Source: Trueperaceae bacterium (lineage in GTDB: Bacteria; Deinococcota; Deinococci; Deinococcales; Trueperaceae). Taken from it: a stretch of 64,000 nucleotides of DNA. The stretch spans positions 4,224,001-4,288,000 of the forward strand of contig OZ243927.1 of the NCBI GenBank assembly GCA_965213925.1, written 5' to 3'. The notes under the pieces are model-generated. The model ran no database searches. It saw only the letters and a program-made list of their open reading frames with translations, and was not told where the DNA came from. This document shows, piece after piece, positions 1 to 64,000 of the stretch. How positions within the stretch are numbered: position 1 is the stretch's first letter; each line of letters starts with the position of its first letter. The position numbers and the translations under genes are program-made.

Positions 1-1021
1 AGCGCTCTAGCGAGTCGCTTAGCTCAGAGGTGTATTCAAGTTCGTAGTGCCCGTAAATCCCTTTGACGACCCCAACAGGGTCACTCACCAAGTCGGCGTA
101 GCGGACGTCGTAGACGCGCCCCGGATGGCGCGCTCTCGCTCGCAAGTTTTGCTCAACCGTCGTCTCTAACAGGTCGAGGTTCGCCTGCGTGCCAGCGTCT
201 CGTTCTAGGTCGTCCGTCCCGATCTGCCGCGTCTTGTGGTTCAAACTGCACCAGCTCGCGCATTGGTCTGCGGGGTCGCGGTGCGTCTGGACGATGAGGG
301 CGTCGGGGACAACCTCTAAAAGGGCGTCCAGCGCGTCCGTGTGCGCGGGTTCTTTTAAGACTAAGCGCTTGTCGGGCTTGCGCCGCTGCAAGGCTCTAAG
401 CATGTAGGCGTATTCCCGGTACTTCTCTCGCCTGTCTTGCGCCCTGTACCACTCGAGATACCCATACACCGAAGCCACATCCCAGAAGAGCACGCTCTCA
501 AAGGTCATGCTCAACATGTGGCGGCACTCTTCGGGCAGGTCGGCTTCGACGTGGTGAGCGGCGCTAATTTCAGACCAGCCGAGCAAATCTAGGAATTCAT
601 TTGCCCTTTGCTCTCTGCGCGCGGGCGTGTCTTGGCTGCCTCTAGGCAGCGGCGAGACGACCTCCCAAAAGGGCGCGGCGCGGTGGCGCGAATCCGACGC
701 GAGGAGCCTATGCAGATGCGTCGTACCGGTGCGCGGCAAACCGATCACGATAAGGGGTGGTCGTAGAGATTCGGCGAAACGTTCGGGCAACCCCTTCTGC
801 GCGTGAATGAAGGTGAGACGGTTCTCTAAAGCGTTCAAGACCAGACGGCTCAAAACCATCTCGCCGTAAGCGTTGAGGTCCGCGTCCTTTCGGACCGACG
901 AGAGAAGCTTTTCTAAACCCACGCGGTAGTAGCTAGAGCCGAAGTCAGCGACGCCTATGCGCGCTGCGGCGGCAGCTTCTAAAGCGTCTATCTCTAAACT
1001 CAGCTTTGCACCTTCGATCAT
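1..1021 (-). CDS. Sulfotransferase family protein (3' end runs off the window)
   Basis: Manual translation from ATG 1021 gives MIEGAKLSLEIDALEAAAAARIGVADFG...PLIVIGLPRTGTTHLHRLLA...PFWEVVSP. GLPRTGTT is a PAPS-binding loop. Absent from the ORF track because no stop falls inside the window. Confidence 0.85.
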   Translation of the reverse strand, partial: MIEGAKLSLEIDALEAAAAARIGVADFGSSYYRVGLEKLLSSVRKDADLNAYGEMVLSRLVLNALENRLTFIHAQKGLPERFAESLRPPLIVIGLPRTGTTHLHRLLASDSRHRAAPFWEVVSPLPRGSQDTPARREQRANEFLDLLGWSEISAAHHVEADLPEECRHMLSMTFESVLFWDVASVYGYLEWYRAQDRREKYREYAYMLRALQRRKPDKRLVLKEPAHTDALDALLEVVPDALIVQTHRDPADQCASWCSLNHKTRQIGTDDLERDAGTQANLDLLETTVEQNLRARARHPGRVYDVRYADLVSDPVGVVKGIYGHYELEYTSELSDSLER

Positions 1022-1088
1022 ACCTGCGCATCCATGAGCGACTATACCTCCTTGCGCTGATAAATTTTTGCCACCATCCGGGACGGCT

Positions 1089-1117
1089 AAAAAAGGGACG
1101 GCTCATGAGCCGTCCCT
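1089..1117 (-). terminator. Intrinsic terminator after the cyclophilin pair
   Basis: Perfect palindrome AGGGACGGCTCATGAGCCGTCCCT (1094-1117) followed by a U-tract on the minus strand, about 20 nt after the stop at 1137. Confidence 0.7.
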
Positions 1118-1136
1118 GCACGTTCTCACTCCTGCG

Positions 1137-1706
1137 TCAATTCGACGCGACGATGTAGACCTTTTCCATCTTGTCGGGCTGCGCGCCCCCTGGTCGGGTC
1201 GGGTCTACGCGGGTCAACTCGTCTAAGACCTCGAGCCCCTCGACTACTTTTCCAAAGACCGCGTGCCTGCCGTTTAAGTGCGGCGTCGGTCCGAAGGTGA
1301 TAAAGAACTGCGAGCCGTTGGTGTTGGGCCCGGCGTTCGCCATCGAGAGCGTGCCCTTCTCGTCGTGCTCGAGGTCCGAGTCGAACTCATCTTCGAAGCG
1401 GTAGCCCGGACCGCCGCGCCCCGTGCCCGTCGGGTCGCCGGTTTGCGCCATGAAATCCTCTAACACGCGGTGAAAGACGACGCCGTCGTAGAAGTGATTG
1501 CGCGCCAAGAAGACGAAGTTGTTGACGGTTTTAGGCGTTTCATCCTGAAAGAGGTCGACGACGATGCGCCCTTTACTCGTTTCGATGACAGCCTGGTAGT
1601 CGTGACCCTCTTCTAAGACCTCTTCGGCGTGATCGAATTCGGTTTTACGACCTTCGTTTAGCGGCTCTAAAATTTCGTAGCCTTCGGGTGAGTAGCGGTT
1701 TTCCAT
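1137..1706 (-). CDS. Cyclophilin-type peptidyl-prolyl cis-trans isomerase (cytoplasmic)
   Basis: Motifs [52 protein letters not shown]. Confidence 0.95.
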
Positions 1707-1829
1707 GTACGGCTCCTTTGAAATGCTGCAACGTAGGGGTCGGGCAGCAGAGATCAGCGTAGCGAGACCAACTGCTAAATTCTGACTGACTACTTTATCT
1801 TCCTCCGCTGCTTCACGCTATCTTGCTGC

Positions 1830-2891
1830 TTAGTTGCCCTCAGCCGGACGCTGAATGATCGTTACAGTTTCCATCACGTCGGGCTTGGGGAAAAACCCTA
1901 TCACAGTATCTTGCCCGCTGCGCCCGATGACACCTGTGTAGCCCGCAATCTGAAAGGTCTGTCCAAAGGCGGGCATCGCGCCGAGCGTCTCAGAAAGGGC
2001 GGCTTCGGCGCTCATGTCGGGCGTACCGGGAATGTTGATGCCTTGGGCGCTCAAGTCAGCGAGCTTGATGTCTAAAGGAACCACCACTTCCGGGTTTTGC
2101 GGGTTGATGCGCTGGATATTGTCTAGCACGTCGATCCCTTCGGTGACGTTCCCAAAAACGGTGTACTCTCCGTTCAGGTGCGGCGCTCCCGTCAAGGTGA
2201 TGAAGAACTGCGAGCCGTTCGAGTCGGGGTCGGCGGTGCGCGCCATACCCAACACGCCCGCCTCGTCAAAGCCTAAGTCCTCTTGCACCTCTAAGCCGAA
2301 TTCGTAGCCGGGACCACCCGTGCCCGTGCCCGTCGGGTCGCCCGTCTGCGCCATAAAGTCCTCCAGGACGCGGTGGAAGACGACGCCGTCGTAGTAGCGG
2401 TTGCGCGCCAAGAAGATGAAGTTGTTGACGGTTTCGGGCGTTCTATCCTCGTACAAGTCGGCGATGAGCGTGCCCTCGTTCGTTTGGATGACGGCGGCGT
2501 AGTCGGTGTTCTCCTCTAAAACCTCTTGCGGCTCGGCGAAGGTGCGCTGCTGCTCGTTGGAGAGATACGGTGTGAGGGTGTAGCCTTCCGGGATTTCGAC
2601 TTGCGTGCCGCTGGAGACCTCGCTCGAGCCTCCCGTTGCCTCTCCGCCGGTCATAGCCCCGCCGGTCATGTCTCCACCAGTCACCACGCCACCCGTAGCT
2701 TCACTGTCAACGTCAGCTTGCGCGCCGCCTGTCTGTACCTCACTGGACTCGGCGCTTGTCTCAGTCGCCTCGCTCGAGTCTTGGTTTGTGCCGCTTGAGG
2801 CGGATACCCCCGACCCCGGCTGCACGAAAAGCCAGATACCCACGGATATAAGGAGTACGGCGGCTAAAGCGAGTAAAAGCGTTCGGTTCAT
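1830..2891 (-). CDS. Cyclophilin-type PPIase, exported or membrane-anchored, with low-complexity linker
   Basis: Hydrophobic N-terminus, S/T/E/G-rich linker with repeated TGG, then cyclophilin motifs [27 protein letters not shown]. Confidence 0.92.
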   Translation of the reverse strand: MNRTLLLALAAVLLISVGIWLFVQPGSGVSASSGTNQDSSEATETSAESSEVQTGGAQADVDSEATGGVVTGGDMTGGAMTGGEATGGSSEVSSGTQVEIPEGYTLTPYLSNEQQRTFAEPQEVLEENTDYAAVIQTNEGTLIADLYEDRTPETVNNFIFLARNRYYDGVVFHRVLEDFMAQTGDPTGTGTGGPGYEFGLEVQEDLGFDEAGVLGMARTADPDSNGSQFFITLTGAPHLNGEYTVFGNVTEGIDVLDNIQRINPQNPEVVVPLDIKLADLSAQGINIPGTPDMSAEAALSETLGAMPAFGQTFQIAGYTGVIGRSGQDTVIGFFPKPDVMETVTIIQRPAEGN

Positions 2892-3065
2892 GATTCAACC
2901 TCTTTAATGTGTTGGGTTTGAATAGGATTCACGAGAGGCATTGTACCTAGCTCGTCCACTCGCGCACCTCTTCACACTTTACGAAAGGAGGGGTGCGTGA
3001 AGTTTTTGACTCGAGTGCAACCCCTCGCTACGAATCTATACACCCCTATTCGGTATTCTTAACGT

Positions 3066-4220
3066 ATGAATCTACGCTCAACTTGGTGGACCGTCCCGTT
3101 CCTTTTCGCCCTCCTCACCGCTTGCGCTCCAACCGTTTACGACGAACCTTATCCGGTGGAAGAGGTCGTTTTACCTCGAGACGACGCCGCGCACCCCGCG
3201 CCTATCGAATGGTGGTACTACACGGGGCACCTAGACGCCGAGAGCGGCGAAGAGTACGGCTTCGAGCTAACCTTCTTCAAAGCGTATACGCCGCCGCAAA
3301 TCCAACTCTTCGGCTTCTACCCCGCGCACTGGCTCGTCGACAGAGGTCACGTCGGGCACTTCGCCGTGACGGACAAGTCCGAGGAGACCTTCACGATGGG
3401 CGAACGCGCCGACTTTTGGGGCTATGAGGCGGGCGCGAGCAGCGACGAGTTGGATGTTTATGTCGCAGAATGGAGCGCCGAACGCGCCGAGGACGGCGTG
3501 AGCCACCGCATCCAAGCGAAGGAAGGCGGCTACGAAATCGACCTCGTCCTGACCCCGATGAAACCTGCCGCGCTGCACGGTGACCCGCCCGGCATCCAGT
3601 CGATGGGACCGGGCGGCACGAGCTACTACGTCTCGTACACGCGCATGGCAGTCTCGGGCACCATCAAAACAGGCTGCGACTTCACGGGTTTCGCATGTAA
3701 GACGCAAGAGGTCTCCGGCACCGCTTGGCACGACCATCAGTGGGGCGACTTCGACGTGAGCAGCTATGCGGGCTGGGACTGGTTCAGTATGCAGTTCGAG
3801 GACAACACCGAGCTGATGGTCTACCTCATCCGTATGCCGGACGGCGAATACATCGCGCAGGCAGGCTCATTCATCACCGAAGGCGGGCGTACGTTGGAGC
3901 TAACTGAAGAGGATTTAGAGATCATCGAGACGGGCGAAACCTGGACGAGCGAGGCGACGGGCGCGGTCTACCCTATCGAATGGCGGGTGCGCGTGCCGAA
4001 GCACAGTATCGACGTAAACGTCGTCCCTGTGATTAAAAATCAAGAGATGGACACGCGGGCGTCCACGGGCATCGTGTATTGGGAGGGTGCGGTGGACCTC
4101 ACGGGCTCGCATACAGGCGACGGCTTTGTCGAACTGACGAACTACGACCTCTATCCGTATGGGATGACCGATGAGAACACGCCGTTGCAACCGCTGAGGG
4201 GACCGTTTGGCGGAGGGTAA
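3066..4220 (+). CDS. Lipocalin-like CrtC/AttH-family (hydratase-like) lipoprotein
   Basis: Lipobox LLTAC; motifs HPAPIEWWYYTG, SYYVSYTRM, WHDHQW, GWDWFS, YWEG, GFVELT. Confidence 0.8.
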   Translation: MNLRSTWWTVPFLFALLTACAPTVYDEPYPVEEVVLPRDDAAHPAPIEWWYYTGHLDAESGEEYGFELTFFKAYTPPQIQLFGFYPAHWLVDRGHVGHFAVTDKSEETFTMGERADFWGYEAGASSDELDVYVAEWSAERAEDGVSHRIQAKEGGYEIDLVLTPMKPAALHGDPPGIQSMGPGGTSYYVSYTRMAVSGTIKTGCDFTGFACKTQEVSGTAWHDHQWGDFDVSSYAGWDWFSMQFEDNTELMVYLIRMPDGEYIAQAGSFITEGGRTLELTEEDLEIIETGETWTSEATGAVYPIEWRVRVPKHSIDVNVVPVIKNQEMDTRASTGIVYWEGAVDLTGSHTGDGFVELTNYDLYPYGMTDENTPLQPLRGPFGGG

Positions 4221-4221
4221 A

Positions 4222-4325
4222 GCAGGTGAAAGAGAATAAGGACTGTTACGGAGTTTTTGCCAGAGGCAAAAGGACTGAGTAAAAGCCTTTCTTCTTCAGC
4301 CCTCAGTCCTTTCACCTTTTCTCTT
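4222..4325. repeat. Intergenic palindromic repeat, AGGACTG/CTCAGTC family, copy 1
   Basis: AAAGGACTGAG (4269-4279) pairs with CTCAGTCCTTT (4302-4312); related copies at about 37946 and 46707. Confidence 0.6.
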
Positions 4326-4398
4326 CGAAGTAGCGCCGCATCACTCGAAACGATATGCAGACCGCACATACTCCACCTTTTTCCCTTACAATACTCCG

Positions 4399-6633
4399 GT
4401 GACGAGCCTACGCGAGAGCGCCGCAACTTTTGGACTGTCTGACGAAGAATTTAGTGGCGTTATCGAAGCACTAGGACGCGAGCCGAACGCGCTCGAGGCC
4501 GCCATGTTCGGCGCACTCTGGAGCGAGCACTGCGGCTATAAGAACTCGAGACCTCTTCTTAAACGTCTACCCACCGAAGGTCCGCAAGTTTTACAGGGTC
4601 CGGGCGAGAACGCGGGCGTGGTCGATATCGGCGAGGGGTACGCCGTCGCCTTCAAGATGGAGTCGCACAACCACCCCTCCGCTGTAGAACCCGTGCAGGG
4701 CGCGGCGACGGGCGTGGGCGGAATTTTGCGCGACATCTTCGCGATGGGGGCGCGTCCGGTGGCGGTCTTGGACTCGCTCCGCTTCGGTGATTTAGATAAT
4801 GACCGTACCAAATACCTCTTGAACGGCGTCGTCCACGGCATCTCGCTCTACGGCAACGCGATTGGCGTGCCGACGGTCGGCGGCGACATCGCCTTTCACC
4901 CTTGCTATCAGGAAAACCCTTTAGTCAATGTGATGGCAGTTGGGCTCATGCGCCACGAGCAGCTTCAGTCGGGGACGGTAGGCGAAGTCGGCAACACGCT
5001 CGTCTATGTGGGTTCCAAAACAGGGCGTGATGGGCTCGGCGGCGCGGTTTTCGCCTCGGCGGACCTCTCGGAGCAGAGCGACGCGGATAGACCGGCCGTA
5101 CAAGTGGGCGACCCATTTATGGAGAAGTTGCTGCTAGAGGCGTGCCTAGAAGCCATAGAGCAAGACCTCGTCATCGGCGTGCAAGATATGGGCGCGGCGG
5201 GGCTGACCTCGTCGGTGGCGGAGATGGCGTACCGGGCAGGTCGAGGCATCGACTTTTATGTGGACAAGGTGCCGCGCCGTGAGACGGGGATGACACCTCT
5301 TGAAGTCCTCCTCTCCGAATCGCAAGAGCGCATGGTGCTCGTTCCCAAACCGGGCAAAGAGGCTGAACTCCTGAAGTTGCTGGGAAGGTGGGAACTCGAA
5401 GCCGTCATCGTTGGTGAGGTCGCGAGCCACGGGATGTTTCGGATTGTAGAAAACGGTGAGGTTGTCGGCGACATGCCCGTCGTCGCCCTGAATGAAGCGC
5501 CGACCTATACTCGAGAAGGCGTCGAGGACGAAGAGGTCCGCGCTAAGCGTGAACAGTCTATAGAGGTGGACGTTCCCGATAATTTGGAAGAGGTCTTGCT
5601 TAGGCTTCTCAGTAGCCCCACCATCGCTTCCAAGCGACCTGTTTTCGAGCAGTACGACCACCAAGTGATGACCAATACGGTGGTTCTGCCCGGTCAGGCT
5701 GACGCCGCCGTGTTGCGCGTCAAGGGAACCTCTCGCGGGATTGCCATGACCGTAGACTGCAACCCGCGCTACTGCTACTTAGACCCTTACGAGGGCGCGA
5801 AACTCGCCGTCGCCGAAGCCGCGCGCAACCTCGCGTGCGTGGGCGCGACGCCGCTGGCGATCACAGATAACCTCAACTTCGGGAATCCGACACGCTTAGA
5901 TGTTTACTATCAGATGGAACGCGCCGTCGAAGGGTTAAAAGATGCGTGTCTCGCGTTAGGAACCCCTGTCACAGGCGGCAACGTCAGCCTCTACAACCAG
6001 TACCGCACAACTCAAAGTCAGGCTGATGGACTGCGCGCCGTTCACCCCACGCCGAATGTCGGCATGGTCGGCGTCGTGCCCGATATTTCCAAACGAGCGA
6101 CGCAAGACTTCAAGCGAGATGGCGATATCATGATTCTCATTGGTGAAAGTACGGGCGACGGTACAGATGCGTTGGGCGCGTCGGAATACTTGGCGAGGTG
6201 GCACGCTCTAGAAATCGGGCGTCCGCCTGAGTTGGATTTGGAGCGTGCCAAAGCCCTCCAGGATGCGGTTTCTTCTGTAATTCAACAAGGCTTATGCGAC
6301 ACCGCGCACGACCTCTCCGAAGGCGGGCTCGCCGTGGCGCTCGCTGAGATGGTCATCTCCGGGCAAAAGGGTGTTAAAGTATCTCTGAAAGATGGCGTGA
6401 GGGCGGACGCGCTACTTTTCGGTGAGGGTCAGTCTAGAGTTCTCCTCGCATTAAGACCCGAAGTTGTCATCCCGGTGGAAACCCTCCTGACAAGCTACAA
6501 ACTCCCCTTTCAAACGCTTGGTAAAGTTGGCGGCAAGGGGCTCGAGCTAGAGCTACCAGATCAAACCGTAACCCTATCCCTAAAGACCCTGACCGAAACC
6601 TTTGAACAACCCTTGAGAGAGGCACTTGCATGA
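4399..6633 (+). CDS. purL: Phosphoribosylformylglycinamidine synthase subunit PurL (small form)
   Basis: WSEHCGYK, KMESHNHPS, DMGAAG, SESQERM, TDNLNFGNP, HDLSEGG. TACAAT lies 6 nt before the GTG start. Confidence 0.97.
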   Translation: MTSLRESAATFGLSDEEFSGVIEALGREPNALEAAMFGALWSEHCGYKNSRPLLKRLPTEGPQVLQGPGENAGVVDIGEGYAVAFKMESHNHPSAVEPVQGAATGVGGILRDIFAMGARPVAVLDSLRFGDLDNDRTKYLLNGVVHGISLYGNAIGVPTVGGDIAFHPCYQENPLVNVMAVGLMRHEQLQSGTVGEVGNTLVYVGSKTGRDGLGGAVFASADLSEQSDADRPAVQVGDPFMEKLLLEACLEAIEQDLVIGVQDMGAAGLTSSVAEMAYRAGRGIDFYVDKVPRRETGMTPLEVLLSESQERMVLVPKPGKEAELLKLLGRWELEAVIVGEVASHGMFRIVENGEVVGDMPVVALNEAPTYTREGVEDEEVRAKREQSIEVDVPDNLEEVLLRLLSSPTIASKRPVFEQYDHQVMTNTVVLPGQADAAVLRVKGTSRGIAMTVDCNPRYCYLDPYEGAKLAVAEAARNLACVGATPLAITDNLNFGNPTRLDVYYQMERAVEGLKDACLALGTPVTGGNVSLYNQYRTTQSQADGLRAVHPTPNVGMVGVVPDISKRATQDFKRDGDIMILIGESTGDGTDALGASEYLARWHALEIGRPPELDLERAKALQDAVSSVIQQGLCDTAHDLSEGGLAVALAEMVISGQKGVKVSLKDGVRADALLFGEGQSRVLLALRPEVVIPVETLLTSYKLPFQTLGKVGGKGLELELPDQTVTLSLKTLTETFEQPLREALA

Positions 6634-8057
6634 TTCCTTTGGACGTTTACGGTGACGTTGATGGTGACAAACCCCGCGAAGAGTGCGGCGTCTTCGCCGT
6701 GCACCTCCCTGAACCTGCAGATATCGCCGCGCTCTGCCATCTAGGGGTTTTCGCCCTCCAACATAGAGGTCAGGAGTCGTGCGGCATCTGCGTGTCGAAC
6801 GGTGAGGACATCGTCATCGAGAAGGACATGGGGCTCGTCGCGGAGGTCTTTACCGAGGAGCGTATCGAGAAGTTGCGCCTACCCAACATGCGTACGGGCA
6901 TCGGTCACACGCGCTACTCCACGACAGGCTCATCCTTACGCTTCAACGCCCAACCGCTGACGGTGCGCTCGAACAAAGGGCTCTTAGCGCTCGCTCATAA
7001 CGGCAACTTCACCAATGCTAAAGCGATTCGCGTTGAGATGCTGGGCAACGGCGCAGTCTTTCAAACCACCAACGACAGTGAAGTCATGATCAACCTCATC
7101 GCCCGCTACAGCCAACTCTCCTTAGAGGACGCCACCGCGCAGGTGATGAGCGAACTCGAGGGTGGCTTCGCCGTCGTCATCATGGACAAGACCAAGATCA
7201 TCGGGCTGCGCGACGCCAACGGGGTGCGACCTCTCGTCATTGGCGGATTAGAGGGCGGCTACGTCTTCGCCTCGGAGGTTTCTGCTCTCCATGTCATTGG
7301 CGCGTCATACCTGCGCGACGTGAAACCGGGCGAACTCGTCGTGGCGGATGACGCGGGCTTGCACTCGAGGCAAGTTTTAGAGCCTATCCCGACCCCCTGC
7401 GCCTTTGAGTGGATTTACTTTGCGAGAGGGGATGGGACGTTGGACGGGGCGGACGTGCACGCCTCGAGAATCCGCATGGGCGAAGTTTTAGCGGAAGAAT
7501 CTCCGACCGACGCCGACGTGATTGTTGGCGTGCCCGAGTCCGGCTTACCTGCTGCGATTGGGTACGCAAGGGCCTCGGGTATCCCCTTCGACTTAGGGCT
7601 TTATAAATCCCCTTACGCCGGGCGCACCTTCATCAACCCTACCCAAAGGCTGCGCGATCTCAAAGTCAAGCTCAAGCTCGCGCCCACCGCCGCTGTTAAG
7701 GGCAAGCGCGTCGTCTTAGTTGACGACTCCATCGTGCGCGGCACGACCTCGGGGCGCATCGTGCAGCTTCTCCGGGACGCCGGAGCTAAAGAGGTTCACT
7801 TTCGCGTCTCCTCGCCACCCATTAAATACCCCTGTTACTACGGCATCGACACGGCGGCGCGTAAAGAACTCGCGGCGGCGACGATGAGTGTGGAGGAAAT
7901 CTGTGAGCGCATCGGGGCGGATTCGCTCTCCTTTATCTCCGAAGCGGGGCTTTCAAAGGCGATTGGGCTGACGCGGACCTGTTTAGCTTGTTTTGATGGA
8001 GCGTATCCGGCGGGGGTGCCGGAGGAGGAGCAAGAGGAGAGTTTGGTGGCGGTTTGA
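6630..8057 (+). CDS. purF: Amidophosphoribosyltransferase
   Basis: Propeptide then EECGVF, LQHRGQES, GHTRYST, PRTase motif VLVDDSIVRGTT; ATGA overlap with purL. Confidence 0.97.
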   Translation: MIPLDVYGDVDGDKPREECGVFAVHLPEPADIAALCHLGVFALQHRGQESCGICVSNGEDIVIEKDMGLVAEVFTEERIEKLRLPNMRTGIGHTRYSTTGSSLRFNAQPLTVRSNKGLLALAHNGNFTNAKAIRVEMLGNGAVFQTTNDSEVMINLIARYSQLSLEDATAQVMSELEGGFAVVIMDKTKIIGLRDANGVRPLVIGGLEGGYVFASEVSALHVIGASYLRDVKPGELVVADDAGLHSRQVLEPIPTPCAFEWIYFARGDGTLDGADVHASRIRMGEVLAEESPTDADVIVGVPESGLPAAIGYARASGIPFDLGLYKSPYAGRTFINPTQRLRDLKVKLKLAPTAAVKGKRVVLVDDSIVRGTTSGRIVQLLRDAGAKEVHFRVSSPPIKYPCYYGIDTAARKELAAATMSVEEICERIGADSLSFISEAGLSKAIGLTRTCLACFDGAYPAGVPEEEQEESLVAV

Positions 8058-8063
8058 AGGCTG

Positions 8064-9611
8064 CTAACTCTCCATCCTCAAATTGTAGAATATTTCTAGT
8101 TGGGTTTTAACTTTCTCTCTTAGGTCATTCGTGTCATCTGCCGTTAGAACCTGAAATGACTTGATGTTGAAACCCACGTCCTTTGAGAAATCGCTGCCCG
8201 AAATTGACTTGTTGTGAACCAGTATAAAGTTGTCTTGGCTCAAGCCAGCCCCTTTATTGGCACCCATTAGGTAGCCGATTTCATGATAGACATTTTTGTT
8301 TCCGAGAGAGAGGTCAGCAATAAGTAAGCCGCTGTCGTAAATTAGTTGCAGTATCTCACTATCAATCTCGTAAGAATGCCCTTTAAGATACTCATCAATT
8401 CGTATCTCCCGAAGTTCCAGGTCGAGCTTATGCTCCGTGTTTACGTCATTGACAGCATTCATGATTGCTGTATGGTTCGACTTCGTTTCGGAGCTAAACT
8501 GCATTGAAACGAAAATGGTTCTTTTCTTCGCCTCGAGCACACAATTGAAGATTTTGATGAGTTCTTTAGCGTCGGTGTTTTTGGTTTGATAAAGATGATT
8601 TTTGAGCACCCAGTTTGTAAAAACATTCAAGGTCAACTTAGATTTGAAAGCGTAGTAGATGAACGCAGTGAGTAGCCCCTCGTTAGGGTTCCGATAGAGT
8701 CTTTCGTCGCTATAAATTTCGTTGACCGCAGCCAAATGTTTCTTGAAAACATCCAGCTCATCACCTACCTGTAATAAACCACCGTCTAGCAGAAGTTGAA
8801 ACGAGTTGAGCAGGAAGGTGCGCTTAATGCACGCGCTCTCCTGTGGGTCAAGCACTGCCTTAATGTTTTGCAACATTGATAAATTCCAGCTCAGCAGCAT
8901 CTTTCGCGCTAAGACGTAAGATTCACCGAAGGATTTTCTGAGAACATCGTCAGAGAAAAGCGCTTCGTCTTCGAGAATCAGTTTAAGGCTTTGCTCCATC
9001 GTCAGGGCGATTTGGCGAAAGTTGATGTTGTGAAATAGTGCCCGGCTATACCTCTTCAACTCATCGTCTGACCGAAAAAGAACTAAGCAAAACGGCACGT
9101 TGTAGTTGCTGAACTTCTGACGTAACTCTTCGTCTAAACTGTCGCCATGATTCGTGAGAACGCTTAAACGGTGATTGCCGTCTATACGGTGAAACTTGGA
9201 GAAGTTGCTACTCTCCTCGAGCAGCGCATCATCAATCATCAGCCTTGTCCTTCGAAAGTAAATCTTTGAGCGCAATTCGTTAGGGCTTGAACGGCTTGTG
9301 ATGTAGTCCCTGAGCGTGAACTCAGTAAATTCATGTTTTGCGCCTTTGTCACCCTGCAGCGCTAAAATAAAGTCATTTACTCCGCCCAGATTACTACCGT
9401 CATCTAGGCTTGCTCCTAAGATGACCTCGGGAAAGAAAAGGAAACGCTCCTCATTCAAAAAATCAATCATCTCCTGACGATGCTCCGTAATCAGGTCGCG
9501 CTGATAGCTCTCGTCAGGCGCTGAGATTTTGTCCAAATCCCCCAATGACGCAAAGCCGCGCAAGCAGATGAAGTTACCCAGCGAGTTATCTAAGACCCCT
9601 TCTAAAATCAC
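8064..9611 (-). CDS. DGQHR/DndB-like domain fused to a nucleoside 2-deoxyribosyltransferase/TIR-like domain; putative defence effector
   Basis: N-half has YQR, FPEVIL, IDGNHRL, LFHNIN. C-terminus has IFVSMQF...RIDE...LLIADLSLGNKNVYHEIGY. AT-rich; GTG start overlaps the TGA of the upstream specificity gene. Confidence 0.7.
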   Translation of the reverse strand: MILEGVLDNSLGNFICLRGFASLGDLDKISAPDESYQRDLITEHRQEMIDFLNEERFLFFPEVILGASLDDGSNLGGVNDFILALQGDKGAKHEFTEFTLRDYITSRSSPNELRSKIYFRRTRLMIDDALLEESSNFSKFHRIDGNHRLSVLTNHGDSLDEELRQKFSNYNVPFCLVLFRSDDELKRYSRALFHNINFRQIALTMEQSLKLILEDEALFSDDVLRKSFGESYVLARKMLLSWNLSMLQNIKAVLDPQESACIKRTFLLNSFQLLLDGGLLQVGDELDVFKKHLAAVNEIYSDERLYRNPNEGLLTAFIYYAFKSKLTLNVFTNWVLKNHLYQTKNTDAKELIKIFNCVLEAKKRTIFVSMQFSSETKSNHTAIMNAVNDVNTEHKLDLELREIRIDEYLKGHSYEIDSEILQLIYDSGLLIADLSLGNKNVYHEIGYLMGANKGAGLSQDNFILVHNKSISGSDFSKDVGFNIKSFQVLTADDTNDLREKVKTQLEIFYNLRMES

Positions 9612-11044
9612 GCCGCCTCACCTAAGATCATGGCTTCAACTTCACGCTTAGCTTGCTCTAAAGTATTACTTGCTTCGCCTCGTAACTGCTTTGCCTTGAG
9701 TCTAATTGAAGCTATCTCTTGCGCAATAGTTTGCTGTTCCATAAGAGAGGGTAAAGGAATATTTACCTGCGCAAGCGCATCATTGTTGACACCCGATTGG
9801 TTGTTCCAGTTTGTGCAAATTTTGAAGAAAACTTTTCGCCGCTGATACATATTGAGCAAAGCTGTCAGGTAACGAGGTGAAACTACGTTCTCATTGAGAC
9901 TAATGCGCGTGATGTGATTGGAGCAGAAATAATCACCGTCTAAGTCAAATAGTACAGTTTTTCCCACCAGCTCTTGACTGTTAGTGTTGTTGAAAAGCAC
10001 CTCATTTCGTCTCAGTAAATCGTTTTCATGATGTTCTTTTTGCACGTAGTCAATTAGTACGTTCTTTTCAAATATTAACTCTCTCGCGGGACTGATGTTT
10101 GTAGGACGTATCTGAACAATGCCTTCAGATTGCCTTGCCTGGTCTTGCTTCCCGGCAGCAAAGCCCGTCTGAAGGTGTTGTACAACGTCTTTCAATCGCT
10201 CCATAGGATAAGTCGAGCCTTCAAGCATCTTATAAACACCTTGCGTATGAAATAGCGGGTCTAATCTACTACCCGTAACATCGCTGAGTTTCCGGTAAAA
10301 GACTCGATTCTGCAAATCGTTTTTTTCCTCGAGCGGCTTTTCGATACCTAGAGCCTCGAGCAGGTAATCATCTATCCCATCTAAAAGCTGCTGAGCGGCG
10401 GCTTCTTTTTGTTTTTTCAACTCGTAGGCAGCGTTAATCTTAGCTACTACATTCTCTTGTACCTCTTTTGATGGCAAAGGGATAGGTAGACTTTTATATT
10501 CTTCTGCGTTTATGTTTGGCTGTCCTGCTGCACGTTGCACTGCTTGAACCCACTTCTGATATACGCCAAGCTGAGTGAATGCAAAGAGGTAGTCTGGGCT
10601 TATCAGCTCAGAATTCACAACGAGACGAATCATATAACCAGCAAAAAAACATGGGTAGTCAACTGATTCAGTTTTATGTATGTACGCTTTGCCTACTGTG
10701 GCACCACTCCGAGCGAACAGAAGATCGTTGTTTTCGAGTAGATACTGATCTTCTATAACGTCTGCTGTAACACCAACTTCGTTTCTCAAAAGACCATATT
10801 CATCAACATCCGTAATCCTGATATATCTCGGTTCGTCTAAACTCAATCTTTCTTTCCCCGGCTCATTGGCTCCATACTGAGGTTTCTTCTGTAAAAGCGT
10901 CCCGAGTTTTCTGGGCTCGAACTTGTAGTGCGTAATAGTTCTGTTGTATAGAACCATTAAAGGGTCAAATCTAGCTTGAAGCTCGCTGAGATTAGCTATA
11001 AAAATTTTCGGCTCGTCTGTACTTATTGAAAGCTCAAAACTCAC
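9608..11044 (-). CDS. Restriction-modification specificity subunit (HsdS-like, two target-recognition domains)
   Basis: Two TRDs (YIRITD...DLLFARSGATVGK...QPNIN...PIPLP and IRPTNI...EVLFNNTNSQELVGK...IPLPSLMEQQTI), each followed by a helical conserved region. Confidence 0.9.
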   Translation of the reverse strand: MSFELSISTDEPKIFIANLSELQARFDPLMVLYNRTITHYKFEPRKLGTLLQKKPQYGANEPGKERLSLDEPRYIRITDVDEYGLLRNEVGVTADVIEDQYLLENNDLLFARSGATVGKAYIHKTESVDYPCFFAGYMIRLVVNSELISPDYLFAFTQLGVYQKWVQAVQRAAGQPNINAEEYKSLPIPLPSKEVQENVVAKINAAYELKKQKEAAAQQLLDGIDDYLLEALGIEKPLEEKNDLQNRVFYRKLSDVTGSRLDPLFHTQGVYKMLEGSTYPMERLKDVVQHLQTGFAAGKQDQARQSEGIVQIRPTNISPARELIFEKNVLIDYVQKEHHENDLLRRNEVLFNNTNSQELVGKTVLFDLDGDYFCSNHITRISLNENVVSPRYLTALLNMYQRRKVFFKICTNWNNQSGVNNDALAQVNIPLPSLMEQQTIAQEIASIRLKAKQLRGEASNTLEQAKREVEAMILGEAA

Positions 11045-13173
11045 GCTTGCCCCTGCTCAACAGCCCGAATGAACCTGCTCAACTCCTCACCTATCGCCCC
11101 AAGCTCACTGTTATGCGTCTCTTTACCCGTCGCGTCATAACCGATGTCTTCGGCTATCGCCATGAGTATCGGGTAATCGTCTAAGACCTCTTGTTTGCGC
11201 TCGTCGTAGCTTTCTAGTAGCTCTTCTTTTAGCGCATCTACCTGCTGCCTGTAATATTCGCTCACCTCTTTGCGCCAGTCCTTGTAAGCTTGGTTGTCGC
11301 GTAACGCCTTGCCGCTCAAATCTTGCGCGTTGTCAAAGCCGCGCAGCTCGGCGAGGTGCTGCTTTTTCGCGTCGTCAATCTCTTGTAATCGTTGCAAATA
11401 GTCGTGGTCAGTGAGGATGTCACTCTGCAGGGAGGCTTTTTGCTGTTTGATGCGTTCGGTGGCCGCCTCGTCGTGCTTTCTCAGGAAAAGCACGGAGCTT
11501 TTGACGCCTGCGCCCGTCGCGGTAAAGGCGGTCTGGGGCATACTGACAACGGCTACGACGCGGTACATCTCTTCGATATTGTCGCGTACGTATTGGAGGC
11601 TCGAGTTCGTCAGGATGCCGTCGGGCACGACCATTGCTAAGTAACCGCCCGCTTTTAAGAAGTTGTGACACTGTTCTATAAAGAGAACTTCGGTGCTTTG
11701 GTTGGGGCGCTCGCTGCGCTTGCTCTTGGGGTCGAGCCAGCTCCCTTCTTTGTAGGCAAAGCCGTAGTTGCCCATGTAAGCCTGCTCGGTTTGTTTAACA
11801 ACGGAGCCAAAAGGCGGATTGGTGATGACAAAGTCAAAGGTCCCGTAGGTGAAGCCTTGATTTTTAGTACGGTTGTAGATGTCCTCACCGCTGATGAGCC
11901 CGTCTGCTGCGATGACGTTGGTGTGTCCGTCGTCGTGAATGATCATGTTCATCTTAGCAACCCTAGCGATTTGCTCGTTGATTTCAATACCGAAGAGGTT
12001 TTTCTCGGCGAACGTGTGCCAATGTCGGTAGTGATTTCTACCTTCAGGCGTTTTCTCGTCTCCGATTTCATTAGGGTAGTAATCATCTGCTTCACGTCTT
12101 ACTTTGTCTAGCGCATGAAGTAAAAAACCACCACTACCGCAGGAGGTGTCTAATACTTTTGACGTATGAGTTATAGGTAGCACATCAACAATGAACCTAA
12201 CAATAGGGCGTGGTGTGAAGTACTGTCCAAAATCTCCCCTGAAAAATGACCCCATAAATGTTTCAAAGGCTCGCCCTTTGCTATCTAAGTCAGTTTCTCC
12301 TAAATTTACACTCTGTAAGTACCCCACGACTGTACGTAATTTGTCAGCGCTCAAACGTATGTCTTCCTTAAAGACCTCAGTGTCCCTCTTGCGACCTTCT
12401 TGGTAAAGGGATTCAATCCGTTTAAGTAGCTCTTGATTTGTCTTCCCCTCAGTGTCTTCTTGAAAAATTTGGAACTTATAGGGCTCACCTGATTTACAGT
12501 TTCGCTCATCCCAGATTTTGCAGAAGATGAGTTTATCTAGCTCATCAAAGGCTGACGAAGGGTTGAGTTCGCCGCCACCCCATAAAGCTTGATGTGCTTG
12601 CTTGAAGCACCTAGTTAATTCACCTTCTTCAACCACTTCTAAGTCAAAAAACCTTTGACCGTTCGGAGTTGTACCACCACCCTTGACGTATTTGTACTTC
12701 GCAATATTGGTGACACCGTACTGGGGAATGTCAGGGATGGTCAGACGGTCTTTAGGCTTCTTTTTGGGGACTTCGTAGTAAACATCTTTGATTCCTGACG
12801 TAACCCACACGTACCTAGCGCCCTCAGCTACGGCGTAGCTAAACGCTTGTTCAACGGCTTGCTTGAACTCGAGTTCTGAAACGTCTTCCTTTTTGCACTC
12901 CACAACGATATGAGGAGAAAGGTGCTGGTCATCGTTGTAGACGATGATGTCGGCTTCGCGTTGGCTCGAGCCCATCGTCACGCTCACGAAAGAGCGTATC
13001 CTGTTAGGCGAATATCCGTAGGTGAGAATAAGCTTTAAGAAGGTTTCTGCTTGTACCTTCTCTTCCGGGTTAGCGTAGTTGCGGCGTCTGTTCTCATTCA
13101 GATAAACAACGTTTTTCTTGTCGTTGTCAATTAGAATAAAATTTTGCTTCACACCGTGTTCTATTAGGTTCAT
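11041..13173 (-). CDS. Fused restriction endonuclease (HsdR-N-like PD-(D/E)XK) and N6-adenine methyltransferase
   Basis: N-terminal EEKVQ...EADIIVY...IVVECKK nuclease motif; MTase motifs GQYFTPR, DTSCGSGGFL, NPPF. No helicase or motor domain. Confidence 0.88.
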   Translation of the reverse strand: MNLIEHGVKQNFILIDNDKKNVVYLNENRRRNYANPEEKVQAETFLKLILTYGYSPNRIRSFVSVTMGSSQREADIIVYNDDQHLSPHIVVECKKEDVSELEFKQAVEQAFSYAVAEGARYVWVTSGIKDVYYEVPKKKPKDRLTIPDIPQYGVTNIAKYKYVKGGGTTPNGQRFFDLEVVEEGELTRCFKQAHQALWGGGELNPSSAFDELDKLIFCKIWDERNCKSGEPYKFQIFQEDTEGKTNQELLKRIESLYQEGRKRDTEVFKEDIRLSADKLRTVVGYLQSVNLGETDLDSKGRAFETFMGSFFRGDFGQYFTPRPIVRFIVDVLPITHTSKVLDTSCGSGGFLLHALDKVRREADDYYPNEIGDEKTPEGRNHYRHWHTFAEKNLFGIEINEQIARVAKMNMIIHDDGHTNVIAADGLISGEDIYNRTKNQGFTYGTFDFVITNPPFGSVVKQTEQAYMGNYGFAYKEGSWLDPKSKRSERPNQSTEVLFIEQCHNFLKAGGYLAMVVPDGILTNSSLQYVRDNIEEMYRVVAVVSMPQTAFTATGAGVKSSVLFLRKHDEAATERIKQQKASLQSDILTDHDYLQRLQEIDDAKKQHLAELRGFDNAQDLSGKALRDNQAYKDWRKEVSEYYRQQVDALKEELLESYDERKQEVLDDYPILMAIAEDIGYDATGKETHNSELGAIGEELSRFIRAVEQGQA

Positions 13174-13438
13174 TAGCTTGTAATAATAACGTTTTTGAGC
13201 AGTCCTGGTATCATCTCAAAGATGAAGCAACCATGTTCCTCTCACTATTCCAAGAGTCTCCTACCGTATCTCCCGCGCCAGCAACCCTATTCCTGAAAGG
13301 ACCTCATGACCCGCCAACAGGTCCTCGAGAAAACCAAACACCTCCACGCTTTAGATGACGAGGCGCTCGAGCCAACCAACGCCATCCTCTAAAAAGGCTA
13401 CACTAAGGGCTACAAATACTACCTTCAAGGAGGTCACG

Positions 13439-13698
13439 GTGAAGCGTGTCGGTATCCGCGAATTCAAAGACAAAGCCACACCGCCCTGATTGCCGAAGAG
13501 AAGGGTTTGGTTATCGAGAAGCACGGCAAACCTGTCGGGTTTTATATTCCGCTTCCCAAAAAGGACAAGGTAAAGACGAAAGAGGCGGCGCGGAGGCTCG
13601 AGCACACCATCGAAGGTATTTTAGAGCGCACGGGCATGAACCGCGCCGAACTCGAGGCGGCTTGGGACGAGGCGGAGCGCGTCTCGAGTCTTCAATAA
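13439..13698 (+). pseudogene. Phd/YefM-like antitoxin, frameshifted
   Basis: RBS GGAGG then GTG 13439 reads MKRVGIREFKDKA and stops at 13487-13489. The continuation TALIAEEKGLVIEKHGKPVGFYIP is in another frame, with the break at GCCACACCGCC (about 13475-13485). Confidence 0.7.
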
Positions 13699-13704
13699 AG
13701 TAGA

Positions 13705-14262
13705 ATGAACTCTATGGTAGCAGGCGCACCCAAACACACCTTCACAGCAGATGAATTTCTGCGGCTCGCCGAGCTTAACTTCTTCGGTGAGGGCGAGCGC
13801 GTCGAGCTTTTAGAGGGGGAAATCTACCACATGTCGCCTACCGGTCCTTCTCACGGCGCGGCAGTAGCTCGCCTTCACGAGCGTTTACTCCTTGCCCTTG
13901 TCGGGCGTACCATCCTCTGGAACCAGTCCTCGGTACGTTTGGGTATATCTATGCCAGAACCCGACTTAGCGCTTCTAGTACCTAAAGCTGACTACTACGC
14001 AAGCGCAAATCCTGAACCGGAGGACATTTTGCTTGTAATTGAGGTGGCGCAAACCTCTTTAGCCTACGACCGCGCTAAGCTCGCTATTTACGCTCGTAAC
14101 GGCGTGCAAGAGGTGTGGATTGCTGACCTTGATGGTGAGTTGCTCGAGGTCTACCGAGAACCGGGCGCGGGTACGTATAGAACTTCGTTCGCCCTGAACT
14201 TCAACGAACCGCTGAGTCCGCTCGCGTTTCCTGATGAAGCTGGGGTGTGGTTGGGTCAATAG
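13705..14262 (+). CDS. Uma2 family (DUF820) putative endonuclease
   Basis: FTADEF, RVELLEGEI, PEPDL, LLVIEVAQTSLAYDR, KLAIYARNGVQEVWIADL. Confidence 0.92.
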   Translation: MNSMVAGAPKHTFTADEFLRLAELNFFGEGERVELLEGEIYHMSPTGPSHGAAVARLHERLLLALVGRTILWNQSSVRLGISMPEPDLALLVPKADYYASANPEPEDILLVIEVAQTSLAYDRAKLAIYARNGVQEVWIADLDGELLEVYREPGAGTYRTSFALNFNEPLSPLAFPDEAGVWLGQ

Positions 14263-14265
14263 CGG

Positions 14266-14889
14266 CTACTGCATCTCCCGCGCCAAGAGCCCCGTCGTCG
14301 AAACCAGCACCGCGTAACGCTTAGGTTCCCTCGCCGGCACGAATGTCGCGGAGCCGTAGCGGGCGTCCACGAGGGTTTCTAAGGGCTCGTAGCGCTGCAC
14401 CATCCTGAACATGTCTAGCTCGAGCGGCTTCTCCTGCGCCAACGAATACACCGTGCGCGGACGGGTCTGCTCGTCGTCCAAAAGGTCATAGCGCCCTGCC
14501 ACCCGGTCGAGTTCGTACATCGTGCGCAAGCCTAAAAGGTTCGCCCTCGGATGCCACTTGAGGATGTGCGCGTCAACGAAGAGAGCGTCGCCTGCAAGCT
14601 CAAACGTCTCGGTTCTGCCGTCTGGAAATTCGAACACGGCGCGGTAGCGCTGCGTACCAAGAGGTTCGATGGAAACCGTCGCCGCTACCGTCTCCTGGAT
14701 GAGCGACTGATACCCTCTCGTCGCGACGCTCACCAAGCCCGAAGCCGCCGCGATGACGAAGAGGGCAAGGCTGAGAAACCCTCTAAAGGTTGCGCTTCCC
14801 CAGTGCCGTTTCCGGGAGGCGAGCACCGCGTAAACCAGCAGCACGAGCGCGAGCAGCGCGGGTACCCAGGTGAGCAGCGTGAGCATCAC
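14266..14889 (-). CDS. Hypothetical membrane protein (two N-terminal TM helices)
   Basis: Clean ORF with hydrophobic N-terminus; TAAAAT 7 nt upstream of the GTG. Confidence 0.75.
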   Translation of the reverse strand: MMLTLLTWVPALLALVLLVYAVLASRKRHWGSATFRGFLSLALFVIAAASGLVSVATRGYQSLIQETVAATVSIEPLGTQRYRAVFEFPDGRTETFELAGDALFVDAHILKWHPRANLLGLRTMYELDRVAGRYDLLDDEQTRPRTVYSLAQEKPLELDMFRMVQRYEPLETLVDARYGSATFVPAREPKRYAVLVSTTGLLAREMQ

Positions 14890-14913
14890 ACTGTGAATTT
14901 TACAGTATGAAGA

Positions 14914-15858
14914 TTAGAGCGCGTCTTCCGCCTCTTCGGTGGGCGGCCACGACCCGCCGAGTCTGAGCCACGCCTCGACCATATCGGTAGGCACTTGCGC
15001 GGAGAAGGTGATGGCGTGATTGTCCTGCGGGTGCGGCAGCGTGAGGCGGTGGGCGTGCAGCGCGTGGCGGGAGATGGTTGAGGAGCCTTTGCCGTAAACG
15101 CCGTCCCCTAAGATGGGTGCGCCCAAATGCGCCAGATGCACGCGAATCTGATGCGTTCGCCCCGTGTGCGGCTTCGCTCTGACCAAAAGGTAGCCGTTCG
15201 CCCGCGCCAACACCCGGAAGTACGTCGTCGCGCTCCTCGGGTTGTTGCCGCCGACCATCATCTTGCGCCCGTGGACGGGGTGCCGCCCGATGGGTCCGTC
15301 CATATAGAGGTCGTCATCTAGCTTGCCCACGGCAATGGCGATGTACTCCTTTTCCGTGAGGCGCTTTTTGAACGACTTGGAGATGTGGCGGTGCGCCTCG
15401 TCGCGCTTGGCGACGACCATCACGCCGGAGGTCTCCTTGTCTAAACGGTGGACGATGCCGGGGCGGTAGTCTTCGGCTTCGGGGTCAAAGGCTTTATCTT
15501 TGGCGAGTTCGACGCGGCCTAGAAGGGCGTTCACGACGGTGCCTGTTCGCAAGGAGGCGGTAGGGTGCGCCGTCATGCCGGGCGGCTTGTTGATAGCGAT
15601 GAGGTCGTCGTCTTCGTAGATGATGTTCAAAGGGACCTCTTCGGGCTCGACCATCATCGGCTTAGGGGGCGGCAGCATCACCGAGACGAGTTCGGCTCCT
15701 GAGAGCTTGGTGGCGGGTTTGGCGACGGGTTGCCCGTTCAGTTGCACGTAGCCCTCGCTCACGAGTTCTTTGGCGTAGGTGCGACTGGTCTCCAGCTCTA
15801 AAGAAATCGCCACGTCCAACCGTTCGCCTGCAGGCGCTTCGAAAACACGAAAATCCAT
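14914..15858 (-). CDS. RluA/RluD family pseudouridine synthase with S4 domain
   Basis: RLD S4 motif, INKPPG, GIVHRLDKETSG, TGRTHQIRVH, LHA. Start placed at ATG 15858, 7 nt after TAGACT. Confidence 0.92.
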   Translation of the reverse strand: MDFRVFEAPAGERLDVAISLELETSRTYAKELVSEGYVQLNGQPVAKPATKLSGAELVSVMLPPPKPMMVEPEEVPLNIIYEDDDLIAINKPPGMTAHPTASLRTGTVVNALLGRVELAKDKAFDPEAEDYRPGIVHRLDKETSGVMVVAKRDEAHRHISKSFKKRLTEKEYIAIAVGKLDDDLYMDGPIGRHPVHGRKMMVGGNNPRSATTYFRVLARANGYLLVRAKPHTGRTHQIRVHLAHLGAPILGDGVYGKGSSTISRHALHAHRLTLPHPQDNHAITFSAQVPTDMVEAWLRLGGSWPPTEEAEDAL

Positions 15859-15915
15859 TGGGTCTAGTCTACCGCGAGAGTATGAAAAGTGGGGCAAAGT
15901 GGTCCTTGAAAAGGC

Positions 15916-15988
15916 GTAGTCAGTAACCAGTAGTCAGAATTCAGCACGAAATCCTCCTGACTACTGAATTCTAACTACTGACTACTGC
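15916..15988. repeat. Heptamer-built inverted repeat (AGTAGTC / GACTACT units)
   Basis: TAGTCAGTAACCAGTAGTCAGAATTCAG ... CTGACTACTGAATTCTAACTACTGACTACTG between the divergent RluA/RluD-family gene and plsX. Confidence 0.6.
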
Positions 15989-16033
15989 TCCCCCGAATAG
16001 CCAAACCCCACCCTCTCATTTATAATGCTCCCA

Positions 16034-17050
16034 ATGAAACCGATAGCGTTAGATGCGATGGGCGGGGACGCGATGCCGGAGGCGGCTGTGGAGGGAGCTT
16101 TGCAGGCGCAAGAGGCGGGCATCCCCATCGTTTTGGTAGGCAATGAAAATAAACTTCAAGAAACGATAGGTGGGCGCGGCGAGTTGCAGGTTCACCACGC
16201 GGGCGACGTGATGACGATGAACGACGCGGCGTCGGACGTGCGCAGGAGAAGAGACTCGAGCATCATGAAAGCCATGTCTTTAGTGAAAGAGGGCGGCGCG
16301 TCGGCGTGCGTCTCGATGGGGCATTCCGGCGCAACGATGGCGGCGGCGCTGCTCGTGTTGGGGCGTCTCAAAGGCGTGGAGCGTCCGGCGATTCTCGCGA
16401 ATATTCCGGCGGGAAATGGTTTTACGGCGCTCGTAGACGCGGGCGCGAACGCGGACTGCCGACCTGCACATCTTCAACAGTTCGCGGTGATGGGCTCGGT
16501 TTATGCCCGCGCTTTCTACAGCAAAGCGGAGCCGAGCGTGGGGCTCATGTCCATCGGGGAAGAGGAGGAGAAGGGCAACGAACTCACCCGCGCGGCGCAC
16601 GGACTCCTCAAAGAAACCCCCAACATCGCCTTTTACGGCAACGTCGAAGGGCGCGACCTCTTGAAAGGTACAACCGATGTCGTTGTGACAGACGGCTTTA
16701 CGGGCAACGTCATGCTCAAGCTGGCAGAAGGCGAAGCGAAGGCGATTTTCGGCTGGCTGCGCGAGGGGCTCGCGGGCGGCAACCTCTTCACGAAGCTCGG
16801 CGCGGCGCTCGTCAAGCCTGCGCTTAAAGGCGTGGCGGCGCGGCTCGACCCCTCGGAGTACGGCGCGCAACCGCTTCTGGGCATCAGCGGTCACGCTTTC
16901 ATCGGTCACGGCTCTGCCGACGCGAGAGCGGTGCTGAACGCGCTCCACACGGCGCGGCGAGCGGTGGACGCGCAGCTCGCCGAGAGGATTGCTACAGGGC
17001 TAGAGGTATTGAGCGCATCTAAACGTGAAGTTGCGCACTCGGAAGAATAA
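16034..17050 (+). CDS. plsX: Phosphate acyltransferase PlsX
   Basis: IALDAMGGD, ERPAI, DAGANAD, GEEEEKGN, DVVVTDGFTGNV, YGAQPLLG. TATAAT at 16021-16026 is 7 nt before ATG 16034. Confidence 0.95.
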   Translation: MKPIALDAMGGDAMPEAAVEGALQAQEAGIPIVLVGNENKLQETIGGRGELQVHHAGDVMTMNDAASDVRRRRDSSIMKAMSLVKEGGASACVSMGHSGATMAAALLVLGRLKGVERPAILANIPAGNGFTALVDAGANADCRPAHLQQFAVMGSVYARAFYSKAEPSVGLMSIGEEEEKGNELTRAAHGLLKETPNIAFYGNVEGRDLLKGTTDVVVTDGFTGNVMLKLAEGEAKAIFGWLREGLAGGNLFTKLGAALVKPALKGVAARLDPSEYGAQPLLGISGHAFIGHGSADARAVLNALHTARRAVDAQLAERIATGLEVLSASKREVAHSEE

Positions 17051-17171
17051 GTGAGGGAAAAGATAGCCCTTTCACAGTGACTCCTCAAAGGCGCATTATA
17101 CGCTTAACGGGCGAGGGGTAGGGATATGTAGCTATAGCGGTTATCATAATCGCTGAGGTTGAGGTGAAGGC

Positions 17172-18608
17172 ATGTCAGTAACACCGTCCACAACACCAGA
17201 GGCGACGACGCCAGATGCGGCGCCAGATGCAGGCTCAGGTGCGGCCAGCTCGGATGCGGCTGGGTCTAGCACGACGGGGACCGACTCAACGGGCTTAGGC
17301 TTGCCGGGATTCGGCGGCGAGTCAGCGCCGGAGACAGACCCTACGTCAACCTGGTTCAGCGATCCCACGTGGTTCGACGAGATTGAAGACACCACCTGGC
17401 TCACCGAGTTAGGGGCGACGATAAGCAGCGACCCGCTCGCCTTCACCCTACAGGTTTTAGCGGACGCCGGTATCGCTCTGGTGCTCTTCTTGATGCTCTG
17501 GTTTATCGTCTCACGCTGGAGCCGCTCGTCGCTGCGCACCATAGAGCAGCGCGAGCTGTGGGACGAGGGCCGCAAGGAAGCTGAGCGCCTCCGCACGGTG
17601 CTGTTAAGGCGCTACCTCGCAACGGCGTCAGCAGGACTCGGCACCGCGCTCTTTTTGGGTCTCTTCGCCTTTCGCTACAACGTGCCCATCTTGCGCGGTA
17701 TGGCGGTCGCCGTGCGCGACTGGCTGGCGGGCGGCGGCATCGGGCGCGTGCTCAGCATCGTCGTCGTCGGGCTTATCATCTGGACGCTGCTGCGCGTGGT
17801 GCGCAAAGCGGCGCGGGCGCTCACGCCCACCGAAGGGCAACGCTTCGAGCGGCAGGTGGCGCGGGCGGCCACGATCCGCAGCGTCGTCGAGTCGGCGGCG
17901 CGCATCGTCCTCGTTACGCTCTTTATCCTCTTCGTGTTAGGTCAGCTCGGCACGAACATCACTGCGCTTTTAGCGGGTGTGAGTATCCTCGGCTTAGCCG
18001 TCTCGTTCGGCGCGCAGTCGCTCGTCAAGGACGTCATCACGGGTTTTTTCATTCTCGTCGAAGACCAGTTCGGCGTGGGCGACGTGGTCACGATCGCGGG
18101 GCTCACGGGGCTCGTCGAGCAGATCAACTTGCGCATCACCACCTTGCGCGACCTAGAGGGGCGCGTCCACGTCATCCCGAACGGTCAAGTCGATAAAGTC
18201 ACCGTGATGAGTAAGGAGTGGTCACGCAGCGTCATCGACCTCGAAGTGGCCTACCGCACCGACCTCGACCACGCGCTCAAGGTCATCGGCGAAGAAGCCG
18301 AAGACTTCGCCGACGCGCTCGGCTGGAGCTGGCGCGTGATGGGTTCGCCCGAAGTGCTAGGCGTCGAGCGCTTCGGCGCGTCGGGCATCGCGATTCGCAT
18401 CCTCTTCAAGACGCTGCCCAAAGAGCAGTGGGGCGTGGGGCGCGAGTTCCGCAAGCGCATCAAAGCCCGCTTTGACCGCGAGGGCATCGAGATTCCCTTT
18501 CCGCATACGACGCTCTATTGGGGCGAGGAGCAGATGCCTAAGATACAGGGGGATAGCCGGGCTTCGGGTACGCCGCAGTTGGGGCGGGAAAGCGTGAGTA
18601 CGGACTAA
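17172..18608 (+). CDS. Small-conductance mechanosensitive channel (MscS family) with N-terminal extension
   Basis: GLAVSFGAQSLVKDVITGFFIL, FGVGDVV, LRITTLRD, IPNG, IEIPFP. Confidence 0.92.
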   Translation: MSVTPSTTPEATTPDAAPDAGSGAASSDAAGSSTTGTDSTGLGLPGFGGESAPETDPTSTWFSDPTWFDEIEDTTWLTELGATISSDPLAFTLQVLADAGIALVLFLMLWFIVSRWSRSSLRTIEQRELWDEGRKEAERLRTVLLRRYLATASAGLGTALFLGLFAFRYNVPILRGMAVAVRDWLAGGGIGRVLSIVVVGLIIWTLLRVVRKAARALTPTEGQRFERQVARAATIRSVVESAARIVLVTLFILFVLGQLGTNITALLAGVSILGLAVSFGAQSLVKDVITGFFILVEDQFGVGDVVTIAGLTGLVEQINLRITTLRDLEGRVHVIPNGQVDKVTVMSKEWSRSVIDLEVAYRTDLDHALKVIGEEAEDFADALGWSWRVMGSPEVLGVERFGASGIAIRILFKTLPKEQWGVGREFRKRIKARFDREGIEIPFPHTTLYWGEEQMPKIQGDSRASGTPQLGRESVSTD

Positions 18609-18628
18609 CTTTCGGCTAAAATGTCAGG

Positions 18629-18817
18629 ATGAAGCCAAAATACGTTTACTGGCAAGACGAGGAGATGTGGCTCGGTTATCTCGAGGACTACCCCGACTAC
18701 TGGACACAAGGCGAGAGCGAAGAGGAACTCAAAGAAAATCTCCTCGACCTCTATCAAGACCTTAGCGGCGGCGAAGTTCCCAATGTTCGCCGCGTCGCTG
18801 AACTCGACATTGCGTGA
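18629..18817 (+). CDS. HicB-like antitoxin (short, no DNA-binding domain)
   Basis: YWQDEEMWLGYLEDYPDYWTQGESEEELKENL matches the HicB pattern (TQGES..E...NL); TAAAAT 6 nt before the ATG. Confidence 0.8.
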   Translation: MKPKYVYWQDEEMWLGYLEDYPDYWTQGESEEELKENLLDLYQDLSGGEVPNVRRVAELDIA

Positions 18818-18846
18818 GGCGGCGTGACCTCAGACGATACGGATAA
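18814..18846 (+). pseudogene. Possible truncated HicA toxin remnant
   Basis: GTG overlapping the hicB TGA reads VRRRDLRRYG*, resembling the M(K/R)RRDL start of HicA toxins. Confidence 0.4.
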
Positions 18847-19048
18847 GCGGCGCGTCAAAGAGCTACCTCGAGACTTAGATGAGCGCGTGCGCTTCACGTT
18901 AGACCTCTCGCGCAAACAGCACCGATTTTTGAAACGGTTAGCCTTCGAAGAAGAGGTCAATGCGAGCGCGGTGCTGCGGGCGCTGTTGACTAAGCTCGAG
19001 GAGGACGAAGCGCTCGCTGAAGAGGTTAAAGCCAAGCTAAGGACTTAG
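18824..19048 (+). CDS. Small ribbon-helix-helix-like protein
   Basis: VRFTLDL (strand), RKQHRFLKRLAFEE (helix), NASAVLRALL (helix). Confidence 0.55.
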   Translation: MTSDDTDKRRVKELPRDLDERVRFTLDLSRKQHRFLKRLAFEEEVNASAVLRALLTKLEEDEALAEEVKAKLRT

Positions 19049-19113
19049 AGTTTTTTCTCTTTAGTTGTTAGGCGCGGTCAGACTTTGTGACTCGAGTTCG
19101 CTTCTCAATTTAC

Positions 19114-19141
19114 CTAAGTATATACTTAGATATGCTATACT
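19114..19141 (+). promoter_or_regulatory. Palindromic operator-like site next to an extended -10 box
   Basis: Perfect 16-bp palindrome CTAAGTATATACTTAG (19114-19129) followed by TGCTATACT (19133-19141). Confidence 0.45.
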
Positions 19142-19199
19142 AAGAGAGGTAGAGGAGAGCAATTCTTGCAAGTCATCAACGCCGAATGAAAGGGGCAAA

Positions 19200-19415
19200 A
19201 TGCCACATATTAACGTAAGAATTGGCGAGCACGACTTGGTTTTCAAATACGAGGAGGGCGCAAACGGATTTGTAGAGATTCAAGACGCTAACTCAGATAC
19301 GTCACTACACGTTCGCGACGAGGACGGAATGCTCATGGCGCTTCATTTCGTAGAAGGCGAGCAAGACCCTACCTCTCAGATTGAGTTGCTAACGGGTGAT
19401 GTTCATATAGATTGA
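19200..19415 (+). CDS. Small acidic hypothetical protein (71 aa)
   Basis: GAAAGGGG RBS before ATG 19200; MPHINVRIGEHDLVFKYEEG... Confidence 0.55.
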   Translation: MPHINVRIGEHDLVFKYEEGANGFVEIQDANSDTSLHVRDEDGMLMALHFVEGEQDPTSQIELLTGDVHID

Positions 19416-19454
19416 GATAGCTAAAGCCGCACCGCCTTCTAGCTCGAGAACTCT

Positions 19455-20303
19455 TTAATGACCTCGAGCAAGAAGGTCGGCTAGTTGGTTTTTGTCTACG
19501 AACCCGTGTAAATTTTTTAGGGCAAACTGCCGGAAAGTATCGTTTCCCAGCTCCATCTTTCTGGCTATGCTCAGGTCTAAATACTCTTTTTCCTTGTCTA
19601 TGCCGAGGAATCTTCGGTTTAGTAAATTTGCGGCAATACCTGTTGTGCTACTTCCGGTAAACGGGTCTAAAATCCACGCTCCTTGTCTGCTCGAGGCGAG
19701 AGTGAGACGCGCTAGAACCGCTAGTGGTTTTTGCGTCGGATGCTTGCCGCAGCCTTTCTCCCACTTGGCTAGAGCAGGCATCCTCCACACATCTTTCATC
19801 TGCTTTCCGCTGTTCAACTCTTTCATCAAATCGTAGTTGTAGTAGTGCGGTATATCAGCGTGCTTTCTAGCCCAAATAATCTGCTCTGTAGAGTGCGTAA
19901 AGTAACGGCAGGAGAAGTTAGGAGGTGGATTGGTTTTTTCCCAAGTTATGACGTTAAGTATTTTGAAATCAAGCTCTCTTAAAACCCGTCCAACTTCAAA
20001 TATGTTGTGCATCGTTCCGCTGACCCAAAGAGTTGCATCTTCTTTCATCTTTTGGCGGACCAATGAAAGCCAAGTTTTATTGAACTCGTATATCGCTTCG
20101 AGACCTGCTGATTTGTCCCAAGCACCTTTATTTACGCTTACGACTTTTCCATTTTTGACAGTTAAACCGTCGTTGGAAAGAAAATAAGGTGGGTCAGCAA
20201 ATACTAAGTCGAACTTATGGTCGAACCTCTCAAGTAACTCAAAAGAATCTCCATGCAACAGCGTGAAATGTTTGTCCGCCGATTTATAGTAGGCTTCTAT
20301 CAC
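19455..20303 (-). CDS. Beta-class amino-methyltransferase (N4/N6), DpnA-like
   Basis: FADPPYFLSN precedes HPTQKP and LDPFTGSSTTG; WEKTNPPPNFSCRYFTHSTE resembles DpnA-type GATC MTases. Confidence 0.9.
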   Translation of the reverse strand: MIEAYYKSADKHFTLLHGDSFELLERFDHKFDLVFADPPYFLSNDGLTVKNGKVVSVNKGAWDKSAGLEAIYEFNKTWLSLVRQKMKEDATLWVSGTMHNIFEVGRVLRELDFKILNVITWEKTNPPPNFSCRYFTHSTEQIIWARKHADIPHYYNYDLMKELNSGKQMKDVWRMPALAKWEKGCGKHPTQKPLAVLARLTLASSRQGAWILDPFTGSSTTGIAANLLNRRFLGIDKEKEYLDLSIARKMELGNDTFRQFALKNLHGFVDKNQLADLLARGH

Positions 20304-20908
20304 TACAAATCAATGATCGTTTTTAGGAAGGGTACTCGAGCGTAAAAGGCTCTCGTCGTACTTCCGTGCCCTGTCCCCTTCGTTCTAGGTTGTATATACT
20401 TGCCCATTTTCCCGCTTAACTTGTCAAAGCCTTCTTCTGTGATTACTTTTCTGACTAAATCATAGTCTGCTTTCACTTGTGCGTATACTTCAGGATCATC
20501 GAGGTCAAAAGTGTGAATGCCGTAGAGAGTAGAGGTTGGCTCATCTACGCTTTCCCAAATTCTCGAAGCTATGAGTCCCTTTTGCATCTTTGCTAATAAG
20601 TGGCTCTTTTCAAAAGGGGTATTGCGGACATTGTAAGCATCAATTTTCGTAATGGACAATGTTTCCTTGACGGTCAAAGTGCCTGATTTGAGATACTTTA
20701 ACGAAGCAGTTTTCAGCTCCCAGGAGCCAAAATTCGGAGATTGAGCCGAGTTTAGCGGAAGCCCTAAATAACGTTCGATAACATGTCCCGCCCAACCCTT
20801 ATTCTTTTTTCCCTCTTTGAACACAGTGACCTCGTATTTCTCAGCCATTGCTCTCAAATCTCTACCCTTGATCTTGTCAAGCAACACTATTGCTTCTTCC
20901 CGCTCCAC
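20303..20908 (-). CDS. MutH/Sau3AI-family endonuclease (single domain, 201 aa)
   Basis: NKGWAGHVIERYLG...SPNFGSWELKT...KETLSIT...YIQPRTKG...RAFYAR parallels the MutH motifs KGW.G..E, ELK, ET, QxRxK, FY. Confidence 0.85.
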   Translation of the reverse strand: MEREEAIVLLDKIKGRDLRAMAEKYEVTVFKEGKKNKGWAGHVIERYLGLPLNSAQSPNFGSWELKTASLKYLKSGTLTVKETLSITKIDAYNVRNTPFEKSHLLAKMQKGLIASRIWESVDEPTSTLYGIHTFDLDDPEVYAQVKADYDLVRKVITEEGFDKLSGKMGKYIQPRTKGTGHGSTTRAFYARVPFLKTIIDL

Positions 20909-21816
20909 TAAAACCGCTCTCCAAAATTCGCGATTAGCAGTTCAGATAGTTTCCCTCGACCGGACGCTTTGGAATTGATAGCTCTATTTGCCATAACCCG
21001 TGATACGTTATGATTCGAATACAAGCTATCAAAAAATTCATCTTGGGTCTCTTGAGTTTTCACATCTGAGTTGCTAAGCAGCCATTTGCAGCCTTTTGCG
21101 TCCAAGAGGTCGCAGAATTCTTTCAAGCGCACTTGCTCACTGTCGTTAAAGACTCCATGAGAGTAAGCGTTGAAACTAGAGGTCTTGCTAATAGGTTTAT
21201 ACGGAGGATCAAGATAAACGAAGGTTTCTTCAGTCACATGCTCTAAGACAATTTCATAGTCCCCATGTAGTATCTCTACGTTTTGCAACCGCTCATGAAC
21301 AATAAGCAAGTTGGTTTCGTCGCAAATTGTTGGATTCTTGTAGCTACCTATAGGAACATTGAACATATTTTTTCTATTGACTCTGTAAAGTCCATTGAAG
21401 CAAGTCTTATTGAGGAAAATAAACAACGCTGCTTGCGTAGTGTTATCAGAGGTGCGCGAATTGTATAACTCTCGTTGTGAGTAATAAAATTTGCTTCGTT
21501 CTTTAGGTTTTTCCGAAAGCGTATCGTACAGCTTCTGCCACTTTTTTAGCGGCTCGATAACTGCATCAACATCCTGAGCGATACACCTGTAGGTGTTGAT
21601 TAAGTCGGCGTTTATGTCGTTAATAACAACGTTTCTAACATTTGGGTAGTTGTTGAGTATCCAAAATAAAACTGAACCTCCGCCAACGAACGGTTCAATA
21701 TACGTGAAGCTTGCTTGATGAGAATATGGCATTCTGCGAGCGATAGCGTCTAAAAGTTGCGTCTTCCCGCCTGCCCATTTCAAAAAGGGTTTTGCGTTAG
21801 CAAAAAGATTGAGCAT
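20908..21816 (-). CDS. Dam/DpnM-like alpha-class DNA adenine methyltransferase
   Basis: [40 protein letters not shown]. An alternative start lies at 21831. Confidence 0.93.
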
Positions 21817-21959
21817 GTTGCAACTTACCATCTTACGCGGTTAAGACAGCGAGCGGACGTGCGCATACATCAACCTCTCGACTTCCGCGCTATACTTCTC
21901 TATCTCGAGCCCCAAGTCGGCTCTTCTTTTTTACCCTTTCTAATCTTGGAGTAACACCT

Positions 21960-23312
21960 ATGTCTGGAAAAGTCGGTTTCGTAAGTTTGGGCTGCCCCAA
22001 AGCCTTAGTAGACAGCGAGCGCATCCTCACCCAGCTCCGCGCGGAGGGCTACACGGTCTCGCCGACCTATGACGAGGCAGACGTGGTCGTGGTGAACACC
22101 TGCGGCTTCATCACGCCCGCCGTCGAGGAGTCTTTGGGCGCAATCGGCGAAGCGCTAGAGCAAAACGGCAAGGTCATCGTGACGGGTTGCTTGGGTGAGC
22201 GACCTGAAGAGATTATGGAGCGCCACCCGAATGTCTTAGCGGTTACAGGGCAAGCCGATGTCGAGGGCGTCATGAAGAACGTCCACAAGGTCGCGCCGCC
22301 CGACGAGAACCCCTTTACGAGCCTCGTGCCGCCGCAGGGCGTCAAGCTGACGCCGCGTCACTATGCGTATCTTAAAATTGCGGAGGGGTGTAACCACAAG
22401 TGTTCGTTTTGCATCATCCCGCAGATGCGCGGGCTGCAGGTCTCTCGCGATGCGGGCGACGTGCTCTACGAGGCGTACCGGCTGGTCTCGAGCGGCACAA
22501 AGGAACTCATGGTCATCGCGCAAGACTCCTCGGCGTACGGTGTGGACATCCGCTACCGTGGGAGTGAATTTCAAGGGCGACAGGTGAAAGCGCACCTCGT
22601 CCCCTTGGTCAACGAACTCGCGCAGATGGGCGCGTGGCTGCGGCTGCACTACGTCTATCCGTACCCGCACGTGAGGGGGCTCATTCCGCTGATGGCGGAG
22701 GGGAAACTGCTTCCTTACTTAGACGTACCACTTCAACACGCGAGCCCGAAGATTTTACGCGCGATGCGGCGTCCGGGTGGGGCGAAGAGCCACCTGGAGA
22801 CGATTCGCGAGTGGCGGAGCATCTGCCCCGAACTGGCGATTCGCTCGACCTTTATCGTCGGTTTTCCCGGCGAGGCGGAAGAGGACTTTGAGCTTCTTTT
22901 AGACTTTTTGCGAGAGGCGCGGCTCGAGCGCGTCGGCGCGTTCACCTACAGCGAAGTGCCCGGCGCAGCCGCCAACCAGTTCCCCGACCAAGTGCCTGAA
23001 GAGGTCAAGGAAGAGCGTTTGGAGCGGCTTATGGCGTTGCAGCAGGAAATCAGTTTGGAGAAGAACCGGGCGAAAGTGGGGCAAGAGGTCGAGATGATTG
23101 TTGACGACTACGGCGACTTGCCCGGCGACCTCATCGGGCGCACCAAAGCGGACGCGCCTGGCATTGACGGCACCGTAACCGCCACCTCGGACGGCACGGT
23201 TAAAATTGGCGACATTGTCAAGGTTAAAGTGACGGATGCGGATACTTACGACCTCTTCGGTGAGGTCGTCTCGCAAATCGTGTGGCGTCCGAACGTACTC
23301 AGCATGGTATAG
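21960..23312 (+). CDS. rimO: Ribosomal protein S12 methylthiotransferase RimO
   Basis: [18 protein letters not shown], radical SAM motif [21 protein letters not shown]-like C-terminus. Confidence 0.96.
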
Positions 23313-23351
23313 GCTTTGCGGAAGTTATCCGGTTGCTTTAAGCGAGAAGAT

Positions 23352-23463
23352 GAGTTGAAAGCAACGAGCAATGAGTGAAACCCTTTAGACTCACTGCTCA
23401 CCGTACCGTTTGCTTCGCAAGATTACATAACCAGCTCGACTGGATTGCTCGGAACTCATTGCT
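23352..23463. repeat. GAGCAAT/ATTGCTC heptamer palindromic repeat, downstream of pilT
   Basis: AGCAACGAGCAATGAGTGAAACCCTTTAGACTCA (from 23360) is identical over 34 nt to the copy at about 24663. Confidence 0.75.
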
Positions 23464-23467
23464 ATCC

Positions 23468-24598
23468 CTAAAATCCCCGTCGGTTCAACAGGCGCTCCGG
23501 CTCCTTCTCGCTGCTCGTCTGCACGTCCCCCTTTTTCTGCGTCAGCATCAAACGGAATTCGTGCGAACTGGTCGCCATCGCGAGGGCGTCCTCCATGCTG
23601 ATCTGCCGCTCTAAGTAGAGGTCAACGAGGTGCTGGTCAAAGGTCTGCATCCCGCGGATGTTGTCGCTCAGCATCGCCTCTTTGATGAGGTGCGTTTTCG
23701 TCTCGTCTTTGATGTAGTCGCGAATTAAGGGCGTGTTGACGAGTATTTCTAGTGCGAGTACACGCCCGGTGCTGTCCGCCCGAGGCAGGAGCCGCTGGCT
23801 CATGATGCCTAGGAGCGACTCCGCCAACATGATGCGAATCTGGTCACGCTCGTGCGGCGGGAAAAAGTCGATGATGCGGTTGACGCTGCGCACGGCGTCC
23901 AAGGTGTGGAGCGTGCTGAAAACGAGGTGCCCCGTTTGTGCCGCTGAAATCGCCGCCTCGACGGTCTCCTTGTCGCGCATCTCGCCGATCATAATGACAT
24001 CCGGGTCTTGGCGCATGGCGTATTTGAGTGCGTGAACGAAGTTGTCGGTGTCGAGCCCGACCTCGCGCTGGATGACGAGTGAGCGCTGGTTATGGTGCAA
24101 GATTTCGATGGGGTCCTCGATGGTGATGATATTGCGCGGGTAGCGGCGGTTGATGAAGTCGACCATCGTGGCGAGCGTCGTGGACTTACCGGAGCCCGTC
24201 GGTCCGGTGACGAGAACTAAGCCGCGGGTTTGACTCGAGAACTCCGTCAGCGTCGGCACAGGTAGCCCGAGCGTCTCGAAACTCGGCACGGTGTCACCCA
24301 CGACGCGCATGACAATCCCCACCGAAGAGCGCTGCATAAAGGCGTTGCAGCGGAAGCGGGCGACTTGCGGGATGGAAAAGGCGAAATCTAACTCGTGATG
24401 ATGCTTGAAAAGCTCGCGTTGCGGCTCGCTCATCATCGCTAGAGCAATCTGTTCGGTCTGTTGCGGCGTGAGAGGCGGGATGCCCTCTAAAGTCTGCAAG
24501 CTTCCGTCCACGCGCATGTGCGGTGGCGCACCCGCTTGCAGGTGAATATCCGAGGCGCGTTGCGCCACCATCGTGTTGAGCATATCGGCAATTTTCAT
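23468..24598 (-). CDS. pilT: Type IV pilus retraction ATPase (PilT/PilU family)
   Basis: ASDIHL, Walker A GPTGSGKSTT, TIEDPIE, RQDPDVIMIGEMRD, TGHLVFSTLH, GMQTFDQHL. Start placed at ATG 24598. Confidence 0.9.
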   Translation of the reverse strand: MKIADMLNTMVAQRASDIHLQAGAPPHMRVDGSLQTLEGIPPLTPQQTEQIALAMMSEPQRELFKHHHELDFAFSIPQVARFRCNAFMQRSSVGIVMRVVGDTVPSFETLGLPVPTLTEFSSQTRGLVLVTGPTGSGKSTTLATMVDFINRRYPRNIITIEDPIEILHHNQRSLVIQREVGLDTDNFVHALKYAMRQDPDVIMIGEMRDKETVEAAISAAQTGHLVFSTLHTLDAVRSVNRIIDFFPPHERDQIRIMLAESLLGIMSQRLLPRADSTGRVLALEILVNTPLIRDYIKDETKTHLIKEAMLSDNIRGMQTFDQHLVDLYLERQISMEDALAMATSSHEFRLMLTQKKGDVQTSSEKEPERLLNRRGF

Positions 24599-24655
24599 CC
24601 CCTTTAGTTTGACGGAGCCGCGCCTCTTGGCGTGTGAAATCTGTCGCCTTTTAGG

Positions 24656-24715
24656 AGCAATGAGCAACGAGCAATGAGTGAAACCCTTTAGACTCATTGC
24701 TCGTTGCTCATTGCT
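24656..24715. repeat. Perfect 24-bp inverted repeat built from heptamers, upstream of pilT
   Basis: AGCAATGAGCAACGAGCAATGAGT - 12-nt loop - ACTCATTGCTCGTTGCTCATTGCT. Confidence 0.85.
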
Positions 24716-24992
24716 TTCGACTTTCCTTTCCTCGTTGCTCTTGATTCATTACTGTCTTTTACCCATCCATCTTTTTGCAGACTGTGTTACAATTCTCTAT
24801 GGAACGAAAACCATCTTCATTGCGGATGCTGGAGGCGCTGTTCGAGTGTGAGCAACCCCCTGTGGAGAGCCTTGCCAAGAGGTCACAAGAGAAAGCTCAA
24901 CACGTTGCGCGACACTCGAGGTGGAACACGAAGGGTCGCTCGCCCGAAGTGTCCACGCGGGACGCGCAAGACGTCGCACAGTAAGAGAGGGG

Positions 24993-25736
24993 TCAGTGCG
25001 CTAAGCCGATGAGATGCGGCGCGGCGGCGCTGTAGCGGCTCTTGTCAAAGTCGCCGTACACTTGAAGCTGCGCGAAGCCCGCTCCATAGAGCATCCTCTC
25101 TAACTCAAAGCGTGTAAAGTAGCGCTGCGTAAGCGTGCTTTTCGTGCGCGTTAAGATGCCTTGCTCATCCGTCTGGTCGAGATAGTAGTGCGATGTGATC
25201 ATCTGCGCGTCCGGGTCGTGGTGCTGCACTAAGAAGAGGTCGCCCTTGTCGCTCACATGAGACCATTCGGGCTCGAGCCTCATCACTCCGAAGTCTCCAA
25301 AGTTTTTCTCATTCGGATTGTAGAGGTCAAACGCAAAGCGTCCGCCGAGTTCTAAATGCGCCCTCACCGTTCGCAAAGTCGCATCTTGGTCCGCGAGCGT
25401 ATAAGCGTGCATCAGCGTATTAAAAGGTGCGATGACGAGCGGGAAGCGCTGCTCTAACCTGACCTCGCGCATGTCACCTTGACGGTACGTCACGTTTTCT
25501 TGAAGCCTCGCCTCTACAAGCCGCGCCTGACCTCTTCCGATCATCTCGCCCGAAAGCTCTACCGCCACAACCTTATGCCCTGCTCTCGCCAGCGCCGCGC
25601 TCACCCTCGCGCTGCCCGCGCCGAGTTCTAAAACAGGGCTGCCGTAGTCATCCGCTAAACGAGTGTAAAACGAGAGGTCATCGCGGTAGTGGGCGTACTG
25701 CAGGTCGTAAAGCTCAGCTAAGGGGTCGTAATTCAC
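24993..25736 (-). CDS. Class I SAM-dependent methyltransferase
   Basis: VLELGAGSAR, VELSGEM, GDMR, LVIAPFN, YGDF. Confidence 0.9.
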   Translation of the reverse strand: MNYDPLAELYDLQYAHYRDDLSFYTRLADDYGSPVLELGAGSARVSAALARAGHKVVAVELSGEMIGRGQARLVEARLQENVTYRQGDMREVRLEQRFPLVIAPFNTLMHAYTLADQDATLRTVRAHLELGGRFAFDLYNPNEKNFGDFGVMRLEPEWSHVSDKGDLFLVQHHDPDAQMITSHYYLDQTDEQGILTRTKSTLTQRYFTRFELERMLYGAGFAQLQVYGDFDKSRYSAAAPHLIGLAH

Positions 25737-25751
25737 GCTTTGCCTCGAGCG

Positions 25752-26189
25752 TTACTGTGCAAAGACAAAGGCGAGCTGCGCCTCCGCCGCCACCTCGTCA
25801 CCGACGAGCGCCGCCGCGCTCACCTTGCAGAGCCTGCGCCGAAAGAGGAGAATCTCGCCCGTCAAGCGGAGCTGATCGCCGGGCACGACCTTGCGCTTGA
25901 ACTTCGCGCCGTCGATACCTGCGAAGTAGCCGACTTGTCCCTCCTGCAGCCCGTCACGCACCGCCAAGCCCACCGCCGCCGCCTGCGCGAGCGCCTCGAT
26001 GATCATGACACCGGGCATCACGGGCTCTTGCGGAAAGTGTCCTTGGAAAAAGGCTTCGTTGTGCGAGACGTTTTTAATACATTCGAAGTGGTCGCCCTCT
26101 TGCGAGACGAAGGCGTCCACCATCAGAAAGGGGTAGCGGTGGGGGAGGATGGCGCGGATATCGACTTTTTGCTGTGTTTCGGAAGTCAT
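25752..26189 (-). CDS. fabZ: 3-hydroxyacyl-ACP dehydratase FabZ
   Basis: LPHRYPFLMVD, FFQGHFP, MPGVMIIEALAQ, VVPGD. Confidence 0.96.
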   Translation of the reverse strand: MTSETQQKVDIRAILPHRYPFLMVDAFVSQEGDHFECIKNVSHNEAFFQGHFPQEPVMPGVMIIEALAQAAAVGLAVRDGLQEGQVGYFAGIDGAKFKRKVVPGDQLRLTGEILLFRRRLCKVSAAALVGDEVAAEAQLAFVFAQ

Positions 26190-26344
26190 AGGCGTAGTTT
26201 ACCTTTAGAACTTGTGGAAAGGCTTAACGGCTTTAAGGTGACCTTGTCAACTTTGTTACATTCGATTATACTCACCTCACCACTGGTCTAATCCTTCGCC
26301 CTAATTCAGTTTGTATACGCAGTTACAAGCTGCTAAGGAGACGT

Positions 26345-26821
26345 ATGTCTGACGTTCGTAGGGAAGATTTTACCGGTAACCTCTTCACCTTTCTCGTCGA
26401 GACCTTCGAAGGTCCACCGAAGTCTGCTAGTGCTTACTTAGACCAGAAGGCAGGGCTGTTCGACACGCTCGAGCACCTCTCGGCAGACCGAGCCTCACAA
26501 CCTGTCACCGAAGGCGCGACAAGTATTGCCGCCCAAGTCGAGCACATACGCTTTTACATGGACGTGCTCGAGCAGTTCATGGATGGACGGACCGAAAAGG
26601 TTGATTGGAAAGACAGTTGGGGCGTACAGAAGGTGACGCCCGAAGCGTGGGCGACTTTGAAACGAGACCTAAAAGCCGCGTACGACAGCGTCACCGAGAA
26701 GTTCGAAAGCACAAACGAGTGGGGAGATGATGAAGTGGGTGACCGCCTAGCAATCGTTGTTCACACGGCGTACCATCTAGGGGCGATTCGTCAGATGGTT
26801 AAGGTGATAACTGCAACTTGA
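26345..26821 (+). CDS. DinB-family protein
   Basis: SIAAQVEHI...HTAYHLGAIRQ; AAGGAG RBS. Confidence 0.8.
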   Translation: MSDVRREDFTGNLFTFLVETFEGPPKSASAYLDQKAGLFDTLEHLSADRASQPVTEGATSIAAQVEHIRFYMDVLEQFMDGRTEKVDWKDSWGVQKVTPEAWATLKRDLKAAYDSVTEKFESTNEWGDDEVGDRLAIVVHTAYHLGAIRQMVKVITAT

Positions 26822-26948
26822 GGTGAGCGAAGCAACTTGGCGCATGGTTGAGAAAACTCCACCTCTTCGTTAGGAGCGAAGAACGTAGGCAGATCGCTTC
26901 TGAAAGCGTCCATATAGGGTTTGTCAAAATCTCGGTTGTGAAGTTGCA

Positions 26949-27389
26949 TCACGGTTCAAGGCTTCCCCCAAGCCAATGCACCTCCAACCCAGCAGCCTGA
27001 GCAAACCGCGCTTGTTGCTTGTCATTCGTTACAAAGCCGCGTGTTCCGTAGCGCAGACAGCTTGCAACGTGCAGCGCGGCAAGTGTCCTGCTCGGTTGAT
27101 GAACGTCACCTAAAAGCCGAACTGCTTCGCTCAAAGTATCTTGGCTCAGCTCTAAACGCCGCGGGGTTCTGGAGAGGTCGTAGCGTGCTCTTTCGAAGAT
27201 ACGCGCTGCTTGTTCAGTACTGAGAACGCCCGCTCGCTCATACCTGGCTAGCCCGGAGCGCAGTTCAACGAGGGTTAAAGTGGAGGTGACGAGCTGTCCG
27301 AAATCTCGCGACAGAGCGGCTTGCGCAGCCTTGGAGGTTGACTCGCTGAGGTAGAGCGGCAAGATAGCACTTGTATCAAAGTACCTAAT
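26949..27389 (-). CDS. VapC/PIN-domain toxin, probably degenerate
   Basis: In-frame YFDTSAILPLY lies upstream of the called start with no ATG/GTG/TTG before it (only ATT/GTT after an in-frame TAG). LTLVEL and FVTND are present, but RTLAALH replaces the usual RTLDALH. Confidence 0.75.
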   Translation of the reverse strand: MRYFDTSAILPLYLSESTSKAAQAALSRDFGQLVTSTLTLVELRSGLARYERAGVLSTEQAARIFERARYDLSRTPRRLELSQDTLSEAVRLLGDVHQPSRTLAALHVASCLRYGTRGFVTNDKQQARFAQAAGLEVHWLGGSLEP

Positions 27390-27630
27390 AACGCTCGCCT
27401 TGCCGCGCTTCTACGATGATGTTCGTTTCAACGTGTACGCCTAAAGACGCTCTAAACGCTTCTAACGCTTCAACGTCAATGGGCTCGGCACTCTCGGTGG
27501 ACCTGAGTTCTGCGCTCGGCTTACCGCGCCTTGTAATCGTGACCGTTTTGCCACGCTCGACGAGGTCAAGATACGCTGCTAAATTGTCACGAAATTCGGT
27601 CATGCTGACCTGAAGAGGTAGATTATCCAT
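27385..27630 (-). CDS. Phd/YefM-family antitoxin
   Basis: VSMTEFRDNLAAYLDLVERGKTVTITRRGKPSAEL; overlaps the PIN gene. Confidence 0.9.
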   Translation of the reverse strand: MDNLPLQVSMTEFRDNLAAYLDLVERGKTVTITRRGKPSAELRSTESAEPIDVEALEAFRASLGVHVETNIIVEARQGERY

Positions 27631-27636
27631 ACACTA

Positions 27637-27653
27637 ATTGTACATTATGTACA
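27637..27653 (-). promoter_or_regulatory. TA autoregulatory operator overlapping the -10 box
   Basis: TGTACA-TTA-TGTACA (27639-27653) overlaps a minus-strand TACAAT 6 nt upstream of the antitoxin ATG. TGTACA cores are known from YefM-type operators. Confidence 0.6.
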
Positions 27654-27730
27654 GAAGCGTGATCGTATCTTTTAGGGTATCGTTGTATCAAGTTAAGTGC
27701 AATATACCCCTCTTACGAATTGGAGACCAT

Positions 27731-29515
27731 TCAACGCATATCTTGGTCTTCATCCGGCTCACCGGGGAAGGGATCGGGCTCTATAGGCGGCTCCCCCTCC
27801 ACGGGCGGTTCCACCTCATCATCCGAAGGCGCGTCCTCACCTTCAGCCCCGCCTCCTGCGCCACCACTTTCGTCACCAGTCGCTTCCCCATCTTCACCAG
27901 CCACCTCAACCGTGAGGATTTCGCTGCCGCGCACCGGATAAGGGAGCGACAAGCGCGTGAGTTCTCGCAGTTCGTCGTCTACGTACGCTTCGACGATGAG
28001 GTCGCTCGAGGGGTCGTTCTGCCGCAACACCTCTAAAAGCTCGTCAAAGGAGAGAAGCGGTTCGCCGTCGCCGGTGGCTTCGCCGGGCTCTAAACCACCT
28101 CTTACTGTAAGGTCGAGCGGTCCTGAAAGCTCGTCGGGTAGGGGAATGCGTAACGTTTCCACCTCAGGCTCGGCGCGGTAGGGCTGCAAACGGACGTAAG
28201 CGGTGAGCATCTCGCCCGGCAGCACGTCGCCCTCGCCCTCGCGCACCACCTCGACGATGTCGGCGTAGCGCTCCTCTTTCTCGTAACTAACCGTCAAGTT
28301 GACGCGCTCGATGTCGGGGTCTTCGAAAACGTTCTGGGCGAGAATCTCCAGAGGCTGCGCCGCCAGTCCTGCACTCGCCGCCGCGATGTCGGCGGGGTCG
28401 CTGATTTGCTCCAAAAGGCGCACGGTTTCGCCGCCCGCCAACCTAATCTCCCAAGCGAGGTCGGCGGTTCCTTGGCTCACTTGCTCTAAAACCTCATCAA
28501 AGGCTTGCACGCTCGCCGCCGCCAAAAGAGGTGCGTAAAAACGCTCGTCGCTCGTCACTTCGAAGCGCTTCGTCACGCTGCCCGCGTCGCCGTTCAAGGT
28601 GAGCGTCACCGGGATGAAGTCGGGCTGCTCGCCCACTAAGCCGCTGATCGCGTAGGGGCGGTCCTGCGTGATCGCGCCTAAAATTCGCTTGCCGTTGTCC
28701 GCTAGCTTAAAGGGCACGTCTTTGCTCGGCACGATGTACGAGACGTAGGCGGGCGCGAGCGCCAGCGAGACGCCGCCCTGACCCGACAGCGGATGCCCGA
28801 ACGCCCATAATTTTCCGTCCTCGATAAGCGTCACCGTGCCGACTGCGCCGATCGTGATGTCGCCGCGCACGAGTTGGACGCTCACGGCGCTGCCCGGTTC
28901 TAAGGAATAGTCCGCGTCCTGCTCGCCCTGCTCGGTCCAGCTTCCGCTACTCTGCACGGGAAGTAAAGAGGTCTGACCGCTGGCGAAGAGGTCTTTTAGA
29001 GGCTGCGTCGCCCGCTCAGAAAGCCCCGCCATGAGGAGCGGCGTACGTACGGGAACCGCGTCCGCTAAATCCAAAGTTACATCTCCAAAAGGTTCGGGGG
29101 AGTCGAGTGACGCTTCGGCTTGCACCCCCGGCTTAGCGCGTCGCATCGTCTCGATGGGCGTGACGAGCCCTAAGCCCACCTCACTATTAGGAAAGGTGAA
29201 GCCGATGGCTCCTAAAAGGGCGTCTTCACCGTCCAGGGACAGATAAACAGGACTCCCGCTCATCCCCGCTGCGATGCCGCCCGAACGCTCGATAAAGTCG
29301 CCACTTGCGCGGATGAGCACGAGCGGAAAGCCCGTGCCTACGTCATACTGCAGCGCTAAAATCTCGACGGGAAAACGCTCCAAGACGTTGCCCGCCCCCG
29401 CCGTAATCGCGTAGCCTGTCTGACCGGGTTCTAAATTTTCTAAAGGATAGGTTTGTGCGTAGACGCTAGATAATCCTGTAAAAAAAATGGTGAGGACACA
29501 GAGAAAAAACTTCAT
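27731..29515 (-). CDS. Secreted SpoIVB-like peptidase (S55) domain protein
   Basis: Signal peptide MKFFLCVL...VYAQ; GGIAAGMSGSPVY, VTPIE, GTVT...AFGHP; acidic Pro-rich tail. Confidence 0.85.
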   Translation of the reverse strand: MKFFLCVLTIFFTGLSSVYAQTYPLENLEPGQTGYAITAGAGNVLERFPVEILALQYDVGTGFPLVLIRASGDFIERSGGIAAGMSGSPVYLSLDGEDALLGAIGFTFPNSEVGLGLVTPIETMRRAKPGVQAEASLDSPEPFGDVTLDLADAVPVRTPLLMAGLSERATQPLKDLFASGQTSLLPVQSSGSWTEQGEQDADYSLEPGSAVSVQLVRGDITIGAVGTVTLIEDGKLWAFGHPLSGQGGVSLALAPAYVSYIVPSKDVPFKLADNGKRILGAITQDRPYAISGLVGEQPDFIPVTLTLNGDAGSVTKRFEVTSDERFYAPLLAAASVQAFDEVLEQVSQGTADLAWEIRLAGGETVRLLEQISDPADIAAASAGLAAQPLEILAQNVFEDPDIERVNLTVSYEKEERYADIVEVVREGEGDVLPGEMLTAYVRLQPYRAEPEVETLRIPLPDELSGPLDLTVRGGLEPGEATGDGEPLLSFDELLEVLRQNDPSSDLIVEAYVDDELRELTRLSLPYPVRGSEILTVEVAGEDGEATGDESGGAGGGAEGEDAPSDDEVEPPVEGEPPIEPDPFPGEPDEDQDMR

Positions 29516-29623
29516 TACATCCACTATAAACCGCACGTCTGAGCGTTCGCTGACCTGCCTGGACAAGGGGGAACGAACAAGTTGTGATGAAATATTTCTT
29601 ACAAAGCTAAAAGTTTGGGGCAT

Positions 29624-29959
29624 TTACGCATGTTGCTTCGACGCCAAGTGCTGCTGACCCCAAGCGTCAATCGCGTCGATGACGTCCTGGAGCGCTAAGC
29701 CCGCCTCGGTCAAACGGTAAGAGGTGCGCGGCGGCATGGTGGATTGGATGCGCTTTTGGAGGACGCCAGCGTTTTCTAACCGCTCGAGCCTCTGCGTCAG
29801 CGTCGTCGGGTTGCACCCGCCGATGTCGCGCCCTAATTCATTGAACCCTTTCGCACCTTGCAAGAGCGAGCGCACGATGTGGAGCGTCCACTTCTCCTGC
29901 AAGAGGTTGATGGATTCGTAAACGGGGCAAAAGTCGTGTTCAGCCATCTCTGCTATCAT
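29624..29959 (-). CDS. HxlR-family winged-helix transcriptional regulator
   Basis: CPV...LLQEKWTLHIV...GFNEL...LTQRLERLE...PPRTSYRLTEAG; divergent from wrbA; start uncertain. Confidence 0.9.
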   Translation of the reverse strand: MIAEMAEHDFCPVYESINLLQEKWTLHIVRSLLQGAKGFNELGRDIGGCNPTTLTQRLERLENAGVLQKRIQSTMPPRTSYRLTEAGLALQDVIDAIDAWGQQHLASKQHA

Positions 29960-30085
29960 TCTAACACACAAACTTTGTAAGCTGGAGTAGTTGACAATCT
30001 ATAGTACTCTATATTATGGTTAAACGAGTCAAACGGACGCACAAAGTTTCAGCCAGTAAGCTTCACCCTTTCAGGAGGTCACACT

Positions 30086-30763
30086 ATGCCAACAAACGTA
30101 CTCATCCCTTTTTACAGCACCTTCGGTCACACCTACAAGATGGCGCAAGCCGTTCATGAGGGCGCGAGCGGCGTTTCGGACACCGAGGTGAGACTCCGCC
30201 GCATCCCTGAACTCGAGCAGGCACGTCAAGCCATGTCCGGCATGGACGCCTACAATCAGGCGCAAGAGGCGATGTCCGAGCACCCCGAAGTTACCCACGA
30301 CGATTTGCGCTGGGCGGACGGCATCATCTGGGGCTCGCCCACGCGCTACGGCAATATGACCGCGCAGATGAAGCAGTTTATCGACACGACGGGCCCCTTG
30401 TGGCAAAACGGCGAGTTGGAAGATAAGGCGACGGGCATGTTCACCAGCACCGCCACAATTCATGGCGGGCAAGAAACCACAATTATTACAAGCCTAGTTC
30501 CCTTCTTGCACCTCGGCATGATTTTTGTTGGCACGCCGTACGGTCAAAACCCGCAGATGATGGTGACGGACGGCATCGGCGGCTCCCCCTACGGACCCGC
30601 CACCCTCGCAGGCGGTGACGGTTCGCGTCAACCCGTCGAAGACGAGCTGGTGACAGCACGAAATCTGGGCAGCCGCGTCGCTAAGGTGGCGGCGGCGATG
30701 AAGCAGGTACGCGCTGATAATCAGCAGGGTCAGCAGGGGGACGCTGACACGTACAGCGAGTAG
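30086..30763 (+). CDS. wrbA: NAD(P)H:quinone oxidoreductase, WrbA family
   Basis: FYSTFGHT, GSPTRYGNM, STATIHGGQETT, GGSPYG; AGGAGG RBS. Confidence 0.93.
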   Translation: MPTNVLIPFYSTFGHTYKMAQAVHEGASGVSDTEVRLRRIPELEQARQAMSGMDAYNQAQEAMSEHPEVTHDDLRWADGIIWGSPTRYGNMTAQMKQFIDTTGPLWQNGELEDKATGMFTSTATIHGGQETTIITSLVPFLHLGMIFVGTPYGQNPQMMVTDGIGGSPYGPATLAGGDGSRQPVEDELVTARNLGSRVAKVAAAMKQVRADNQQGQQGDADTYSE

Positions 30764-30782
30764 GTCCAGATTCGGTAATTGT

Positions 30783-30817
30783 AAAGAGGTTGGCGCTTAG
30801 GTGCTGACCTCTTTTTT
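30783..30817 (+). terminator. Intrinsic terminator after wrbA
   Basis: AAAGAGGTTGGCGC-TTAG-GTGCTGACCTCTTTTTT hairpin with G-U pairs and a U-tract. Confidence 0.75.
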
Positions 30818-30847
30818 GTGGCGCTGTCTCTTCGTAAAATAAATGAC

Positions 30848-31210
30848 GTGTCTGTCACCGAGCCTCCCTTTAGCCCGCAACTCTTCTTGCTCATCGTCCT
30901 CTTTTTCTTGGCGATTGCAGTGGGTGCGCTGCAACTCGCCGCTGTCATCCTGAAAGCGCCGCACCGCAGCTTTGCGCGGGCGCTCGTCGGGGCGACGGTG
31001 GGCGCGATTTTCTATGCGTTCGGTTCGCTGCTTGCGCTCTTCGGTCTCACTATCGCCTTTATCTGCACGTCGATGGCGTACGCCTCGATTTTGGGGACGG
31101 CTCTGCCAAGAGGTCTGGCGGCGGCGGCGCTGCAACTTCTCTTTGTAGGTGCGTTGGTGGCGATTTTTCGGTTTTTAGGGCTGTTTCAGCTTTTGCGGGA
31201 TGTAGCTTGA
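30848..31210 (+). CDS. Small hypothetical membrane protein
   Basis: Hydrophobic ORF; TAAAAT 7 nt before GTG 30848. Confidence 0.65.
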   Translation: MSVTEPPFSPQLFLLIVLFFLAIAVGALQLAAVILKAPHRSFARALVGATVGAIFYAFGSLLALFGLTIAFICTSMAYASILGTALPRGLAAAALQLLFVGALVAIFRFLGLFQLLRDVA

Positions 31211-31239
31211 GGGTTTGGTTTGTTGGTGGAGAATCAGCG

Positions 31240-31483
31240 GAATTTCTACTGAGATTGTGTCACGCAGGAATCATCCCTAAATGTGGTTACTCAGAAATGC
31301 TTTATCCGCTAAGAGTGTTTGTGACCGGATGATACCCGCTGTAAAATTAGAGAAATTTTCACTGAGATTGTCTCACGCTTACGAAGTTTTCGCTCCGCGA
31401 AGGGAATCATCTCTGAATGTGATTGCTCGGAGGACGCTTCGTCCACTGGGAGCGTCCCTAGTCAGATGATACCTGCTATAAAT
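31240..31483. repeat. Two tandem diverged copies of a 110-130 bp structured repeat
   Basis: Each copy reads ACTGAGATTGT.TCACGC...GGAATCATC...(about 57 nt)...GATGATACCYGCT; a third copy lies at 57832-57930. Confidence 0.7.
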
Positions 31484-31618
31484 TCTGCGTGGGTAGGCTA
31501 GCCACGCCTACAGCTACCGAACGTATCGGTCTAAAGTGTCACTCTCCGAAGAGCCACGCAGTACATGAGTTTAGAATGTGAGCCTAAGTTTGTCATGAGA
31601 GTGTCAGCCTTAATTAGA

Positions 31619-32431
31619 TTACATAAGATGCTGACCATTGACGTCTAACCCAAACGTACAGCCCAAAAACTCCGAGGCGCTGCGGCACATGACCATGCGG
31701 GCTAACGAAATTTCGAAGTAATCCATCACCGAGGCAATGTCGGCATCTATTTCGAGTTCCAACGTGATGCAGCACTTATCTGGCTCCACGCGCAAGAACG
31801 ATCCTGTCACGGCGTAGTTGACCCGGTCGTGGATGTCGAAGTTCGAGTCTGTGTTGGAGTCTTGGACCCTCGAGCGGTGCACGTCCGCCTTGTCCGCCAA
31901 GATGAGCGCCGCTGCGATAGGGCTCGTCGCGTGCCCCCGCGCCTCCTCGTGGTTGCCGATGGCTCCCATAATCAGCGCGATTTCGCCCATGTCCATGCCC
32001 AAGTCCAGCAGAATATCCTTCGCCATAAGCGCCCCGATTTGCCCATGTGCGCTGCGGTTCACCACATTGCCGATGTCGTGCAAAAGCCCCGCTATCGCCG
32101 CGAGTTCGACCTGCCGCTCTGAGAAACTCAGATGACTCAGCACGTTGCTGGCGATGCTACTCACTAACTTGACGTGCCGCTCGCCGTGCTCGGTAAAACC
32201 AAGTAGCTTGAGGTGGCGGTTAGCCGCGCGAATATAGTGCTGCACGTGAGGATGCTCGCGTACTTGCTCTAACCTAACGCGATCTTTGGCGAGAGGTGCA
32301 TCGCCCGTTACGAGGGCTTCTTGTCGCTCCGCTTTTTGGGGGGGTAGCTCGAGGGTGCCCTGCGCGCTTTTGAGCGACTGAACGACAGATTCATCCGCTT
32401 TAGCTTTAATTTGTGTTGAGGTATCTCCCAT
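31619..32431 (-). CDS. HD-domain phosphohydrolase
   Basis: TEHGERH...LLHDIGN...IGNHEE...LILADKADVHRSR. Confidence 0.88.
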   Translation of the reverse strand: MGDTSTQIKAKADESVVQSLKSAQGTLELPPQKAERQEALVTGDAPLAKDRVRLEQVREHPHVQHYIRAANRHLKLLGFTEHGERHVKLVSSIASNVLSHLSFSERQVELAAIAGLLHDIGNVVNRSAHGQIGALMAKDILLDLGMDMGEIALIMGAIGNHEEARGHATSPIAAALILADKADVHRSRVQDSNTDSNFDIHDRVNYAVTGSFLRVEPDKCCITLELEIDADIASVMDYFEISLARMVMCRSASEFLGCTFGLDVNGQHLM

Positions 32432-32604
32432 AGGTTAGCTTAAAGGGCAATTGTCAGAGCTGTTGCAGCCACTTCAGGAAGAGCGCTGGGTCCAAGATGT
32501 TGTACATTGTGCGTCGATGCGCGACCCCCTGACGAAAACTACTGCGTCTATCCAATATCGGTTGGCCTTTCTTTGTCGAAACCGACATATAATGCCGAGC
32601 GTTC

Positions 32605-34617
32605 ATGTTTAAGCTCGGCCCATATGACTGGTACGTTGACGAATCGGCTGAGGCTAGCGGTGTCAGGGTCGCTGAGCTAACAGGCGAGCTGCTTGTGACC
32701 CTACGGGCGCAGCTCTCGCAAACGGACTTTATCGCCGCGCAAAAGGCAGGGTTGCTCTATGACTGGACCGAACCGAGCGACGAAGGCGCGGGAGGGGTCG
32801 AGTTGCGCTTCGGCGCGCTAGGCGTGTTACGCGATTCGACCGCGCCGAGAGGTCTGTTGGATATCAAAGACGGCAAGGAGCCGAATACACATAAGTATTG
32901 CGACGTGCAGGGCGTCGACAGCAGCCTGCGCTTCAACGGCACGGTGGAATTCAGCGGCGATGAGGTTCGTTTTGCAGGCAGCATGTACGCCAGTTACGCC
33001 AAGCAGCGCAGCTTCGAGTTGACGGCGACGGTGCCCATAGACGCGAACAGTTTGGCGCTTGAGCACTACCGCTACACCAGCCTCGAGGAGGTAGCAAGCG
33101 CGCCGCCCGAGCGCGTGCGCAAGCTGGACACCGAGCGCGTCAACATCCCCGAGTTACCCGACTGGGTGCGGCGGTTCACCGGGCTGGAGTACCTGCGCCT
33201 AGCCTACCGCCATATGAATTCATACGGCAATTTGCGCGCGTTGCCCGATTGGATAGGCGAACTGCGCGAGCTACGCGGTCTGCTCGTTCAGGGATGCAAG
33301 CTGCACCATCTACCTGAAAGTATCAGCGCGTTAGAGAACCTCGAAAACGTTGCCGTTCATGCGTGCCAGCTCACCGATACCCCTGCCGGGTTGTGGCGAC
33401 TTCCCAAGCTCAAATACCTTACGCTCTCGCAAAATCAGCTCACTGCGTTACCAGAAGGCGTCAACCTCCCCGCCCTCGAGACGTTGCAGTTACAGCACAA
33501 TAAACTCCAAACTTTACCTGTGAGTCTGCTACAGGGCTGCCCACAGCTCGTGCGCCTCAACCTCAACAACAACCCCCTCGAAACCCTTCCCGCAGGGATT
33601 GAGCGCATAGAGCACCTCGAGATAGACCTAGCTATTCGGCAGCGGCTCGCTCCTAAGCCGGTTGCGAGCGGCGGCGGTGATTACGACCCGGCGCACTACA
33701 AGATAGACGACGACCCCGCACGTAGTGCGATGCTCGAGCAGCTACTCAGCGACCCAGAAGCTGGTCTCGCGGTTCAGACCTTCGTGCGTCTAACGGCGCA
33801 AGCGGCGGTAGGCTTTCGCCAGGAGGTTACCCCCGTAGATTACTCGCGCCTGGGCGTTCACCGCTTCGGCGGCTTACCCGACCTGCCCACGGGCGAGGCG
33901 TATCCGCGCTTCAAGGCGTCGTGGACGCAAGAGGAGCAACCCGATGACGGATACGCCTACGAATTCATCGCGCAACTCGAGTGCGCGGCGCTCGCGCCGT
34001 TGCAGCGGTACTTGCCGCGCACGGGCTATCTCTACTTCTTCCTCTCGACCTTTCACGACCTCTACAACAATGCTGAGGGGTACCGACCCGGTCTGGTGAT
34101 ACACCACGACGTGGGACGCGGAGCGCTACTCAGCGGTGACCGCTTCGAGCTGACGGACGAAGATTTCTTCGAAGCCTACTCGTCTACGGGCGAGGGGTAC
34201 GCCTACACAGGTTACGACGCTGAGGCTGAAACGACTCTAGGACTGCCCCCTCTCTACCCGCTAGGTCAAAACACCTACCTCTTCCGAGAGGCCCTGCAAG
34301 CTGCGGGGCTGACGAATGACCCAGATGACGGTTGGGACGATGACGCGCTCGGCGACCTAGACATCCGCCTAGGGGATGTCGGCTCGAGCTTCGACCACCT
34401 TATGGGCGACTACGGCTTCTCACAGCACGAACTGCCTCAAACGGAGGCGGCGCTCGCGCAGGGTGGCGACCCGGCAGATTATCTGGTTTTGCTCACTGTT
34501 AAAAGTCGGGGCGATATGCAGTGGAGTGATGCGGGCGACCTGTATTACGTCATCCACAAGGGCGACCTAGCGCGTAGCGACTTCTCGCAGGTGTTCGTGT
34601 GTATGTACAGCAGTTGA
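32605..34617 (+). CDS. Leucine-rich-repeat protein with C-terminal YwqG/DUF1963-like domain
   Basis: About 7 LxxLxLxxNxLxxLP repeats, then RFGGLPDLP, FIAQL, LPRTGYLYFF, W.DAG.LYY.I...DL...DFS. Confidence 0.8.
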   Translation: MFKLGPYDWYVDESAEASGVRVAELTGELLVTLRAQLSQTDFIAAQKAGLLYDWTEPSDEGAGGVELRFGALGVLRDSTAPRGLLDIKDGKEPNTHKYCDVQGVDSSLRFNGTVEFSGDEVRFAGSMYASYAKQRSFELTATVPIDANSLALEHYRYTSLEEVASAPPERVRKLDTERVNIPELPDWVRRFTGLEYLRLAYRHMNSYGNLRALPDWIGELRELRGLLVQGCKLHHLPESISALENLENVAVHACQLTDTPAGLWRLPKLKYLTLSQNQLTALPEGVNLPALETLQLQHNKLQTLPVSLLQGCPQLVRLNLNNNPLETLPAGIERIEHLEIDLAIRQRLAPKPVASGGGDYDPAHYKIDDDPARSAMLEQLLSDPEAGLAVQTFVRLTAQAAVGFRQEVTPVDYSRLGVHRFGGLPDLPTGEAYPRFKASWTQEEQPDDGYAYEFIAQLECAALAPLQRYLPRTGYLYFFLSTFHDLYNNAEGYRPGLVIHHDVGRGALLSGDRFELTDEDFFEAYSSTGEGYAYTGYDAEAETTLGLPPLYPLGQNTYLFREALQAAGLTNDPDDGWDDDALGDLDIRLGDVGSSFDHLMGDYGFSQHELPQTEAALAQGGDPADYLVLLTVKSRGDMQWSDAGDLYYVIHKGDLARSDFSQVFVCMYSS

Positions 34618-34626
34618 GGCGTGCTT

Positions 34627-35181
34627 TTAGAGGTGCGTGGGCTCGAGCCTGAACCCCGGCAGTGAAAGCATAATGACATCAGGCATCTCTAAGTTTTGCC
34701 AAAAGGCGAACACGTTTGTCTCGTTGTAATGCGCCACAAAGAGCGACATCACCGAGGCGTGCGTGACGATAGCGAGAGGTTCGTTTGGATATTCGTGGAG
34801 AACGTTCCGCACTGCTCCATCAAACCGCTGACGCGCTTGCACTCCTGTTTCGTCTCCGAGAATGAGGTCATCGGGATTGCTGAAGAAGGACTCGAGCCGC
34901 TCCAGCCATACCTCTTGCGTTATATAAGGAACGCCCGTCCGCTCATGTTCGTACAGGTTTGGCGCAGTATTCCAGGGAGTACGGAGATGCTCAGCTAAAA
35001 CACGCCCCGTCTCTTTCGCCTTGAATTCTTCGCTGGTGATGATGCGGCTTAGCCTGTATTCTCTCAACCTCTTGGCTAAATCTTCACAAGCTGTGTAGGC
35101 GCGTTCGGTTAGGTGCCATTGACTCGAGGGGACACTCGGATTTTGCTCTGTCTCCGCATGGCGAATGAGCAAGAGGTTCAC
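34627..35181 (-). CDS. Histidine phosphatase family protein
   Basis: LLLIRHAET, KAKETG, AIVTHA; start overlaps the stop of the aminotransferase. Confidence 0.85.
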   Translation of the reverse strand: MNLLLIRHAETEQNPSVPSSQWHLTERAYTACEDLAKRLREYRLSRIITSEEFKAKETGRVLAEHLRTPWNTAPNLYEHERTGVPYITQEVWLERLESFFSNPDDLILGDETGVQARQRFDGAVRNVLHEYPNEPLAIVTHASVMSLFVAHYNETNVFAFWQNLEMPDVIMLSLPGFRLEPTHL

Positions 35182-36314
35182 TATTCAGAAAGCACGCGGA
35201 GCGCCTGCCCAACTGCCTGACCATACGGAACCTCTCGCCCCAACTCGCGCAGCACATCCTCCAAAACCGCTACAATCGTCACCGCGTCATAAGGGTCGGC
35301 GTAGCCCATGACCGAAGGGCGGAACAGCACGGGCTTAGCGTGGTCTTGTCCGCCTGCGATGCGCACACCTCTTGCGGCAAAGCCTTTGACGATGGCGGGC
35401 GCGTCTACGCCTTCGGGCGCACGGAGCGCCGCGACTGCTGGGCTGACGCGCTCGGCGTAGGCGCAGCAGTCTAAAACTTTTGCCGCCTCGAGAATCGCCC
35501 TATTCATCCTTTCGCGCCGCGCCCAAACGTTTTCAATGCCCTCATCTAAAAGCATATTTAGCGCGACGTTCAGTCCGTAAACGAGGCTCACGGCGGGCGT
35601 GTAGGCGGTCTGCCCCTGCTGTTGACTCCTGCGCTCTTTATGCAAATCTAAGTAAAAAGTTGGCGTGTCGCCCCCTCGCGCCCAAGCTCGCTTAGAAAGC
35701 CACGCGAAGGCGAGACCGGGCGGGGTCATCAAACCTTTCTGGCTACCGGAGAATATACCGTCGAGCTTCCACTCTTTGGGTCTAAGCTCCGTCACACCCA
35801 AGCTCGTCACGCAGTCCACCAAAAAAAGGGCGTCTGGCGTGACCTCTTGGATGACCCTGGAGATTGCCTCGATATTATGAAGCGCACCAGTGGACGTTTC
35901 CGAGTGCGTGGTCATCACGGCGGCGGTGTCGGGATGTTCTTTTAGGAGGTCGCGGACCGCCTCGGGTTGGGCGACGCTGCCCCACTCGAGCCCATACTCC
36001 ACTACCTCATACCCGTAGTGCCGCGCCAGCTTCACCCAGCGCTCGCCGAACTTGCCCGCGCTGATGCCGAGCACCTTACTGCCACGCGGTACGGATGCGA
36101 GTAGCCCCGCCTCAAAGCCTGCCGTGCCGCTACCTGCGAGAATTAGCACGTCTTCACCAGGTACCTGCGCGAGCTGGGCTAACTTCTCCCGCACCTCTAC
36201 AAAGAGGTGTTTGAAAACGTCGGTGCGGTGGTGCATCACCTGCCGCGACGACGCTTCTAGGACTTGCGGTGGGACTTCGACGGGTCCGGGGGCGAGAAGG
36301 CGGGGTTTATACAT
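35181..36314 (-). CDS. Class V PLP aminotransferase (serine/alanine-glyoxylate type; probable phosphoserine aminotransferase)
   Basis: LLAPGP, GKFGERW, HSETSTG, VDCVTS, SGSQKGLMTPPGL, YTP. Confidence 0.88.
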   Translation of the reverse strand: MYKPRLLAPGPVEVPPQVLEASSRQVMHHRTDVFKHLFVEVREKLAQLAQVPGEDVLILAGSGTAGFEAGLLASVPRGSKVLGISAGKFGERWVKLARHYGYEVVEYGLEWGSVAQPEAVRDLLKEHPDTAAVMTTHSETSTGALHNIEAISRVIQEVTPDALFLVDCVTSLGVTELRPKEWKLDGIFSGSQKGLMTPPGLAFAWLSKRAWARGGDTPTFYLDLHKERRSQQQGQTAYTPAVSLVYGLNVALNMLLDEGIENVWARRERMNRAILEAAKVLDCCAYAERVSPAVAALRAPEGVDAPAIVKGFAARGVRIAGGQDHAKPVLFRPSVMGYADPYDAVTIVAVLEDVLRELGREVPYGQAVGQALRVLSE

Positions 36315-37888
36315 CAGAGCCTCACGACGCTCAAGCTCCGCAGCACGTTTGGCAGACTCTGCAGCACCTCTAAGACCTCATCGCTAGGCGCTTGGTCGAG
36401 GGTGAGGGCAAAGAGCGCCAGACCGTCTTCACCGACCCTCGAGAGCTGCATCCCCGAGATGTTCACGCCCGCGTCGCCTAAGACCGTGCCGACTTTACCC
36501 ACCGCGCCGGGGCGGTCGTAGTTCGTGCAAATCAGCATCGTCCCTTCAGGGCGAAGCTCGATGGGAAAGCCGTCAATCGAGACGATGCGCGGGTCCGTGC
36601 CTAAAACCGTGCCGCCGACGCTGACGCTATGCCCGTTGGAGGTCGCTGTGACCATCACGTGACTCAGGTAGCCGCGACTGCGCGAGGCGGTCACTTTGGA
36701 GACGCGGATGTCGCGCTCTTTGGCGATGGCGGAGGCGTTGATGTAGTTGGGCGGCTCGTCCAGGATGGGCTCTAAGTAGCCTTTCGTCGCCGCCACCGCG
36801 ATGGGGTCAGGGTCTATTGGGAAGGTTCCTGAAAACTCGATTTGCAGCTCGCGTACGCGCCCTTTGGCGAGTTGGGCGATCATCTTACCCAAGGCTTCGC
36901 CGACTTGGAGGTGCGGTCCTAGTGCAGCGACGACTTCGGGTGCTAAGGCGGGCGCGTTGACGACGCCTCTCGAGAGGTCGCCCTGAAGCGCCAACGCCGT
37001 GCGCTCCAAAATTTCCGCACCCACTCGCGCTTGCGCCTCTTGCGTGTTCGCGCCTAAGTGCGCGGTTAAGACGACGTCATCACGTTGCAGAAGGGGATGG
37101 TCAACCGAAGGGGGCTCTAAGACGTACACGTCCAAGCCTGCGCCGAAGAGTTTGCCGCTCTCGAGGGCTTCTAAAAGCGCCTCTTCTTGAATGATGCCGC
37201 CCCGCGCCGCGTTCACCACAATCGCTTTAGCCGGCAAACAGCCGAGTTCCGCCGCGCCGATCATACCCGTGGTCTCGTCGGTCAGCGGTGTATGCACCGT
37301 TAAGAAGTCCGACTGAGAGAGCATCTCTTGAAGGTTGTCGAACAGTTTCACCTTGAGGTCGTCCGCGCGGTGGCGCGAGATGTAGGGGTCGTACGCCATC
37401 ACGTGCATCCCGAGCCCCTGCGCCCGTTTCGACACGAGCGAACCGATGCGCCCGAGCCCTACGATGCCGAGCCGCGCCCCCTTGACCTCTCGCCCTAAGA
37501 ACTTCCGGTCCCACGTGCCCGCGCGGATGAGCCTATCCGAGCGGCTCACCCCTCTCGCCGCGCTGAGCATGAGCGCGACCGCGAGTTCCGCCGCCGAGAC
37601 GTTGTTCGCCTCGGGCGCGTTGAGGACCAAAAGACCTTTTCGGCTGGCAGCGTCCAGGTCGATGTTATCCACCCCGACGCCGCCCCGCCCGATCACCTTG
37701 AGGTTTTTCGCCGCCTTAATCAGCGCCTCGTCCACCTGCGTGCGGCTCCTCGTGATGATGCCGTCGTAGTCGTGGGCGATGTCTAAGAGGTCTTCTCTCG
37801 AAATGCCCGCTTGATAATCCACTTCGATGTCTGGATACGTTTTGTCGCCGAGTTGAATGGTGTCTGTTACGAGTACCTTATACGCCAT
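36314..37888 (-). CDS. serA: D-3-phosphoglycerate dehydrogenase
   Basis: GRGGVGVDNID, GLGRIG, NAARGG, TAHLGANT, C-terminal ACT domain (DRPGAVGKVG). Confidence 0.96.
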   Translation of the reverse strand: MAYKVLVTDTIQLGDKTYPDIEVDYQAGISREDLLDIAHDYDGIITRSRTQVDEALIKAAKNLKVIGRGGVGVDNIDLDAASRKGLLVLNAPEANNVSAAELAVALMLSAARGVSRSDRLIRAGTWDRKFLGREVKGARLGIVGLGRIGSLVSKRAQGLGMHVMAYDPYISRHRADDLKVKLFDNLQEMLSQSDFLTVHTPLTDETTGMIGAAELGCLPAKAIVVNAARGGIIQEEALLEALESGKLFGAGLDVYVLEPPSVDHPLLQRDDVVLTAHLGANTQEAQARVGAEILERTALALQGDLSRGVVNAPALAPEVVAALGPHLQVGEALGKMIAQLAKGRVRELQIEFSGTFPIDPDPIAVAATKGYLEPILDEPPNYINASAIAKERDIRVSKVTASRSRGYLSHVMVTATSNGHSVSVGGTVLGTDPRIVSIDGFPIELRPEGTMLICTNYDRPGAVGKVGTVLGDAGVNISGMQLSRVGEDGLALFALTLDQAPSDEVLEVLQSLPNVLRSLSVVRL

Positions 37889-37945
37889 ATGCAGCCAGGA
37901 TACCGCAAGGAGGCTGTGAAATCTCTCGCTTTGTAACGTAGGGGG

Positions 37946-38025
37946 AAGGACTGAGGAAAAAGGACTGAGGACTGAGAGAAAGTCTTTAACCTCAGTCCTC
38001 AGTCCTTTAACCTTTTCTCTTTTAA
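37946..38025. repeat. AGGACTG/CTCAGTC heptamer palindromic repeat, copy 2
   Basis: AAAGGACTGAGGACTGAG (37959-37976) and CTCAGTCCTCAGTCCTTT (37991-38008) form a perfect 18-bp stem. Confidence 0.8.
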
Positions 38026-38030
38026 CTTCC

Positions 38031-38507
38031 CTACCTTCTCCGCCTCAAGTCTCCCACGCCTGGTAGCCTCGGCGACGGCAGCGCATACGCCCAGAGCGCC
38101 GCGCCGAAAAAGAGCGTGCCCCAGGCGAAAGCGACGGACGCTAGGGTGGTGCTGAGGGCGAAGGGGAGCGTGGAGGACCAAACCAGCAAGATAATCCCGT
38201 GCAGTATAGCGAGCACCACAGGCACAGCGGCGACGCGCACGTGTTGAGGTCGGTAAAAGCGCGGTGCGATGCGTAGAAGCAGAGTGGCGACGCCGATACT
38301 TAAGAGTGCAACGAGGACGACGCCGAAGCCGAAGCCGTCTATCAAACTAACGCGGCGCAAAACGTAGATGAGGTGAACCACCCAGGGAAGTAAGCTAGCG
38401 AGCAGCACTTCAGGGATGCGCTGCATCCCTAGAGCGCGGCGTGCGATGAGACCGGCGATAAAGCCGAATAAAAGGGCGAAGATACCGAAGCGGAGGAGGA
38501 GGCGCAT
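38031..38507 (-). CDS. Hypothetical membrane protein
   Basis: Multiple TM segments; shares LLPW..HL and AAL..YAL with the neighbouring gene. Confidence 0.7.
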   Translation of the reverse strand: MRLLLRFGIFALLFGFIAGLIARRALGMQRIPEVLLASLLPWVVHLIYVLRRVSLIDGFGFGVVLVALLSIGVATLLLRIAPRFYRPQHVRVAAVPVVLAILHGIILLVWSSTLPFALSTTLASVAFAWGTLFFGAALWAYALPSPRLPGVGDLRRRR

Positions 38508-38511
38508 AGGT

Positions 38512-39015
38512 TTATCTTAGCTTTAGATAGTATTTTAGGGTGTGGGGCTCGAGATACCTCGTCAGCGCGTAGCCGAAGAGCGCCGCGCTCGCCGTTGAAG
38601 AGGTCCAAAAGAGCGTGACATGAGCGGTATTGTCGAACAAGATTTCATGCCTCACAAGTTCTTGAGAAAATTGCTCCAAGGGAATCTCAAAGTACAGAAA
38701 ACCTAGAACGAGTGGCAAAAGAGGCGCAAGAAGTGGCACGCGCCACGTCGCAAAGAGGCTCGCTAATAGCAAAACACCTGCGAGAAGGGTGCTCGTTATG
38801 ATAAAAGAGGTCGGATCAACATGAGGAGCACTCGGCCACACCTCATTAATGTCTTTCGCATAGAAGAGGTGGAGCAGCCAGGGCAAAAGGCTCGGTACTA
38901 AAAAGATAAGCAGTGTGTGTCGCCAACCGCCTGTAAACTTCATCAAGATGCCAAAGCCAAAACCGAGTAGAAACATGAAAAGTGGGTAGATAACCACGGC
39001 GAAGAGAAAAAACAT
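38512..39015 (-). CDS. Hypothetical membrane protein
   Basis: Multiple TM segments; SLLPWLLHL, AALFGYAL. Confidence 0.7.
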   Translation of the reverse strand: MFFLFAVVIYPLFMFLLGFGFGILMKFTGGWRHTLLIFLVPSLLPWLLHLFYAKDINEVWPSAPHVDPTSFIITSTLLAGVLLLASLFATWRVPLLAPLLPLVLGFLYFEIPLEQFSQELVRHEILFDNTAHVTLFWTSSTASAALFGYALTRYLEPHTLKYYLKLR

Positions 39016-39590
39016 GTACTCAACATTTTAAGCTAGAAACGCACGCTGTGAGGTTCTGTTTTCACGCTCGAGATTCCCTTCGCTGCAACGCTTCGGGAAG
39101 GGTGTCTCTCATGTGTTTTAGCAGGTTAGGGAGCGTATAGGCGAGAAGACAAAGGCTAACGAGCAGGTTTCCGAAGAAGGCAGCCCTAGGTCTCTCTCCG
39201 CGATCACAAATCCGTCCGAGTGCTTTTCGGTGGCACCTAAGCAGTGTTGTGTCTTCTTGGCGCGGTCCCACGCGACGAGTACGCAGAAGCTCTCATGCTC
39301 GTCCCGCCCGCGAAGAAGTTTCTCGCGCTCACCCTTCAAAATCTAGGGTACATGTACTATCTGAGCACCATTTCTTACACTGTGAAAAATCCCCTAAGCG
39401 GCGTCACTCAAGCACTTGTGGTTTTTCGAACATTCACGTTCTACACGGTATTTAAGTACAAGTGTATCTATAGCGGGAGAGGGGTTTCGTGCTTCACTAA
39501 GTTCATGAACGCGTACCCGTGCTAGCAAGGCAGCGCGCGGTGCACCCACCCATAAGATGAGCAAGCTTGATAAGGAACATAGAGGTTACG

Positions 39591-39905
39591 ATGAGCATAG
39601 GGGTAGAATTCAACGAGTTGGAAAGGGCGTTCGACGTCGCGGCTGAGGCGACGGAGCATCTGCTCGGCGAGTACGCGCTTTTCGTGCTCGAGCACGAAGA
39701 GGTCACCGCATTCTTGCAAGACCATCTCTGCGCGCTCAAGCATGACTTTGGGCTCGCGCTTTACAATTTCGACAGCAAACGAGCCAAAGAACTTTTAGAA
39801 GACGTTCAGACGCTTTTCGGCGAAGCGCAGCTCAAGGTCAACCGGGGCGTCATCCCCTCGCCCCAGCAGGTGAGCCATACCACACTCAGCAAGACGGGCT
39901 GGTAG
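39591..39905 (+). CDS. Hypothetical protein
   Basis: GAGG RBS before ATG 39591; helical, acidic composition. Confidence 0.6.
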   Translation: MSIGVEFNELERAFDVAAEATEHLLGEYALFVLEHEEVTAFLQDHLCALKHDFGLALYNFDSKRAKELLEDVQTLFGEAQLKVNRGVIPSPQQVSHTTLSKTGW

Positions 39906-39914
39906 GCTCGGTCC

Positions 39915-40457
39915 CTAACCTGTCCTCACATACACGAAGCGGCTCAGCAGCGCGCCGAGTAGAAGGCTCGGCAGCGCGATGTAGACGAGCAGCGGGTCGG
40001 CTGTCACTTCGGGGCGGAAGAACTTGGCGAGTTCGACACCTAACGAGAGCAAGCCCCCTGTAACGAGCGCGATGACGAACGCTTGCGGCGTTCCCCTACG
40101 GAACAGCCAAGAGGTCAAGAAGTAGCCGAACGTCAGGTAGAACATCCCGTGAATCACCTGCGAAAACGTGTCCATCTCCTGCTCGGGTAAGATCGCCTGC
40201 AGCGCGATGATGACCACCGTCATCGTCACGTAGATACCTGCCCAACGCTGCTGCCGCCTGGCTTTCTCTGTAGGTTTCCCCGTGGATTTCTCTGTGGCTT
40301 TCTCGCTGCGCGGCTCGAGCGACTCGCGTTTTTCTTTCTTAGGCGCGGGTTTAGCGGTCTGCACTCTCTTCGTCTGCCGCGTCCCTCGGCGCTTATCGCG
40401 CTCCTTCTCACGCTTTTTATCTGACTTTTCGGTGGCTCTGCGGAGTTGCCTGTTCAT
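39915..40457 (-). CDS. Membrane protein with basic N-terminal tail (VanZ-like pattern)
   Basis: K/R-rich N-terminus, 4 TM segments, H..FY..FG and GVEL..F pattern; TACAGT 6 nt before the ATG. Confidence 0.65.
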   Translation of the reverse strand: MNRQLRRATEKSDKKREKERDKRRGTRQTKRVQTAKPAPKKEKRESLEPRSEKATEKSTGKPTEKARRQQRWAGIYVTMTVVIIALQAILPEQEMDTFSQVIHGMFYLTFGYFLTSWLFRRGTPQAFVIALVTGGLLSLGVELAKFFRPEVTADPLLVYIALPSLLLGALLSRFVYVRTG

Positions 40458-40512
40458 AAAGTTACTGTAACAGGTCTAGGGACGCGCTGCCGTTTGCTGG
40501 TACGGAACGGAT

Positions 40513-40571
40513 AAGTAATGAGTGAAAATCTTTAGACTCATTGCTCGGTACTCGTTGCTCATTGCTTACTC
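40513..40571. repeat. GAGCAAT/ATTGCTC family repeat, copy 3
   Basis: AATGAGTGAAAATCTTTAGACTCATTGCTCGGTACTCGTTGCTCATTGC. Confidence 0.7.
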
Positions 40572-40608
40572 CCCTGTGCAGTAACTTCCCACCCTATGGG
40601 TGACTACC

Positions 40609-41964
40609 CTAATCCGACAACGCCACGTTCGCCGCCACTAGAAGCGAATCCCACACGCCACTAAAAGGCGGCGCGTACGCCATGTCGAGGTCGGCTAGGT
40701 CGGCGAGGGTGCCGCCCTTGAGGAGGAGCGCGGCGATAGCGTCCACGCGCTTGACGGCGTCGCCGTAACCCGCGAGCTGTGCGCCTAAAAGTTTCTGCGA
40801 GCCTTTCTCCCAGACGAGCGTGACGGTGAGGGGTGACTTGTCGGGGTAGTAGCCCGCGTGGTCCGTGTCTTCGATGCAGAGGCTTTCCGCGTCGAAGCCC
40901 GCCTCCTGCGCGGCTTTCTCGTTGAGACCCGTCGTCGCAAAAGCGCGCTCGAAGACCTTGGTGACGGCGGTGCCTAAAACGCCCTTGAACGACGCCTCTT
41001 TGCCCGCGATGACCGTGCCCGCCACGCGCCCCTGCTTGTTCGCGGTGTCGCCTAAGGGCAGCCACGTCGAGTTATCCGTGAGCATATGACGCACTGCCGT
41101 CACGTCGCCTACGGCGTAGACGTTCTCGACGTTCGTGCGCAGTTTCTCGTCCGTTAAAACGGCGTCGCTCGGTCCGAGGTCTACGCCTAGCCCCTTTGCC
41201 AGCTCGCTGTTAGGTTTCACGCCCGCCGCCATAATCACGAGGTCGGCGTCCAGCGTCTCTTTCTCCTCACCGGCTTTCATGACGACGCGCTCGACTCTGC
41301 CGTCCCCTTCGAAGCCGGTGACTTCGGTGCCTAAGTAGACATCCACACCGTTGTCTTTAAGCTCGCAGCGGGCGATTTCGGAGTAGTCGGGCGTGATGGA
41401 CGCCAAGAGGTGCTCGGACATCTCGACGACGCTCACGTGAAGTCCGGCTAGCGTGAGGGCTTCTGCCATCTCGAGCCCGATATACCCCCCGCCCACGATG
41501 ACTGCACGCGTCGCGCCCTCGGCGGCTTCGGCAATCGCCGCCGCGTCCTCCATGCGCCGCAAGGTGTAGATATTTTCCAAGGCTATGCCAGGTAAATCCG
41601 GTCTGACGGCTTGCGCCCCCGTCGCTAGCACCAAAACGTCGTAGGACGCTTCAAAGGTATCGCCCGACTCCAAGTTCTTGACCTCGAGCGTGCGTTTCTC
41701 GTGGTCTATTTCTGTCACCTCGTGGCGCACCTTGACCTCGACGCCCCGCTCCGCCATCTCCTCGGGCGAGCGCGAGACCAGCTTCTCCAGGTCGGGAATC
41801 AGCCCGCCGATGACGTAGGGCATCCCGCACGCCCCGTACGAGATGTAGTGGCTCCTTTCGAATACAGTGACCTCGAGTTCAGGATTCTCCCGCTTAGCCT
41901 TCGACGCCGCGCTCATTCCCCCCGCGACGCCTCCAACAATGACGACTTTTTTTGCGTTAGACAT
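40609..41964 (-). CDS. CoA-disulfide reductase / NADH oxidase family flavoprotein
   Basis: GGVAGGMSAA, redox motif SYGACGMPY, GGGYIGLE, YAVGD, YAPPFS. Confidence 0.9.
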   Translation of the reverse strand: MSNAKKVVIVGGVAGGMSAASKAKRENPELEVTVFERSHYISYGACGMPYVIGGLIPDLEKLVSRSPEEMAERGVEVKVRHEVTEIDHEKRTLEVKNLESGDTFEASYDVLVLATGAQAVRPDLPGIALENIYTLRRMEDAAAIAEAAEGATRAVIVGGGYIGLEMAEALTLAGLHVSVVEMSEHLLASITPDYSEIARCELKDNGVDVYLGTEVTGFEGDGRVERVVMKAGEEKETLDADLVIMAAGVKPNSELAKGLGVDLGPSDAVLTDEKLRTNVENVYAVGDVTAVRHMLTDNSTWLPLGDTANKQGRVAGTVIAGKEASFKGVLGTAVTKVFERAFATTGLNEKAAQEAGFDAESLCIEDTDHAGYYPDKSPLTVTLVWEKGSQKLLGAQLAGYGDAVKRVDAIAALLLKGGTLADLADLDMAYAPPFSGVWDSLLVAANVALSD

Positions 41965-42036
41965 AGAGATAAGTTTACGCCCGCGCCGAGCCGCGCGCCG
42001 TAGCGCGCCCTTTCTTTCGTGCTACACTTCGGGATT

Positions 42037-43224
42037 GTGACTCAAGATTTCGCGGAAGCTACTACCGAGAGATTGCTCGAGCTAGCCCAGACCTACGGCA
42101 CGCCGACGTACGTTTATAACTTGGACAAGGTGAGCGCTCAGGTGGACGCACTGCGCGAGGCGTTGCCCGGAGCCGACCTTCATTACGCCGTGAAAGCCAA
42201 CCCCTGCGGCGCGGTGTTGCGGCATCTGGCAAAAAGAGGGCTCGGCGCAGAGGTCATCACCTTGGGCGAGTTAGAGCGGGCGCTCCGTGCAGGCTTCCCT
42301 CCTGAGCATATCCTCTTGGGCGGACCTAAACAAGACGACGCGCTGAGAAGCCGCGCTGTTCAAGCAGGCGTCAAGCAGGTGAGCTTAGACAGTGTTTCGC
42401 AGTGGAGAGGGTGGGAGCAGGACTTGCAGCAGGACTTTGTAAGCCAAGAGGTCAAGGTGCGGTTTCTCGTACGCCTTAACCCCGCGCTCGACCCGCGTAC
42501 ACACGAGCATTTGGCGACGGGCGCGGCTGAGTCTAAGTTCGGGATGACGCTGGGCGAGGCGCAAGAGGTCGCCGAGGCGTTGGGCGATAAACTTTCAGGC
42601 TTTCACGTCCATGCGGGCTCGCAAATCGCCGACATGGGCGTTTACGACGAGATTTTTTCTACGCTCAGACCGCTTTACGAGCACTTTAAGGGCGCTGACA
42701 CGCTCGACTTAGGCGGCGGCTTCGTGGTGCCGAACTTTCCTCTGGCGCGGTTCGCGGAGAAGGTTTCGGGGTTTCTCGAGGATTTAGACGTGAAGCTGAT
42801 TTTAGAGCCCGGACGCTACCTCGTCGCGCAGAGCGGTGTGCTGCTGACAAAAGTCCTCCACGTCAAAGAGGGCGCACGCCGCCACATCATCGCCGACGCA
42901 GGCATGGCGGATTTGCTGCGCCCCGCCCTCTACGGCGCGGCGCACCCGATTCGCGTGCTCACTGGCGGACGAAAGGTGAAAGAAGTGGACGTAGACGGAC
43001 CGCTTTGCGAGAACGCGGACCGTTTGGGACGCAGTGTTTGGCTCCCCGAGGTGAAAAGCGGTGACCTCTTGGCGGTGGAGGAGGCGGGCGCGTACGGCTT
43101 CACGATGGCGTCGAACTACGCCTCGTCGCTGCGTACGGCTGAGGTCGTCGTTCAAAACGGTGAGGCGAGGTTGGCGCGGCGGCGCGAAGAGGTGGCGGAT
43201 TTGTGGCGGCTCGAGTGTGACTAA
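42037..43224 (+). CDS. lysA: Diaminopimelate decarboxylase-like (fold-type III PLP decarboxylase)
   Basis: GTPTYVY, YAVKAN, SKFG, HVHAGSQ, LEPGR, RPALY, GPLCENAD, GAYG. Confidence 0.85.
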   Translation: MTQDFAEATTERLLELAQTYGTPTYVYNLDKVSAQVDALREALPGADLHYAVKANPCGAVLRHLAKRGLGAEVITLGELERALRAGFPPEHILLGGPKQDDALRSRAVQAGVKQVSLDSVSQWRGWEQDLQQDFVSQEVKVRFLVRLNPALDPRTHEHLATGAAESKFGMTLGEAQEVAEALGDKLSGFHVHAGSQIADMGVYDEIFSTLRPLYEHFKGADTLDLGGGFVVPNFPLARFAEKVSGFLEDLDVKLILEPGRYLVAQSGVLLTKVLHVKEGARRHIIADAGMADLLRPALYGAAHPIRVLTGGRKVKEVDVDGPLCENADRLGRSVWLPEVKSGDLLAVEEAGAYGFTMASNYASSLRTAEVVVQNGEARLARRREEVADLWRLECD

Positions 43225-44068
43225 CCCTTCTGACCTAGACGCAACCTTGTCCCCTCTCGTTGACGCTTTCTCAGGGCAGGTCAGTATCGCCTTGCAGCGC
43301 AATTTGGACGGCTTCTCCTACACACATAACGCCACCCAGGCGATGAGCGCCGCTAGCCTTATCAAACTGCCCATCCTCGTTGAAACGCTCGGGCAGGTGG
43401 CGCAGGGGAGGCTCGAGCTTACAACCCGCTACGAACTCGAGGAGGACGAGAGGGTGAGCGGCTCGGGCGTCCTGCACGCGCTCCAGCCGGGACTACCTCT
43501 CACCTTGCGTGACCTCTTGACCCTCATGATCGTCGTCAGCGACAACACCGCGACGAATATGCTCATAGACATTGCGGGGCGGGCGCGCGTGAACGACTTC
43601 TGCGGACGCGCTGGGTTGCGCCAGACCTACCTCGTCGGCAAGCTGCAACTCCCAGAGGAGAAGCGCAATGAGGAACAGAGGCGCGGCGGTAACAACGTCA
43701 CGTGTGCGGCGGACATGCTCGGGCTTTTGACCTCTTTGCAGCGCGGCGACCTCTTGCCGCCAGAGCTTACAGCGTTAGCCGTAGAGATTCTTAAAAAGCA
43801 GCAATTCACCGAAGCGTTGGCGCGGTACTTGCCGACGGATGAGGCGCTTCACCCGGACGCTGTAACCGTCGCGTCGAAGAGTGGGTGCGTGCGAGGCGTG
43901 TGGCACGACGCGGGCACCGTCTACGACGTTTCGGACCGACCTCTCTACACGCTCGTGGTGATGACTTCGGAATCGGAGGACAGGTCATTTAGCTTCGAGC
44001 AAGAGGGGATGCTGCTGATTGCGGAGGTCTCGAGGCGTGTGTTCGAGTTCTTCCGGGAGGACACATGA
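43217..44068 (+). CDS. Serine hydrolase, class A beta-lactamase-like, no signal peptide
   Basis: SxxK (ASLIK), SDN, KSG, HDAG; GTG 43217 overlaps the end of lysA. Confidence 0.85.
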   Translation: MTNPSDLDATLSPLVDAFSGQVSIALQRNLDGFSYTHNATQAMSAASLIKLPILVETLGQVAQGRLELTTRYELEEDERVSGSGVLHALQPGLPLTLRDLLTLMIVVSDNTATNMLIDIAGRARVNDFCGRAGLRQTYLVGKLQLPEEKRNEEQRRGGNNVTCAADMLGLLTSLQRGDLLPPELTALAVEILKKQQFTEALARYLPTDEALHPDAVTVASKSGCVRGVWHDAGTVYDVSDRPLYTLVVMTSESEDRSFSFEQEGMLLIAEVSRRVFEFFREDT

Positions 44069-44454
44069 GCGAACGCCGTTTCATCACCCAGGGTCCGGGC
44101 TTGCCCCGCTGGAGCAACCCCATCAGCCACGCGGTTGTCGTCGGAAAGACCTGCTTTGTCAGCGGTCAGTTGTCCGTCAGCGAAGCGGGCGAGTACGTGA
44201 GCGGCACGTGCCGCGAAGAAGCCGAACGTGCTTTTGGTAACTTCTTCGCCGTCCTCCATGCGGCTGGATTTTCTCGAGACGAAGTCGTCTTTATCGACAT
44301 CGCCTTCGCGGACCTTACGCAACTCGGCGAGGTCAATGACCTCTTCATCGACCTCTTCCCCGAAGGACGCCGCCCCGCCAGAACGATTTACGAAGCGGCG
44401 GCGCTCCCTTTCGGCGGCAAGGTCAAGGTGACGGGCACGGCGGTCAAAGATTAG
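44065..44454 (+). CDS. RidA/YjgF/UK114 family protein
   Basis: SHAV...FVSGQL, PARTI, LPFG.KV; ATGA overlap. Confidence 0.88.
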   Translation: MSERRFITQGPGLPRWSNPISHAVVVGKTCFVSGQLSVSEAGEYVSGTCREEAERAFGNFFAVLHAAGFSRDEVVFIDIAFADLTQLGEVNDLFIDLFPEGRRPARTIYEAAALPFGGKVKVTGTAVKD

Positions 44455-44726
44455 CGCGACCAACAACACCGCGTATACGTTATTGAGGTGTAACTGAACA
44501 AGTAACGGTAGTGGCTCTATCTGGCATGACGCCAGTGTCAAAGCAAGGGGTTTCAATCCCTTGTTCATCGCATGGAGACGGCAGAAGGAGCGCGCGGCGG
44601 CATTCGACTTGGAACCACTACCCAAGTAACAGAAGAACCGTAGACGTGACTAAAGATGAAGAATCGGTGAGTCGCGCGTGCGCTTTGAACAGCCTCAGCG
44701 CGTAGCGGCTTGCTAGACTAAAGTTC

Positions 44727-45275
44727 ATGCTCCGACTTATTCTACTTAGCTTCACGCTGCTCGCCGTTCTCGCCGGGTGCGCACCGAGCACGTTTTCTAG
44801 CGTGCAGAGCGTTCCACCGCCTCAGGTAGACGCGGACGCCTGGGAGCGCCTTACTTACAGTATGGGGGACGACTTGACCTCCTCGAGCCTGAGCAAAGGC
44901 GCACTCAGCCTCCAGCCGGTACGCCGCGCCGATGAGGGCGACTACCGCCTGCGCGTGGACTACTGGGGCGACAACTGGCTCCTGATTCCGCCCGGATCCT
45001 CCTTGCGCCTCACTATAGACGGACGCCCGGTCGTGCTCTCGGGTTTAGGCAGCAGCGGCGGGCGGGGCGTGCGGGCAGTCAGCGCGTACGCCAGGCGCTT
45101 TGAACGGGCGGAGTATCCGGTTTCGCTGGATTTGCTCAGGCAGCTCAGCCAAGCGAACATCGTGGGCGTGACGGTGTCGGGCTCGAGGGACTTAGAGCGC
45201 GTTTTAGATCGGCGCGACCTGGAGCGTTTCGTCACCTTCTACACGCAGACCACCGCGACGCGCCAGCAGAGGTAG
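44727..45275 (+). CDS. Hypothetical lipoprotein
   Basis: Lipobox VLAGC; TAGACT 7 nt before the ATG. Confidence 0.7.
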   Translation: MLRLILLSFTLLAVLAGCAPSTFSSVQSVPPPQVDADAWERLTYSMGDDLTSSSLSKGALSLQPVRRADEGDYRLRVDYWGDNWLLIPPGSSLRLTIDGRPVVLSGLGSSGGRGVRAVSAYARRFERAEYPVSLDLLRQLSQANIVGVTVSGSRDLERVLDRRDLERFVTFYTQTTATRQQR

Positions 45276-45435
45276 CGTTACCGCGTTCTTCGCGCGCGTG
45301 GCGGACTTTGAGTACACAGCGGCACGCCCAATTTGCCGAGTTTTTGCTATAGTCAGCTTTACGCGAACGTCTGCGACTAGAACGCATGACTAAAACAGTG
45401 CGAAACAGAGTAACGAAGCGAAGTGAGGTAGCCCG

Positions 45436-46692
45436 ATGACCGTAACCGAACCCAAACCCAACACCTTGCATATCAGCACCACAGAGCGCGACGATACGCT
45501 CTTCTCTCTCATCGACCAGGAGTTCGAGCGTCAGCGTGACGGCTTGGAACTCATCGCCTCGGAAAACTTCACCTCACAAGCGGTGATGGAAGCCGTCGGC
45601 AGCGCCTTAACCAACAAATACGCCGAAGGTTACCCCGGCAAGCGTTACTACGGCGGCTGCGAAGTCGTAGATGAGGTCGAGCGCCTAGCCATCGAACGCG
45701 CCAAAGAACTCTTCGGCGCAGCCTGGGCGAACGTGCAGCCGCACTCGGGCTCGACGGCGAACTTCGTTATCTTCCACACCTTTTTGGAGCCCGGCGACAC
45801 GATGATGGGCATGGACCTCTCGCACGGCGGTCACTTGACGCACGGCAGCCCGGTCAACCTCTCGGGCATCTTGTATAACGTCGTCTCGTACGGCGTGGAT
45901 GAAGAGACCGAGCAAATTGACTACGAGGCGGCGCGTGAACTCGCCAGAGAACATAAGCCCAAACTCATCATCTGCGGCGCAACCGCGTACAGCCGTGAGA
46001 TCGATTTCGCCAAGTTCCGCGAAATCGCCGACGAGGTCGGCGCGACCTTACTCGCGGATGTCTCCCACATCTCCGGGCTCATCGCGGGCGGCGTCCACCC
46101 GAGCCCCTTGCCGCACGCGCACGTCACCATGACGACCACGCACAAGAGCTTGCGCGGTCCGCGCAGCGCCATCATCCTCTCCAACGACGAGGAGATCGGC
46201 AAGCGCATCGACAAGATGATCTTCCCCGGTTCACAGGGTGGACCCTTGGAGCACGTCATCGCGGGCAAAGCTGTGGCGTTCTTCGAAGCCCTCCAGCCCG
46301 AATTCAAGACCTACGCGCAGCAGATTGTGAAAAACGCGCAAGCCCTCGCGAGCGCTCTCCAGGAGAGAGGCTACCGCGTCGTCTCGGGCGGCACGGACAA
46401 CCACAACTTCCTCTTGGACCTCACGCCTAAAGACATGAGCGGTAAAAAAGCGCAGAATATCCTCGACGAAGCGGGCATCACCGTCAACAAAAACACCATC
46501 CCCTTCGATACGCGCTCGCCTTTCGTGACCTCCGGCATCCGCATCGGCACGCCCGCCTTGACCACCAGAGGGATGAAAGAGGAGGAGATGCGCACCGTCG
46601 CAGACTTTATCGACCGCACACTCCAGGGCGAGAATCCTGAAGAGGTACGCGCCGAGGTTAAAGCGTTTGCGCAGCAGTATCCGATGCCTTAA
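45436..46692 (+). CDS. glyA: Serine hydroxymethyltransferase
   Basis: [44 protein letters not shown]. Confidence 0.97.
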
Positions 46693-46706
46693 AGACAGTT
46701 AAAAGC

Positions 46707-46810
46707 AAGGACTGAGGGCTAAGGTCTGAGAGAAAAGATTTTACTTTTACCTCAGTCCTTAGTCCTTTTCTCTCAATCCTTTTACCCCTTTTGTAATTGC
46801 TCATTGCTTC
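46707..46810. repeat. AGGACTG/CTCAGTC heptamer palindromic repeat, copy 3
   Basis: AAGGACTGAGGGCTAAGGTCTGAG ... CTCAGTCCTTAGTCCTT just after glyA, followed by ATTGCTCATTGC. Confidence 0.7.
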
Positions 46811-46835
46811 TCCTCGTACGGAATGAGGATGTCTG

Positions 46836-47471
46836 ATGTTTGAACTCGACCACCTAGTTATTGCAGCAAGAGACTTGGATGAGGGGTCAACCTTCGTCCA
46901 AGACCTTTTAGGTGCGCCGTTAGAGCCCGGCGGCAAACACACCGCGATGGGGACGCACAACCGCTTGCTCAACTTGGGCGAGGGGGTATACTTAGAGGTC
47001 ATCACCCTAGACCCCGACGCGCCCGCACTCAATCGACCCCGCTGGTTTGGTTTGGATACTAGGGAGGTTCAAGAGAGGTTGGAGCAGGGACCGACGCTCC
47101 TACATTGGGTGGCTCGAGCGAAAAAAGGTATCTCTCTTCAAGATACCGACATTTCCGAGGAAGTCTTTGGACACGTCACACCGATGCAGCGCGGCGACCT
47201 GAGCTGGCTCATCACGGTTCCAGAAGACGGACACTTGCCCGCTGGTGGCGTCCTCCCAACCCTGATTGATTGGGGCGGTGCGCCGCACCCGACGACGAAG
47301 CTGCCGGAGAGAGGCTTGAAGCTCGTCAAGCTGCGCGGCTTTCATCCTGAGCCTCAGAAGACAAGATCAGTGCTTGCTGAGTTGGGTTTGGAAGAGGTCA
47401 TCGAAATTCAAAAAGGTGAGGTGGGGTTAGGGGCTGAAATCGAAACGCCGCAAGGAGCCGTTACAATCTGA
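46836..47471 (+). CDS. VOC/glyoxalase-like domain protein
   Basis: LDHLVI, GGKHTAMGTHNRL, YLEVI, PRWFGLD, PTLIDW. Confidence 0.88.
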   Translation: MFELDHLVIAARDLDEGSTFVQDLLGAPLEPGGKHTAMGTHNRLLNLGEGVYLEVITLDPDAPALNRPRWFGLDTREVQERLEQGPTLLHWVARAKKGISLQDTDISEEVFGHVTPMQRGDLSWLITVPEDGHLPAGGVLPTLIDWGGAPHPTTKLPERGLKLVKLRGFHPEPQKTRSVLAELGLEEVIEIQKGEVGLGAEIETPQGAVTI

Positions 47472-47490
47472 AGTGCGCTGTTCATTAGGG

Positions 47491-47931
47491 CTACTTACCG
47501 GACTTTACAACGCTCCAATACGGGGTCTTCGTCATCACAAAGTGTTCTCGAGAAAATTCGCCGTTCACCTCGTACTCGGCTGAAGCTCTGTACACTTTAT
47601 CAAGCTCGCAGCGTATCCTGTCGCAAGGTCCCAGGGTTGAGAGGGTTGCGAGATAGTCGGGCTCGAGTTCTACTGCGGTAACCCTCACGTCGTCGTCATG
47701 AGTGGGAACAGAAAGATTATCCCAGGGAAATTCGACAACCTGCGAGGAGAAATAGTTCTCTAAGTATACGGCGGCTGAGCTTCGCAAGTCGTCCGTCACT
47801 CGCCCGAAACTCAGAATGAAAAAGAGCCACATCAACCCCACGAAGATGCCGACGACGATACAAGAGCACAAGATAAGGTGCAGAATGAATCCGCTACCAT
47901 TAAAGCTAGGTTGAGGCGTTTTCGTTTGCAT
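47491..47931 (-). CDS. Hypothetical membrane-anchored protein
   Basis: Single N-terminal TM segment followed by a soluble domain. Confidence 0.55.
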   Translation of the reverse strand: MQTKTPQPSFNGSGFILHLILCSCIVVGIFVGLMWLFFILSFGRVTDDLRSSAAVYLENYFSSQVVEFPWDNLSVPTHDDDVRVTAVELEPDYLATLSTLGPCDRIRCELDKVYRASAEYEVNGEFSREHFVMTKTPYWSVVKSGK

Positions 47932-48130
47932 GGAGCTTTGCACAAGGTATTGTAGACCTCCACCATTGACATACCGCCGCCAAAGTTCACAGCAAACCGT
48001 CCCTAAAATCCAAAAGTTAAAAGCTTGTCATCTGCGTGCCGGAACAGTCTTAACTAAGAAACTTTATACAACCTCTATCAAGGAACCTGCCTTACATCCT
48101 TTTACATCCTGCCTGGTACGATTGCAGGAT

Positions 48131-48694
48131 ATGGAACGTATGCACGGAACTACTATTGTCGCTGTCCACAAGGACGGCGTTTCAGCCATAGCGGGCGACG
48201 GTCAGGTCACGCTCGGCGATACGATTGTAAAGCGCGGCGCAACAAAGGTGCGGAGCCTAATGGACGGGCAAGTTATCGCGGGTTTCGCAGGCGCAGTCGC
48301 GGACGCTTTTACGCTCCTAGAAAAGTTCGAAGGCTACCTCTCGTCCGCGAAGGGCAACCTGCTCAAAGCCTCCGTCGAAACAGTTAAAGAGTGGCGTTCT
48401 GACAAGATGCTGCGCAACTTAGAGGCGATGCTCATCGTCGCGGATAGCGAGCAAATCCTGACCCTTTCGGGCGTCGGCGATGTCATTGCGCCCGACGAAT
48501 CAGTGATGGCGACGGGCTCGGGCGGCGCGTACGCACAAGCCGCCGCGATCGCCTTGATGCGCCATAGCGATATGGGCGCGAAAGAGATCGCGGAGACTGC
48601 CCTAAAGATCGCCGCCGACATCGACATCTATACGAGCGGTACGGCGACGGTGCTCACGGTAAGTGATAGTGACAAAGAGGAAGGTGACGCATGA
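48131..48694 (+). CDS. hslV: ATP-dependent protease peptidase subunit HslV
   Basis: HGTTIVAV, GDGQVT, GFAGAVADA, GSGG, DIYT; start moved to ATG 48131. Confidence 0.96.
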   Translation: MERMHGTTIVAVHKDGVSAIAGDGQVTLGDTIVKRGATKVRSLMDGQVIAGFAGAVADAFTLLEKFEGYLSSAKGNLLKASVETVKEWRSDKMLRNLEAMLIVADSEQILTLSGVGDVIAPDESVMATGSGGAYAQAAAIALMRHSDMGAKEIAETALKIAADIDIYTSGTATVLTVSDSDKEEGDA

Positions 48695-50001
48695 CCTTAG
48701 AACTGAGCAAGCCCGCTTCGGGCATGAACTTGACGCCTTTGGAGATCGTCGCCGAGTTGGACAAGCACATTATCGGACAGCACAAGGCGAAGCGTTCGGT
48801 GGCGGTGGCGCTGCGCAACCACTACCGCAGACGGCAACTCTCCGAAGCGATGCAAGCCGAGGTGACGCCCAAAAACATCCTGATGATTGGTCCTACGGGC
48901 GTCGGCAAAACCGAAATCGCCCGTCGGCTCGCTAAGCTTGCCAAAGCGCCCTTTATCAAAGTCGAGGCGACGAAGTTCACCGAAGTCGGCTACGTCGGGC
49001 GCGACGTCGAGTCGATGGTGCGCGACCTCGTGCAAGCGGCGTACGTGATGATCGAAGAGGAGCAGTTGGAGGGCGTCCAAGAACGCGCGGCAAGAAATGC
49101 CGAGGAGAAGCTCCTGGATTACCTCCTGCCCGGCGGCACCGAAGAGGGGCGCGAGAAGATGCGGGCGCTTTTAGAAGCGGGCAAGTTAGAAGACCGCACC
49201 ATCGAGATCGAAGTCAAGGACGAGCGCCCCAATCAGATGATGATTCCGGGGATGGAAGAGATGGGCATGAACCTGCAGGACATGATGTCGAACCTCATGC
49301 CCAAAAAGCGCACGCGCCGCAAGACGAGCGTACGTGACGCTAGGGAAGCCTTGAAAGCCGAAGAAGCCGAGAAGCTTGTGGACTATGACGACGTGTCCCG
49401 AGAAGCCATCTGGCGAGCGGAGAACTCAGGCATTATCTTCATAGACGAGTTGGATAAGGTCGCAGGCAACGAGCAGGGCGGCGGCTCGGACGTGTCAGGT
49501 GAAGGCGTGCAGCGCGACCTCTTGCCGATTGTTGAAGGCACGCAGGTCAAGACGCGCTACGGACAGGTCAAGACCGACCACACCCTCTTCATCGCGGCGG
49601 GCGCGTTTAACGTCTCGAAGCCTTCCGACCTCATCCCCGAACTGCAAGGGCGCTTTCCAATTCGGGTAGAACTAGAAGAACTCTCCGCCAGCGACTTCCA
49701 ACTCATCTTGACGCAACCGCAGCACTCGCTCACCAAGCAGTACACCGAACTCCTCAAGGTGGACGGCACCCGCGTCCGTTTCGACGAGTCGGGCATCGAG
49801 GCGATTGCCGAGTACAGCGCTCAAGTGAATCAAGAGGTCGAGGACATCGGGGCGCGGCGGCTGCATACAGTGTTGGAAACGGTTTTAGAAGACCTCTCCT
49901 TTGGGACGCAGCTCGGCGACGTAACTGTGAACGGCGAGTACGTGACGAAGAAGCTCGAGTCTATCGTCGAAGATGAAGACCTGAGCCGTTACGTTCTGTA
50001 G
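48691..50001 (+). CDS. hslU: ATP-dependent protease ATPase subunit HslU
   Basis: GPTGVGKTE, GYVGRDV, FIDELDK, GVQRDLLP, IGARRL. Confidence 0.97.
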   Translation: MTLELSKPASGMNLTPLEIVAELDKHIIGQHKAKRSVAVALRNHYRRRQLSEAMQAEVTPKNILMIGPTGVGKTEIARRLAKLAKAPFIKVEATKFTEVGYVGRDVESMVRDLVQAAYVMIEEEQLEGVQERAARNAEEKLLDYLLPGGTEEGREKMRALLEAGKLEDRTIEIEVKDERPNQMMIPGMEEMGMNLQDMMSNLMPKKRTRRKTSVRDAREALKAEEAEKLVDYDDVSREAIWRAENSGIIFIDELDKVAGNEQGGGSDVSGEGVQRDLLPIVEGTQVKTRYGQVKTDHTLFIAAGAFNVSKPSDLIPELQGRFPIRVELEELSASDFQLILTQPQHSLTKQYTELLKVDGTRVRFDESGIEAIAEYSAQVNQEVEDIGARRLHTVLETVLEDLSFGTQLGDVTVNGEYVTKKLESIVEDEDLSRYVL

Positions 50002-50003
50002 AG

Positions 50004-50474
50004 ATGTCTGAGCTAGAACACTACGAAGAGGTCTACGGCGACGCAATCTACTATGCGAGCAATGGTGACGAGGAACTTGCTTTTGTTTTGAGCGAGCAAG
50101 AAACGGGCGCGACACTCTTTGGAGGTCGCGCCTTTACATTAGTTACGGCGCAGAATCCGCAGAGCACGCCGCTCTCGGAAGAGGAGAACAGAGAGAGGAA
50201 TGAGCGGCTCGAGCAACACCTCTTAGCGAAGAACTACGACTACGGACCCAGCCTCGGCAAATCGACTGACGGCAGTTGGGAAGAGGCGGGTTTTACCGTT
50301 TTTGACCTCACGTTGGAGGACGCTCTAGCATTAGGGTCTCAGTTCGGGCAACACGCGGTAGTTTATGGCGAAGGTGAGAAGGCCGCGCTCGCTTGGTGTG
50401 AGGATAGAAGGCTCGAGTGGTTCTATCCGAAACTCTTACCGCTTCAAGATGAATCCGCGCAACTCGAACGTTGA
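50004..50474 (+). CDS. DUF3293-like protein
   Basis: VTAQNP, EN..RN..L, WEE, FGQHAV. Confidence 0.75.
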   Translation: MSELEHYEEVYGDAIYYASNGDEELAFVLSEQETGATLFGGRAFTLVTAQNPQSTPLSEEENRERNERLEQHLLAKNYDYGPSLGKSTDGSWEEAGFTVFDLTLEDALALGSQFGQHAVVYGEGEKAALAWCEDRRLEWFYPKLLPLQDESAQLER

Positions 50475-50557
50475 AGTGCGGCGTGACGCTCTAGCCTTTA
50501 CGCTCATACCACTTGCCTGCTAAGGTTGACCATGAGTTTATTCCAGCGAGCGACGTT

Positions 50558-51526
50558 ATGAAAAGCATCCTTATAAGCGAGTATGGCGGGTCTGAGGTGC
50601 TTACTTATAGAGACCTTCCCATCCCCGAGCCGAGCGTGGGTCAGGTGCGCATTAAAACAGCGTTTACGAGCGTCAACTTTGCGGACATCAAGAGGCGGCG
50701 CGGAGGCGCGTCTCAGCTTCCCTTTACGCCGGGGTTGGACGCGAGCGGTGTGGTGGACGCGGTGGGCGATAACGTTGACGATTTTGAGGTCGGGCAGCGC
50801 GTCGCGGCGTATGTGGCAGCGGGCTCTTACGCCGAGTACGTTCTCGCGGAGGCTGAGCTGTGCTATCCCTTGCCCGACGCGGTCTCGTTTGAGCAAGGCG
50901 CGGGCATCGGCATTTTGATGACCGCCTATAACGTGCTGACGAATGCAGGACGATTTCGAACGGGGGAAAGCGTCCTGGTTCACGCGGGCGCGGGTGGCGT
51001 GGGAAGCACATTGGTGCAACTCGCTAGAGCACTAGGCGCTGAGCGTATCTTTGCGACGGTTGGTAGCGATGAAAAAGCAGACATTGCGGCGCGGATGGGC
51101 GCGAATGAGGTTATCAACTACCGAGAACGCTCGTTTGATGAGGTCATTAACGAGAAGACGGACGGAGAGGGCGTCGACCTCATCCTCGATTCGGTGGCTG
51201 GACCCAACGCCGAACGTGGGCTGAACTGCCTGGCTGACTTTGGGCGCTTGGTTATCTACGGTCATACGGGCGAAGGGGGCGCGGCGTCTATCAGTAGCAA
51301 GTTGCTCCATAGGAGCAACCGCGCCGTGATCGGCTACAGCAGCGGTGGTTATAGAAAATCTCGTCCTGAAGTGTTGCGAGGGGTGGCGCGGAAGGGGCTC
51401 GAGCTTCTCTCTTCGCGTAACGTCAATATCTTGATTGGGGAGCGCTTCAAGTTAGAGGACGCTGCCGCCGCGCACGACTGGGTGGAGAGTCGGCGGAGCG
51501 TGGGGAAGGTGCTACTCGAGCCGTGA
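50558..51526 (+). CDS. NADPH:quinone oxidoreductase (MDR family)
   Basis: YGGSEVL, VNFAD, PGLDASG, HAGAGGVG, GKVLL; start at ATG 50558. Confidence 0.9.
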   Translation: MKSILISEYGGSEVLTYRDLPIPEPSVGQVRIKTAFTSVNFADIKRRRGGASQLPFTPGLDASGVVDAVGDNVDDFEVGQRVAAYVAAGSYAEYVLAEAELCYPLPDAVSFEQGAGIGILMTAYNVLTNAGRFRTGESVLVHAGAGGVGSTLVQLARALGAERIFATVGSDEKADIAARMGANEVINYRERSFDEVINEKTDGEGVDLILDSVAGPNAERGLNCLADFGRLVIYGHTGEGGAASISSKLLHRSNRAVIGYSSGGYRKSRPEVLRGVARKGLELLSSRNVNILIGERFKLEDAAAAHDWVESRRSVGKVLLEP

Positions 51527-51711
51527 GAGATATACCCGCTTCGCAGGGCTTACGTAGTTTTGACCTCCGTCAAACAGGTCATCTCGTTATAAGCCCTAGC
51601 GGGTAGTATCCGGTTATCAACGCTCGCTCTGGATGATGCGTTGTGCAACCACAAAGCCTACGTCAAGCGTTGTTTTTTAGCGGTGTAACAGTAAAGGGTG
51701 AGATCACAGTG

Positions 51712-52428
51712 TCACCGAACGGTAACGAAAAGGTCCGCATACCGCTCTCGCAGCACACCCGCGAGCGCCCGAAGCCCCCACCGCTCACAGCGCTCGTGTC
51801 CTACCTCTAAAATGTTCATGCTTGTATTGTCCACCGCATCTTGCGCGTGGTCTCTGTATTGCCCCGTAATATAGACGTTCGCGCCGCGTTCACGCGCCTC
51901 GCGCACGAGCTTGTCGCGCATCGCGCCGACGACGCAGACTCGCGTGACATGCTCTTCTTCGGGTTCCGTCTTGAGATACGCTCCCTCTAAACCGCCGAAG
52001 ACCTCTTCGACCTGAACCCGGAACGTCTGCAAATCTGTACGCGGAACGTTGCCAATCATGCCGAGAGGTCTACCCTCTTTGTACCCTAAGACTTCTAACT
52101 CACTCACGAGCAGCACGTCCGCTAAACGCGGGTTATAGCCTGTGGTCAGCAGTTCATCGAACGCATAGTGGTACGCTAAAATGCCCACCTCTCCCTCTGG
52201 CGCTTTCACCTTCTCTAACTTCCAGGGTCGGTGGATGAAAAGGGCGTCGAGCTTATTCTTCTTCGTCCAGTCGGCGAGTTTAGGGAAAGGCTCGAGCAGG
52301 AGCCCCATACGCTTGACAGGTTTCTCCGACTTATCGGGCGCTCGATAAATCCCGTTTTGGTCACTGCCGAAGCGCTCAGCGGAGAAGTAAAGGCTCAAAA
52401 AATCATTAAGGTCGCTTAGGGTCGGCAT
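51712..52428 (-). CDS. NIF3-like dinuclear metal centre protein
   Basis: H..FD motif, YITG, VGHERCERWG. Confidence 0.75.
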   Translation of the reverse strand: MPTLSDLNDFLSLYFSAERFGSDQNGIYRAPDKSEKPVKRMGLLLEPFPKLADWTKKNKLDALFIHRPWKLEKVKAPEGEVGILAYHYAFDELLTTGYNPRLADVLLVSELEVLGYKEGRPLGMIGNVPRTDLQTFRVQVEEVFGGLEGAYLKTEPEEEHVTRVCVVGAMRDKLVREARERGANVYITGQYRDHAQDAVDNTSMNILEVGHERCERWGLRALAGVLRERYADLFVTVR

Positions 52429-52496
52429 AGTGCTCCAACTTTACGTCGTCAACGCGAATGAATTCGTGAAGCTAAGAGCTATCGCAGGAATGAGGT

Positions 52497-53339
52497 CTAC
52501 AAATTCCAAAATTGGAGCTTGACCTCTTCACCTAAGCTCTTTGCCGCAAAGGTCGAGAGCCCGTCGCGGTCAGGCGGCTCTAAGTAGTAGCGGAAATTAT
52601 TCAGGTAGCGCTGAATGACGAGAGGCGACAACCCAAGGTGGTCGGCTTCGGCTGCTGCAACAGCGGCAAGCTGACCGAGCCCAACCTCTCTCACGCGGCG
52701 CAGCTCTGACACGAGCTTTTCCGAGGGCGGATTATCTTTGCGCGACGCCCACACCGCAAAGGTAAAAGGCAAGCGCGTAAGCGCGTACCAGGCTTCGCCT
52801 AAGTCGGTGACAAGGGGTCTCCTGCCGCGAATATCTCGAGGCTCCACCGCCTCAATCAGCGCACTATCCCCAATAAGCAATGCCGCGTCGCACTGCTCTA
52901 ACATCACGTCCAAATTCGGCTCCATCGGTACGAATTCAGCATTGATGCCCGATTCTTTGAGTAAAACTTTAAGAAGCTGCACACTCGTCGCGGAGTCTGT
53001 GGTTAAAGCGATGCGCTTGCCCGAGAGGTCGTCCCAGGGTTCCCAATGAAAGAGCATCACGCTGTAGACGGGTCCGAGGGTTGAGATGGAGAAATCCGGT
53101 AGGGCTTTGAGTTCGTCGCTATGGCGCAAGAACTCGTAGCTCGAGATAAGCGTCAAATCAATCTCACCGTTTAGGAGCATCCGGTTAAGCTCTGTCGGCA
53201 CGCCGCGCACGAATTCCGCCCCGCGCCAAGGCTCTAAACCCCAATGCAGCGGCGCGACGTTCGTATACGAGACGATGCCCAAGCGCTCCACGGTCTTACT
53301 CGTCTTCTGCGCTTCGGGTAGGAGGTTCGAAAGGTTCAC
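52497..53339 (-). CDS. mqnA: Chorismate dehydratase (futalosine pathway)
   Basis: SYTNVAPL, VPTELN, GPVYSV, SATSV, LLIGDSAL, DLGEAW, LPFTFAVW. Confidence 0.9.
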   Translation of the reverse strand: MNLSNLLPEAQKTSKTVERLGIVSYTNVAPLHWGLEPWRGAEFVRGVPTELNRMLLNGEIDLTLISSYEFLRHSDELKALPDFSISTLGPVYSVMLFHWEPWDDLSGKRIALTTDSATSVQLLKVLLKESGINAEFVPMEPNLDVMLEQCDAALLIGDSALIEAVEPRDIRGRRPLVTDLGEAWYALTRLPFTFAVWASRKDNPPSEKLVSELRRVREVGLGQLAAVAAAEADHLGLSPLVIQRYLNNFRYYLEPPDRDGLSTFAAKSLGEEVKLQFWNL

Positions 53340-53719
53340 GCGGCGACCTCTCGGATGATTTCATGTCCTGCGGATTCCAAGATGTGGATGGCGGACTCGA
53401 GAGACTCCGCTTTAACCAAGAGGTAGTCCGTATCGAAGGTTGATAGCGCAAAGATACTGATACCCACTTCGGCAAGAGGTGAGGCGAGTGAGGCTAGAAT
53501 TCCAGTGAGGTGAAACTCTAAGGTTCCCGCTACACGTAAACACCGCCAACCTCTTTCAGCTTGAACCTCTTCTGGTACGTCTGCCGCGTTGCAGATGATA
53601 GAAAGCTCGCTGCCAGTGCGCGTGACGCTTTGAAAATCGCCAGAAATCCATGTGGGAAGCTCGGCGTCGGCAGGTAGGCGGCAGACGGCGAGAGAGGTGG
53701 GGAGAAGCTCGAGGGTCAT
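53336..53719 (-). CDS. Tandem ACT-domain protein
   Basis: SVTRT..ELSI, GWRCL, TGILA, GISIFALSTFDTDYLLV. Confidence 0.88.
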   Translation of the reverse strand: MTLELLPTSLAVCRLPADAELPTWISGDFQSVTRTGSELSIICNAADVPEEVQAERGWRCLRVAGTLEFHLTGILASLASPLAEVGISIFALSTFDTDYLLVKAESLESAIHILESAGHEIIREVAA

Positions 53720-53725
53720 AACGAA

Positions 53726-53857
53726 ATGTCACCCTGAACCTTTAGGTGAAGGGTCTCGTCTTTCATTCTCTATCAGAGGAGTCAGCAAGGTCAGAGATTC
53801 TTTCTCTCCACTTCGTGGAGTCTATCCTATAGCTCGCTGTAGGGTTCAGAATGACAT
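53726..53857. repeat. REP/MITE-like element with imperfect terminal inverted repeats
   Basis: ATGTCACCCTGAACC ... GGTTCAGAATGACAT (2 mismatches) with internal hairpins. Confidence 0.65.
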
Positions 53858-53878
53858 AGTTCATTATTCACCCAGCGC

Positions 53879-55003
53879 CTAGGCGTGCACCTCTAACTCG
53901 TTATAAAGCGCGTCCCGCTTCACCGGCACTCTGCCCGCATCTTTAATGAGCCGAATCAGCTCCCCTTCGGTCATGCCCGTCTCCGTACTCGCCCCCGAAG
54001 CGTGCGCGATGCGCTCGTCTTTAATCGTCCCGTCGATATCCGAGACGCCCGCCGAGAGGGTCACTTGGGTCAGCTCGGGCGTGATCATAATCCAGTAGCC
54101 TTTGATATGCGGAAAGTTGTCGAGCATGATGCGGGCAACGGCCAAGTTGCGCAGGTCATCTAGTCCGGTGGTGAATTCGCTCTTGTTGAGTTCTTTGGCG
54201 AGCGGGTTGTTGTCGGGCTGGAAGGCTAGAGGGATGAAGGAGAAGAAACCGGGCGACTCGTCTTGGAGTTGGCGGAGGCGAATCATGTGGTCCATGCGGT
54301 CCTCGAGCGTCTCCACATGCCCGTAGAGCATCGTCGCGTTCGTCGGAATGCCGAGTTCGTGCGCGGTGCGGTGCACCTCTAACCAGCCTTCCGCCGTCAC
54401 TTTAGCGCGTGCAATCTTCCGCCTGACCTCTTCGGCGAAGATTTCCGCGCCGCCGCCGGGCATCGCCACGAGCCCGACCTCTTTGAGTTCGGACAAGACC
54501 TCTCTATACGTCTTGCGCGGGCGCGTGATTTTGGTGAAGTGGTGAATCTCAGCCGCCGTCCACGCCTTGACCTGATAGCCGCGCTCGGTGAGCCCGGCGA
54601 CGAGGTCTAGGTAGTAGTCCCACTTGCGCTTGGGGTGATGTCCTGAGGAGATATGGATTTCGGTCAGCTCGGGGTGGTGGTGCTCTTCCATGTACGCCCA
54701 CACGTCCTCTAGGTCCATGTCCCAGACGCCCGCTTCGCCCAACTTGCGCTGGAAGCCGCAGAAGGTGCAGCCGACGTAGCAGATGTTCGTTTGAGAAAGG
54801 CGCAAAGAGTGAACGTAGTAGGCTTTATCGCCCACCCTGCGCTCGCGTACGATGTCGGCTAAACGGGCGAGCGTGGGAAAGTCGTGTGTGTGGAAAAGGG
54901 TCATCCCCTCGTCGAACGTAAGGCGCTTGCCCTCTAAGACCTTGTCGGCTAGGGGCTCGAGCTTAGGGTCGCTGATGTAGAGGTCTTTAAGCGCGGCAAT
55001 CAT
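53879..55003 (-). CDS. mqnE: Aminofutalosine synthase (radical SAM)
   Basis: TNICYVGCTFC, MPGGGAEIF, NATMLYGH, FIPLAFQ, HIKGYW; TATAAT 7 nt before ATG 55003; upstream of mqnA. Confidence 0.88.
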   Translation of the reverse strand: MIAALKDLYISDPKLEPLADKVLEGKRLTFDEGMTLFHTHDFPTLARLADIVRERRVGDKAYYVHSLRLSQTNICYVGCTFCGFQRKLGEAGVWDMDLEDVWAYMEEHHHPELTEIHISSGHHPKRKWDYYLDLVAGLTERGYQVKAWTAAEIHHFTKITRPRKTYREVLSELKEVGLVAMPGGGAEIFAEEVRRKIARAKVTAEGWLEVHRTAHELGIPTNATMLYGHVETLEDRMDHMIRLRQLQDESPGFFSFIPLAFQPDNNPLAKELNKSEFTTGLDDLRNLAVARIMLDNFPHIKGYWIMITPELTQVTLSAGVSDIDGTIKDERIAHASGASTETGMTEGELIRLIKDAGRVPVKRDALYNELEVHA

Positions 55004-55136
55004 TAACCTCATTATAGTCTTGTGGTGCCAAGTCTGATGGTGCGCAGCTTGCACAACCTTTCACAAATAACGTTATACGGAATTGCACGGTTTACTTATC
55101 CTTACCGAAAGCGTCGGAGCTTACCATCACAGATGG

Positions 55137-55166
55137 GCACGACATAGTTTGCAAACTATGTCGTGC
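55137..55166. repeat. Perfect 30-bp palindrome
   Basis: GCACGACATAGTTTGCAAACTATGTCGTGC. Confidence 0.8.
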
Positions 55167-55270
55167 AACCTCGTATTACTTGAAGTCAACAAATGTACAG
55201 CTCAGCGCTGAGGTGCCAGGGTAAACTCGACAAATCATCACATCGTTTCAACAACTTGAAGGGGTCAAGC

Positions 55271-55933
55271 ATGGTCGAATCATCATTTAAGGAGTCCAAC
55301 ACGCGCACAGCACAACGCGGAGTTTACTGGAGCTTCCTCGTTTTCAACATCATCACTGCTGTCGTTTTCACACTCTGGGTCATCTTCACCAAAGGACGAA
55401 TCGTCTTTGAAACGCCCATCATGCGCTATTTCTTCGAAATGCGCGGAGCCACGCTAACCGTATTTATGGAAGCCGTGAGCTTTATCGGCGGCGTACCGAT
55501 GAGCATTGCCATCGCTGCGGTGGTGCTCCTCTTGCTGTGGCGCTACGCGAAAGACGAACTGCTCTTTTTCTTCGTGAGCTTAGCCGGAGCCTCGGCGATT
55601 TCCGCGACGCTGAAGTTTGCCGTGGGTAGAGAGCGCCCGGGTATGTTTCCGGCGCTGCCCGGTCACTCGTCCTCGACGCCCGCGTATCCGAGCGGTCACG
55701 CGACGAGCGGGATGGCGCTCTATCTGGCGCTCTACTTCATCGTCGATAGAAAATTGCCGCGCTACCGCGTCGCTTTCGCGATTTTTAGCGTGCTGCTCTT
55801 GGCAGGAATTGTGATCTCGAGGCTCTACATCCAGGCGCACTACCCGACGGATATCTTTGGCGGCTTAGCGATGGGGATCGCTTGGGTGATGGCGGTGAAC
55901 TTGTTTTTACCCAGGGACACGGACTCGCACTGA
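55271..55933 (+). CDS. PAP2-family membrane phosphatase
   Basis: K...GRERP, YPSGH, SRLYIQAHYPTD. Confidence 0.9.
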   Translation: MVESSFKESNTRTAQRGVYWSFLVFNIITAVVFTLWVIFTKGRIVFETPIMRYFFEMRGATLTVFMEAVSFIGGVPMSIAIAAVVLLLLWRYAKDELLFFFVSLAGASAISATLKFAVGRERPGMFPALPGHSSSTPAYPSGHATSGMALYLALYFIVDRKLPRYRVAFAIFSVLLLAGIVISRLYIQAHYPTDIFGGLAMGIAWVMAVNLFLPRDTDSH

Positions 55934-56011
55934 TGCGCGTCGGAATAGAGCGAACACAGCTCGACCGTCTCGAAATCTGCGGCGGCGACCGGTCGCCGCC
56001 GCCCACAAATG

Positions 56012-56284
56012 CTAGTTCTGTTCGCCGCCCGCCCGTTTTGTAGGCTCCGCAATCGCGCCGTAACGCGCCTCGAATTTGCGCACGTTGTCCTCTAAGCTCC
56101 GCAAGAGCGCTTTGGCGTGCTGCGGGCTGGTGATGATCCGCGAATTCACCGTGGGCGACTGTCCGGGGTAGGCTAAAGCGAAGTCGAGGATGAATTCATC
56201 TTTGGTGTGCGCGATAATTGCGACGTTGGCGTAGCGTCCGAGGGCGGTTTCTTTGTCAACCTCGAGCTTGATCTCTTTTTTCAT
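56012..56284 (-). CDS. DUF3467-like protein
   Basis: GRYAN...H...EFILDF...RII.SP.HAK...L..N...FE..YG.I. Confidence 0.8.
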   Translation of the reverse strand: MKKEIKLEVDKETALGRYANVAIIAHTKDEFILDFALAYPGQSPTVNSRIITSPQHAKALLRSLEDNVRKFEARYGAIAEPTKRAGGEQN

Positions 56285-56437
56285 GCTCTAGTCTAGCGCA
56301 GATAGCGAGTACGCTCTGGTTATAGGCACAAGCTATAGGAACGTTGAGCCGTAAAACGCAGCACGGTACCTGCGCCGCTCAACCCTTACGGCGTGCGAGG
56401 AGTCGAGCGCAGCCGCGCCCAATCCAACAAGATAGCT

Positions 56438-57676
56438 TTAGTTTTCACTCCCGCCCGCGCCCTGCTTGTAGCGCTTCGTTAGAGGCGTGGCAGTGACGCC
56501 GTGAAGGATAACGGACGTGAAAATGATAAGGCTTGCCGCTGCCCAAACCCGCTCATGCCCCGTCTCGCGAGCAGCGAGTGTCGCGTAGAAGAGCGCGGCG
56601 ACCCCGATAGGTCCGAACCAGCCGACGAAGAACGTGTCCGCGCGGCTTTGTAGCGGTTTAAGAAGGGGTGCGAGCGCGATGAGGACGGGTGGACGGCGTA
56701 ACAGGAGCACGAGCAGCGCCAGCGCAACCCCGTTCCAGCCCAGCGTGCCCCACGCAGCCCACGGGAGCGCCAGACCGAAAAAGACGAAGACCGGGAAAGA
56801 GGCGAGGCGGTTGACGGCTTCTTGCACGTTCTCCTCTTTGACCTCGTCCTTCTTTTTGACGACGCGGTTGTAGGCGACGCCTGCGGCGAACACCGCCAAA
56901 ATGCCGTCACTATTCATGAGCTTAACCGTGCCGAGCGTAAAGGCGGAGAGCGCCAGGGTTACGATCAGGAGCGAGGTCTCTTCCAGGAACTGCTGGCGCT
57001 GCGACCAGCGTTCGACGCGCCCCGTAACGTGACCGATGAGAAAACCTATGATCACGGCGGCCAAAACTTCCCAGAGGAGCGTCTGGAGGAGCCAAGTACG
57101 CCACGCTTGCCCTGCGGGATGCTCGAGCATGAGCACCGCTAGGAAAACCAGCGGATACGCGCCCCCGTCATTCGCGCCCGCCTCGGCGGTAATGAAGTTG
57201 CGCAGCCGCGCGGGGATGCTCCGCTCCGCAAGGTCGCCCGTCACGATGGTGCCCGCGAGCACCGGGTCGGTCGGCGTGACAACCGCGCCCAAAAGCATCG
57301 CGACCCAGAAGGGGAGCCCGAGCAGCGCATAGGCGAGCAGTCCGCTGACGAGCCACATGCCGAGCATCCCTAGACCGAGAATCACAGTGACCGAACGAAA
57401 GTTGGCGCGAAAGTAACCTTCGGGCAGGCGCAGAGCGCTCGCCATCACCGCGACCCCGACGGCGATGCGGGCGACCTGCTCGAGGATAACTTTTGAGTCG
57501 CCCCAGTTTTCCAGGCGGAGTAGCCCTAAACCTACCGGTCCGATAAGGACGCCTAGAAGCGTCGCCGCGAGGGGACCGGACATAAAGGCGATCTTGTTGA
57601 TGAAAAAGCCCGCTAACAGCCCGAAGAGCAGGGTGAAACCGCCGATAAAGAGGAAGGCGAGGTTAAGCTCGGACAC
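56438..57676 (-). CDS. Cation:proton antiporter (CPA1)
   Basis: TPTDPVLA, EAGANDG, LLRRPP, GWFGPIG; TATAAT 6 nt before the GTG. Confidence 0.9.
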   Translation of the reverse strand: MSELNLAFLFIGGFTLLFGLLAGFFINKIAFMSGPLAATLLGVLIGPVGLGLLRLENWGDSKVILEQVARIAVGVAVMASALRLPEGYFRANFRSVTVILGLGMLGMWLVSGLLAYALLGLPFWVAMLLGAVVTPTDPVLAGTIVTGDLAERSIPARLRNFITAEAGANDGGAYPLVFLAVLMLEHPAGQAWRTWLLQTLLWEVLAAVIIGFLIGHVTGRVERWSQRQQFLEETSLLIVTLALSAFTLGTVKLMNSDGILAVFAAGVAYNRVVKKKDEVKEENVQEAVNRLASFPVFVFFGLALPWAAWGTLGWNGVALALLVLLLRRPPVLIALAPLLKPLQSRADTFFVGWFGPIGVAALFYATLAARETGHERVWAAASLIIFTSVILHGVTATPLTKRYKQGAGGSEN

Positions 57677-57831
57677 GCCGCTATTATATACGCAAAGACC
57701 CTCTGACTAAAAAACGCTCACTAAACAGAACACTGACAAACGCACGCGCTGAACGAATGCCGCTAGCTCTAGCGGGCTGGGCGCAGAACTCGGATTTGGT
57801 ATGACGCTGAACTTGGGTCAGTTCCACGACG

Positions 57832-57930
57832 TACTGAGACAAATAAGCGCGGGGCTCATCCCTCAACATGTATGTTAAACGGAGTTTTCTATACTAAATG
57901 GGTCTCAAACCAGATGATGCCTGCTAAGTT
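57832..57930. repeat. Third diverged copy of the TCATC...GATGAT structured repeat
   Basis: TACTGAGA...GCGGGGCTCATCCCT...CAGATGATGCCTGCT with 56-nt spacing; an isolated 3' end lies at 58120-58136. Confidence 0.5.
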
Positions 57931-58246
57931 ATGTAGCTGAACACCTACATAGAACGTAAAACCCCCTCGTATCGCGAGAGGGTTTCCAGGGATGTGATAC
58001 CAATTCCGATTGATTCGCTATGTTAGCGAATCAATCCGAGCGAGGGAGTCTTCAACAGCTAGCGGGAGCGGTCCACGCGACTGCGTATCATGCCGTTATT
58101 GACGCGCTGGCTCGATGACCAGATGCTACCTGCTGTCAAAGACTCTTCTGCGAGCAGGAACGAATATACGGATGGAGCGGTATGGACTATCACCGAGGCT
58201 TTTTCTCAGTGATAGGGAATTAAGCGGAATCCGTATGAGAGGTAAC

Positions 58247-59350
58247 TTAACCTTCGCTACTGTTGCCTTCTGCGTTGCGGTAGACATAGTTCTGGTAGGC
58301 GTACTCGCTGATCCGGTGCCAGTCGCGGATGCCGTCGCGGAAGCCTAAGAAGTTTTGGTAGACCTGTCCGTAGAAGTCGTTGCTGGCAGCAGTCTCTTCA
58401 TGGATGGCGTTCATGGCGTCTTCCAGAGCGACCAAGACCTCGTCGGGGAAGTCGCGGAGCTGCGCGCCCGCCTCGACCAAGCGGTTCAGAGCGGGGCCGT
58501 TCTTCGCGTCGTAGTCAGCGAGCATCTGCAAGTTGGCGCGCCCCGAGGCCTTTTGAATCGCTTGCTGGATGTCGGCGGGTAAGCTCTCGTATTCGCTCAG
58601 GTTGATGTAGGTGGCGAGCGTCGGACCGGGCTCGTGCCAGCCGGGGGCGTAGTAGAACTGCGCGGCGGTGTTGAGCCCTAAAATCTCGTCGTCATAGGGT
58701 CCGATCCACTCGGCGGCGTCAATGACGCCGGTATCGAGCGCTAAGAAAATTTCGCCGCCAGGGATAACTTGAACGTTCGCGCCCGCGCGGGTCATGACTT
58801 GACCACCCAAGCCGGGGATGCGCATGGTCAAGCCTTGCAAGTCGGCGGGCGTGTTGATCTCCTTGTTGAACCAGCCGCCCATCTGCACGCCCGTGTTGCC
58901 TGCCGGGAACGCGATAAGGCCGTCTCTAGCGTTAAGTTCGTTGAACAGGTCCAGCGCGCCGCCCTGATAGAACCAGGCATTTATCTGCTGCGCGTTGAGG
59001 CCAAAAGGCACGGCGGTAAAGAAGGCGTGCGTGGGGTCCTTGCCGACGTAGTAGTACGACGCCGTGTGACCCATTGTGAACGCGCCCGACGAGACCGCGT
59101 CGTAGACCTCTAAGCCGCCGACTTGCGCGCCCGCCGGGTACACCTCGACGGTCACGTCGCCGTCGGTCAGTTCCTCTAAATACGCCGCCGTGTTGGTCGC
59201 GCCCCCGTAGATCGTGTCGAGCGAGGTGGGCCACGACGTGACCATCTCGAAGCTGAACGATGAATTTTGCGCGTTAGCGAACATGAGGGGCGAGAGTGAG
59301 GTGCTAGCAGCGACGACACCCGCTTTCTTTAGAAAATCACGACGTTTCAT
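58247..59350 (-). CDS. TRAP transporter substrate-binding protein (DctP family) with Tat signal
   Basis: MKRRDFLK, VTSWP, GNTGVQMGGWF, MRIPGLG, IDAAEWIGP, WHEPG; GGAGG RBS. Confidence 0.92.
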   Translation of the reverse strand: MKRRDFLKKAGVVAASTSLSPLMFANAQNSSFSFEMVTSWPTSLDTIYGGATNTAAYLEELTDGDVTVEVYPAGAQVGGLEVYDAVSSGAFTMGHTASYYYVGKDPTHAFFTAVPFGLNAQQINAWFYQGGALDLFNELNARDGLIAFPAGNTGVQMGGWFNKEINTPADLQGLTMRIPGLGGQVMTRAGANVQVIPGGEIFLALDTGVIDAAEWIGPYDDEILGLNTAAQFYYAPGWHEPGPTLATYINLSEYESLPADIQQAIQKASGRANLQMLADYDAKNGPALNRLVEAGAQLRDFPDEVLVALEDAMNAIHEETAASNDFYGQVYQNFLGFRDGIRDWHRISEYAYQNYVYRNAEGNSSEG

Positions 59351-59720
59351 CCTTACCTCCAAAGTTAGGTTGTGCAAGCAGATACCGAACAAAGCTCGAG
59401 CTTGGTTTGAGCCGGTCTGAGAGGTGCGTGCTTACGTGAGCGCACATCCTCGCTACTTGGGATAACTGCTTTTAGAACCGCTCTAGTATACGCGGAATGT
59501 GGATTTAATTACAAGCAAGTCGCGTGGAGAACGCCTTCATGAAATTCTCTTAGCCCTGAAGCGGTGTTTTCAGTGGCGTTTTCCCCAGCAGTGACAATTT
59601 TCACATCCAAATACGTGAATAAAGCGTTACATCTAGTAGAGAAGGTCTATAAATCCCTCGACTATCCCAACCCCCGGAGCGGATTGTTGTCGGCTAAGAC
59701 CTATCATTATAGGAGGCAAC

Positions 59721-60722
59721 ATGGATATTCAGAAACTTCTCGGAGCCAAACTGAACCGCCGCCGTCTGCTCGGCAACTTGGGCATGATGGGCGCGGGCGC
59801 AGTGATTACGGCGTGTGGTGGCGCAGTTGCGCAAGATGACGACCCCGTCGATTACGACGCTGCAATTCTCAACTTCGCGCTGAACTTAGAGTATTTAGAA
59901 GCGGCTTTTTATTTGGCAGCAGTTGGACGCATCGGAGAGATTAACACAGTTGGTGGAGACGCAGAAATCCAACTGCCCGACGGGTTTGACGGCTCGAGCG
60001 CCATTGAGGGGCTCAGCGAGAGCGTACTCGCTTACGCCAACGAAATCGCTAACGAAGAGCTTGCCCACGTCAACTTCTTGCGTGCAGCGCTCGGTGACGC
60101 GGCAGCAACGAGACCCGTTCTCAACCTCAATACCTCATTCCAAGCAGCGGCAACGGCGGCGCTAGCACCTATCCCAGAAGCGGACCGCCCCTTCGCTGGG
60201 GAAGACTTCAATCCCTATGCCAATGAAGTATTCTTCCTACACGGTTCGTTTATCTTCGAAGATGTCGGCGTAAGTGCCTACAAGGGCGCAGCGCGTTTCC
60301 TCACGAGCAAAGATAACTTAGAGGCAGCGGCGGGCATTTTGGCAGCAGAGGCGTACCACTCGGGCGAAATCCGCACCCTACTCTACGCCGCTGACCAAGC
60401 TGACGCTTACGAATTAGGCACAGGCACGATTGCCACTATCGTTCAAGCTATCTCTAACGCAAGAGATTCGCTCGACGGTGAGGGCGAGCAAGATCAAGGG
60501 ATTGCTGACGTTGACATCGCTACAGGCGGCGATGCGAACATTTCAGTGACTGACGCTAATGGTATCGCTTACAGCCGCACGCCTCGTCAAGTGGCTGCTA
60601 TCGTCTACCTCAATGCTGAAGTGACACCCGGTGGGTTCTTTCCGAACGGCATCACCATTCCAGAGGACCTCGCAGACCAGTTCGCAGCCCTACTCGACCC
60701 TACCTTCCCTGATAACCTCTGA
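59721..60722 (+). CDS. Ferritin-like desiccation-related protein with twin-arginine signal
   Basis: NRRRLL...ITAC; ILNFALNLEYLEAAFY, E.AHV.FLR, FEDVGVSAYKGAA, EAYH, SRTP.QV, GGFFP.G. Confidence 0.85.
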   Translation: MDIQKLLGAKLNRRRLLGNLGMMGAGAVITACGGAVAQDDDPVDYDAAILNFALNLEYLEAAFYLAAVGRIGEINTVGGDAEIQLPDGFDGSSAIEGLSESVLAYANEIANEELAHVNFLRAALGDAAATRPVLNLNTSFQAAATAALAPIPEADRPFAGEDFNPYANEVFFLHGSFIFEDVGVSAYKGAARFLTSKDNLEAAAGILAAEAYHSGEIRTLLYAADQADAYELGTGTIATIVQAISNARDSLDGEGEQDQGIADVDIATGGDANISVTDANGIAYSRTPRQVAAIVYLNAEVTPGGFFPNGITIPEDLADQFAALLDPTFPDNL

Positions 60723-60740
60723 CCCTTAGCGTAGTGAGCA

Positions 60741-60772
60741 GAGGGGTGCACGGCGCACCCCTCACCTATTTA
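60741..60772 (+). terminator. Hairpin after the ferritin-like gene
   Basis: GAGGGGTGC-ACG-GCGCACCCCTC-type GC-rich stem; the U-tract is weak. Confidence 0.45.
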
Positions 60773-60852
60773 ATGAACCCGTCAACAACGCACCGTAACG
60801 TTCGTCCTTAACGAAAGGTGCTAGACTTAATAACAAAACAGGAGGTTTCATC

Positions 60853-61131
60853 ATGCCGAACATAGGTCTACCCGAAATCATCATCATTTTGGTCATCGTG
60901 CTGCTCGTCTTCGGTCCGCGCCGCCTGCCCGAGATGGCCAAAGGTATCGGTCAATCCGTGCGCGAATTCCGCAAGGGTATCCGCGATATGAAAGACGAAG
61001 TCACCAGTGACGACGAGGATAAAAAGCCGAGCAAGGACAGCAATGTGAGCACCGCCAAGAGCGAAGCGGCGGAAACGGATACCTCTTCATCTTCAAAGAC
61101 TACCGAGAAGACCGAAGTTAAGTCTGCTTAA
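60853..61131 (+). CDS. tatA: Twin-arginine translocase TatA/E
   Basis: IGLPEIIIILVIVLLVFGPRRLPEMAKGIGQSVREFRKG. Confidence 0.95.
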   Translation: MPNIGLPEIIIILVIVLLVFGPRRLPEMAKGIGQSVREFRKGIRDMKDEVTSDDEDKKPSKDSNVSTAKSEAAETDTSSSSKTTEKTEVKSA

Positions 61132-61194
61132 TTTGTATAACTTCTTCAAAGCACCTCTTTGGTGCGTTGATCTAAACTATGAAGGACTCGTAGC

Positions 61195-61929
61195 GTGACC
61201 TTAATCGAACATTTTGAGGAGCTGCGCACCCGGCTTTTTATTGCGCTAGGAAGCTGGGCTGTCGCGGGCGGGGCGGCGTTCTATTTTCGTGACAACCTGC
61301 TCGAGTGGCTCAAAGCGCCCTTGCCCCCTACTGTGACGCTCAATGCGTTTCGGCTGCTCGAGGCCATCCTCATCAGCATGCAGATCGCGATTTTTTTTGG
61401 GCTCATCTTGGCGGCTCCGGTCATCGTCGGGCAACTCTGGGGCTTTATCGCGCCGGGGCTCTACCCCGAAGAGCGCCGCTGGGCGGTGCCTTTCGTGCTT
61501 GGCACTGCGCTCGCGTTTGCGGGTGGCGTCCTGTTCTCTTACTACGCCATTCTGCCCTTTGCCCTGCCCGTGATTATCGGCTTCTTGCCCGACGAAGTGC
61601 AGCTTATCTTGAGCATCGGCGACTATATTTCTAAAATTATTCTCTATCTAGCAATCTTCGGCTTTATCTTCGAACTGCCCGTGCTGAGTTTTCTCTTGGC
61701 GCGGCTCGGCTTTCTCTACGCGCCGATGCTGAGGCAGTACCGCCGCTACACGTTTGTGGGTTGCTGGGTTGTCGCCGCCGTGATTACGCCGACGCCCGAT
61801 CCTCTCAACCTTGCCCTCGTCGCTGTGCCACTTGTGCTACTCTATGAGGTTAGTATTATCGTCGTACGTCTATCACAGCGGAAGGTGCCCAGTGAACGAG
61901 AAGATTCAGAACTTACGAGACCAAATTGA
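61195..61929 (+). CDS. tatC: Twin-arginine translocase TatC
   Basis: EHFEELR.RL, W.FIAPGL...E, FELP, ITPTPDP, LYE. Confidence 0.95.
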   Translation: MTLIEHFEELRTRLFIALGSWAVAGGAAFYFRDNLLEWLKAPLPPTVTLNAFRLLEAILISMQIAIFFGLILAAPVIVGQLWGFIAPGLYPEERRWAVPFVLGTALAFAGGVLFSYYAILPFALPVIIGFLPDEVQLILSIGDYISKIILYLAIFGFIFELPVLSFLLARLGFLYAPMLRQYRRYTFVGCWVVAAVITPTPDPLNLALVAVPLVLLYEVSIIVVRLSQRKVPSEREDSELTRPN

Positions 61930-62992
61930 CACGCTCAATTTACAACTTTTAGACCTGCTCTCCAAGCGCGCGGAACTCGCCGAGTCTATCGGCGAGATTC
62001 AGACCGAGCAGGGGTTATCGCACTACGATCCTGTTCGTGAAAAAGAGATGTTGGGGAGGTTGACCCAAGCTAACCGAGGACCCTTTCGCGACGCGACGGT
62101 CAAAGGGCTTTTCAAGTCCATCTTTCAGGCGAGTATGCACTTGGAACAAGAGGCGGACAAGATAAAATTCCTCACCTCGCGTAAGACTAAAGCGGACGAT
62201 ACCGTCGTGCAGGTTGGCGATATTCCGATTGGCAGCGACCACTCGCCCGTACTCATTGCGGGTCCATGCTCCATCGAATCGAAAGAGCAGATGGACGCCA
62301 CCGCAGCGTTTGTCGCAGAGCGCGGCGTGCAGCTCTTTCGCGGCGGCGCGTTCAAGCCGCGCAGCAACCCCTACTCATTCCAAGGTTTGGGCGAAGAGGG
62401 CCTTCGCATCGGGCGCGAAACCTCGGATAAGCACGGGCTCAAGTTCATCTCTGAAATCATGGACGCCTGCGACCTCGCGATGTTCGAAGAATACGCCGAC
62501 GTGATGCAAATAGGCGCGCGCAACATGCAGAACTTCACGCTCCTTAAAGCGGTAGGGCGCTCGAACAAACCCGTCCTCTTGAAGCGCGGTCTTTCGGCGA
62601 CCATCGAAGAGTGGCTCATGGCGGCGGAATACCTCCTCAGCGAGGGTAACAGCAACATCATCCTCTGTGAGCGCGGCATCCGCACCTATGAGACCTATAC
62701 GCGCAACACGCTCGATGTTTCGGCGGTAGCGCTAGCGAAGCTGGAGACCCACCTCCCCGTCATCGTGGACGTGACCCACTCGGGCGGACGCCGCGACCTC
62801 TTGGTCCCGCTGACCAAAGCTGGCTTAGCGACGGGCGCGGACGGCATCATGATCGAGGTGCATCCGAACCCAGCCGTCGCGCTCTCAGATAACAAGCAGC
62901 AGGTGGACTTCGAGGCGTTTGATAGCTATTTAGAAGAGACGGGCTACCACAAAAAGCTGTCGCAGAAGCGCCATGAGGTGTACGGGTTCTGA
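61892..62992 (+). CDS. Bifunctional chorismate mutase / DAHP synthase (type I-beta)
   Basis: N-terminal AroQ domain (LRDQID...R...YDP.RE), then IAGPCSIE, GGAFKPR, QIGARNMQN, LLKRG, CERGIR, D.TH, IEVH; GTG start at 61892. Confidence 0.93.
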   Translation: MNEKIQNLRDQIDTLNLQLLDLLSKRAELAESIGEIQTEQGLSHYDPVREKEMLGRLTQANRGPFRDATVKGLFKSIFQASMHLEQEADKIKFLTSRKTKADDTVVQVGDIPIGSDHSPVLIAGPCSIESKEQMDATAAFVAERGVQLFRGGAFKPRSNPYSFQGLGEEGLRIGRETSDKHGLKFISEIMDACDLAMFEEYADVMQIGARNMQNFTLLKAVGRSNKPVLLKRGLSATIEEWLMAAEYLLSEGNSNIILCERGIRTYETYTRNTLDVSAVALAKLETHLPVIVDVTHSGGRRDLLVPLTKAGLATGADGIMIEVHPNPAVALSDNKQQVDFEAFDSYLEETGYHKKLSQKRHEVYGF

Positions 62993-63007
62993 TCTAAGGA
63001 GAGGTGT

Positions 63008-63196
63008 ATGAAGCGCGCGCTCATCCTCGCAATGCTTTTGTCAGCCTTTGCAAGTGGACACAGAGGGCAGACGGGCGGTGGGGACACGGGTCAAAACACT
63101 GCTGAAACGCTCTCGGAAAGTTTGGTACTGCGCCTTCCTGACGAACAGGTGCAGCTCTTTTTCAGCGTCGCGCCAGAGGTCTCTGAAAGCGACTAA
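63008..63196 (+). CDS. Small hypothetical exported peptide or gene remnant
   Basis: AAGGAGAGG RBS and signal-like N-terminus MKRALILAMLLSAFA; only 62 aa. Confidence 0.4.
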   Translation: MKRALILAMLLSAFASGHRGQTGGGDTGQNTAETLSESLVLRLPDEQVQLFFSVAPEVSESD

Positions 63197-63464
63197 GCAA
63201 GAATAGCGTTCGAGTAACGTCGTTTGTGACGGGCTCGAGAACTCCCGTAGGGCGTACGCATGTACGCCAATTCTTTGAAAGAAGTCGCTGCGACCCTTTC
63301 GAAACGAAAACAGAGTTCGCTCGAAGAGGGTATAAAGCCGAATTCTGTCCCTTAAAAAGTTACATATCGAATGCGAATAGGACGTCACGAATCTACATGC
63401 GTAAGCCCTGAAACTCCCGAAGAAGTCGCGCCCCCTCTACGCGCTTGTCTGCTAAACTATAGTT

Positions 63465-63797
63465 ATGGCTACAGTAACGCTCCCTGATGACCTTGCCGAG
63501 CGCGTTGAACCTTTTAGACAGTGGCTTCCAGTCGTACTCGAGATAAGCTTGCTGAGTCTCCAAACCTCAGCAAGCCGCACAGCAGGTGAGATTATCGCGT
63601 TTTTGAGTACCGGACCTTCACCGAGTGAAGTTGCAGCGTATAGAGCCTCTTCGCGTTCGCAAGAGCGCATGAGCCGCCTGCTCGCGCTTAACCAGGCGGG
63701 GCTTCTAGGAGAAGCTGAGACTGCGGAGTTGGACGAACTTTTAAGGCTCGAGGATTTGTTCATTAGCCTCAAAGCTGGACTCACCGAAAGGGCGTAA
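63465..63797 (+). CDS. Small helical hypothetical protein upstream of an HNH nuclease
   Basis: TVTLPDDL N-terminus, Q.R...LL..N..G.L...E.AEL C-terminus; TAAACT 6 nt before the ATG. Confidence 0.7.
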   Translation: MATVTLPDDLAERVEPFRQWLPVVLEISLLSLQTSASRTAGEIIAFLSTGPSPSEVAAYRASSRSQERMSRLLALNQAGLLGEAETAELDELLRLEDLFISLKAGLTERA

Positions 63798-63803
63798 AGT
63801 GGT

Positions 63804-64000
63804 GTGAGTCCACCTTCTGCCGCGACTAGACGCGAGGTCAGAGCGAGAGCTGAAGAGAGATGCGAATACTGCTTGTTACCCGAGGACATCGCACTCCATT
63901 TTCACCAGATTGATCACATTATGCCTATACAGCATGGCGGCAGCGATGACCTCTCCAACCTCGCGCTCGCCTGCGTCTTTTGTAACCGGATGAAAGGACC
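63804..64000 (+). CDS. HNH endonuclease (runs off the window)
   Basis: Manual translation from GTG 63804: VSPPSAATRREVRARAEERCEYC...IDHIMPIQHGGSDDLSNLALACVFCNRMKG. Confidence 0.88.
   Translation, partial: MSPPSAATRREVRARAEERCEYCLLPEDIALHFHQIDHIMPIQHGGSDDLSNLALACVFCNRMKG

Follow-up and report, generated by a model that had tools for sequence, protein, structure and literature searches.

Three genes, designated M, S and X here, lie side by side on the minus strand of the window, the whole stretch of 64,000 nucleotides that was analyzed (Table 1). M overlaps with S and S with X by 4 nt each, and X comes last. M encodes a protein with a PD-(D/E)xK nuclease domain and an N6-adenine methyltransferase domain. 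It matches the PADLOC model MTase_I (PDLC03030) with 649 bits, and its residues D75, E92, C93 and K94 in the PD-(D/E)xK domain show no variation among the 65 sequences compared. S encodes a specificity subunit, which is matched in two stretches by Pfam Methylase_S (E 2.8e-20) and by PADLOC Specificity_I (E 1.9e-52). X encodes a protein with a ParB/DndB-like N-terminal domain, a helical middle and a C-terminal domain resembling nucleoside deoxyribosyltransferases (NDT) and TIR domains.

The genes form a 5.2-kb island with a GC content of 0.43-0.52, compared to 0.57-0.62 in the flanks. It occupies a slot of variable content that is flanked by purF and a Uma2-family gene. In a genome of the same genus this slot holds a different cargo of 1.4 kb, and the homology to the window stops at position 8058 and restarts at 13295. 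The M/S/X cassette is a horizontally acquired island, and among 364 genomes from its own phylum only one carries X. Only the three genes were found in the island, and no HsdR gene is among them. The original prediction for X was made without this decisive context, a conserved HsdR-less operon in which X joins a methyltransferase and a specificity gene as the third member.

Scans for promoters and terminators gave counts no higher than in shuffled sequences, and a tRNA scan of the window found none. Sequence words of the locus occur in two DNA sequencing runs of one study and next to never in two other runs carrying the same species label; no RNA sequencing runs with these words were listed. 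The absence of dnd genes, noted before for the window, holds for DndD (TIGR03185) in the whole 96.9%-complete genome, in which no match was obtained at E≤0.001. A DndE search (PF08870) also gave no match in the genome, which is weak evidence, as the control was likewise silent in all 14 control genomes.

Table 1. Position of the genes, domains and motifs in the window
Feature	Residues	Position	Strand	Evidence
Low-GC island with M, S and X		8059..13294	.	GC profile, same-genus comparison
Gene X, ParB/DndB-like + helical + NDT/TIR-like protein	515 aa	8064..9611 (stop codon 8064-8066)	minus	ORF, translation
X, DGQHR-type ParB/Srx domain	1-205	8997..9611	minus	conserved motifs, Pfam DndB, fold matches
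X, motif YQR	36-38	9498-9506
X, motif FFPEVIL	59-65	9417-9437
X, motif IDGNHRL	143-149	9165-9185
X, motif LFHNIN	192-197	9021-9038
X, all-helical middle domain	206-355	8547..8996	minus	secondary structure in two models
X, NDT/DNPH1/TIR-like flavodoxin-fold domain	356-515	8067..8546	minus	profile and fold matches
X, motif IFVSMQF	366-372	8496-8516
X, motif IADLSLGNKNVYHEIGY	431-447	8271-8321
X, codon of putative catalytic Glu444	444	8280-8282
Specificity subunit S, HsdS-like, two target-recognition domains	478 aa	9608..11044	minus	Methylase_S, Specificity_I
Nuclease-methyltransferase M	710 aa	11041..13173	minus	HSDR_N_2 + N6_Mtase
M, HSDR_N_2 PD-(D/E)xK domain	about 36-150	12724-13068	minus	Pfam, E 2.2e-16
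M, N6-adenine methyltransferase, NPPF at 452-455	about 297-643	11245-12285	minus	Pfam N6_Mtase, E 5.7e-37

Domain architecture and conservation of X

The ORF of X begins with a GTG codon, and this start is supported by the homologues, whose N-termini align with its first residues (MILEGVLD...). A search yielded 1130 homologues at E≤0.001 among 8000 candidates scored. The fusion had been described as unusual by the original prediction, but it is a fixed architecture in a family of 518 representatives (50% clustering). Judged from sequences and structural models, X is a real, widely conserved and unstudied fusion of a ParB/DndB-type domain and a deoxyribosyltransferase/TIR-like domain. No paper describing the fusion protein or the trio was found in the literature searched, which comprised the main texts of freely accessible articles. 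Longer fused forms of 903-2575 aa were searched for and none was found, which is weak evidence, and 41 short matches resembling the C-terminal domain look mostly like fragments and form no clear stand-alone family.

The ordered motifs predicted for X are all present and are invariant or nearly so among 75 full-length sequences, i.e., the window protein and 74 ORFs with a length of 440 aa or more in 80 related loci, which share 28-56% identity; their conservation is not a matter of chance. Q37, R38, F59, P61, E62, R142, D144, G145, N146, H147, R148, F193, N197, E206 and F367 were found in 75/75 sequences. In the C-terminal domain N440, V441 and E444 are kept in 74/75, with one exception having a threonine at N440 and gaps at V441 and E444, and G446 is kept in 73/75. 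Position 433 is occupied by aspartate in 65 and by asparagine in 10 sequences, position 482 by asparagine in 43 and by aspartate in 31, and just 45 of the 75 retain D406. The motifs of the N-terminal domain are more strictly conserved than those of the C-terminal domain in this alignment.

The window protein itself has no Pfam and no NCBIfam match. Pfam matches were counted at E≤0.05 in a survey of 92 diverse family members, and in all six members inspected they lie below the gathering cut-offs. A profile of the whole of X gave no match to PDB sequences at E≤10, and Foldseek with the whole model returned nothing at E≤0.001. A language-model look-alike search gave scores of up to 0.89, among them 0.88 for a Cap17-like_N cluster, which is a lead only.

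The N-terminal domain was assigned to the DGQHR/DndB type of the ParB/Srx fold by the original prediction, and the data agree with this. According to the accessible part of their description, DGQHR domains are marked by a QR pair, a nearly invariant DGQHR pentapeptide and FxxxN (PMC4619093). All three signatures occur in X: the QR pair and FxxxN in 75/75 sequences, and the pentapeptide in 75/75 as DGNHR, with the glutamine replaced. The predicted Q-to-N exchange is hence present, but it characterizes the entire family and is not a local variant. Pfam DndB matches 27/92 family members (best E 5e-9), with 14.6-28.3 bits against a cut-off of 29.1 in those inspected, GmrSD_N matches 9/92 and PADLOC DpdB 7/92. 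The best fold matches of this domain, which carries a beta-rich insert at about residues 70-135, all belong to the ParB/Srx fold but are weak, with Z scores of 5.6-4.0 and none reaching 8 (ParB-N 5k5d 5.6, PadC 6ryk 5.4, BrxU 7p9k 5.3, 8qa8 4.6 and 6ky4 4.3); Foldseek gave ParB 7bm8, likewise weakly (E 0.011). Neither a helix-turn-helix nor another classical DNA-binding domain was found in X by domain and fold searches.

The middle of X is helical from about residue 205 to 355 in both models, as predicted, and gives only non-specific helical fold matches with Z of about 5 or less.

For the C-terminal domain, the predicted NDT/TIR-like identity was borne out by profiles as well as by its fold. 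Pfam Nuc_deoxyrib_tr matches 43/92 family members (best E 9.5e-9), and the two matches inspected, with 27.8 and 23.0 bits, fall just under the cut-off of 28.8. A PADLOC effector model described as TIR matches 66/92 (best E 3.4e-13) and spans the whole domain, whereas TIR-type Pfam matches (CAP12-PCTIR_TIR) are limited to 9/92. All eight matches of the domain profile to PDB sequences are deoxyribosyltransferases. In this profile search E444 aligns with the glutamate of FEVG/VELG in NDT sequences, which we take to be the NDT nucleophile, and the aspartate of IADL aligns, too. The fold matches NDT, DNPH1 and MilB with Z 9.3-12.9, the best match being DNPH1 including 5hmdUMP-bound entries (Z 12.9, rmsd 2.6 over 121 residues), and TIR domains with Z 11-12.7 (SPARTA, plant and STING; SPARTA TIR 12.7). 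NDT enzymes exchange the base on deoxyribose by means of a glutamate nucleophile (title of Porter et al. 1995, cited in PMC3710099). Deoxyribosyltransferases are known to use deoxynucleosides or dNMPs as substrates and not NAD+. The retention of the glutamate and the N-V-x-x-E-x-G core in 73-74 of the 75 sequences is as expected for a catalytic site.

Linkage of X to M and S

At least 62 of the 80 related loci, distributed over many phyla, carry a co-directional M (PD-ExK plus methyltransferase) and an S within 4.5 kb of X. In 7 further loci M is present, with an S that either has diverged beyond the reach of BLAST or is fused to M, and 6 of the 80 loci break off within 1.3 kb upstream. One of the 80 contains an HsdR-like gene. 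The trio has stayed together despite two independent rearrangements to the order M-X-S and despite M-S fusions (loci L005 and L020). M proteins with at least 45% identity always have X alongside. X is arranged co-transcriptionally with, and almost always beside, one particular methyltransferase clade. M and X diverge together (r 0.78 over 62 loci, reached by 0 of 999 permutations), although co-divergence and co-occurrence of operon neighbors are no proof of interaction. On one viral contig (L087) X occurs without a detectable M. Distant M-S pairs of the same architecture have other companions: in Flammeovirga the third gene encodes an ABC-ATPase/OLD-TOPRIM protein, and on a Klebsiella plasmid an unknown gene and two DUF262 genes are found instead of X.

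Possible roles of X in the cassette

In our reading the three genes form a methylation-guided defense cassette without HsdR, in which X is the effector subunit and would act as an NTP-gated N-glycosidase; this reading is tentative and stands just short of an even chance. Lacking the usual motor-nuclease subunit, the M/S/X trio is a candidate for an undescribed phage defense guided by methylation. We also infer, as a plausible step that was already part of the original prediction, that an NTP switch in X controls a nucleotide-cleaving effector. A complex of the M2S type would methylate a bipartite site in the host DNA and recognize the unmethylated site on invading DNA, where X would be recruited or released. 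Binding of NTP in the DGNHR pocket would close or dimerize the ParB-like domains, as in switches of the ParB family, and two C-terminal domains would thereby come together as an active N-glycosidase. Oligomeric active sites are required in NDT enzymes as well as in TIR effectors. The assembled glycosidase would hydrolyze NAD+ or a (deoxy)nucleotide and so stop phage replication, and the PD-(D/E)xK domain of M may cut DNA in parallel.

The effector reading is supported by the linkage of X to M and S and by the distant M-S pairs with other third genes and the modules of MADS, which suggest an effector slot, as well as by the conservation of E444 and of D144, H147 and R148. The matches to the PADLOC TIR effector model, the retron effectors described below and the features of the island also speak for it. 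On the other side, the profiles favor deoxyribosyltransferases (Pfam and all PDB sequence matches), the candidate substrate-binding positions D406 and N482 vary, the fold matches of the N-terminal domain are weak, and L087 has X without M. A wider claim is that the trio represents a new class of methylation-guided immunity, in which a ParB-like NTP-gated clamp and an N-glycosidase replace HsdR, X is essential for defense, and an unmethylated site leads to glycosidic-bond cleavage and not to DNA translocation and cutting. The output would be depletion of NAD+ or nucleotides, or base excision from the invader DNA. This claim is possible, with the chances somewhat against it.

Since the nuclease domain of M is apparently intact, M and S could form a complete restriction enzyme, to which X would be dispensable. 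This fits an alternative that we consider unlikely, according to which X is a stand-alone nucleotide-pool enzyme and only the second layer of a restriction cassette. Its ParB-like domain would bind or hydrolyze (modified) dNTPs and its DNPH1-like domain would remove the base from dNMPs, so that phage nucleotides would be depleted or destroyed, e.g., hydroxymethylated ones that let phage DNA escape restriction. DNPH1 with its 5hmdUMP-bound entries as best fold match and the deoxyribosyltransferases in the Pfam and PDB profile matches argue for this role, as do the Type IV enzymes targeting modified DNA which often adjoin X (GmrSD in 5 loci, Mrr_cat in 12). ParB-superfamily proteins of conflict systems have also been proposed as nucleotide degraders in the accessible part of one article (PMC10853773). 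However, an independent enzyme should wander among defense islands, whereas X is tied to one M clade and overlaps in a translationally coupled manner. In addition, the beta1 loop of X (FVSMQF) looks unlike the glycine-rich phosphate loop which DNPH1 presumably has.

X might also act on the DNA itself, the ParB-like NTPase loading or opening sites marked by M and S and the NDT-like domain excising or exchanging a base; it would then serve as a restriction glycosylase or introduce a second modification into the DNA. The base-exchange chemistry of NDT enzymes suits such a function, but no NDT-family enzyme acting on polymeric DNA is among the fold matches of X, and the retained acidic D433 would, going by NDT structures, presumably lie near the backbone phosphates. 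Furthermore, the methyltransferase already supplies the mark of the system, and we regard this role as quite improbable despite the DpdB matches and two precedents: NDT domains in Abi fusions were proposed to attack DNA (PMC3710099, available text), and DpdB, a ParB-like ATPase, assists the transglycosylase DpdA (PMC12839542, available text). Least to be expected is X as a regulator, i.e., a DndB-like protein which binds DNA and represses the cassette or governs its modification, with the NDT/TIR-like domain as a ligand sensor of the SLOG/TPALS kind. DndB is an ATP-modulated negative regulator of its own operon according to the parts available of two articles (PMC10853773; PMC4507180), and the Cap17-like_N lead and the stricter conservation of the N-terminal motifs point in the same direction. 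Against it stand the catalytic-type conservation around E444 and the lack of a classical DNA-binding domain in the searches, and a 515-aa regulator would be unusual as the translationally coupled last gene of an operon.

To our knowledge, and in the textbook view, the effector of a restriction-modification system is always a nuclease. If the effector reading is true, methylation and specificity logic would gain a new output through its coupling with a nucleotide switch of the ParB type and a glycosidase of the NDT/TIR type, which would link two separate fields, epigenetic self/non-self discrimination and abortive infection by depletion of NAD+ or nucleotides. The repertoire of ParB folds would moreover gain in X a member whose pocket is fixed as DGNHR. 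This repertoire is being charted beyond chromosome segregation, and the accessible part of that work lists no such fusion (10.1101/2025.10.10.680097). With three genes in 5.2 kb, the widespread cassette is compact and tractable.

Comparison with known systems

M and S resemble MAD2 (304 bits) and MAD5 (92 bits) of the MADS system (mad1-8), in which these relatives work with separate nuclease modules. MADS membership was rejected, as MAD3/4 and MAD6-8 are absent from the island and the scores lie far below the NCBIfam cut-offs of 720 and 400; a PADLOC search with X gave no mad match. MAD6, MAD7 and MAD8 were made mandatory for MADS by its authors, as stated in the part of the preprint available (10.1101/2023.03.30.534895), in which the deletion of mad5 is also reported to be lethal. 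A classical Type I restriction-modification system was likewise rejected, since M and S match Type I models but no HsdR is present in the cassette. The m6A-based self/non-self discrimination at bipartite sites in MADS and Type I systems is the logic expected for M and S. Type IIB enzymes such as BcgI combine an N-terminal PD-(D/E)xK domain with a gamma-type N6-adenine methyltransferase and a separate two-domain specificity subunit, and cut on both sides of their site. This layout, compared by description, is compatible with M and S, but we know of no Type IIB system with a third gene for a ParB-glycosidase.

X shares the QR pair, DGxHR and FxxxN of a predicted ParB/Srx-type domain with the DndB/DGQHR proteins (PF14072, TIGR03187), including DpdB. 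It differs from them by the DGNHR pentapeptide, the C-terminal NDT/TIR-like domain and the methyltransferase/specificity operon; DndB proper comes with dndCDE, whereas the neighbors of X are M and S with no dnd or dpd genes nearby. The DUF262-type proteins GmrSD, BrxU (Z 5.3) and SspE (Z 4.0) resemble X in their layout, which has a ParB-like domain for NTP binding at the N-terminus, a helical linker and an effector at the C-terminus, and in their defense context. They contain an HNH/DUF1524 nuclease and DGQQR, in contrast to the N-glycosidase-type domain and DGNHR of X, and they act alone on modified DNA, while X is tied to a methyltransferase.

The C-terminal domain shares its fold, the glutamate and the IADL aspartate with the NDT/DNPH1 (Rcl) family (PF05014), from which X is set apart by the fusion to a ParB-like module and by its place in a putative defense operon. 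The fold is also common to TIR NADase effectors, such as TIR-APAZ of SPARTA and the TIR proteins of CBASS and Pycsar. Type II retron effectors consist of an NDT and a DNA-binding domain (PMC7736814, available text), and the NDT-like effector of retron Ec86 was reported to deplete NAD+ (PMC13276650, available text). A nucleic-acid-sensing module that switches on a glycosidase is the logic which TIR and retron effectors would have in common with X as proposed here. Sensing is done there by Argonaute, a cyclic-nucleotide sensor or msDNA, whereas in X it would fall to the methyltransferase-specificity complex together with the ParB-like NTP switch.

Domain composition of the third cassette protein

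The protein of 515 codons, here called X, is encoded with a GTG start by the last of three co-directional genes, and its N-terminus aligns with the Met starts of homologues. All motifs quoted in the original prediction were found in its frame (see table). The fusion was described there as unusual, but X is no orphan, as 1130 homologous proteins were found at E ≤ 0.001 in a word-indexed search (8000 candidates scored), of which nearly all in the 120 matches listed are about 500 aa long with a query coverage of 97–100%. An exhaustive HMMER search of 1.84 billion representatives gave 518 cluster representatives at E ≤ 0.001, 166 of them at E ≤ 1e-30.

Features of the window (nucleotide positions) and of compared loci (own coordinates); motifs are given as residues of X
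Feature	Position	Strand	Description
X	8064–9611	minus	open frame of 515 codons
YQR	36–38		motif of X
FFPEVIL	59–65		motif of X
IDGNHRL	143–149		motif of X
LFHNIN	192–197		motif of X
IFVSMQF	366–372		motif of X
IADLSLGNKNVYHEIGY	431–447		motif of X
purF–Uma2 interval	8058–13704		variable slot
Remnant similarity	13295–13371		80 nt, versus the same-genus genome L089
85-aa ORF	13446–13703	plus	no family; right edge of island
Uma2-family gene	13705–14262	plus	putative endonuclease, directly after the 85-aa ORF
Second low-GC island	19455–21831	minus	three genes, GC 0.42–0.46
L060	1971–9467		canonical HsdM (HsdM_N domain)-HsdS-HsdR (1059 aa), then X
L082	5929–11311		plasmid locus
L083	5848–13593		plasmid locus
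L087	129–8578		viral contig with X
L088	3864–6107		Leisingera plasmid, single 747-aa CDS annotated 'N-6 DNA methylase'

The X protein of the window itself matched no family in Pfam or NCBIfam. When 92 diverse members were scanned one at a time (E ≤ 0.05), Pfam DndB matched 27 (best 5e-9) and GmrSD_N nine, whereas the PADLOC models DpdB and DndB matched seven and two. DndB matches in the members inspected span profile positions 35–155 of 338, corresponding to the ParB/Srx core, and score slightly below the gathering cut-off. X carries QR, DGxHR and FxxxN, the three signatures that PMC4619093 gives for the DGQHR domain, with the pentapeptide reading DGNHR. When the window protein was aligned to 74 full-length ORFs (≥440 aa) from 80 related loci (28–56% identity), Q37, R38, F59, P61, E62, R142, D144, G145, N146, H147, R148, F193, N197, and E206 proved identical in 75/75 sequences. 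This makes the Asn of DGNHR a fixed character of the family and not a local Q-to-N variant. In the C-terminal domain F367 is found in all 75, N440, V441, and E444 in 74 and G446 in 73, so that the motif residues of both domains proved to be conserved among homologues. At position 433, 65 sequences have D and 10 have N; at position 482, 43 have N and 31 have D; and D406 is retained in just 45.

The best structural neighbours of a separate model of residues 1–355 (mean pLDDT 87.0) are all ParB/Srx proteins, namely ParB-N 5k5d (Z 5.6), PadC 6ryk (5.4), BrxU 7p9k (5.3), KorB (4.6), sulfiredoxins (4.3 and 4.0), and SspE (4.0); none of the fold matches reaches Z 8. A beta-rich insert (residues 70–135) accounts for PAS-like rows at Z of about 4. 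Foldseek ranked ParB 7bm8 first for the N-domain (E 0.011). We consider the assignment to ParB/DndB sound at the superfamily level, mostly on sequence and weakly on fold, and at this level it supports the predicted ParB/Srx-fold DGQHR module. Residues 206–355 are helical in the models, in agreement with the predicted helical middle, and model and fold search gave no assignable family for them.

For the C-terminal domain, Pfam Nuc_deoxyrib_tr matches 43/92 members (best 9.5e-9), the CAP12/Pycsar TIR family 9/92 and a PADLOC effector model described as TIR 66/92 (best 3.4e-13), the latter covering the entire domain in the members inspected. A profile built from 29 sequences of this domain only was run against every PDB chain sequence and gave eight hits at E ≤ 10, each a nucleoside 2-deoxyribosyltransferase (NDT; best E 0.0012). 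In this alignment IADL corresponds to IADLS of trypanosomatid NDT enzymes, E444 to the Glu of FEVG/VELG/FELGY, the Asp of IRID to that of PTD and GFN to PLN. In NDTs this Glu acts as the nucleophile (Glu98 in the Lactobacillus enzyme). PMC3710099 lists Porter et al. of 1995 among its references. With a whole-X model (pLDDT 82.6), a representative-set search gave TIR and NDT-family chains at Z 9.3–11.8, closely followed by other flavodoxin-like folds (Z 9–10). Among the best 50 of the re-examined Foldseek top 1000, DNPH1/Rcl leads at Z 12.9 (rmsd 2.6 for 121 residues), and the others are exclusively SPARTA TIR-APAZ (Z 12.7), plant/STING TIRs, further DNPH1/Rcl chains, and one NDT (Z 11.0). These matches support the predicted NDT/TIR-like module. 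From profiles and model, the domain is assigned as an NDT/DNPH1/TIR-type N-glycosidase module with a conserved Glu, and it may work like any one of these branches.

Conservation and acquisition of the cassette

Directly upstream of X lies S, an HsdS-like protein of 478 aa with two target-recognition domains, preceded by M (710 aa), and each neighbouring pair overlaps by 4 nt. M combines an N-terminal HSDR_N_2 PD-(D/E)xK domain (E 2.2e-16) with an N6-adenine methyltransferase core containing the motif NPPF. Since D75, E92, C93, and K94 are invariant in 65 full-length M (the window and 64 loci), this domain looks like an active nuclease. HsdR is absent from the window cassette.

A scan with one genome per species confirmed 209 X loci, of which 80 were kept. 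According to the record titles these span many phyla, with Alpha-, Beta-, and Gammaproteobacteria, Desulfobacterales, Clostridia, Bacteroidota, Verrucomicrobiota, Phycisphaerae, Thermotoga, a spirochaete, Gracilibacteria, Gastranaerophilales, and Kiritimatiellota. They were classified by BLASTP against the window proteins. In 62 loci co-directional M (N-domain and methyltransferase core) and S lie within 4.5 kb of X; two loci have the M core and S. Seven have M without BLAST-detectable S; according to the ORF maps, their clusters contain either an ORF of the size of S or a fused M-S. Such a fusion is present in L005 and L020. One is fragmented, six have under 1.3 kb of sequence upstream, in L058 the ORF finder called no X ORF, and L060 contains the only HsdR-like ORF among the 80. 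X thus almost always neighbours M and S. The order is M-S-X except for six M-X-S loci; on the X tree five of these share a clade (support 0.998) and the sixth is a separate tip. With a mean pairwise identity of 0.54, M is better conserved than X (0.35), and both co-diverge (r 0.78, 62 loci; reached in 0/999 permutations), which shared ancestry alone could produce. Occasional inserted or flanking genes, namely Mrr_cat with HARE-HTH (12 loci), NucS/DUF5655 (7), Ymh/HEPN (6), and GmrSD (5), are typical defence-island cargo.

X is rare on viral contigs, 2.9 million of which yielded 4 loci. Two of these are M-X-S or M-S-X, one is cut off and one is odd. In the viral locus L087, X is preceded by a 1016-aa protein matching the RdRP family, a 280-aa protein and a 649-aa protein in which sigma-70 regions 2 and 4 are joined to a Type I specificity (TRD) domain, and is followed by an Mrr_cat endonuclease; an M-like methyltransferase was not detected within 6 kb. 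The L088 protein is an M-X chimera (M part about residues 110–487, X part 140–511) without an S gene and probably arose from the cassette by deletion.

The cassette was acquired horizontally. Its island, with a GC content of 0.43–0.52 vs. 0.57–0.62 in the flanks, begins one base past the purF stop codon. In the same-genus genome L089 the purF-Uma2 interval measures 1.4 kb and holds a 227-aa ORF without known family, a 73-aa ORF, and a PIN-domain ORF in place of M-S-X; homology ends at window position 8058 and restarts at 13295. Among 364 genomes of its phylum, X was found only in the window's own; in an unrelated order containing another carrier, 301 genomes were sampled and one had X. The second low-GC island of the window encodes two methyltransferases, one N6_N4 (282 aa) and one D12 of the Dam class (307 aa), with a MutH/MvaI-like endonuclease (201 aa) between them, and resembles a two-methylase Type II system of the DpnII/MboI type.

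Proposed function and relation to known systems

The cassette may be read as a restriction-modification-like defence with a new third component. Tentatively, with doubt slightly outweighing confidence, we regard X as an NTP-gated glycosidase coupled to methylation and detection by M2S, destroying NAD+ or a nucleotide. M2S would methylate sites on host DNA and sense unmethylated ones, and X would be coupled to the latter. By analogy with ParB-family switches, NTP at DGNHR would close or dimerise the ParB-like domains of X; for ParB itself, NTP-driven closing and dimerisation are established. Dimerisation would put the glycosidase together, which would then break down NAD+ or a nucleotide.

The profiles, leaning to deoxyribosyltransferases over NADases, and the variable D406 and N482 argue against this gated glycosidase. 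The nuclease domain of M itself speaks against X as effector, and X might be a DNPH1-like nucleotide sanitiser merely accompanying a self-sufficient nuclease-methyltransferase, which we consider doubtful. That X excises or exchanges bases on DNA, by analogy to DpdA/DpdB and the proposal of Anantharaman et al., appears improbable. Very unlikely is a DndB-like regulator with a sensor domain.

Members of the family are named 'hypothetical', 'DGQHR domain-containing' or 'DndB' in the databases, PADLOC v2.0.0 holds no model for the whole protein, and literature searches found neither the fusion nor the trio described. By term search, the accessible text of a survey of ParB-fold fusions (10.1101/2025.10.10.680097) mentions no TIR or deoxyribosyltransferase partners. 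There is a real chance that the trio is a new class of effector coupling.

Plasmids carry M proteins built in the same way, at only 25–32% identity, with partners other than X and without X itself, which was matched in one of 72,556 plasmid records. In Flammeovirga M-S is followed by an ABC-ATPase/OLD-TOPRIM protein, on a Klebsiella plasmid by a 263-aa gene without known family and two DUF262 (ParB-like) genes, and an Acidithiobacillus plasmid carries an M-S fusion by itself. The plasmid loci L082 and L083 are such distant PD-ExK-methyltransferase/S pairs, one with the ABC-ATPase/OLD-TOPRIM protein and the other with the 263-aa protein and the two DUF262 genes. This suggests that the methylating and recognising core takes alternative third modules, of which X would be one.

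M resembles MAD2 (304 bits) and S resembles MAD5 (92 bits) of the MADS system, far under the cut-offs of 720 and 400. The cassette is not MADS, because MAD6-8, given as mandatory in 10.1101/2023.03.30.534895, are missing. In MADS, according to the same source and PMC13662399, self is marked by methylation of a bipartite site and defence is executed by separate modules. TIR effectors offer a precedent for the proposed destruction of NAD+ or a nucleotide by X. Retrons provide further precedents for this last step: in Ec86 an NDT-like effector reportedly depletes NAD+ (PMC13276650), and type II retron effectors are described as NDT with a DNA-binding domain (PMC7736814).

Follow-up and report, generated by a model that had tools for sequence, protein, structure and literature searches.

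Three genes on the minus strand of a Trueperaceae bacterium lie end to end within the 64,000-nucleotide stretch of DNA analysed here (the window), and are joined to one another by two short overlaps (Table 1). This layout had been described in a first-pass annotation, and the list of open reading frames and the sequence itself give identical coordinates for the three genes and both GTGA overlaps. Each junction reads ...GCGTGA..., the TGA stop codon of the upstream gene sharing four nucleotides with the downstream GTG start, and a Shine-Dalgarno-like GGTGAGG lies 4 nt ahead of the gene 3 start. At the distal end of the block the TGA stop codon of purF ends at 8057 and the stop codon of gene 3 starts at 8064, the two genes being convergent and separated by the 6 bp noted previously. 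The block is also AT-richer than its surroundings, as had been claimed, with a GC content of 0.456 (45.6%; 0.484 for gene 1, 0.428 for gene 2 and 0.444 for gene 3) against 0.587 (3000-8057) and 0.608 (13705-18600) in the flanks, or about 59-61%.

Table 1. Genes, junctions and predicted domains of the three-gene block (window coordinates).
Feature	Positions	Strand	Details
Gene 1 (M)	11041-13173	minus	710 aa, ATG start (ORF list)
Gene 1 nuclease domain, residues 36-150	12724-13068	minus	HSDR_N_2 span; D75, E92, K94
Gene 1 methyltransferase domain, residues 297-643	11245-12285	minus	N6_Mtase span; motif I DxxCGSGGF, motif IV NPPF
Overlap, gene 1 stop / gene 2 start	11041-11044	minus	GTGA (sequence read)
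Gene 2 (S)	9608-11044	minus	478 aa, GTG start (ORF list)
Overlap, gene 2 stop / gene 3 start	9608-9611	minus	GTGA (sequence read)
Gene 3	8064-9611	minus	515 aa, GTG start (ORF list)
Gene 3 N-terminal domain, residues 1-215	8967-9611	minus	Q37-R38, D144-G-N-H-R148, F193..N197
Gene 3 middle all-helical domain, residues 216-357	8541-8966	minus	AF2 helices 205-362
Gene 3 C-terminal NDT-like domain, residues 358-515	8067-8540	minus	F367, D433, N440-V-x-x-E444-x-G446

A BsaXI-like restriction-modification pair

Gene 1 encodes an N-terminal PD-(D/E)xK nuclease, a helical connector and a gamma-type N6-adenine methyltransferase in one polypeptide (M), which matched HSDR_N_2 (2.2e-16) and N6_Mtase (5.7e-37) in Pfam and MTase_I in PADLOC (PDLC03030, 2.2e-195). 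Gene 2 matched Methylase_S in Pfam (2.8e-20) and Specificity_I in PADLOC (1.9e-52), each over two stretches, and by these profiles is predicted to be a separate specificity subunit with two TRDs (S). The Pfam matches bear out the earlier description of the pair as a nuclease-N6-MTase fusion and a two-TRD specificity subunit. Resemblance of M and S to MAD2 and MAD5 of the MADS system is also seen, with mad2/mad5 matches in PADLOC and NCBIfam scores of 304.3 and 92.1 bits; these lie far below the cut-offs of 720 (M) and 400 (S), no other MADS (mad) genes are present in the operon, and MADS was rejected.

The best solved relative of gene 1 is RM.BsaXI (8w0p, E=1.2e-39), aligned over residues 28-573 across the nuclease and methyltransferase domains. 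As in BsaXI, the nuclease, helical connector and N6-adenine methyltransferase occupy one RM subunit with a two-TRD S subunit apart, and a C-terminal DYPI(L/F)MA..GY motif is common to the window M and RM.BsaXI. On these grounds genes 1 and 2 would form a short BsaXI-like type IIB RM pair. Type IIB enzymes of this kind are (RM)2S assemblies that cleave each strand to either side of a bipartite site. Such an enzyme would need no HsdR, and the RM encoded by genes 1 and 2 would therefore be complete alone. An HsdR/helicase-type R gene was not found among 89 operon-neighbour ORFs of related loci, nor a REase_I match among the 55 other ORFs of the window, and a type I RM system was rejected for want of this motor subunit in both sets. 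At least 98% of 64 M proteins retain the nuclease residues D75, E92 and K94, which do not vary in a 35-row alignment (A4); in the methyltransferase, D342, C345-F350 and N452-F455 (NPPF) are invariant in the M alignments. E92 and K94 align with E105 and K107 of BsaXI, which are reported to be essential for cleavage (PMC11997821).

At 710 aa the window M is shorter than BsaXI (916 aa), and therefore falls in the group of BsaXI homologs of less than 800 aa that is reported to lack the paddle, a region whose residues D816 and E823 are described as essential in BsaXI (PMC11997821). The same report presents BsaXI-type enzymes as functioning with two genes, whereas here a conserved and translationally coupled third gene follows. 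One explanation, which we consider rather unlikely, is a new RM architecture in which gene 3 belongs to the restriction enzyme as an integral subunit and supplies the function of the absent paddle. Such a subunit could be an NTP-dependent ParB-like clamp that places the nuclease, or a restriction glycosylase acting through its NDT-like domain on the bases of unmethylated DNA. The characterised NDT-fold enzymes, however, use free nucleosides or nucleotides and are not known to use DNA. NDT enzymes do cleave base-deoxyribose bonds, and an action on DNA has been proposed (PMC3710099). The nuclease triad of M is fully conserved, so that no second cutting activity is called for, and this, together with the two-gene make-up of BsaXI-type enzymes, speaks against an integral third subunit.

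Domain organization of gene 3

Gene 3 has no match in Pfam or NCBIfam release 20, and in PADLOC-DB v2.0.0 it shows a marginal TIR match alone (E=0.0034). It thus matched no standard RM family in these three collections, in agreement with the first-pass view that it is no standard RM component and that the arrangement is uncatalogued. A full-text literature search found no description of the trio, which may recently have been catalogued in current DefenseFinder or PADLOC models. Relatives of gene 3 are numerous, with 1128 at E<=1e-3 among 8000 candidates scored and 521 cluster representatives at 50% identity. From its conserved motifs and an AF2 model (pLDDT 82), the protein is predicted to consist of a DGQHR/DndB-like ParB-fold domain, a helical middle and an NDT-like domain.

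Proteins of the DGQHR family are described as bearing a QR pair, a DGQHR pentapeptide and FxxxN (PMC4619093), and gene 3 carries all three of these DGQHR/DndB superfamily motifs. Q37-R38 and D144 are each kept in 72 of 73 sequences, and G145, N146, H147, R148, F193 and N197 in all 73; the pentapeptide reads DGNHR, with N in place of the Q of DGQHR. Of 31 relatives, 7 match the Pfam DndB family (PF14072, best 1.2e-6) and 4 match GmrSD_N, the window protein having no PF14072 match at E<=0.01; many relatives bear a precomputed PF14072. Some sources label relatives of gene 3 ‘DndB’ or ‘DGQHR domain-containing’. When the model of the N-terminal domain (pLDDT 85.8) was searched with Foldseek, the top three matches were all to the pNOB8 ParB N-domain, led by 5k5d (prob 1.00, E=0.011); with prob 1.00 and 0.96 and E values of 0.011-0.051 these matches are weak, Noc and sulfiredoxin come further down, and neither the full model nor the N-terminal domain gave a match at E<=1e-3. 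Conserved positions of the middle domain are F219, L224, F228, G229, R236, F331 and W334.

The C-terminal domain is where an effector function would lie. A profile search (A2) against the PDB returned the nucleoside 2-deoxyribosyltransferases (NDTs) 2a0k (E=9.2e-5) and 6qai (0.0019), then more NDTs, and lower down MilB, a CMP N-glycosidase (E=0.25), and Rcl (E=1.9). In the 2a0k alignment IADL...NVyhEiGya of gene 3 stands against IADL...tAFEvGcA, E444 falls on the NDT Glu, and the NDT-superfamily catalytic Glu motif (G-x-x-x-E-x-G type) that follows a conserved Asp strand is present. All 73 sequences retain E444, N440, V441 and G446, and at least 90% of 32 retain D433. Pfam PF05014 is matched by 2 of 31 relatives (best 0.0018) but not by the window protein, and is carried by 14-26% of members in Atlas neighbour clusters. 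TIR signals at the C-terminus consist of CAP12 TIR in 2 of 31 relatives (best 0.029) and Cap12 7un8 (E=0.96); by profile score these and the PADLOC TIR match all appear weaker than the NDT matches. The first-pass labelling of gene 3 as DGQHR plus NDT/TIR-like is therefore upheld by the three motifs and the NDT profile, with TIR as the weaker part.

DpdB (Dpd) is a DGQHR-family protein of a DNA-modification cluster. Gene 3 has the DGQHR domain family in common with DndB, as reflected in the PF14072 matches of its relatives, and presumably with DpdB, but differs in the added NDT-like domain and in its DGNHR pentapeptide. Genes of the dndCDE or dpd kind were not found among the 89 neighbour ORFs of related loci, and a DndB proper was rejected since no Dnd family occurs among these ORFs. 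A DndB-like regulatory role, in which binding of DNA and a nucleotide ligand would restrain methylation or operon transcription and the NDT-like domain would be a ligand sensor and no enzyme, seems improbable. DndB, to which gene 3 is related, reportedly regulates phosphorothioation in a negative, ATP-modulated manner (PMC10853773, citing earlier work), and gene 3 is the last gene of its operon. However, the invariance of the catalytic Glu and its surrounding motif in all 73 sequences argues for catalysis, Pfam and NCBIfam revealed no helix-turn-helix or other regulator family in gene 3, and no more than roughly half of Dnd systems are reported to contain DndB (PMC10853773), whereas gene 3 is found nearly always with M and S.

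Linkage of gene 3 to one clade of methyltransferases

Linkage was counted from the gene 3 side using the best 80 of 231 relatives, with 73 rows compared (72 loci and the window; 14 phylum labels) and, as denominator, the 63 loci in which 4.5 kb or more of upstream sequence precedes the gene 3 homolog. M and S lie on the same strand in 59 of the 63, in the order M-S-gene 3 in 54 loci and M-gene 3-S in 3, and 40 of the 54 adjacent S/gene 3 pairs meet in a 4-nt overlap. The trio is therefore no chance juxtaposition. A lack of linkage to RM genes among homologs had been named beforehand as grounds for abandoning the proposal, and the opposite was found. Pairwise distances of M and gene 3 correlate (Pearson 0.73, a value reached by 0 of 2000 Mantel permutations; Spearman just 0.31), values that relatedness alone can produce. 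Among 72,556 plasmids one close M homolog was found (58.5% identity), joined to gene 3 sequence that is a remnant alone, and the other 20 plasmid M matches fall below 33% identity; a phage collection gave no gene 3 match.

The 89 neighbour ORFs of related loci include Mrr, GmrSD, McrBC, AbiE, RhuM, YhcG, Hypoth_Ymh, Schlafen/AlbA2 and integrases, and the related loci are therefore defence islands. M, S and gene 3 can have accessory genes (YhcG, Hypoth_Ymh, DUF5655) between them, and type I hsdM/S/R operons take similar insertions. These insertions speak for an integral restriction-enzyme subunit, as do the near-obligate association with a single M clade (59/63 loci, and 1/1 for the close plasmid homolog), the frequent translational coupling of S and gene 3 and the correlated distances. 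On the other hand four loci (L036, L044, L055 and L065) carry a split or truncated gene 3 next to M and/or S genes, M being present in L044, L055 and L065 and S intact in L036, L055 and L065 (the upstream DNA of L036 is too short to show M), so that the RM part may work without gene 3. In a further locus (L073) the gene 3 homolog lies near a different, Eco57I-like methyltransferase, and gene 3 is therefore able to change partners.

In its predicted architecture, with a putative ParB-fold N-terminus carrying QR, DG(Q/N)(Q/H)R and FxxxN, a helical region and a C-terminal effector, gene 3 resembles GmrSD, BrxU, SspE and TgvAB, and, as is often the case for these, it adjoins a DNA-modification system. 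It differs in its effector, which is NDT-like and not a DUF1524 HNH nuclease, and in its partner, an m6A type IIB RM as opposed to phosphorothioation or none. Membership of the GmrSD/SspE family proper was rejected, given this C-terminus and the finding of no GmrSD_C or HNH match in gene 3 or 31 relatives (Pfam). SspE is described as coupling self-modification sensing to an attack on DNA (PMC13251355). Gene 3 may also be an independent, type IV-like partner that rides in the RM operon and acts against phages escaping by DNA modification, a possibility that we regard as unlikely. The NDT-fold enzymes MilB and DNPH1 hydrolyse modified nucleotides such as hydroxymethyl-dNMPs, and gene 3 could take the same route; the MilB and Rcl matches beside the NDTs, and the altered partner in L073, are consistent with this. 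N-terminal domains of the DUF262/DGQHR kind are used by modification-dependent enzymes (PMC4619093), and the GmrSD-like TgvAB, embedded in a Vibrio type I RM cluster, is reported to target hypermodified phages (PMC11411939). Guests of this sort, as TgvAB illustrates in that report, usually occur both inside and outside RM clusters, whereas gene 3 stays with the same M clade in nearly all loci, its distances correlate with those of M, and it is missing from the phage collection and reduced to a remnant on plasmids.

A candidate RM-coupled N-glycosidase effector

PrrC, an ABC-ATPase anticodon nuclease, is an effector of the EcoprrI type I RM locus that may act once restriction is neutralised, and is an occasional guest found in only some type I loci. 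Gene 3 can be likened to it in concept only, as a putative effector encoded inside an RM operon; it has no similarity to PrrC and almost constantly accompanies one type IIB-like clade. This near-obligate linkage looks more like that of a fixed third component than of an occasional PrrC-like guest, and it fits an integral subunit equally well. Compared by description, the retron Ec86 (Retron-Eco1) offers a precedent for an NDT-like domain as an antiphage effector, which is reported to need dimerisation and to act on adenine derivatives (preprint 10.1101/2023.08.16.553469); its partner is a reverse transcriptase with msDNA and not an RM enzyme. A role as cell-death modules has also been proposed for RM-linked fusions of ParB-like COG1479 domains with effectors (PMC3632139).

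The favoured reading, held tentatively at a probability of roughly 0.4, is that the block is a horizontally acquired defence operon in which gene 3 serves as an N-glycosidase effector coupled to the RM, with an NTP-binding ParB-like domain as its gate. Points that tell against it are the marginal TIR signals, the failure of the window protein itself to reach a Pfam threshold for DndB or NDT, the weak fold matches, the low Spearman value, the contrast between the near-obligate linkage and PrrC-like guests, and the loci with a broken gene 3. Genes 1 and 2 would make a complete short-form type IIB enzyme, probably (RM)2S, in which the S subunit reads a bipartite site and self DNA is methylated at adenine by the RM subunit, whose N-terminal PD-(D/E)xK domain cuts DNA that is unmethylated. 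As a fixed third component of one RM clade, gene 3 would be built like GmrSD, SspE and BrxU, with a DGQHR/DUF262-type ParB-fold domain for NTP and DNA binding and a helical linker, but with the HNH nuclease swapped for a nucleoside-2-deoxyribosyltransferase-like N-glycosidase. The back-up sensor-effector role put forward in the first-pass annotation, leading to abortive infection or nucleotide/NAD depletion, is suggested by this domain identity. The gene identities, the conservation of the motifs and that of the operon are shown by the data above, whereas a physical association with the RM enzyme, a substrate, a trigger and an outcome are inferred. The ParB-like domain may sense DNA, or the state of the RM complex, and so gate the NDT domain, which, with Glu444 as nucleophile, would cleave the N-glycosidic bonds of nucleotides (dNMP/NMP, or NAD-like). 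Once restriction alone fails, such cleavage would cut off the supply for phage replication or bring the cell to a halt.

The operon and its restriction-modification pair

The operon comprises three minus-strand genes encoding a restriction-modification (RM) subunit (M, gene 1), a specificity subunit (S, gene 2), and a third protein (gene 3). Both junctions read ...GCGTGA..., such that the downstream GTG start shares 4 nt with the upstream TGA stop, and a GGTGAGG stretch lies shortly 5′ of the gene 3 start. The last base of the purF stop is 8057 and the stop codon of gene 3 starts at 8064, so that the convergent genes are 6 bp apart. GC content is 0.456 in the block versus 0.587 and 0.608 in its flanks. 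The ORF list, the junction reads, and GC content thus bear out the first-pass annotation with regard to the positions of the three ORFs, their GTGA overlaps, the 6-bp gap to purF, and the AT-richness of the block. Promoter and terminator scans of 7800-13800 gave counts not above those of shuffled sequences, and a scan for a tRNA integration site found no tRNA in the 64-kb window.

Gene 1 has an HSDR_N_2 domain (residues 36-150) and an N6_Mtase domain (residues 297-643) by Pfam, and matches MTase_I of PADLOC at 2.2e-195. Its closest solved structure is RM.BsaXI (8w0p; E = 1.2e-39, residues 28-573), in an alignment that covers the nuclease, connector, and methyltransferase, and a further short match falls on the C-terminal DYPILMAIAEDIGY motif. 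BsaXI is described in PMC11997821 as a type IIB (RM)2S enzyme whose cleavage requires E73, D90, E105, and K107 of an N-terminal PD-(D/E)xK domain as well as two residues of a C-terminal 'paddle', which is predicted to be absent from homologs shorter than 800 aa. E92 and K94 of the window M fall opposite E105 and K107 in the BsaXI alignment; D75 is offset from D90 by two positions within an ungapped stretch, and no counterpart of E73 was identified. At least 98% of 64 M proteins compared across related loci retain D75, E92, and K94, residues that, like motif I and NPPF, are invariant in a 35-row M alignment. Pfam and PADLOC identify gene 2 as an HsdS-type subunit with two TRDs. No HsdR-like gene was found in 89 ORFs that neighbour the operon in related loci, or in the window's 55 other ORFs. 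A MADS identity was rejected, the NCBIfam MADS2 and MADS5 matches being far under their cut-offs. Because of the BsaXI match, the conserved nuclease residues, the two-TRD S subunit, the lack of HsdR, and the sub-threshold MADS matches, the best reading of genes 1 and 2 from sequence is a complete type IIB RM of the short BsaXI-like form, rather than a type I system lacking its R subunit.

Other features of the window lie outside this block. A second AT-rich island (GC 0.429), whose three genes have 1-nt start/stop overlaps, resembles a standard type II RM that has a pair of methyltransferases. Between gene 1 and a Uma2 gene of host-like GC just past the block are short ORF pieces in differing frames, the 63-aa one without a Pfam match, and these we take to resemble a frameshifted small antitoxin-type gene. 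Further along the window, an ORF with a partial PADLOC mad2 methyltransferase match (2.7e-16, residues 27-143) is probably an unrelated SAM-dependent methyltransferase.

Coordinates of features in the window and in loci (L numbers) from other genomes
Feature	Position	Strand	Description
Gene 1 (M)	11041-13173	minus	710 aa
Gene 2 (S)	9608-11044	minus	478 aa
Gene 3	8064-9611	minus	515 aa
ORF pieces	13306-13698	plus	28, 44, and 63 aa
Uma2 gene	13705-14262	plus	Uma2-family putative endonuclease, Pfam 6.1e-32
Second island	19455-21831	minus	D12-class Dam-like N6-adenine MTase, 307 aa; MutH/MvaI_BcnI-like endonuclease, 201 aa; N6_N4 MTase, 282 aa
mad2-like ORF	24993-25736	minus	247 aa
L032	5020-6309		Exception to M-S linkage: Mutator-family transposase occupying the M position
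L041	5143-7998		Exception: M of 951 aa, no separate S gene, M and S apparently fused
L044	5044-7977		Exception: M of 977 aa, no separate S gene, apparent M-S fusion given its terminal Methylase_S domain
L073	1774-5244		Exception: Eco57I-like 1156-aa methyltransferase upstream of gene 3 instead
L081	5864-8107		Leisingera thetidis plasmid NZ_CP109788: CDS annotated 'N-6 DNA methylase'
L082	5848-13593		Klebsiella plasmid NZ_LR890357: HSDR_N_2-MTase and S, then 263-aa protein without Pfam family, two DUF262 genes
L084	5929-11311		Flammeovirga plasmid NZ_CP076130: HSDR_N_2-MTase and S, then 568-aa ABC-ATPase/OLD-TOPRIM protein

Family and domains of gene 3

Gene 3 is unnamed in Pfam, NCBIfam release 20, and PADLOC-DB v2.0.0 (2023), with no match in the first two and a marginal TIR effector (E = 0.0034) as its sole match in the third. 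Among 8000 candidates scored, 1128 proteins are related to it at E ≤ 1e-3, and at that threshold the family has 521 50%-identity cluster representatives, 167 of them at E ≤ 1e-30. A few relatives are labelled 'DGQHR domain-containing' or 'DndB' by their sources, and many carry a precomputed PF14072 assignment. A search for longer, fused forms of gene 3 found none, which is weak evidence, and no relative was found in a phage collection.

The conserved positions of a 73-sequence alignment form two blocks. The N-terminal block consists of Q37-R38, F59-F-P-E62, R142-I-D-G-N-H-R148, and F193-x-N-I-N197, and thus holds all three motifs of the DGQHR domain signature, with N replacing Q; that signature is given as a QR pair, DGQHR, and FxxxN in PMC4619093. 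Pfam searches of 31 relatives matched DndB in 7 (best 1.2e-6) and GmrSD_N in 4. In an AF2 model of residues 1-215 (pLDDT 85.8, pTM 0.82) the top three Foldseek matches are to the pNOB8 ParB N-domain (probabilities 1.00, 1.00, and 0.96; E 0.011-0.051, none at E ≤ 1e-3), with Noc and sulfiredoxin ranked below. Profile searches of the PDB gave no match at E ≤ 10 for the N-terminal domain and none at E ≤ 1 for the full-length protein.

The C-terminal block consists of F367, D433, and N440-V-x-x-E444-x-G446. Searched against the PDB, a residue 358-515 profile matches nucleoside 2-deoxyribosyltransferases (NDTs), namely 2a0k at 9.2e-5, 6qai at 0.0019, and another five NDT sequences. Weaker matches are the CMP N-glycosidase MilB (0.25), Cap12 (0.96), and Rcl (1.9). 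E444 aligns on the NDT Glu, and IADL aligns on the preceding Asp strand. In LlNDT, E98 is named as the catalytic residue (preprint 10.1101/2023.08.16.553469). A DndB-like regulatory role for gene 3 appears very improbable; a purely regulatory protein would not be expected to keep the catalytic Glu invariant. DndB or Nuc_deoxyrib_tr occurs in a minority of the members of neighbouring protein-atlas clusters, which serve as leads only.

The full-length model (pLDDT 82, pTM 0.54) has an all-helical middle domain at about residues 216-357; a HEPN assignment for this domain was rejected, no Rx4-6H motif being found by inspection among the conserved residues. Foldseek searches of the PDB with the whole model returned weak flavodoxin-like and TIR-APAZ matches, none at E ≤ 1e-3. 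On the strength of motifs, profiles, and models, gene 3 is predicted to consist of a DGQHR/ParB-fold domain followed by a helical and an NDT-like domain. The motifs, ParB fold matches, and NDT profile agree with its initial description as a DGQHR-NDT/TIR-like protein, and sequence matches support NDT better than TIR for the C-terminus.

Linkage to M and S across genomes

A scan of one genome per species yielded 231 gene 3 relatives, and the best 80 of these 231 loci were examined. The first-pass annotation had called for homologs of the 515-aa protein to be scored for linkage to an M-S pair, and such linkage is evident: 63 loci extend 4.5 kb or more upstream of the gene 3 homolog, and 59 of them have both an M homolog and an S gene on the same strand. 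Of these 59, 54 have the order M-S-gene 3 and 3 have M-gene 3-S; in the remaining 2, S was recognized by Pfam alone. The four exceptions are listed in the table; one of them, L073, is nested in the gene 3 tree next to a locus with the ordinary M-S-gene 3 arrangement. Of the 17 loci with less than 4.5 kb upstream, 11 show as much of M or S as their contigs have room for (both genes in 8, S alone in 3). The other 6 have neither; L056 and L074 instead have a Hypoth_Ymh gene directly 5′ of gene 3. Under a longest-ORF start rule, S and gene 3 overlap by 4 nt in 40 of 54 adjacent pairs and by 1 nt in 2, and M and S overlap by 4 nt in 13 of 55. It is unlikely that gene 3 is an independent type IV-like partner in the manner of TgvAB, which is located in a Vibrio type I cluster (PMC11411939), as near-constant M-S linkage speaks against a casual guest.

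The M proteins of these loci are 40-98% identical. Pairwise distances of M and gene 3 over 62 shared rows are correlated (Pearson 0.73, Spearman 0.31; none of 2000 Mantel permutations as high), which shows co-inheritance, not contact. The 73 gene 3 rows (72 loci and the window) carry 14 phylum labels with at least 24 label changes on a quick tree, and this scatter, with the low GC, fits horizontal spread.

Gene 3 is broken in four loci (L036, L044, L055, L065) that keep M and/or S, so the RM can persist without it. These loci, and the conservation of the M nuclease triad, which argues against gene 3 as the only cutter, bear on the somewhat unlikely alternative that gene 3 is an integral restriction subunit, perhaps one that takes the place of the absent paddle or attacks bases in DNA.

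Among 72,556 plasmids one M homolog exceeds 33% identity, the remaining 20 matches being 27.7-32.9% identical. It is the 747-aa Leisingera CDS of L081, in which M residues ~110-487 (58.5% identity) are joined to gene 3 residues ~140-511 (43%). As there is no S gene and the MTase domain is partial, this CDS probably arose from the trio by deletion.

Same-strand neighbours of the trio elsewhere include restriction genes (Mrr_cat, GmrSD, McrBC), toxin or abortive-infection genes (AbiEi/AbiEii, BrnT, ParE, a Zeta-like kinase), RhuM, Schlafen/AlbA2, LA2681-like HEPN, Cap4 nuclease, and integrases; these neighbourhoods are defence islands. In eleven loci (L013, L025, L026, L052, L060, L061, L063, L064, L068, L071, L077) genes are wedged within the trio, with YhcG/DUF1016 between M and S, and Hypoth_Ymh, DUF5655, a Zeta-like kinase, or ORFs of no assigned family between S and gene 3. 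Plasmid loci L082 and L084, where M is 27.7-29.3% identical to the window M, have other translationally coupled third genes that begin at the S stop, suggesting a general scheme, 'M-S-X', whereby interchangeable partners are joined to a type IIB-like module.

Proposed function and significance

The data directly support a complete type IIB-like RM with a conserved, translationally coupled third gene, in which the ParB/DGQHR signature and the NDT catalytic motif are both conserved. The favoured reading, which we infer with a probability of about 0.4, is that gene 3 encodes an RM-coupled effector. In this model the ParB-like domain, through binding of NTP and DNA or through sensing of the RM complex, would control an N-glycosidase that degrades nucleotides. 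The proposed layout is similar to that of GmrSD and SspE, with the nuclease replaced by NDT chemistry. In retron Ec86 an NDT-like domain is the antiphage effector (preprint 10.1101/2023.08.16.553469), and ParB-like COG1479 fusions adjoining RM systems have been proposed as cell-death modules (PMC3632139). A complex prediction for M(1-640) and gene 3(1-357) gave an uncontrolled score of 0.21 against a mark of 0.32 and speaks neither for nor against binding.

A quite improbable alternative is that the trio is a new RM class with gene 3 as a DNA-directed N-glycosidase or base-exchange subunit, a 'restriction glycosylase' driven by ParB and unrelated to R.PabI. The DndB/DpdB-like NTPase domain would load the NDT-type domain at unmethylated sites marked by (RM)2S, and bases would be excised or swapped and the lesion then processed by the PD-(D/E)xK domain.

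No description of an M-S-DGQHR/NDT trio was found in a full-text literature search covering mostly text outside subscription journals, and the trio may have been listed under a name more recently. MANTIS/Gao_RL was considered and rejected as its identity. The general idea of a ParB-like domain and effector fusion linked to RM is already in print (PMC3632139, PMC3710099).

The trio is widespread, with 521 50%-identity clusters of gene 3 and 14 phylum labels in 73 rows. If gene 3 is truly an RM-coupled N-glycosidase effector, it would represent a new effector chemistry for restriction-linked immunity, and a ParB/DGQHR domain that gates something besides a nuclease. The 'M-S-X' design, if general, would offer a way to study how second-line functions are acquired by RM systems.
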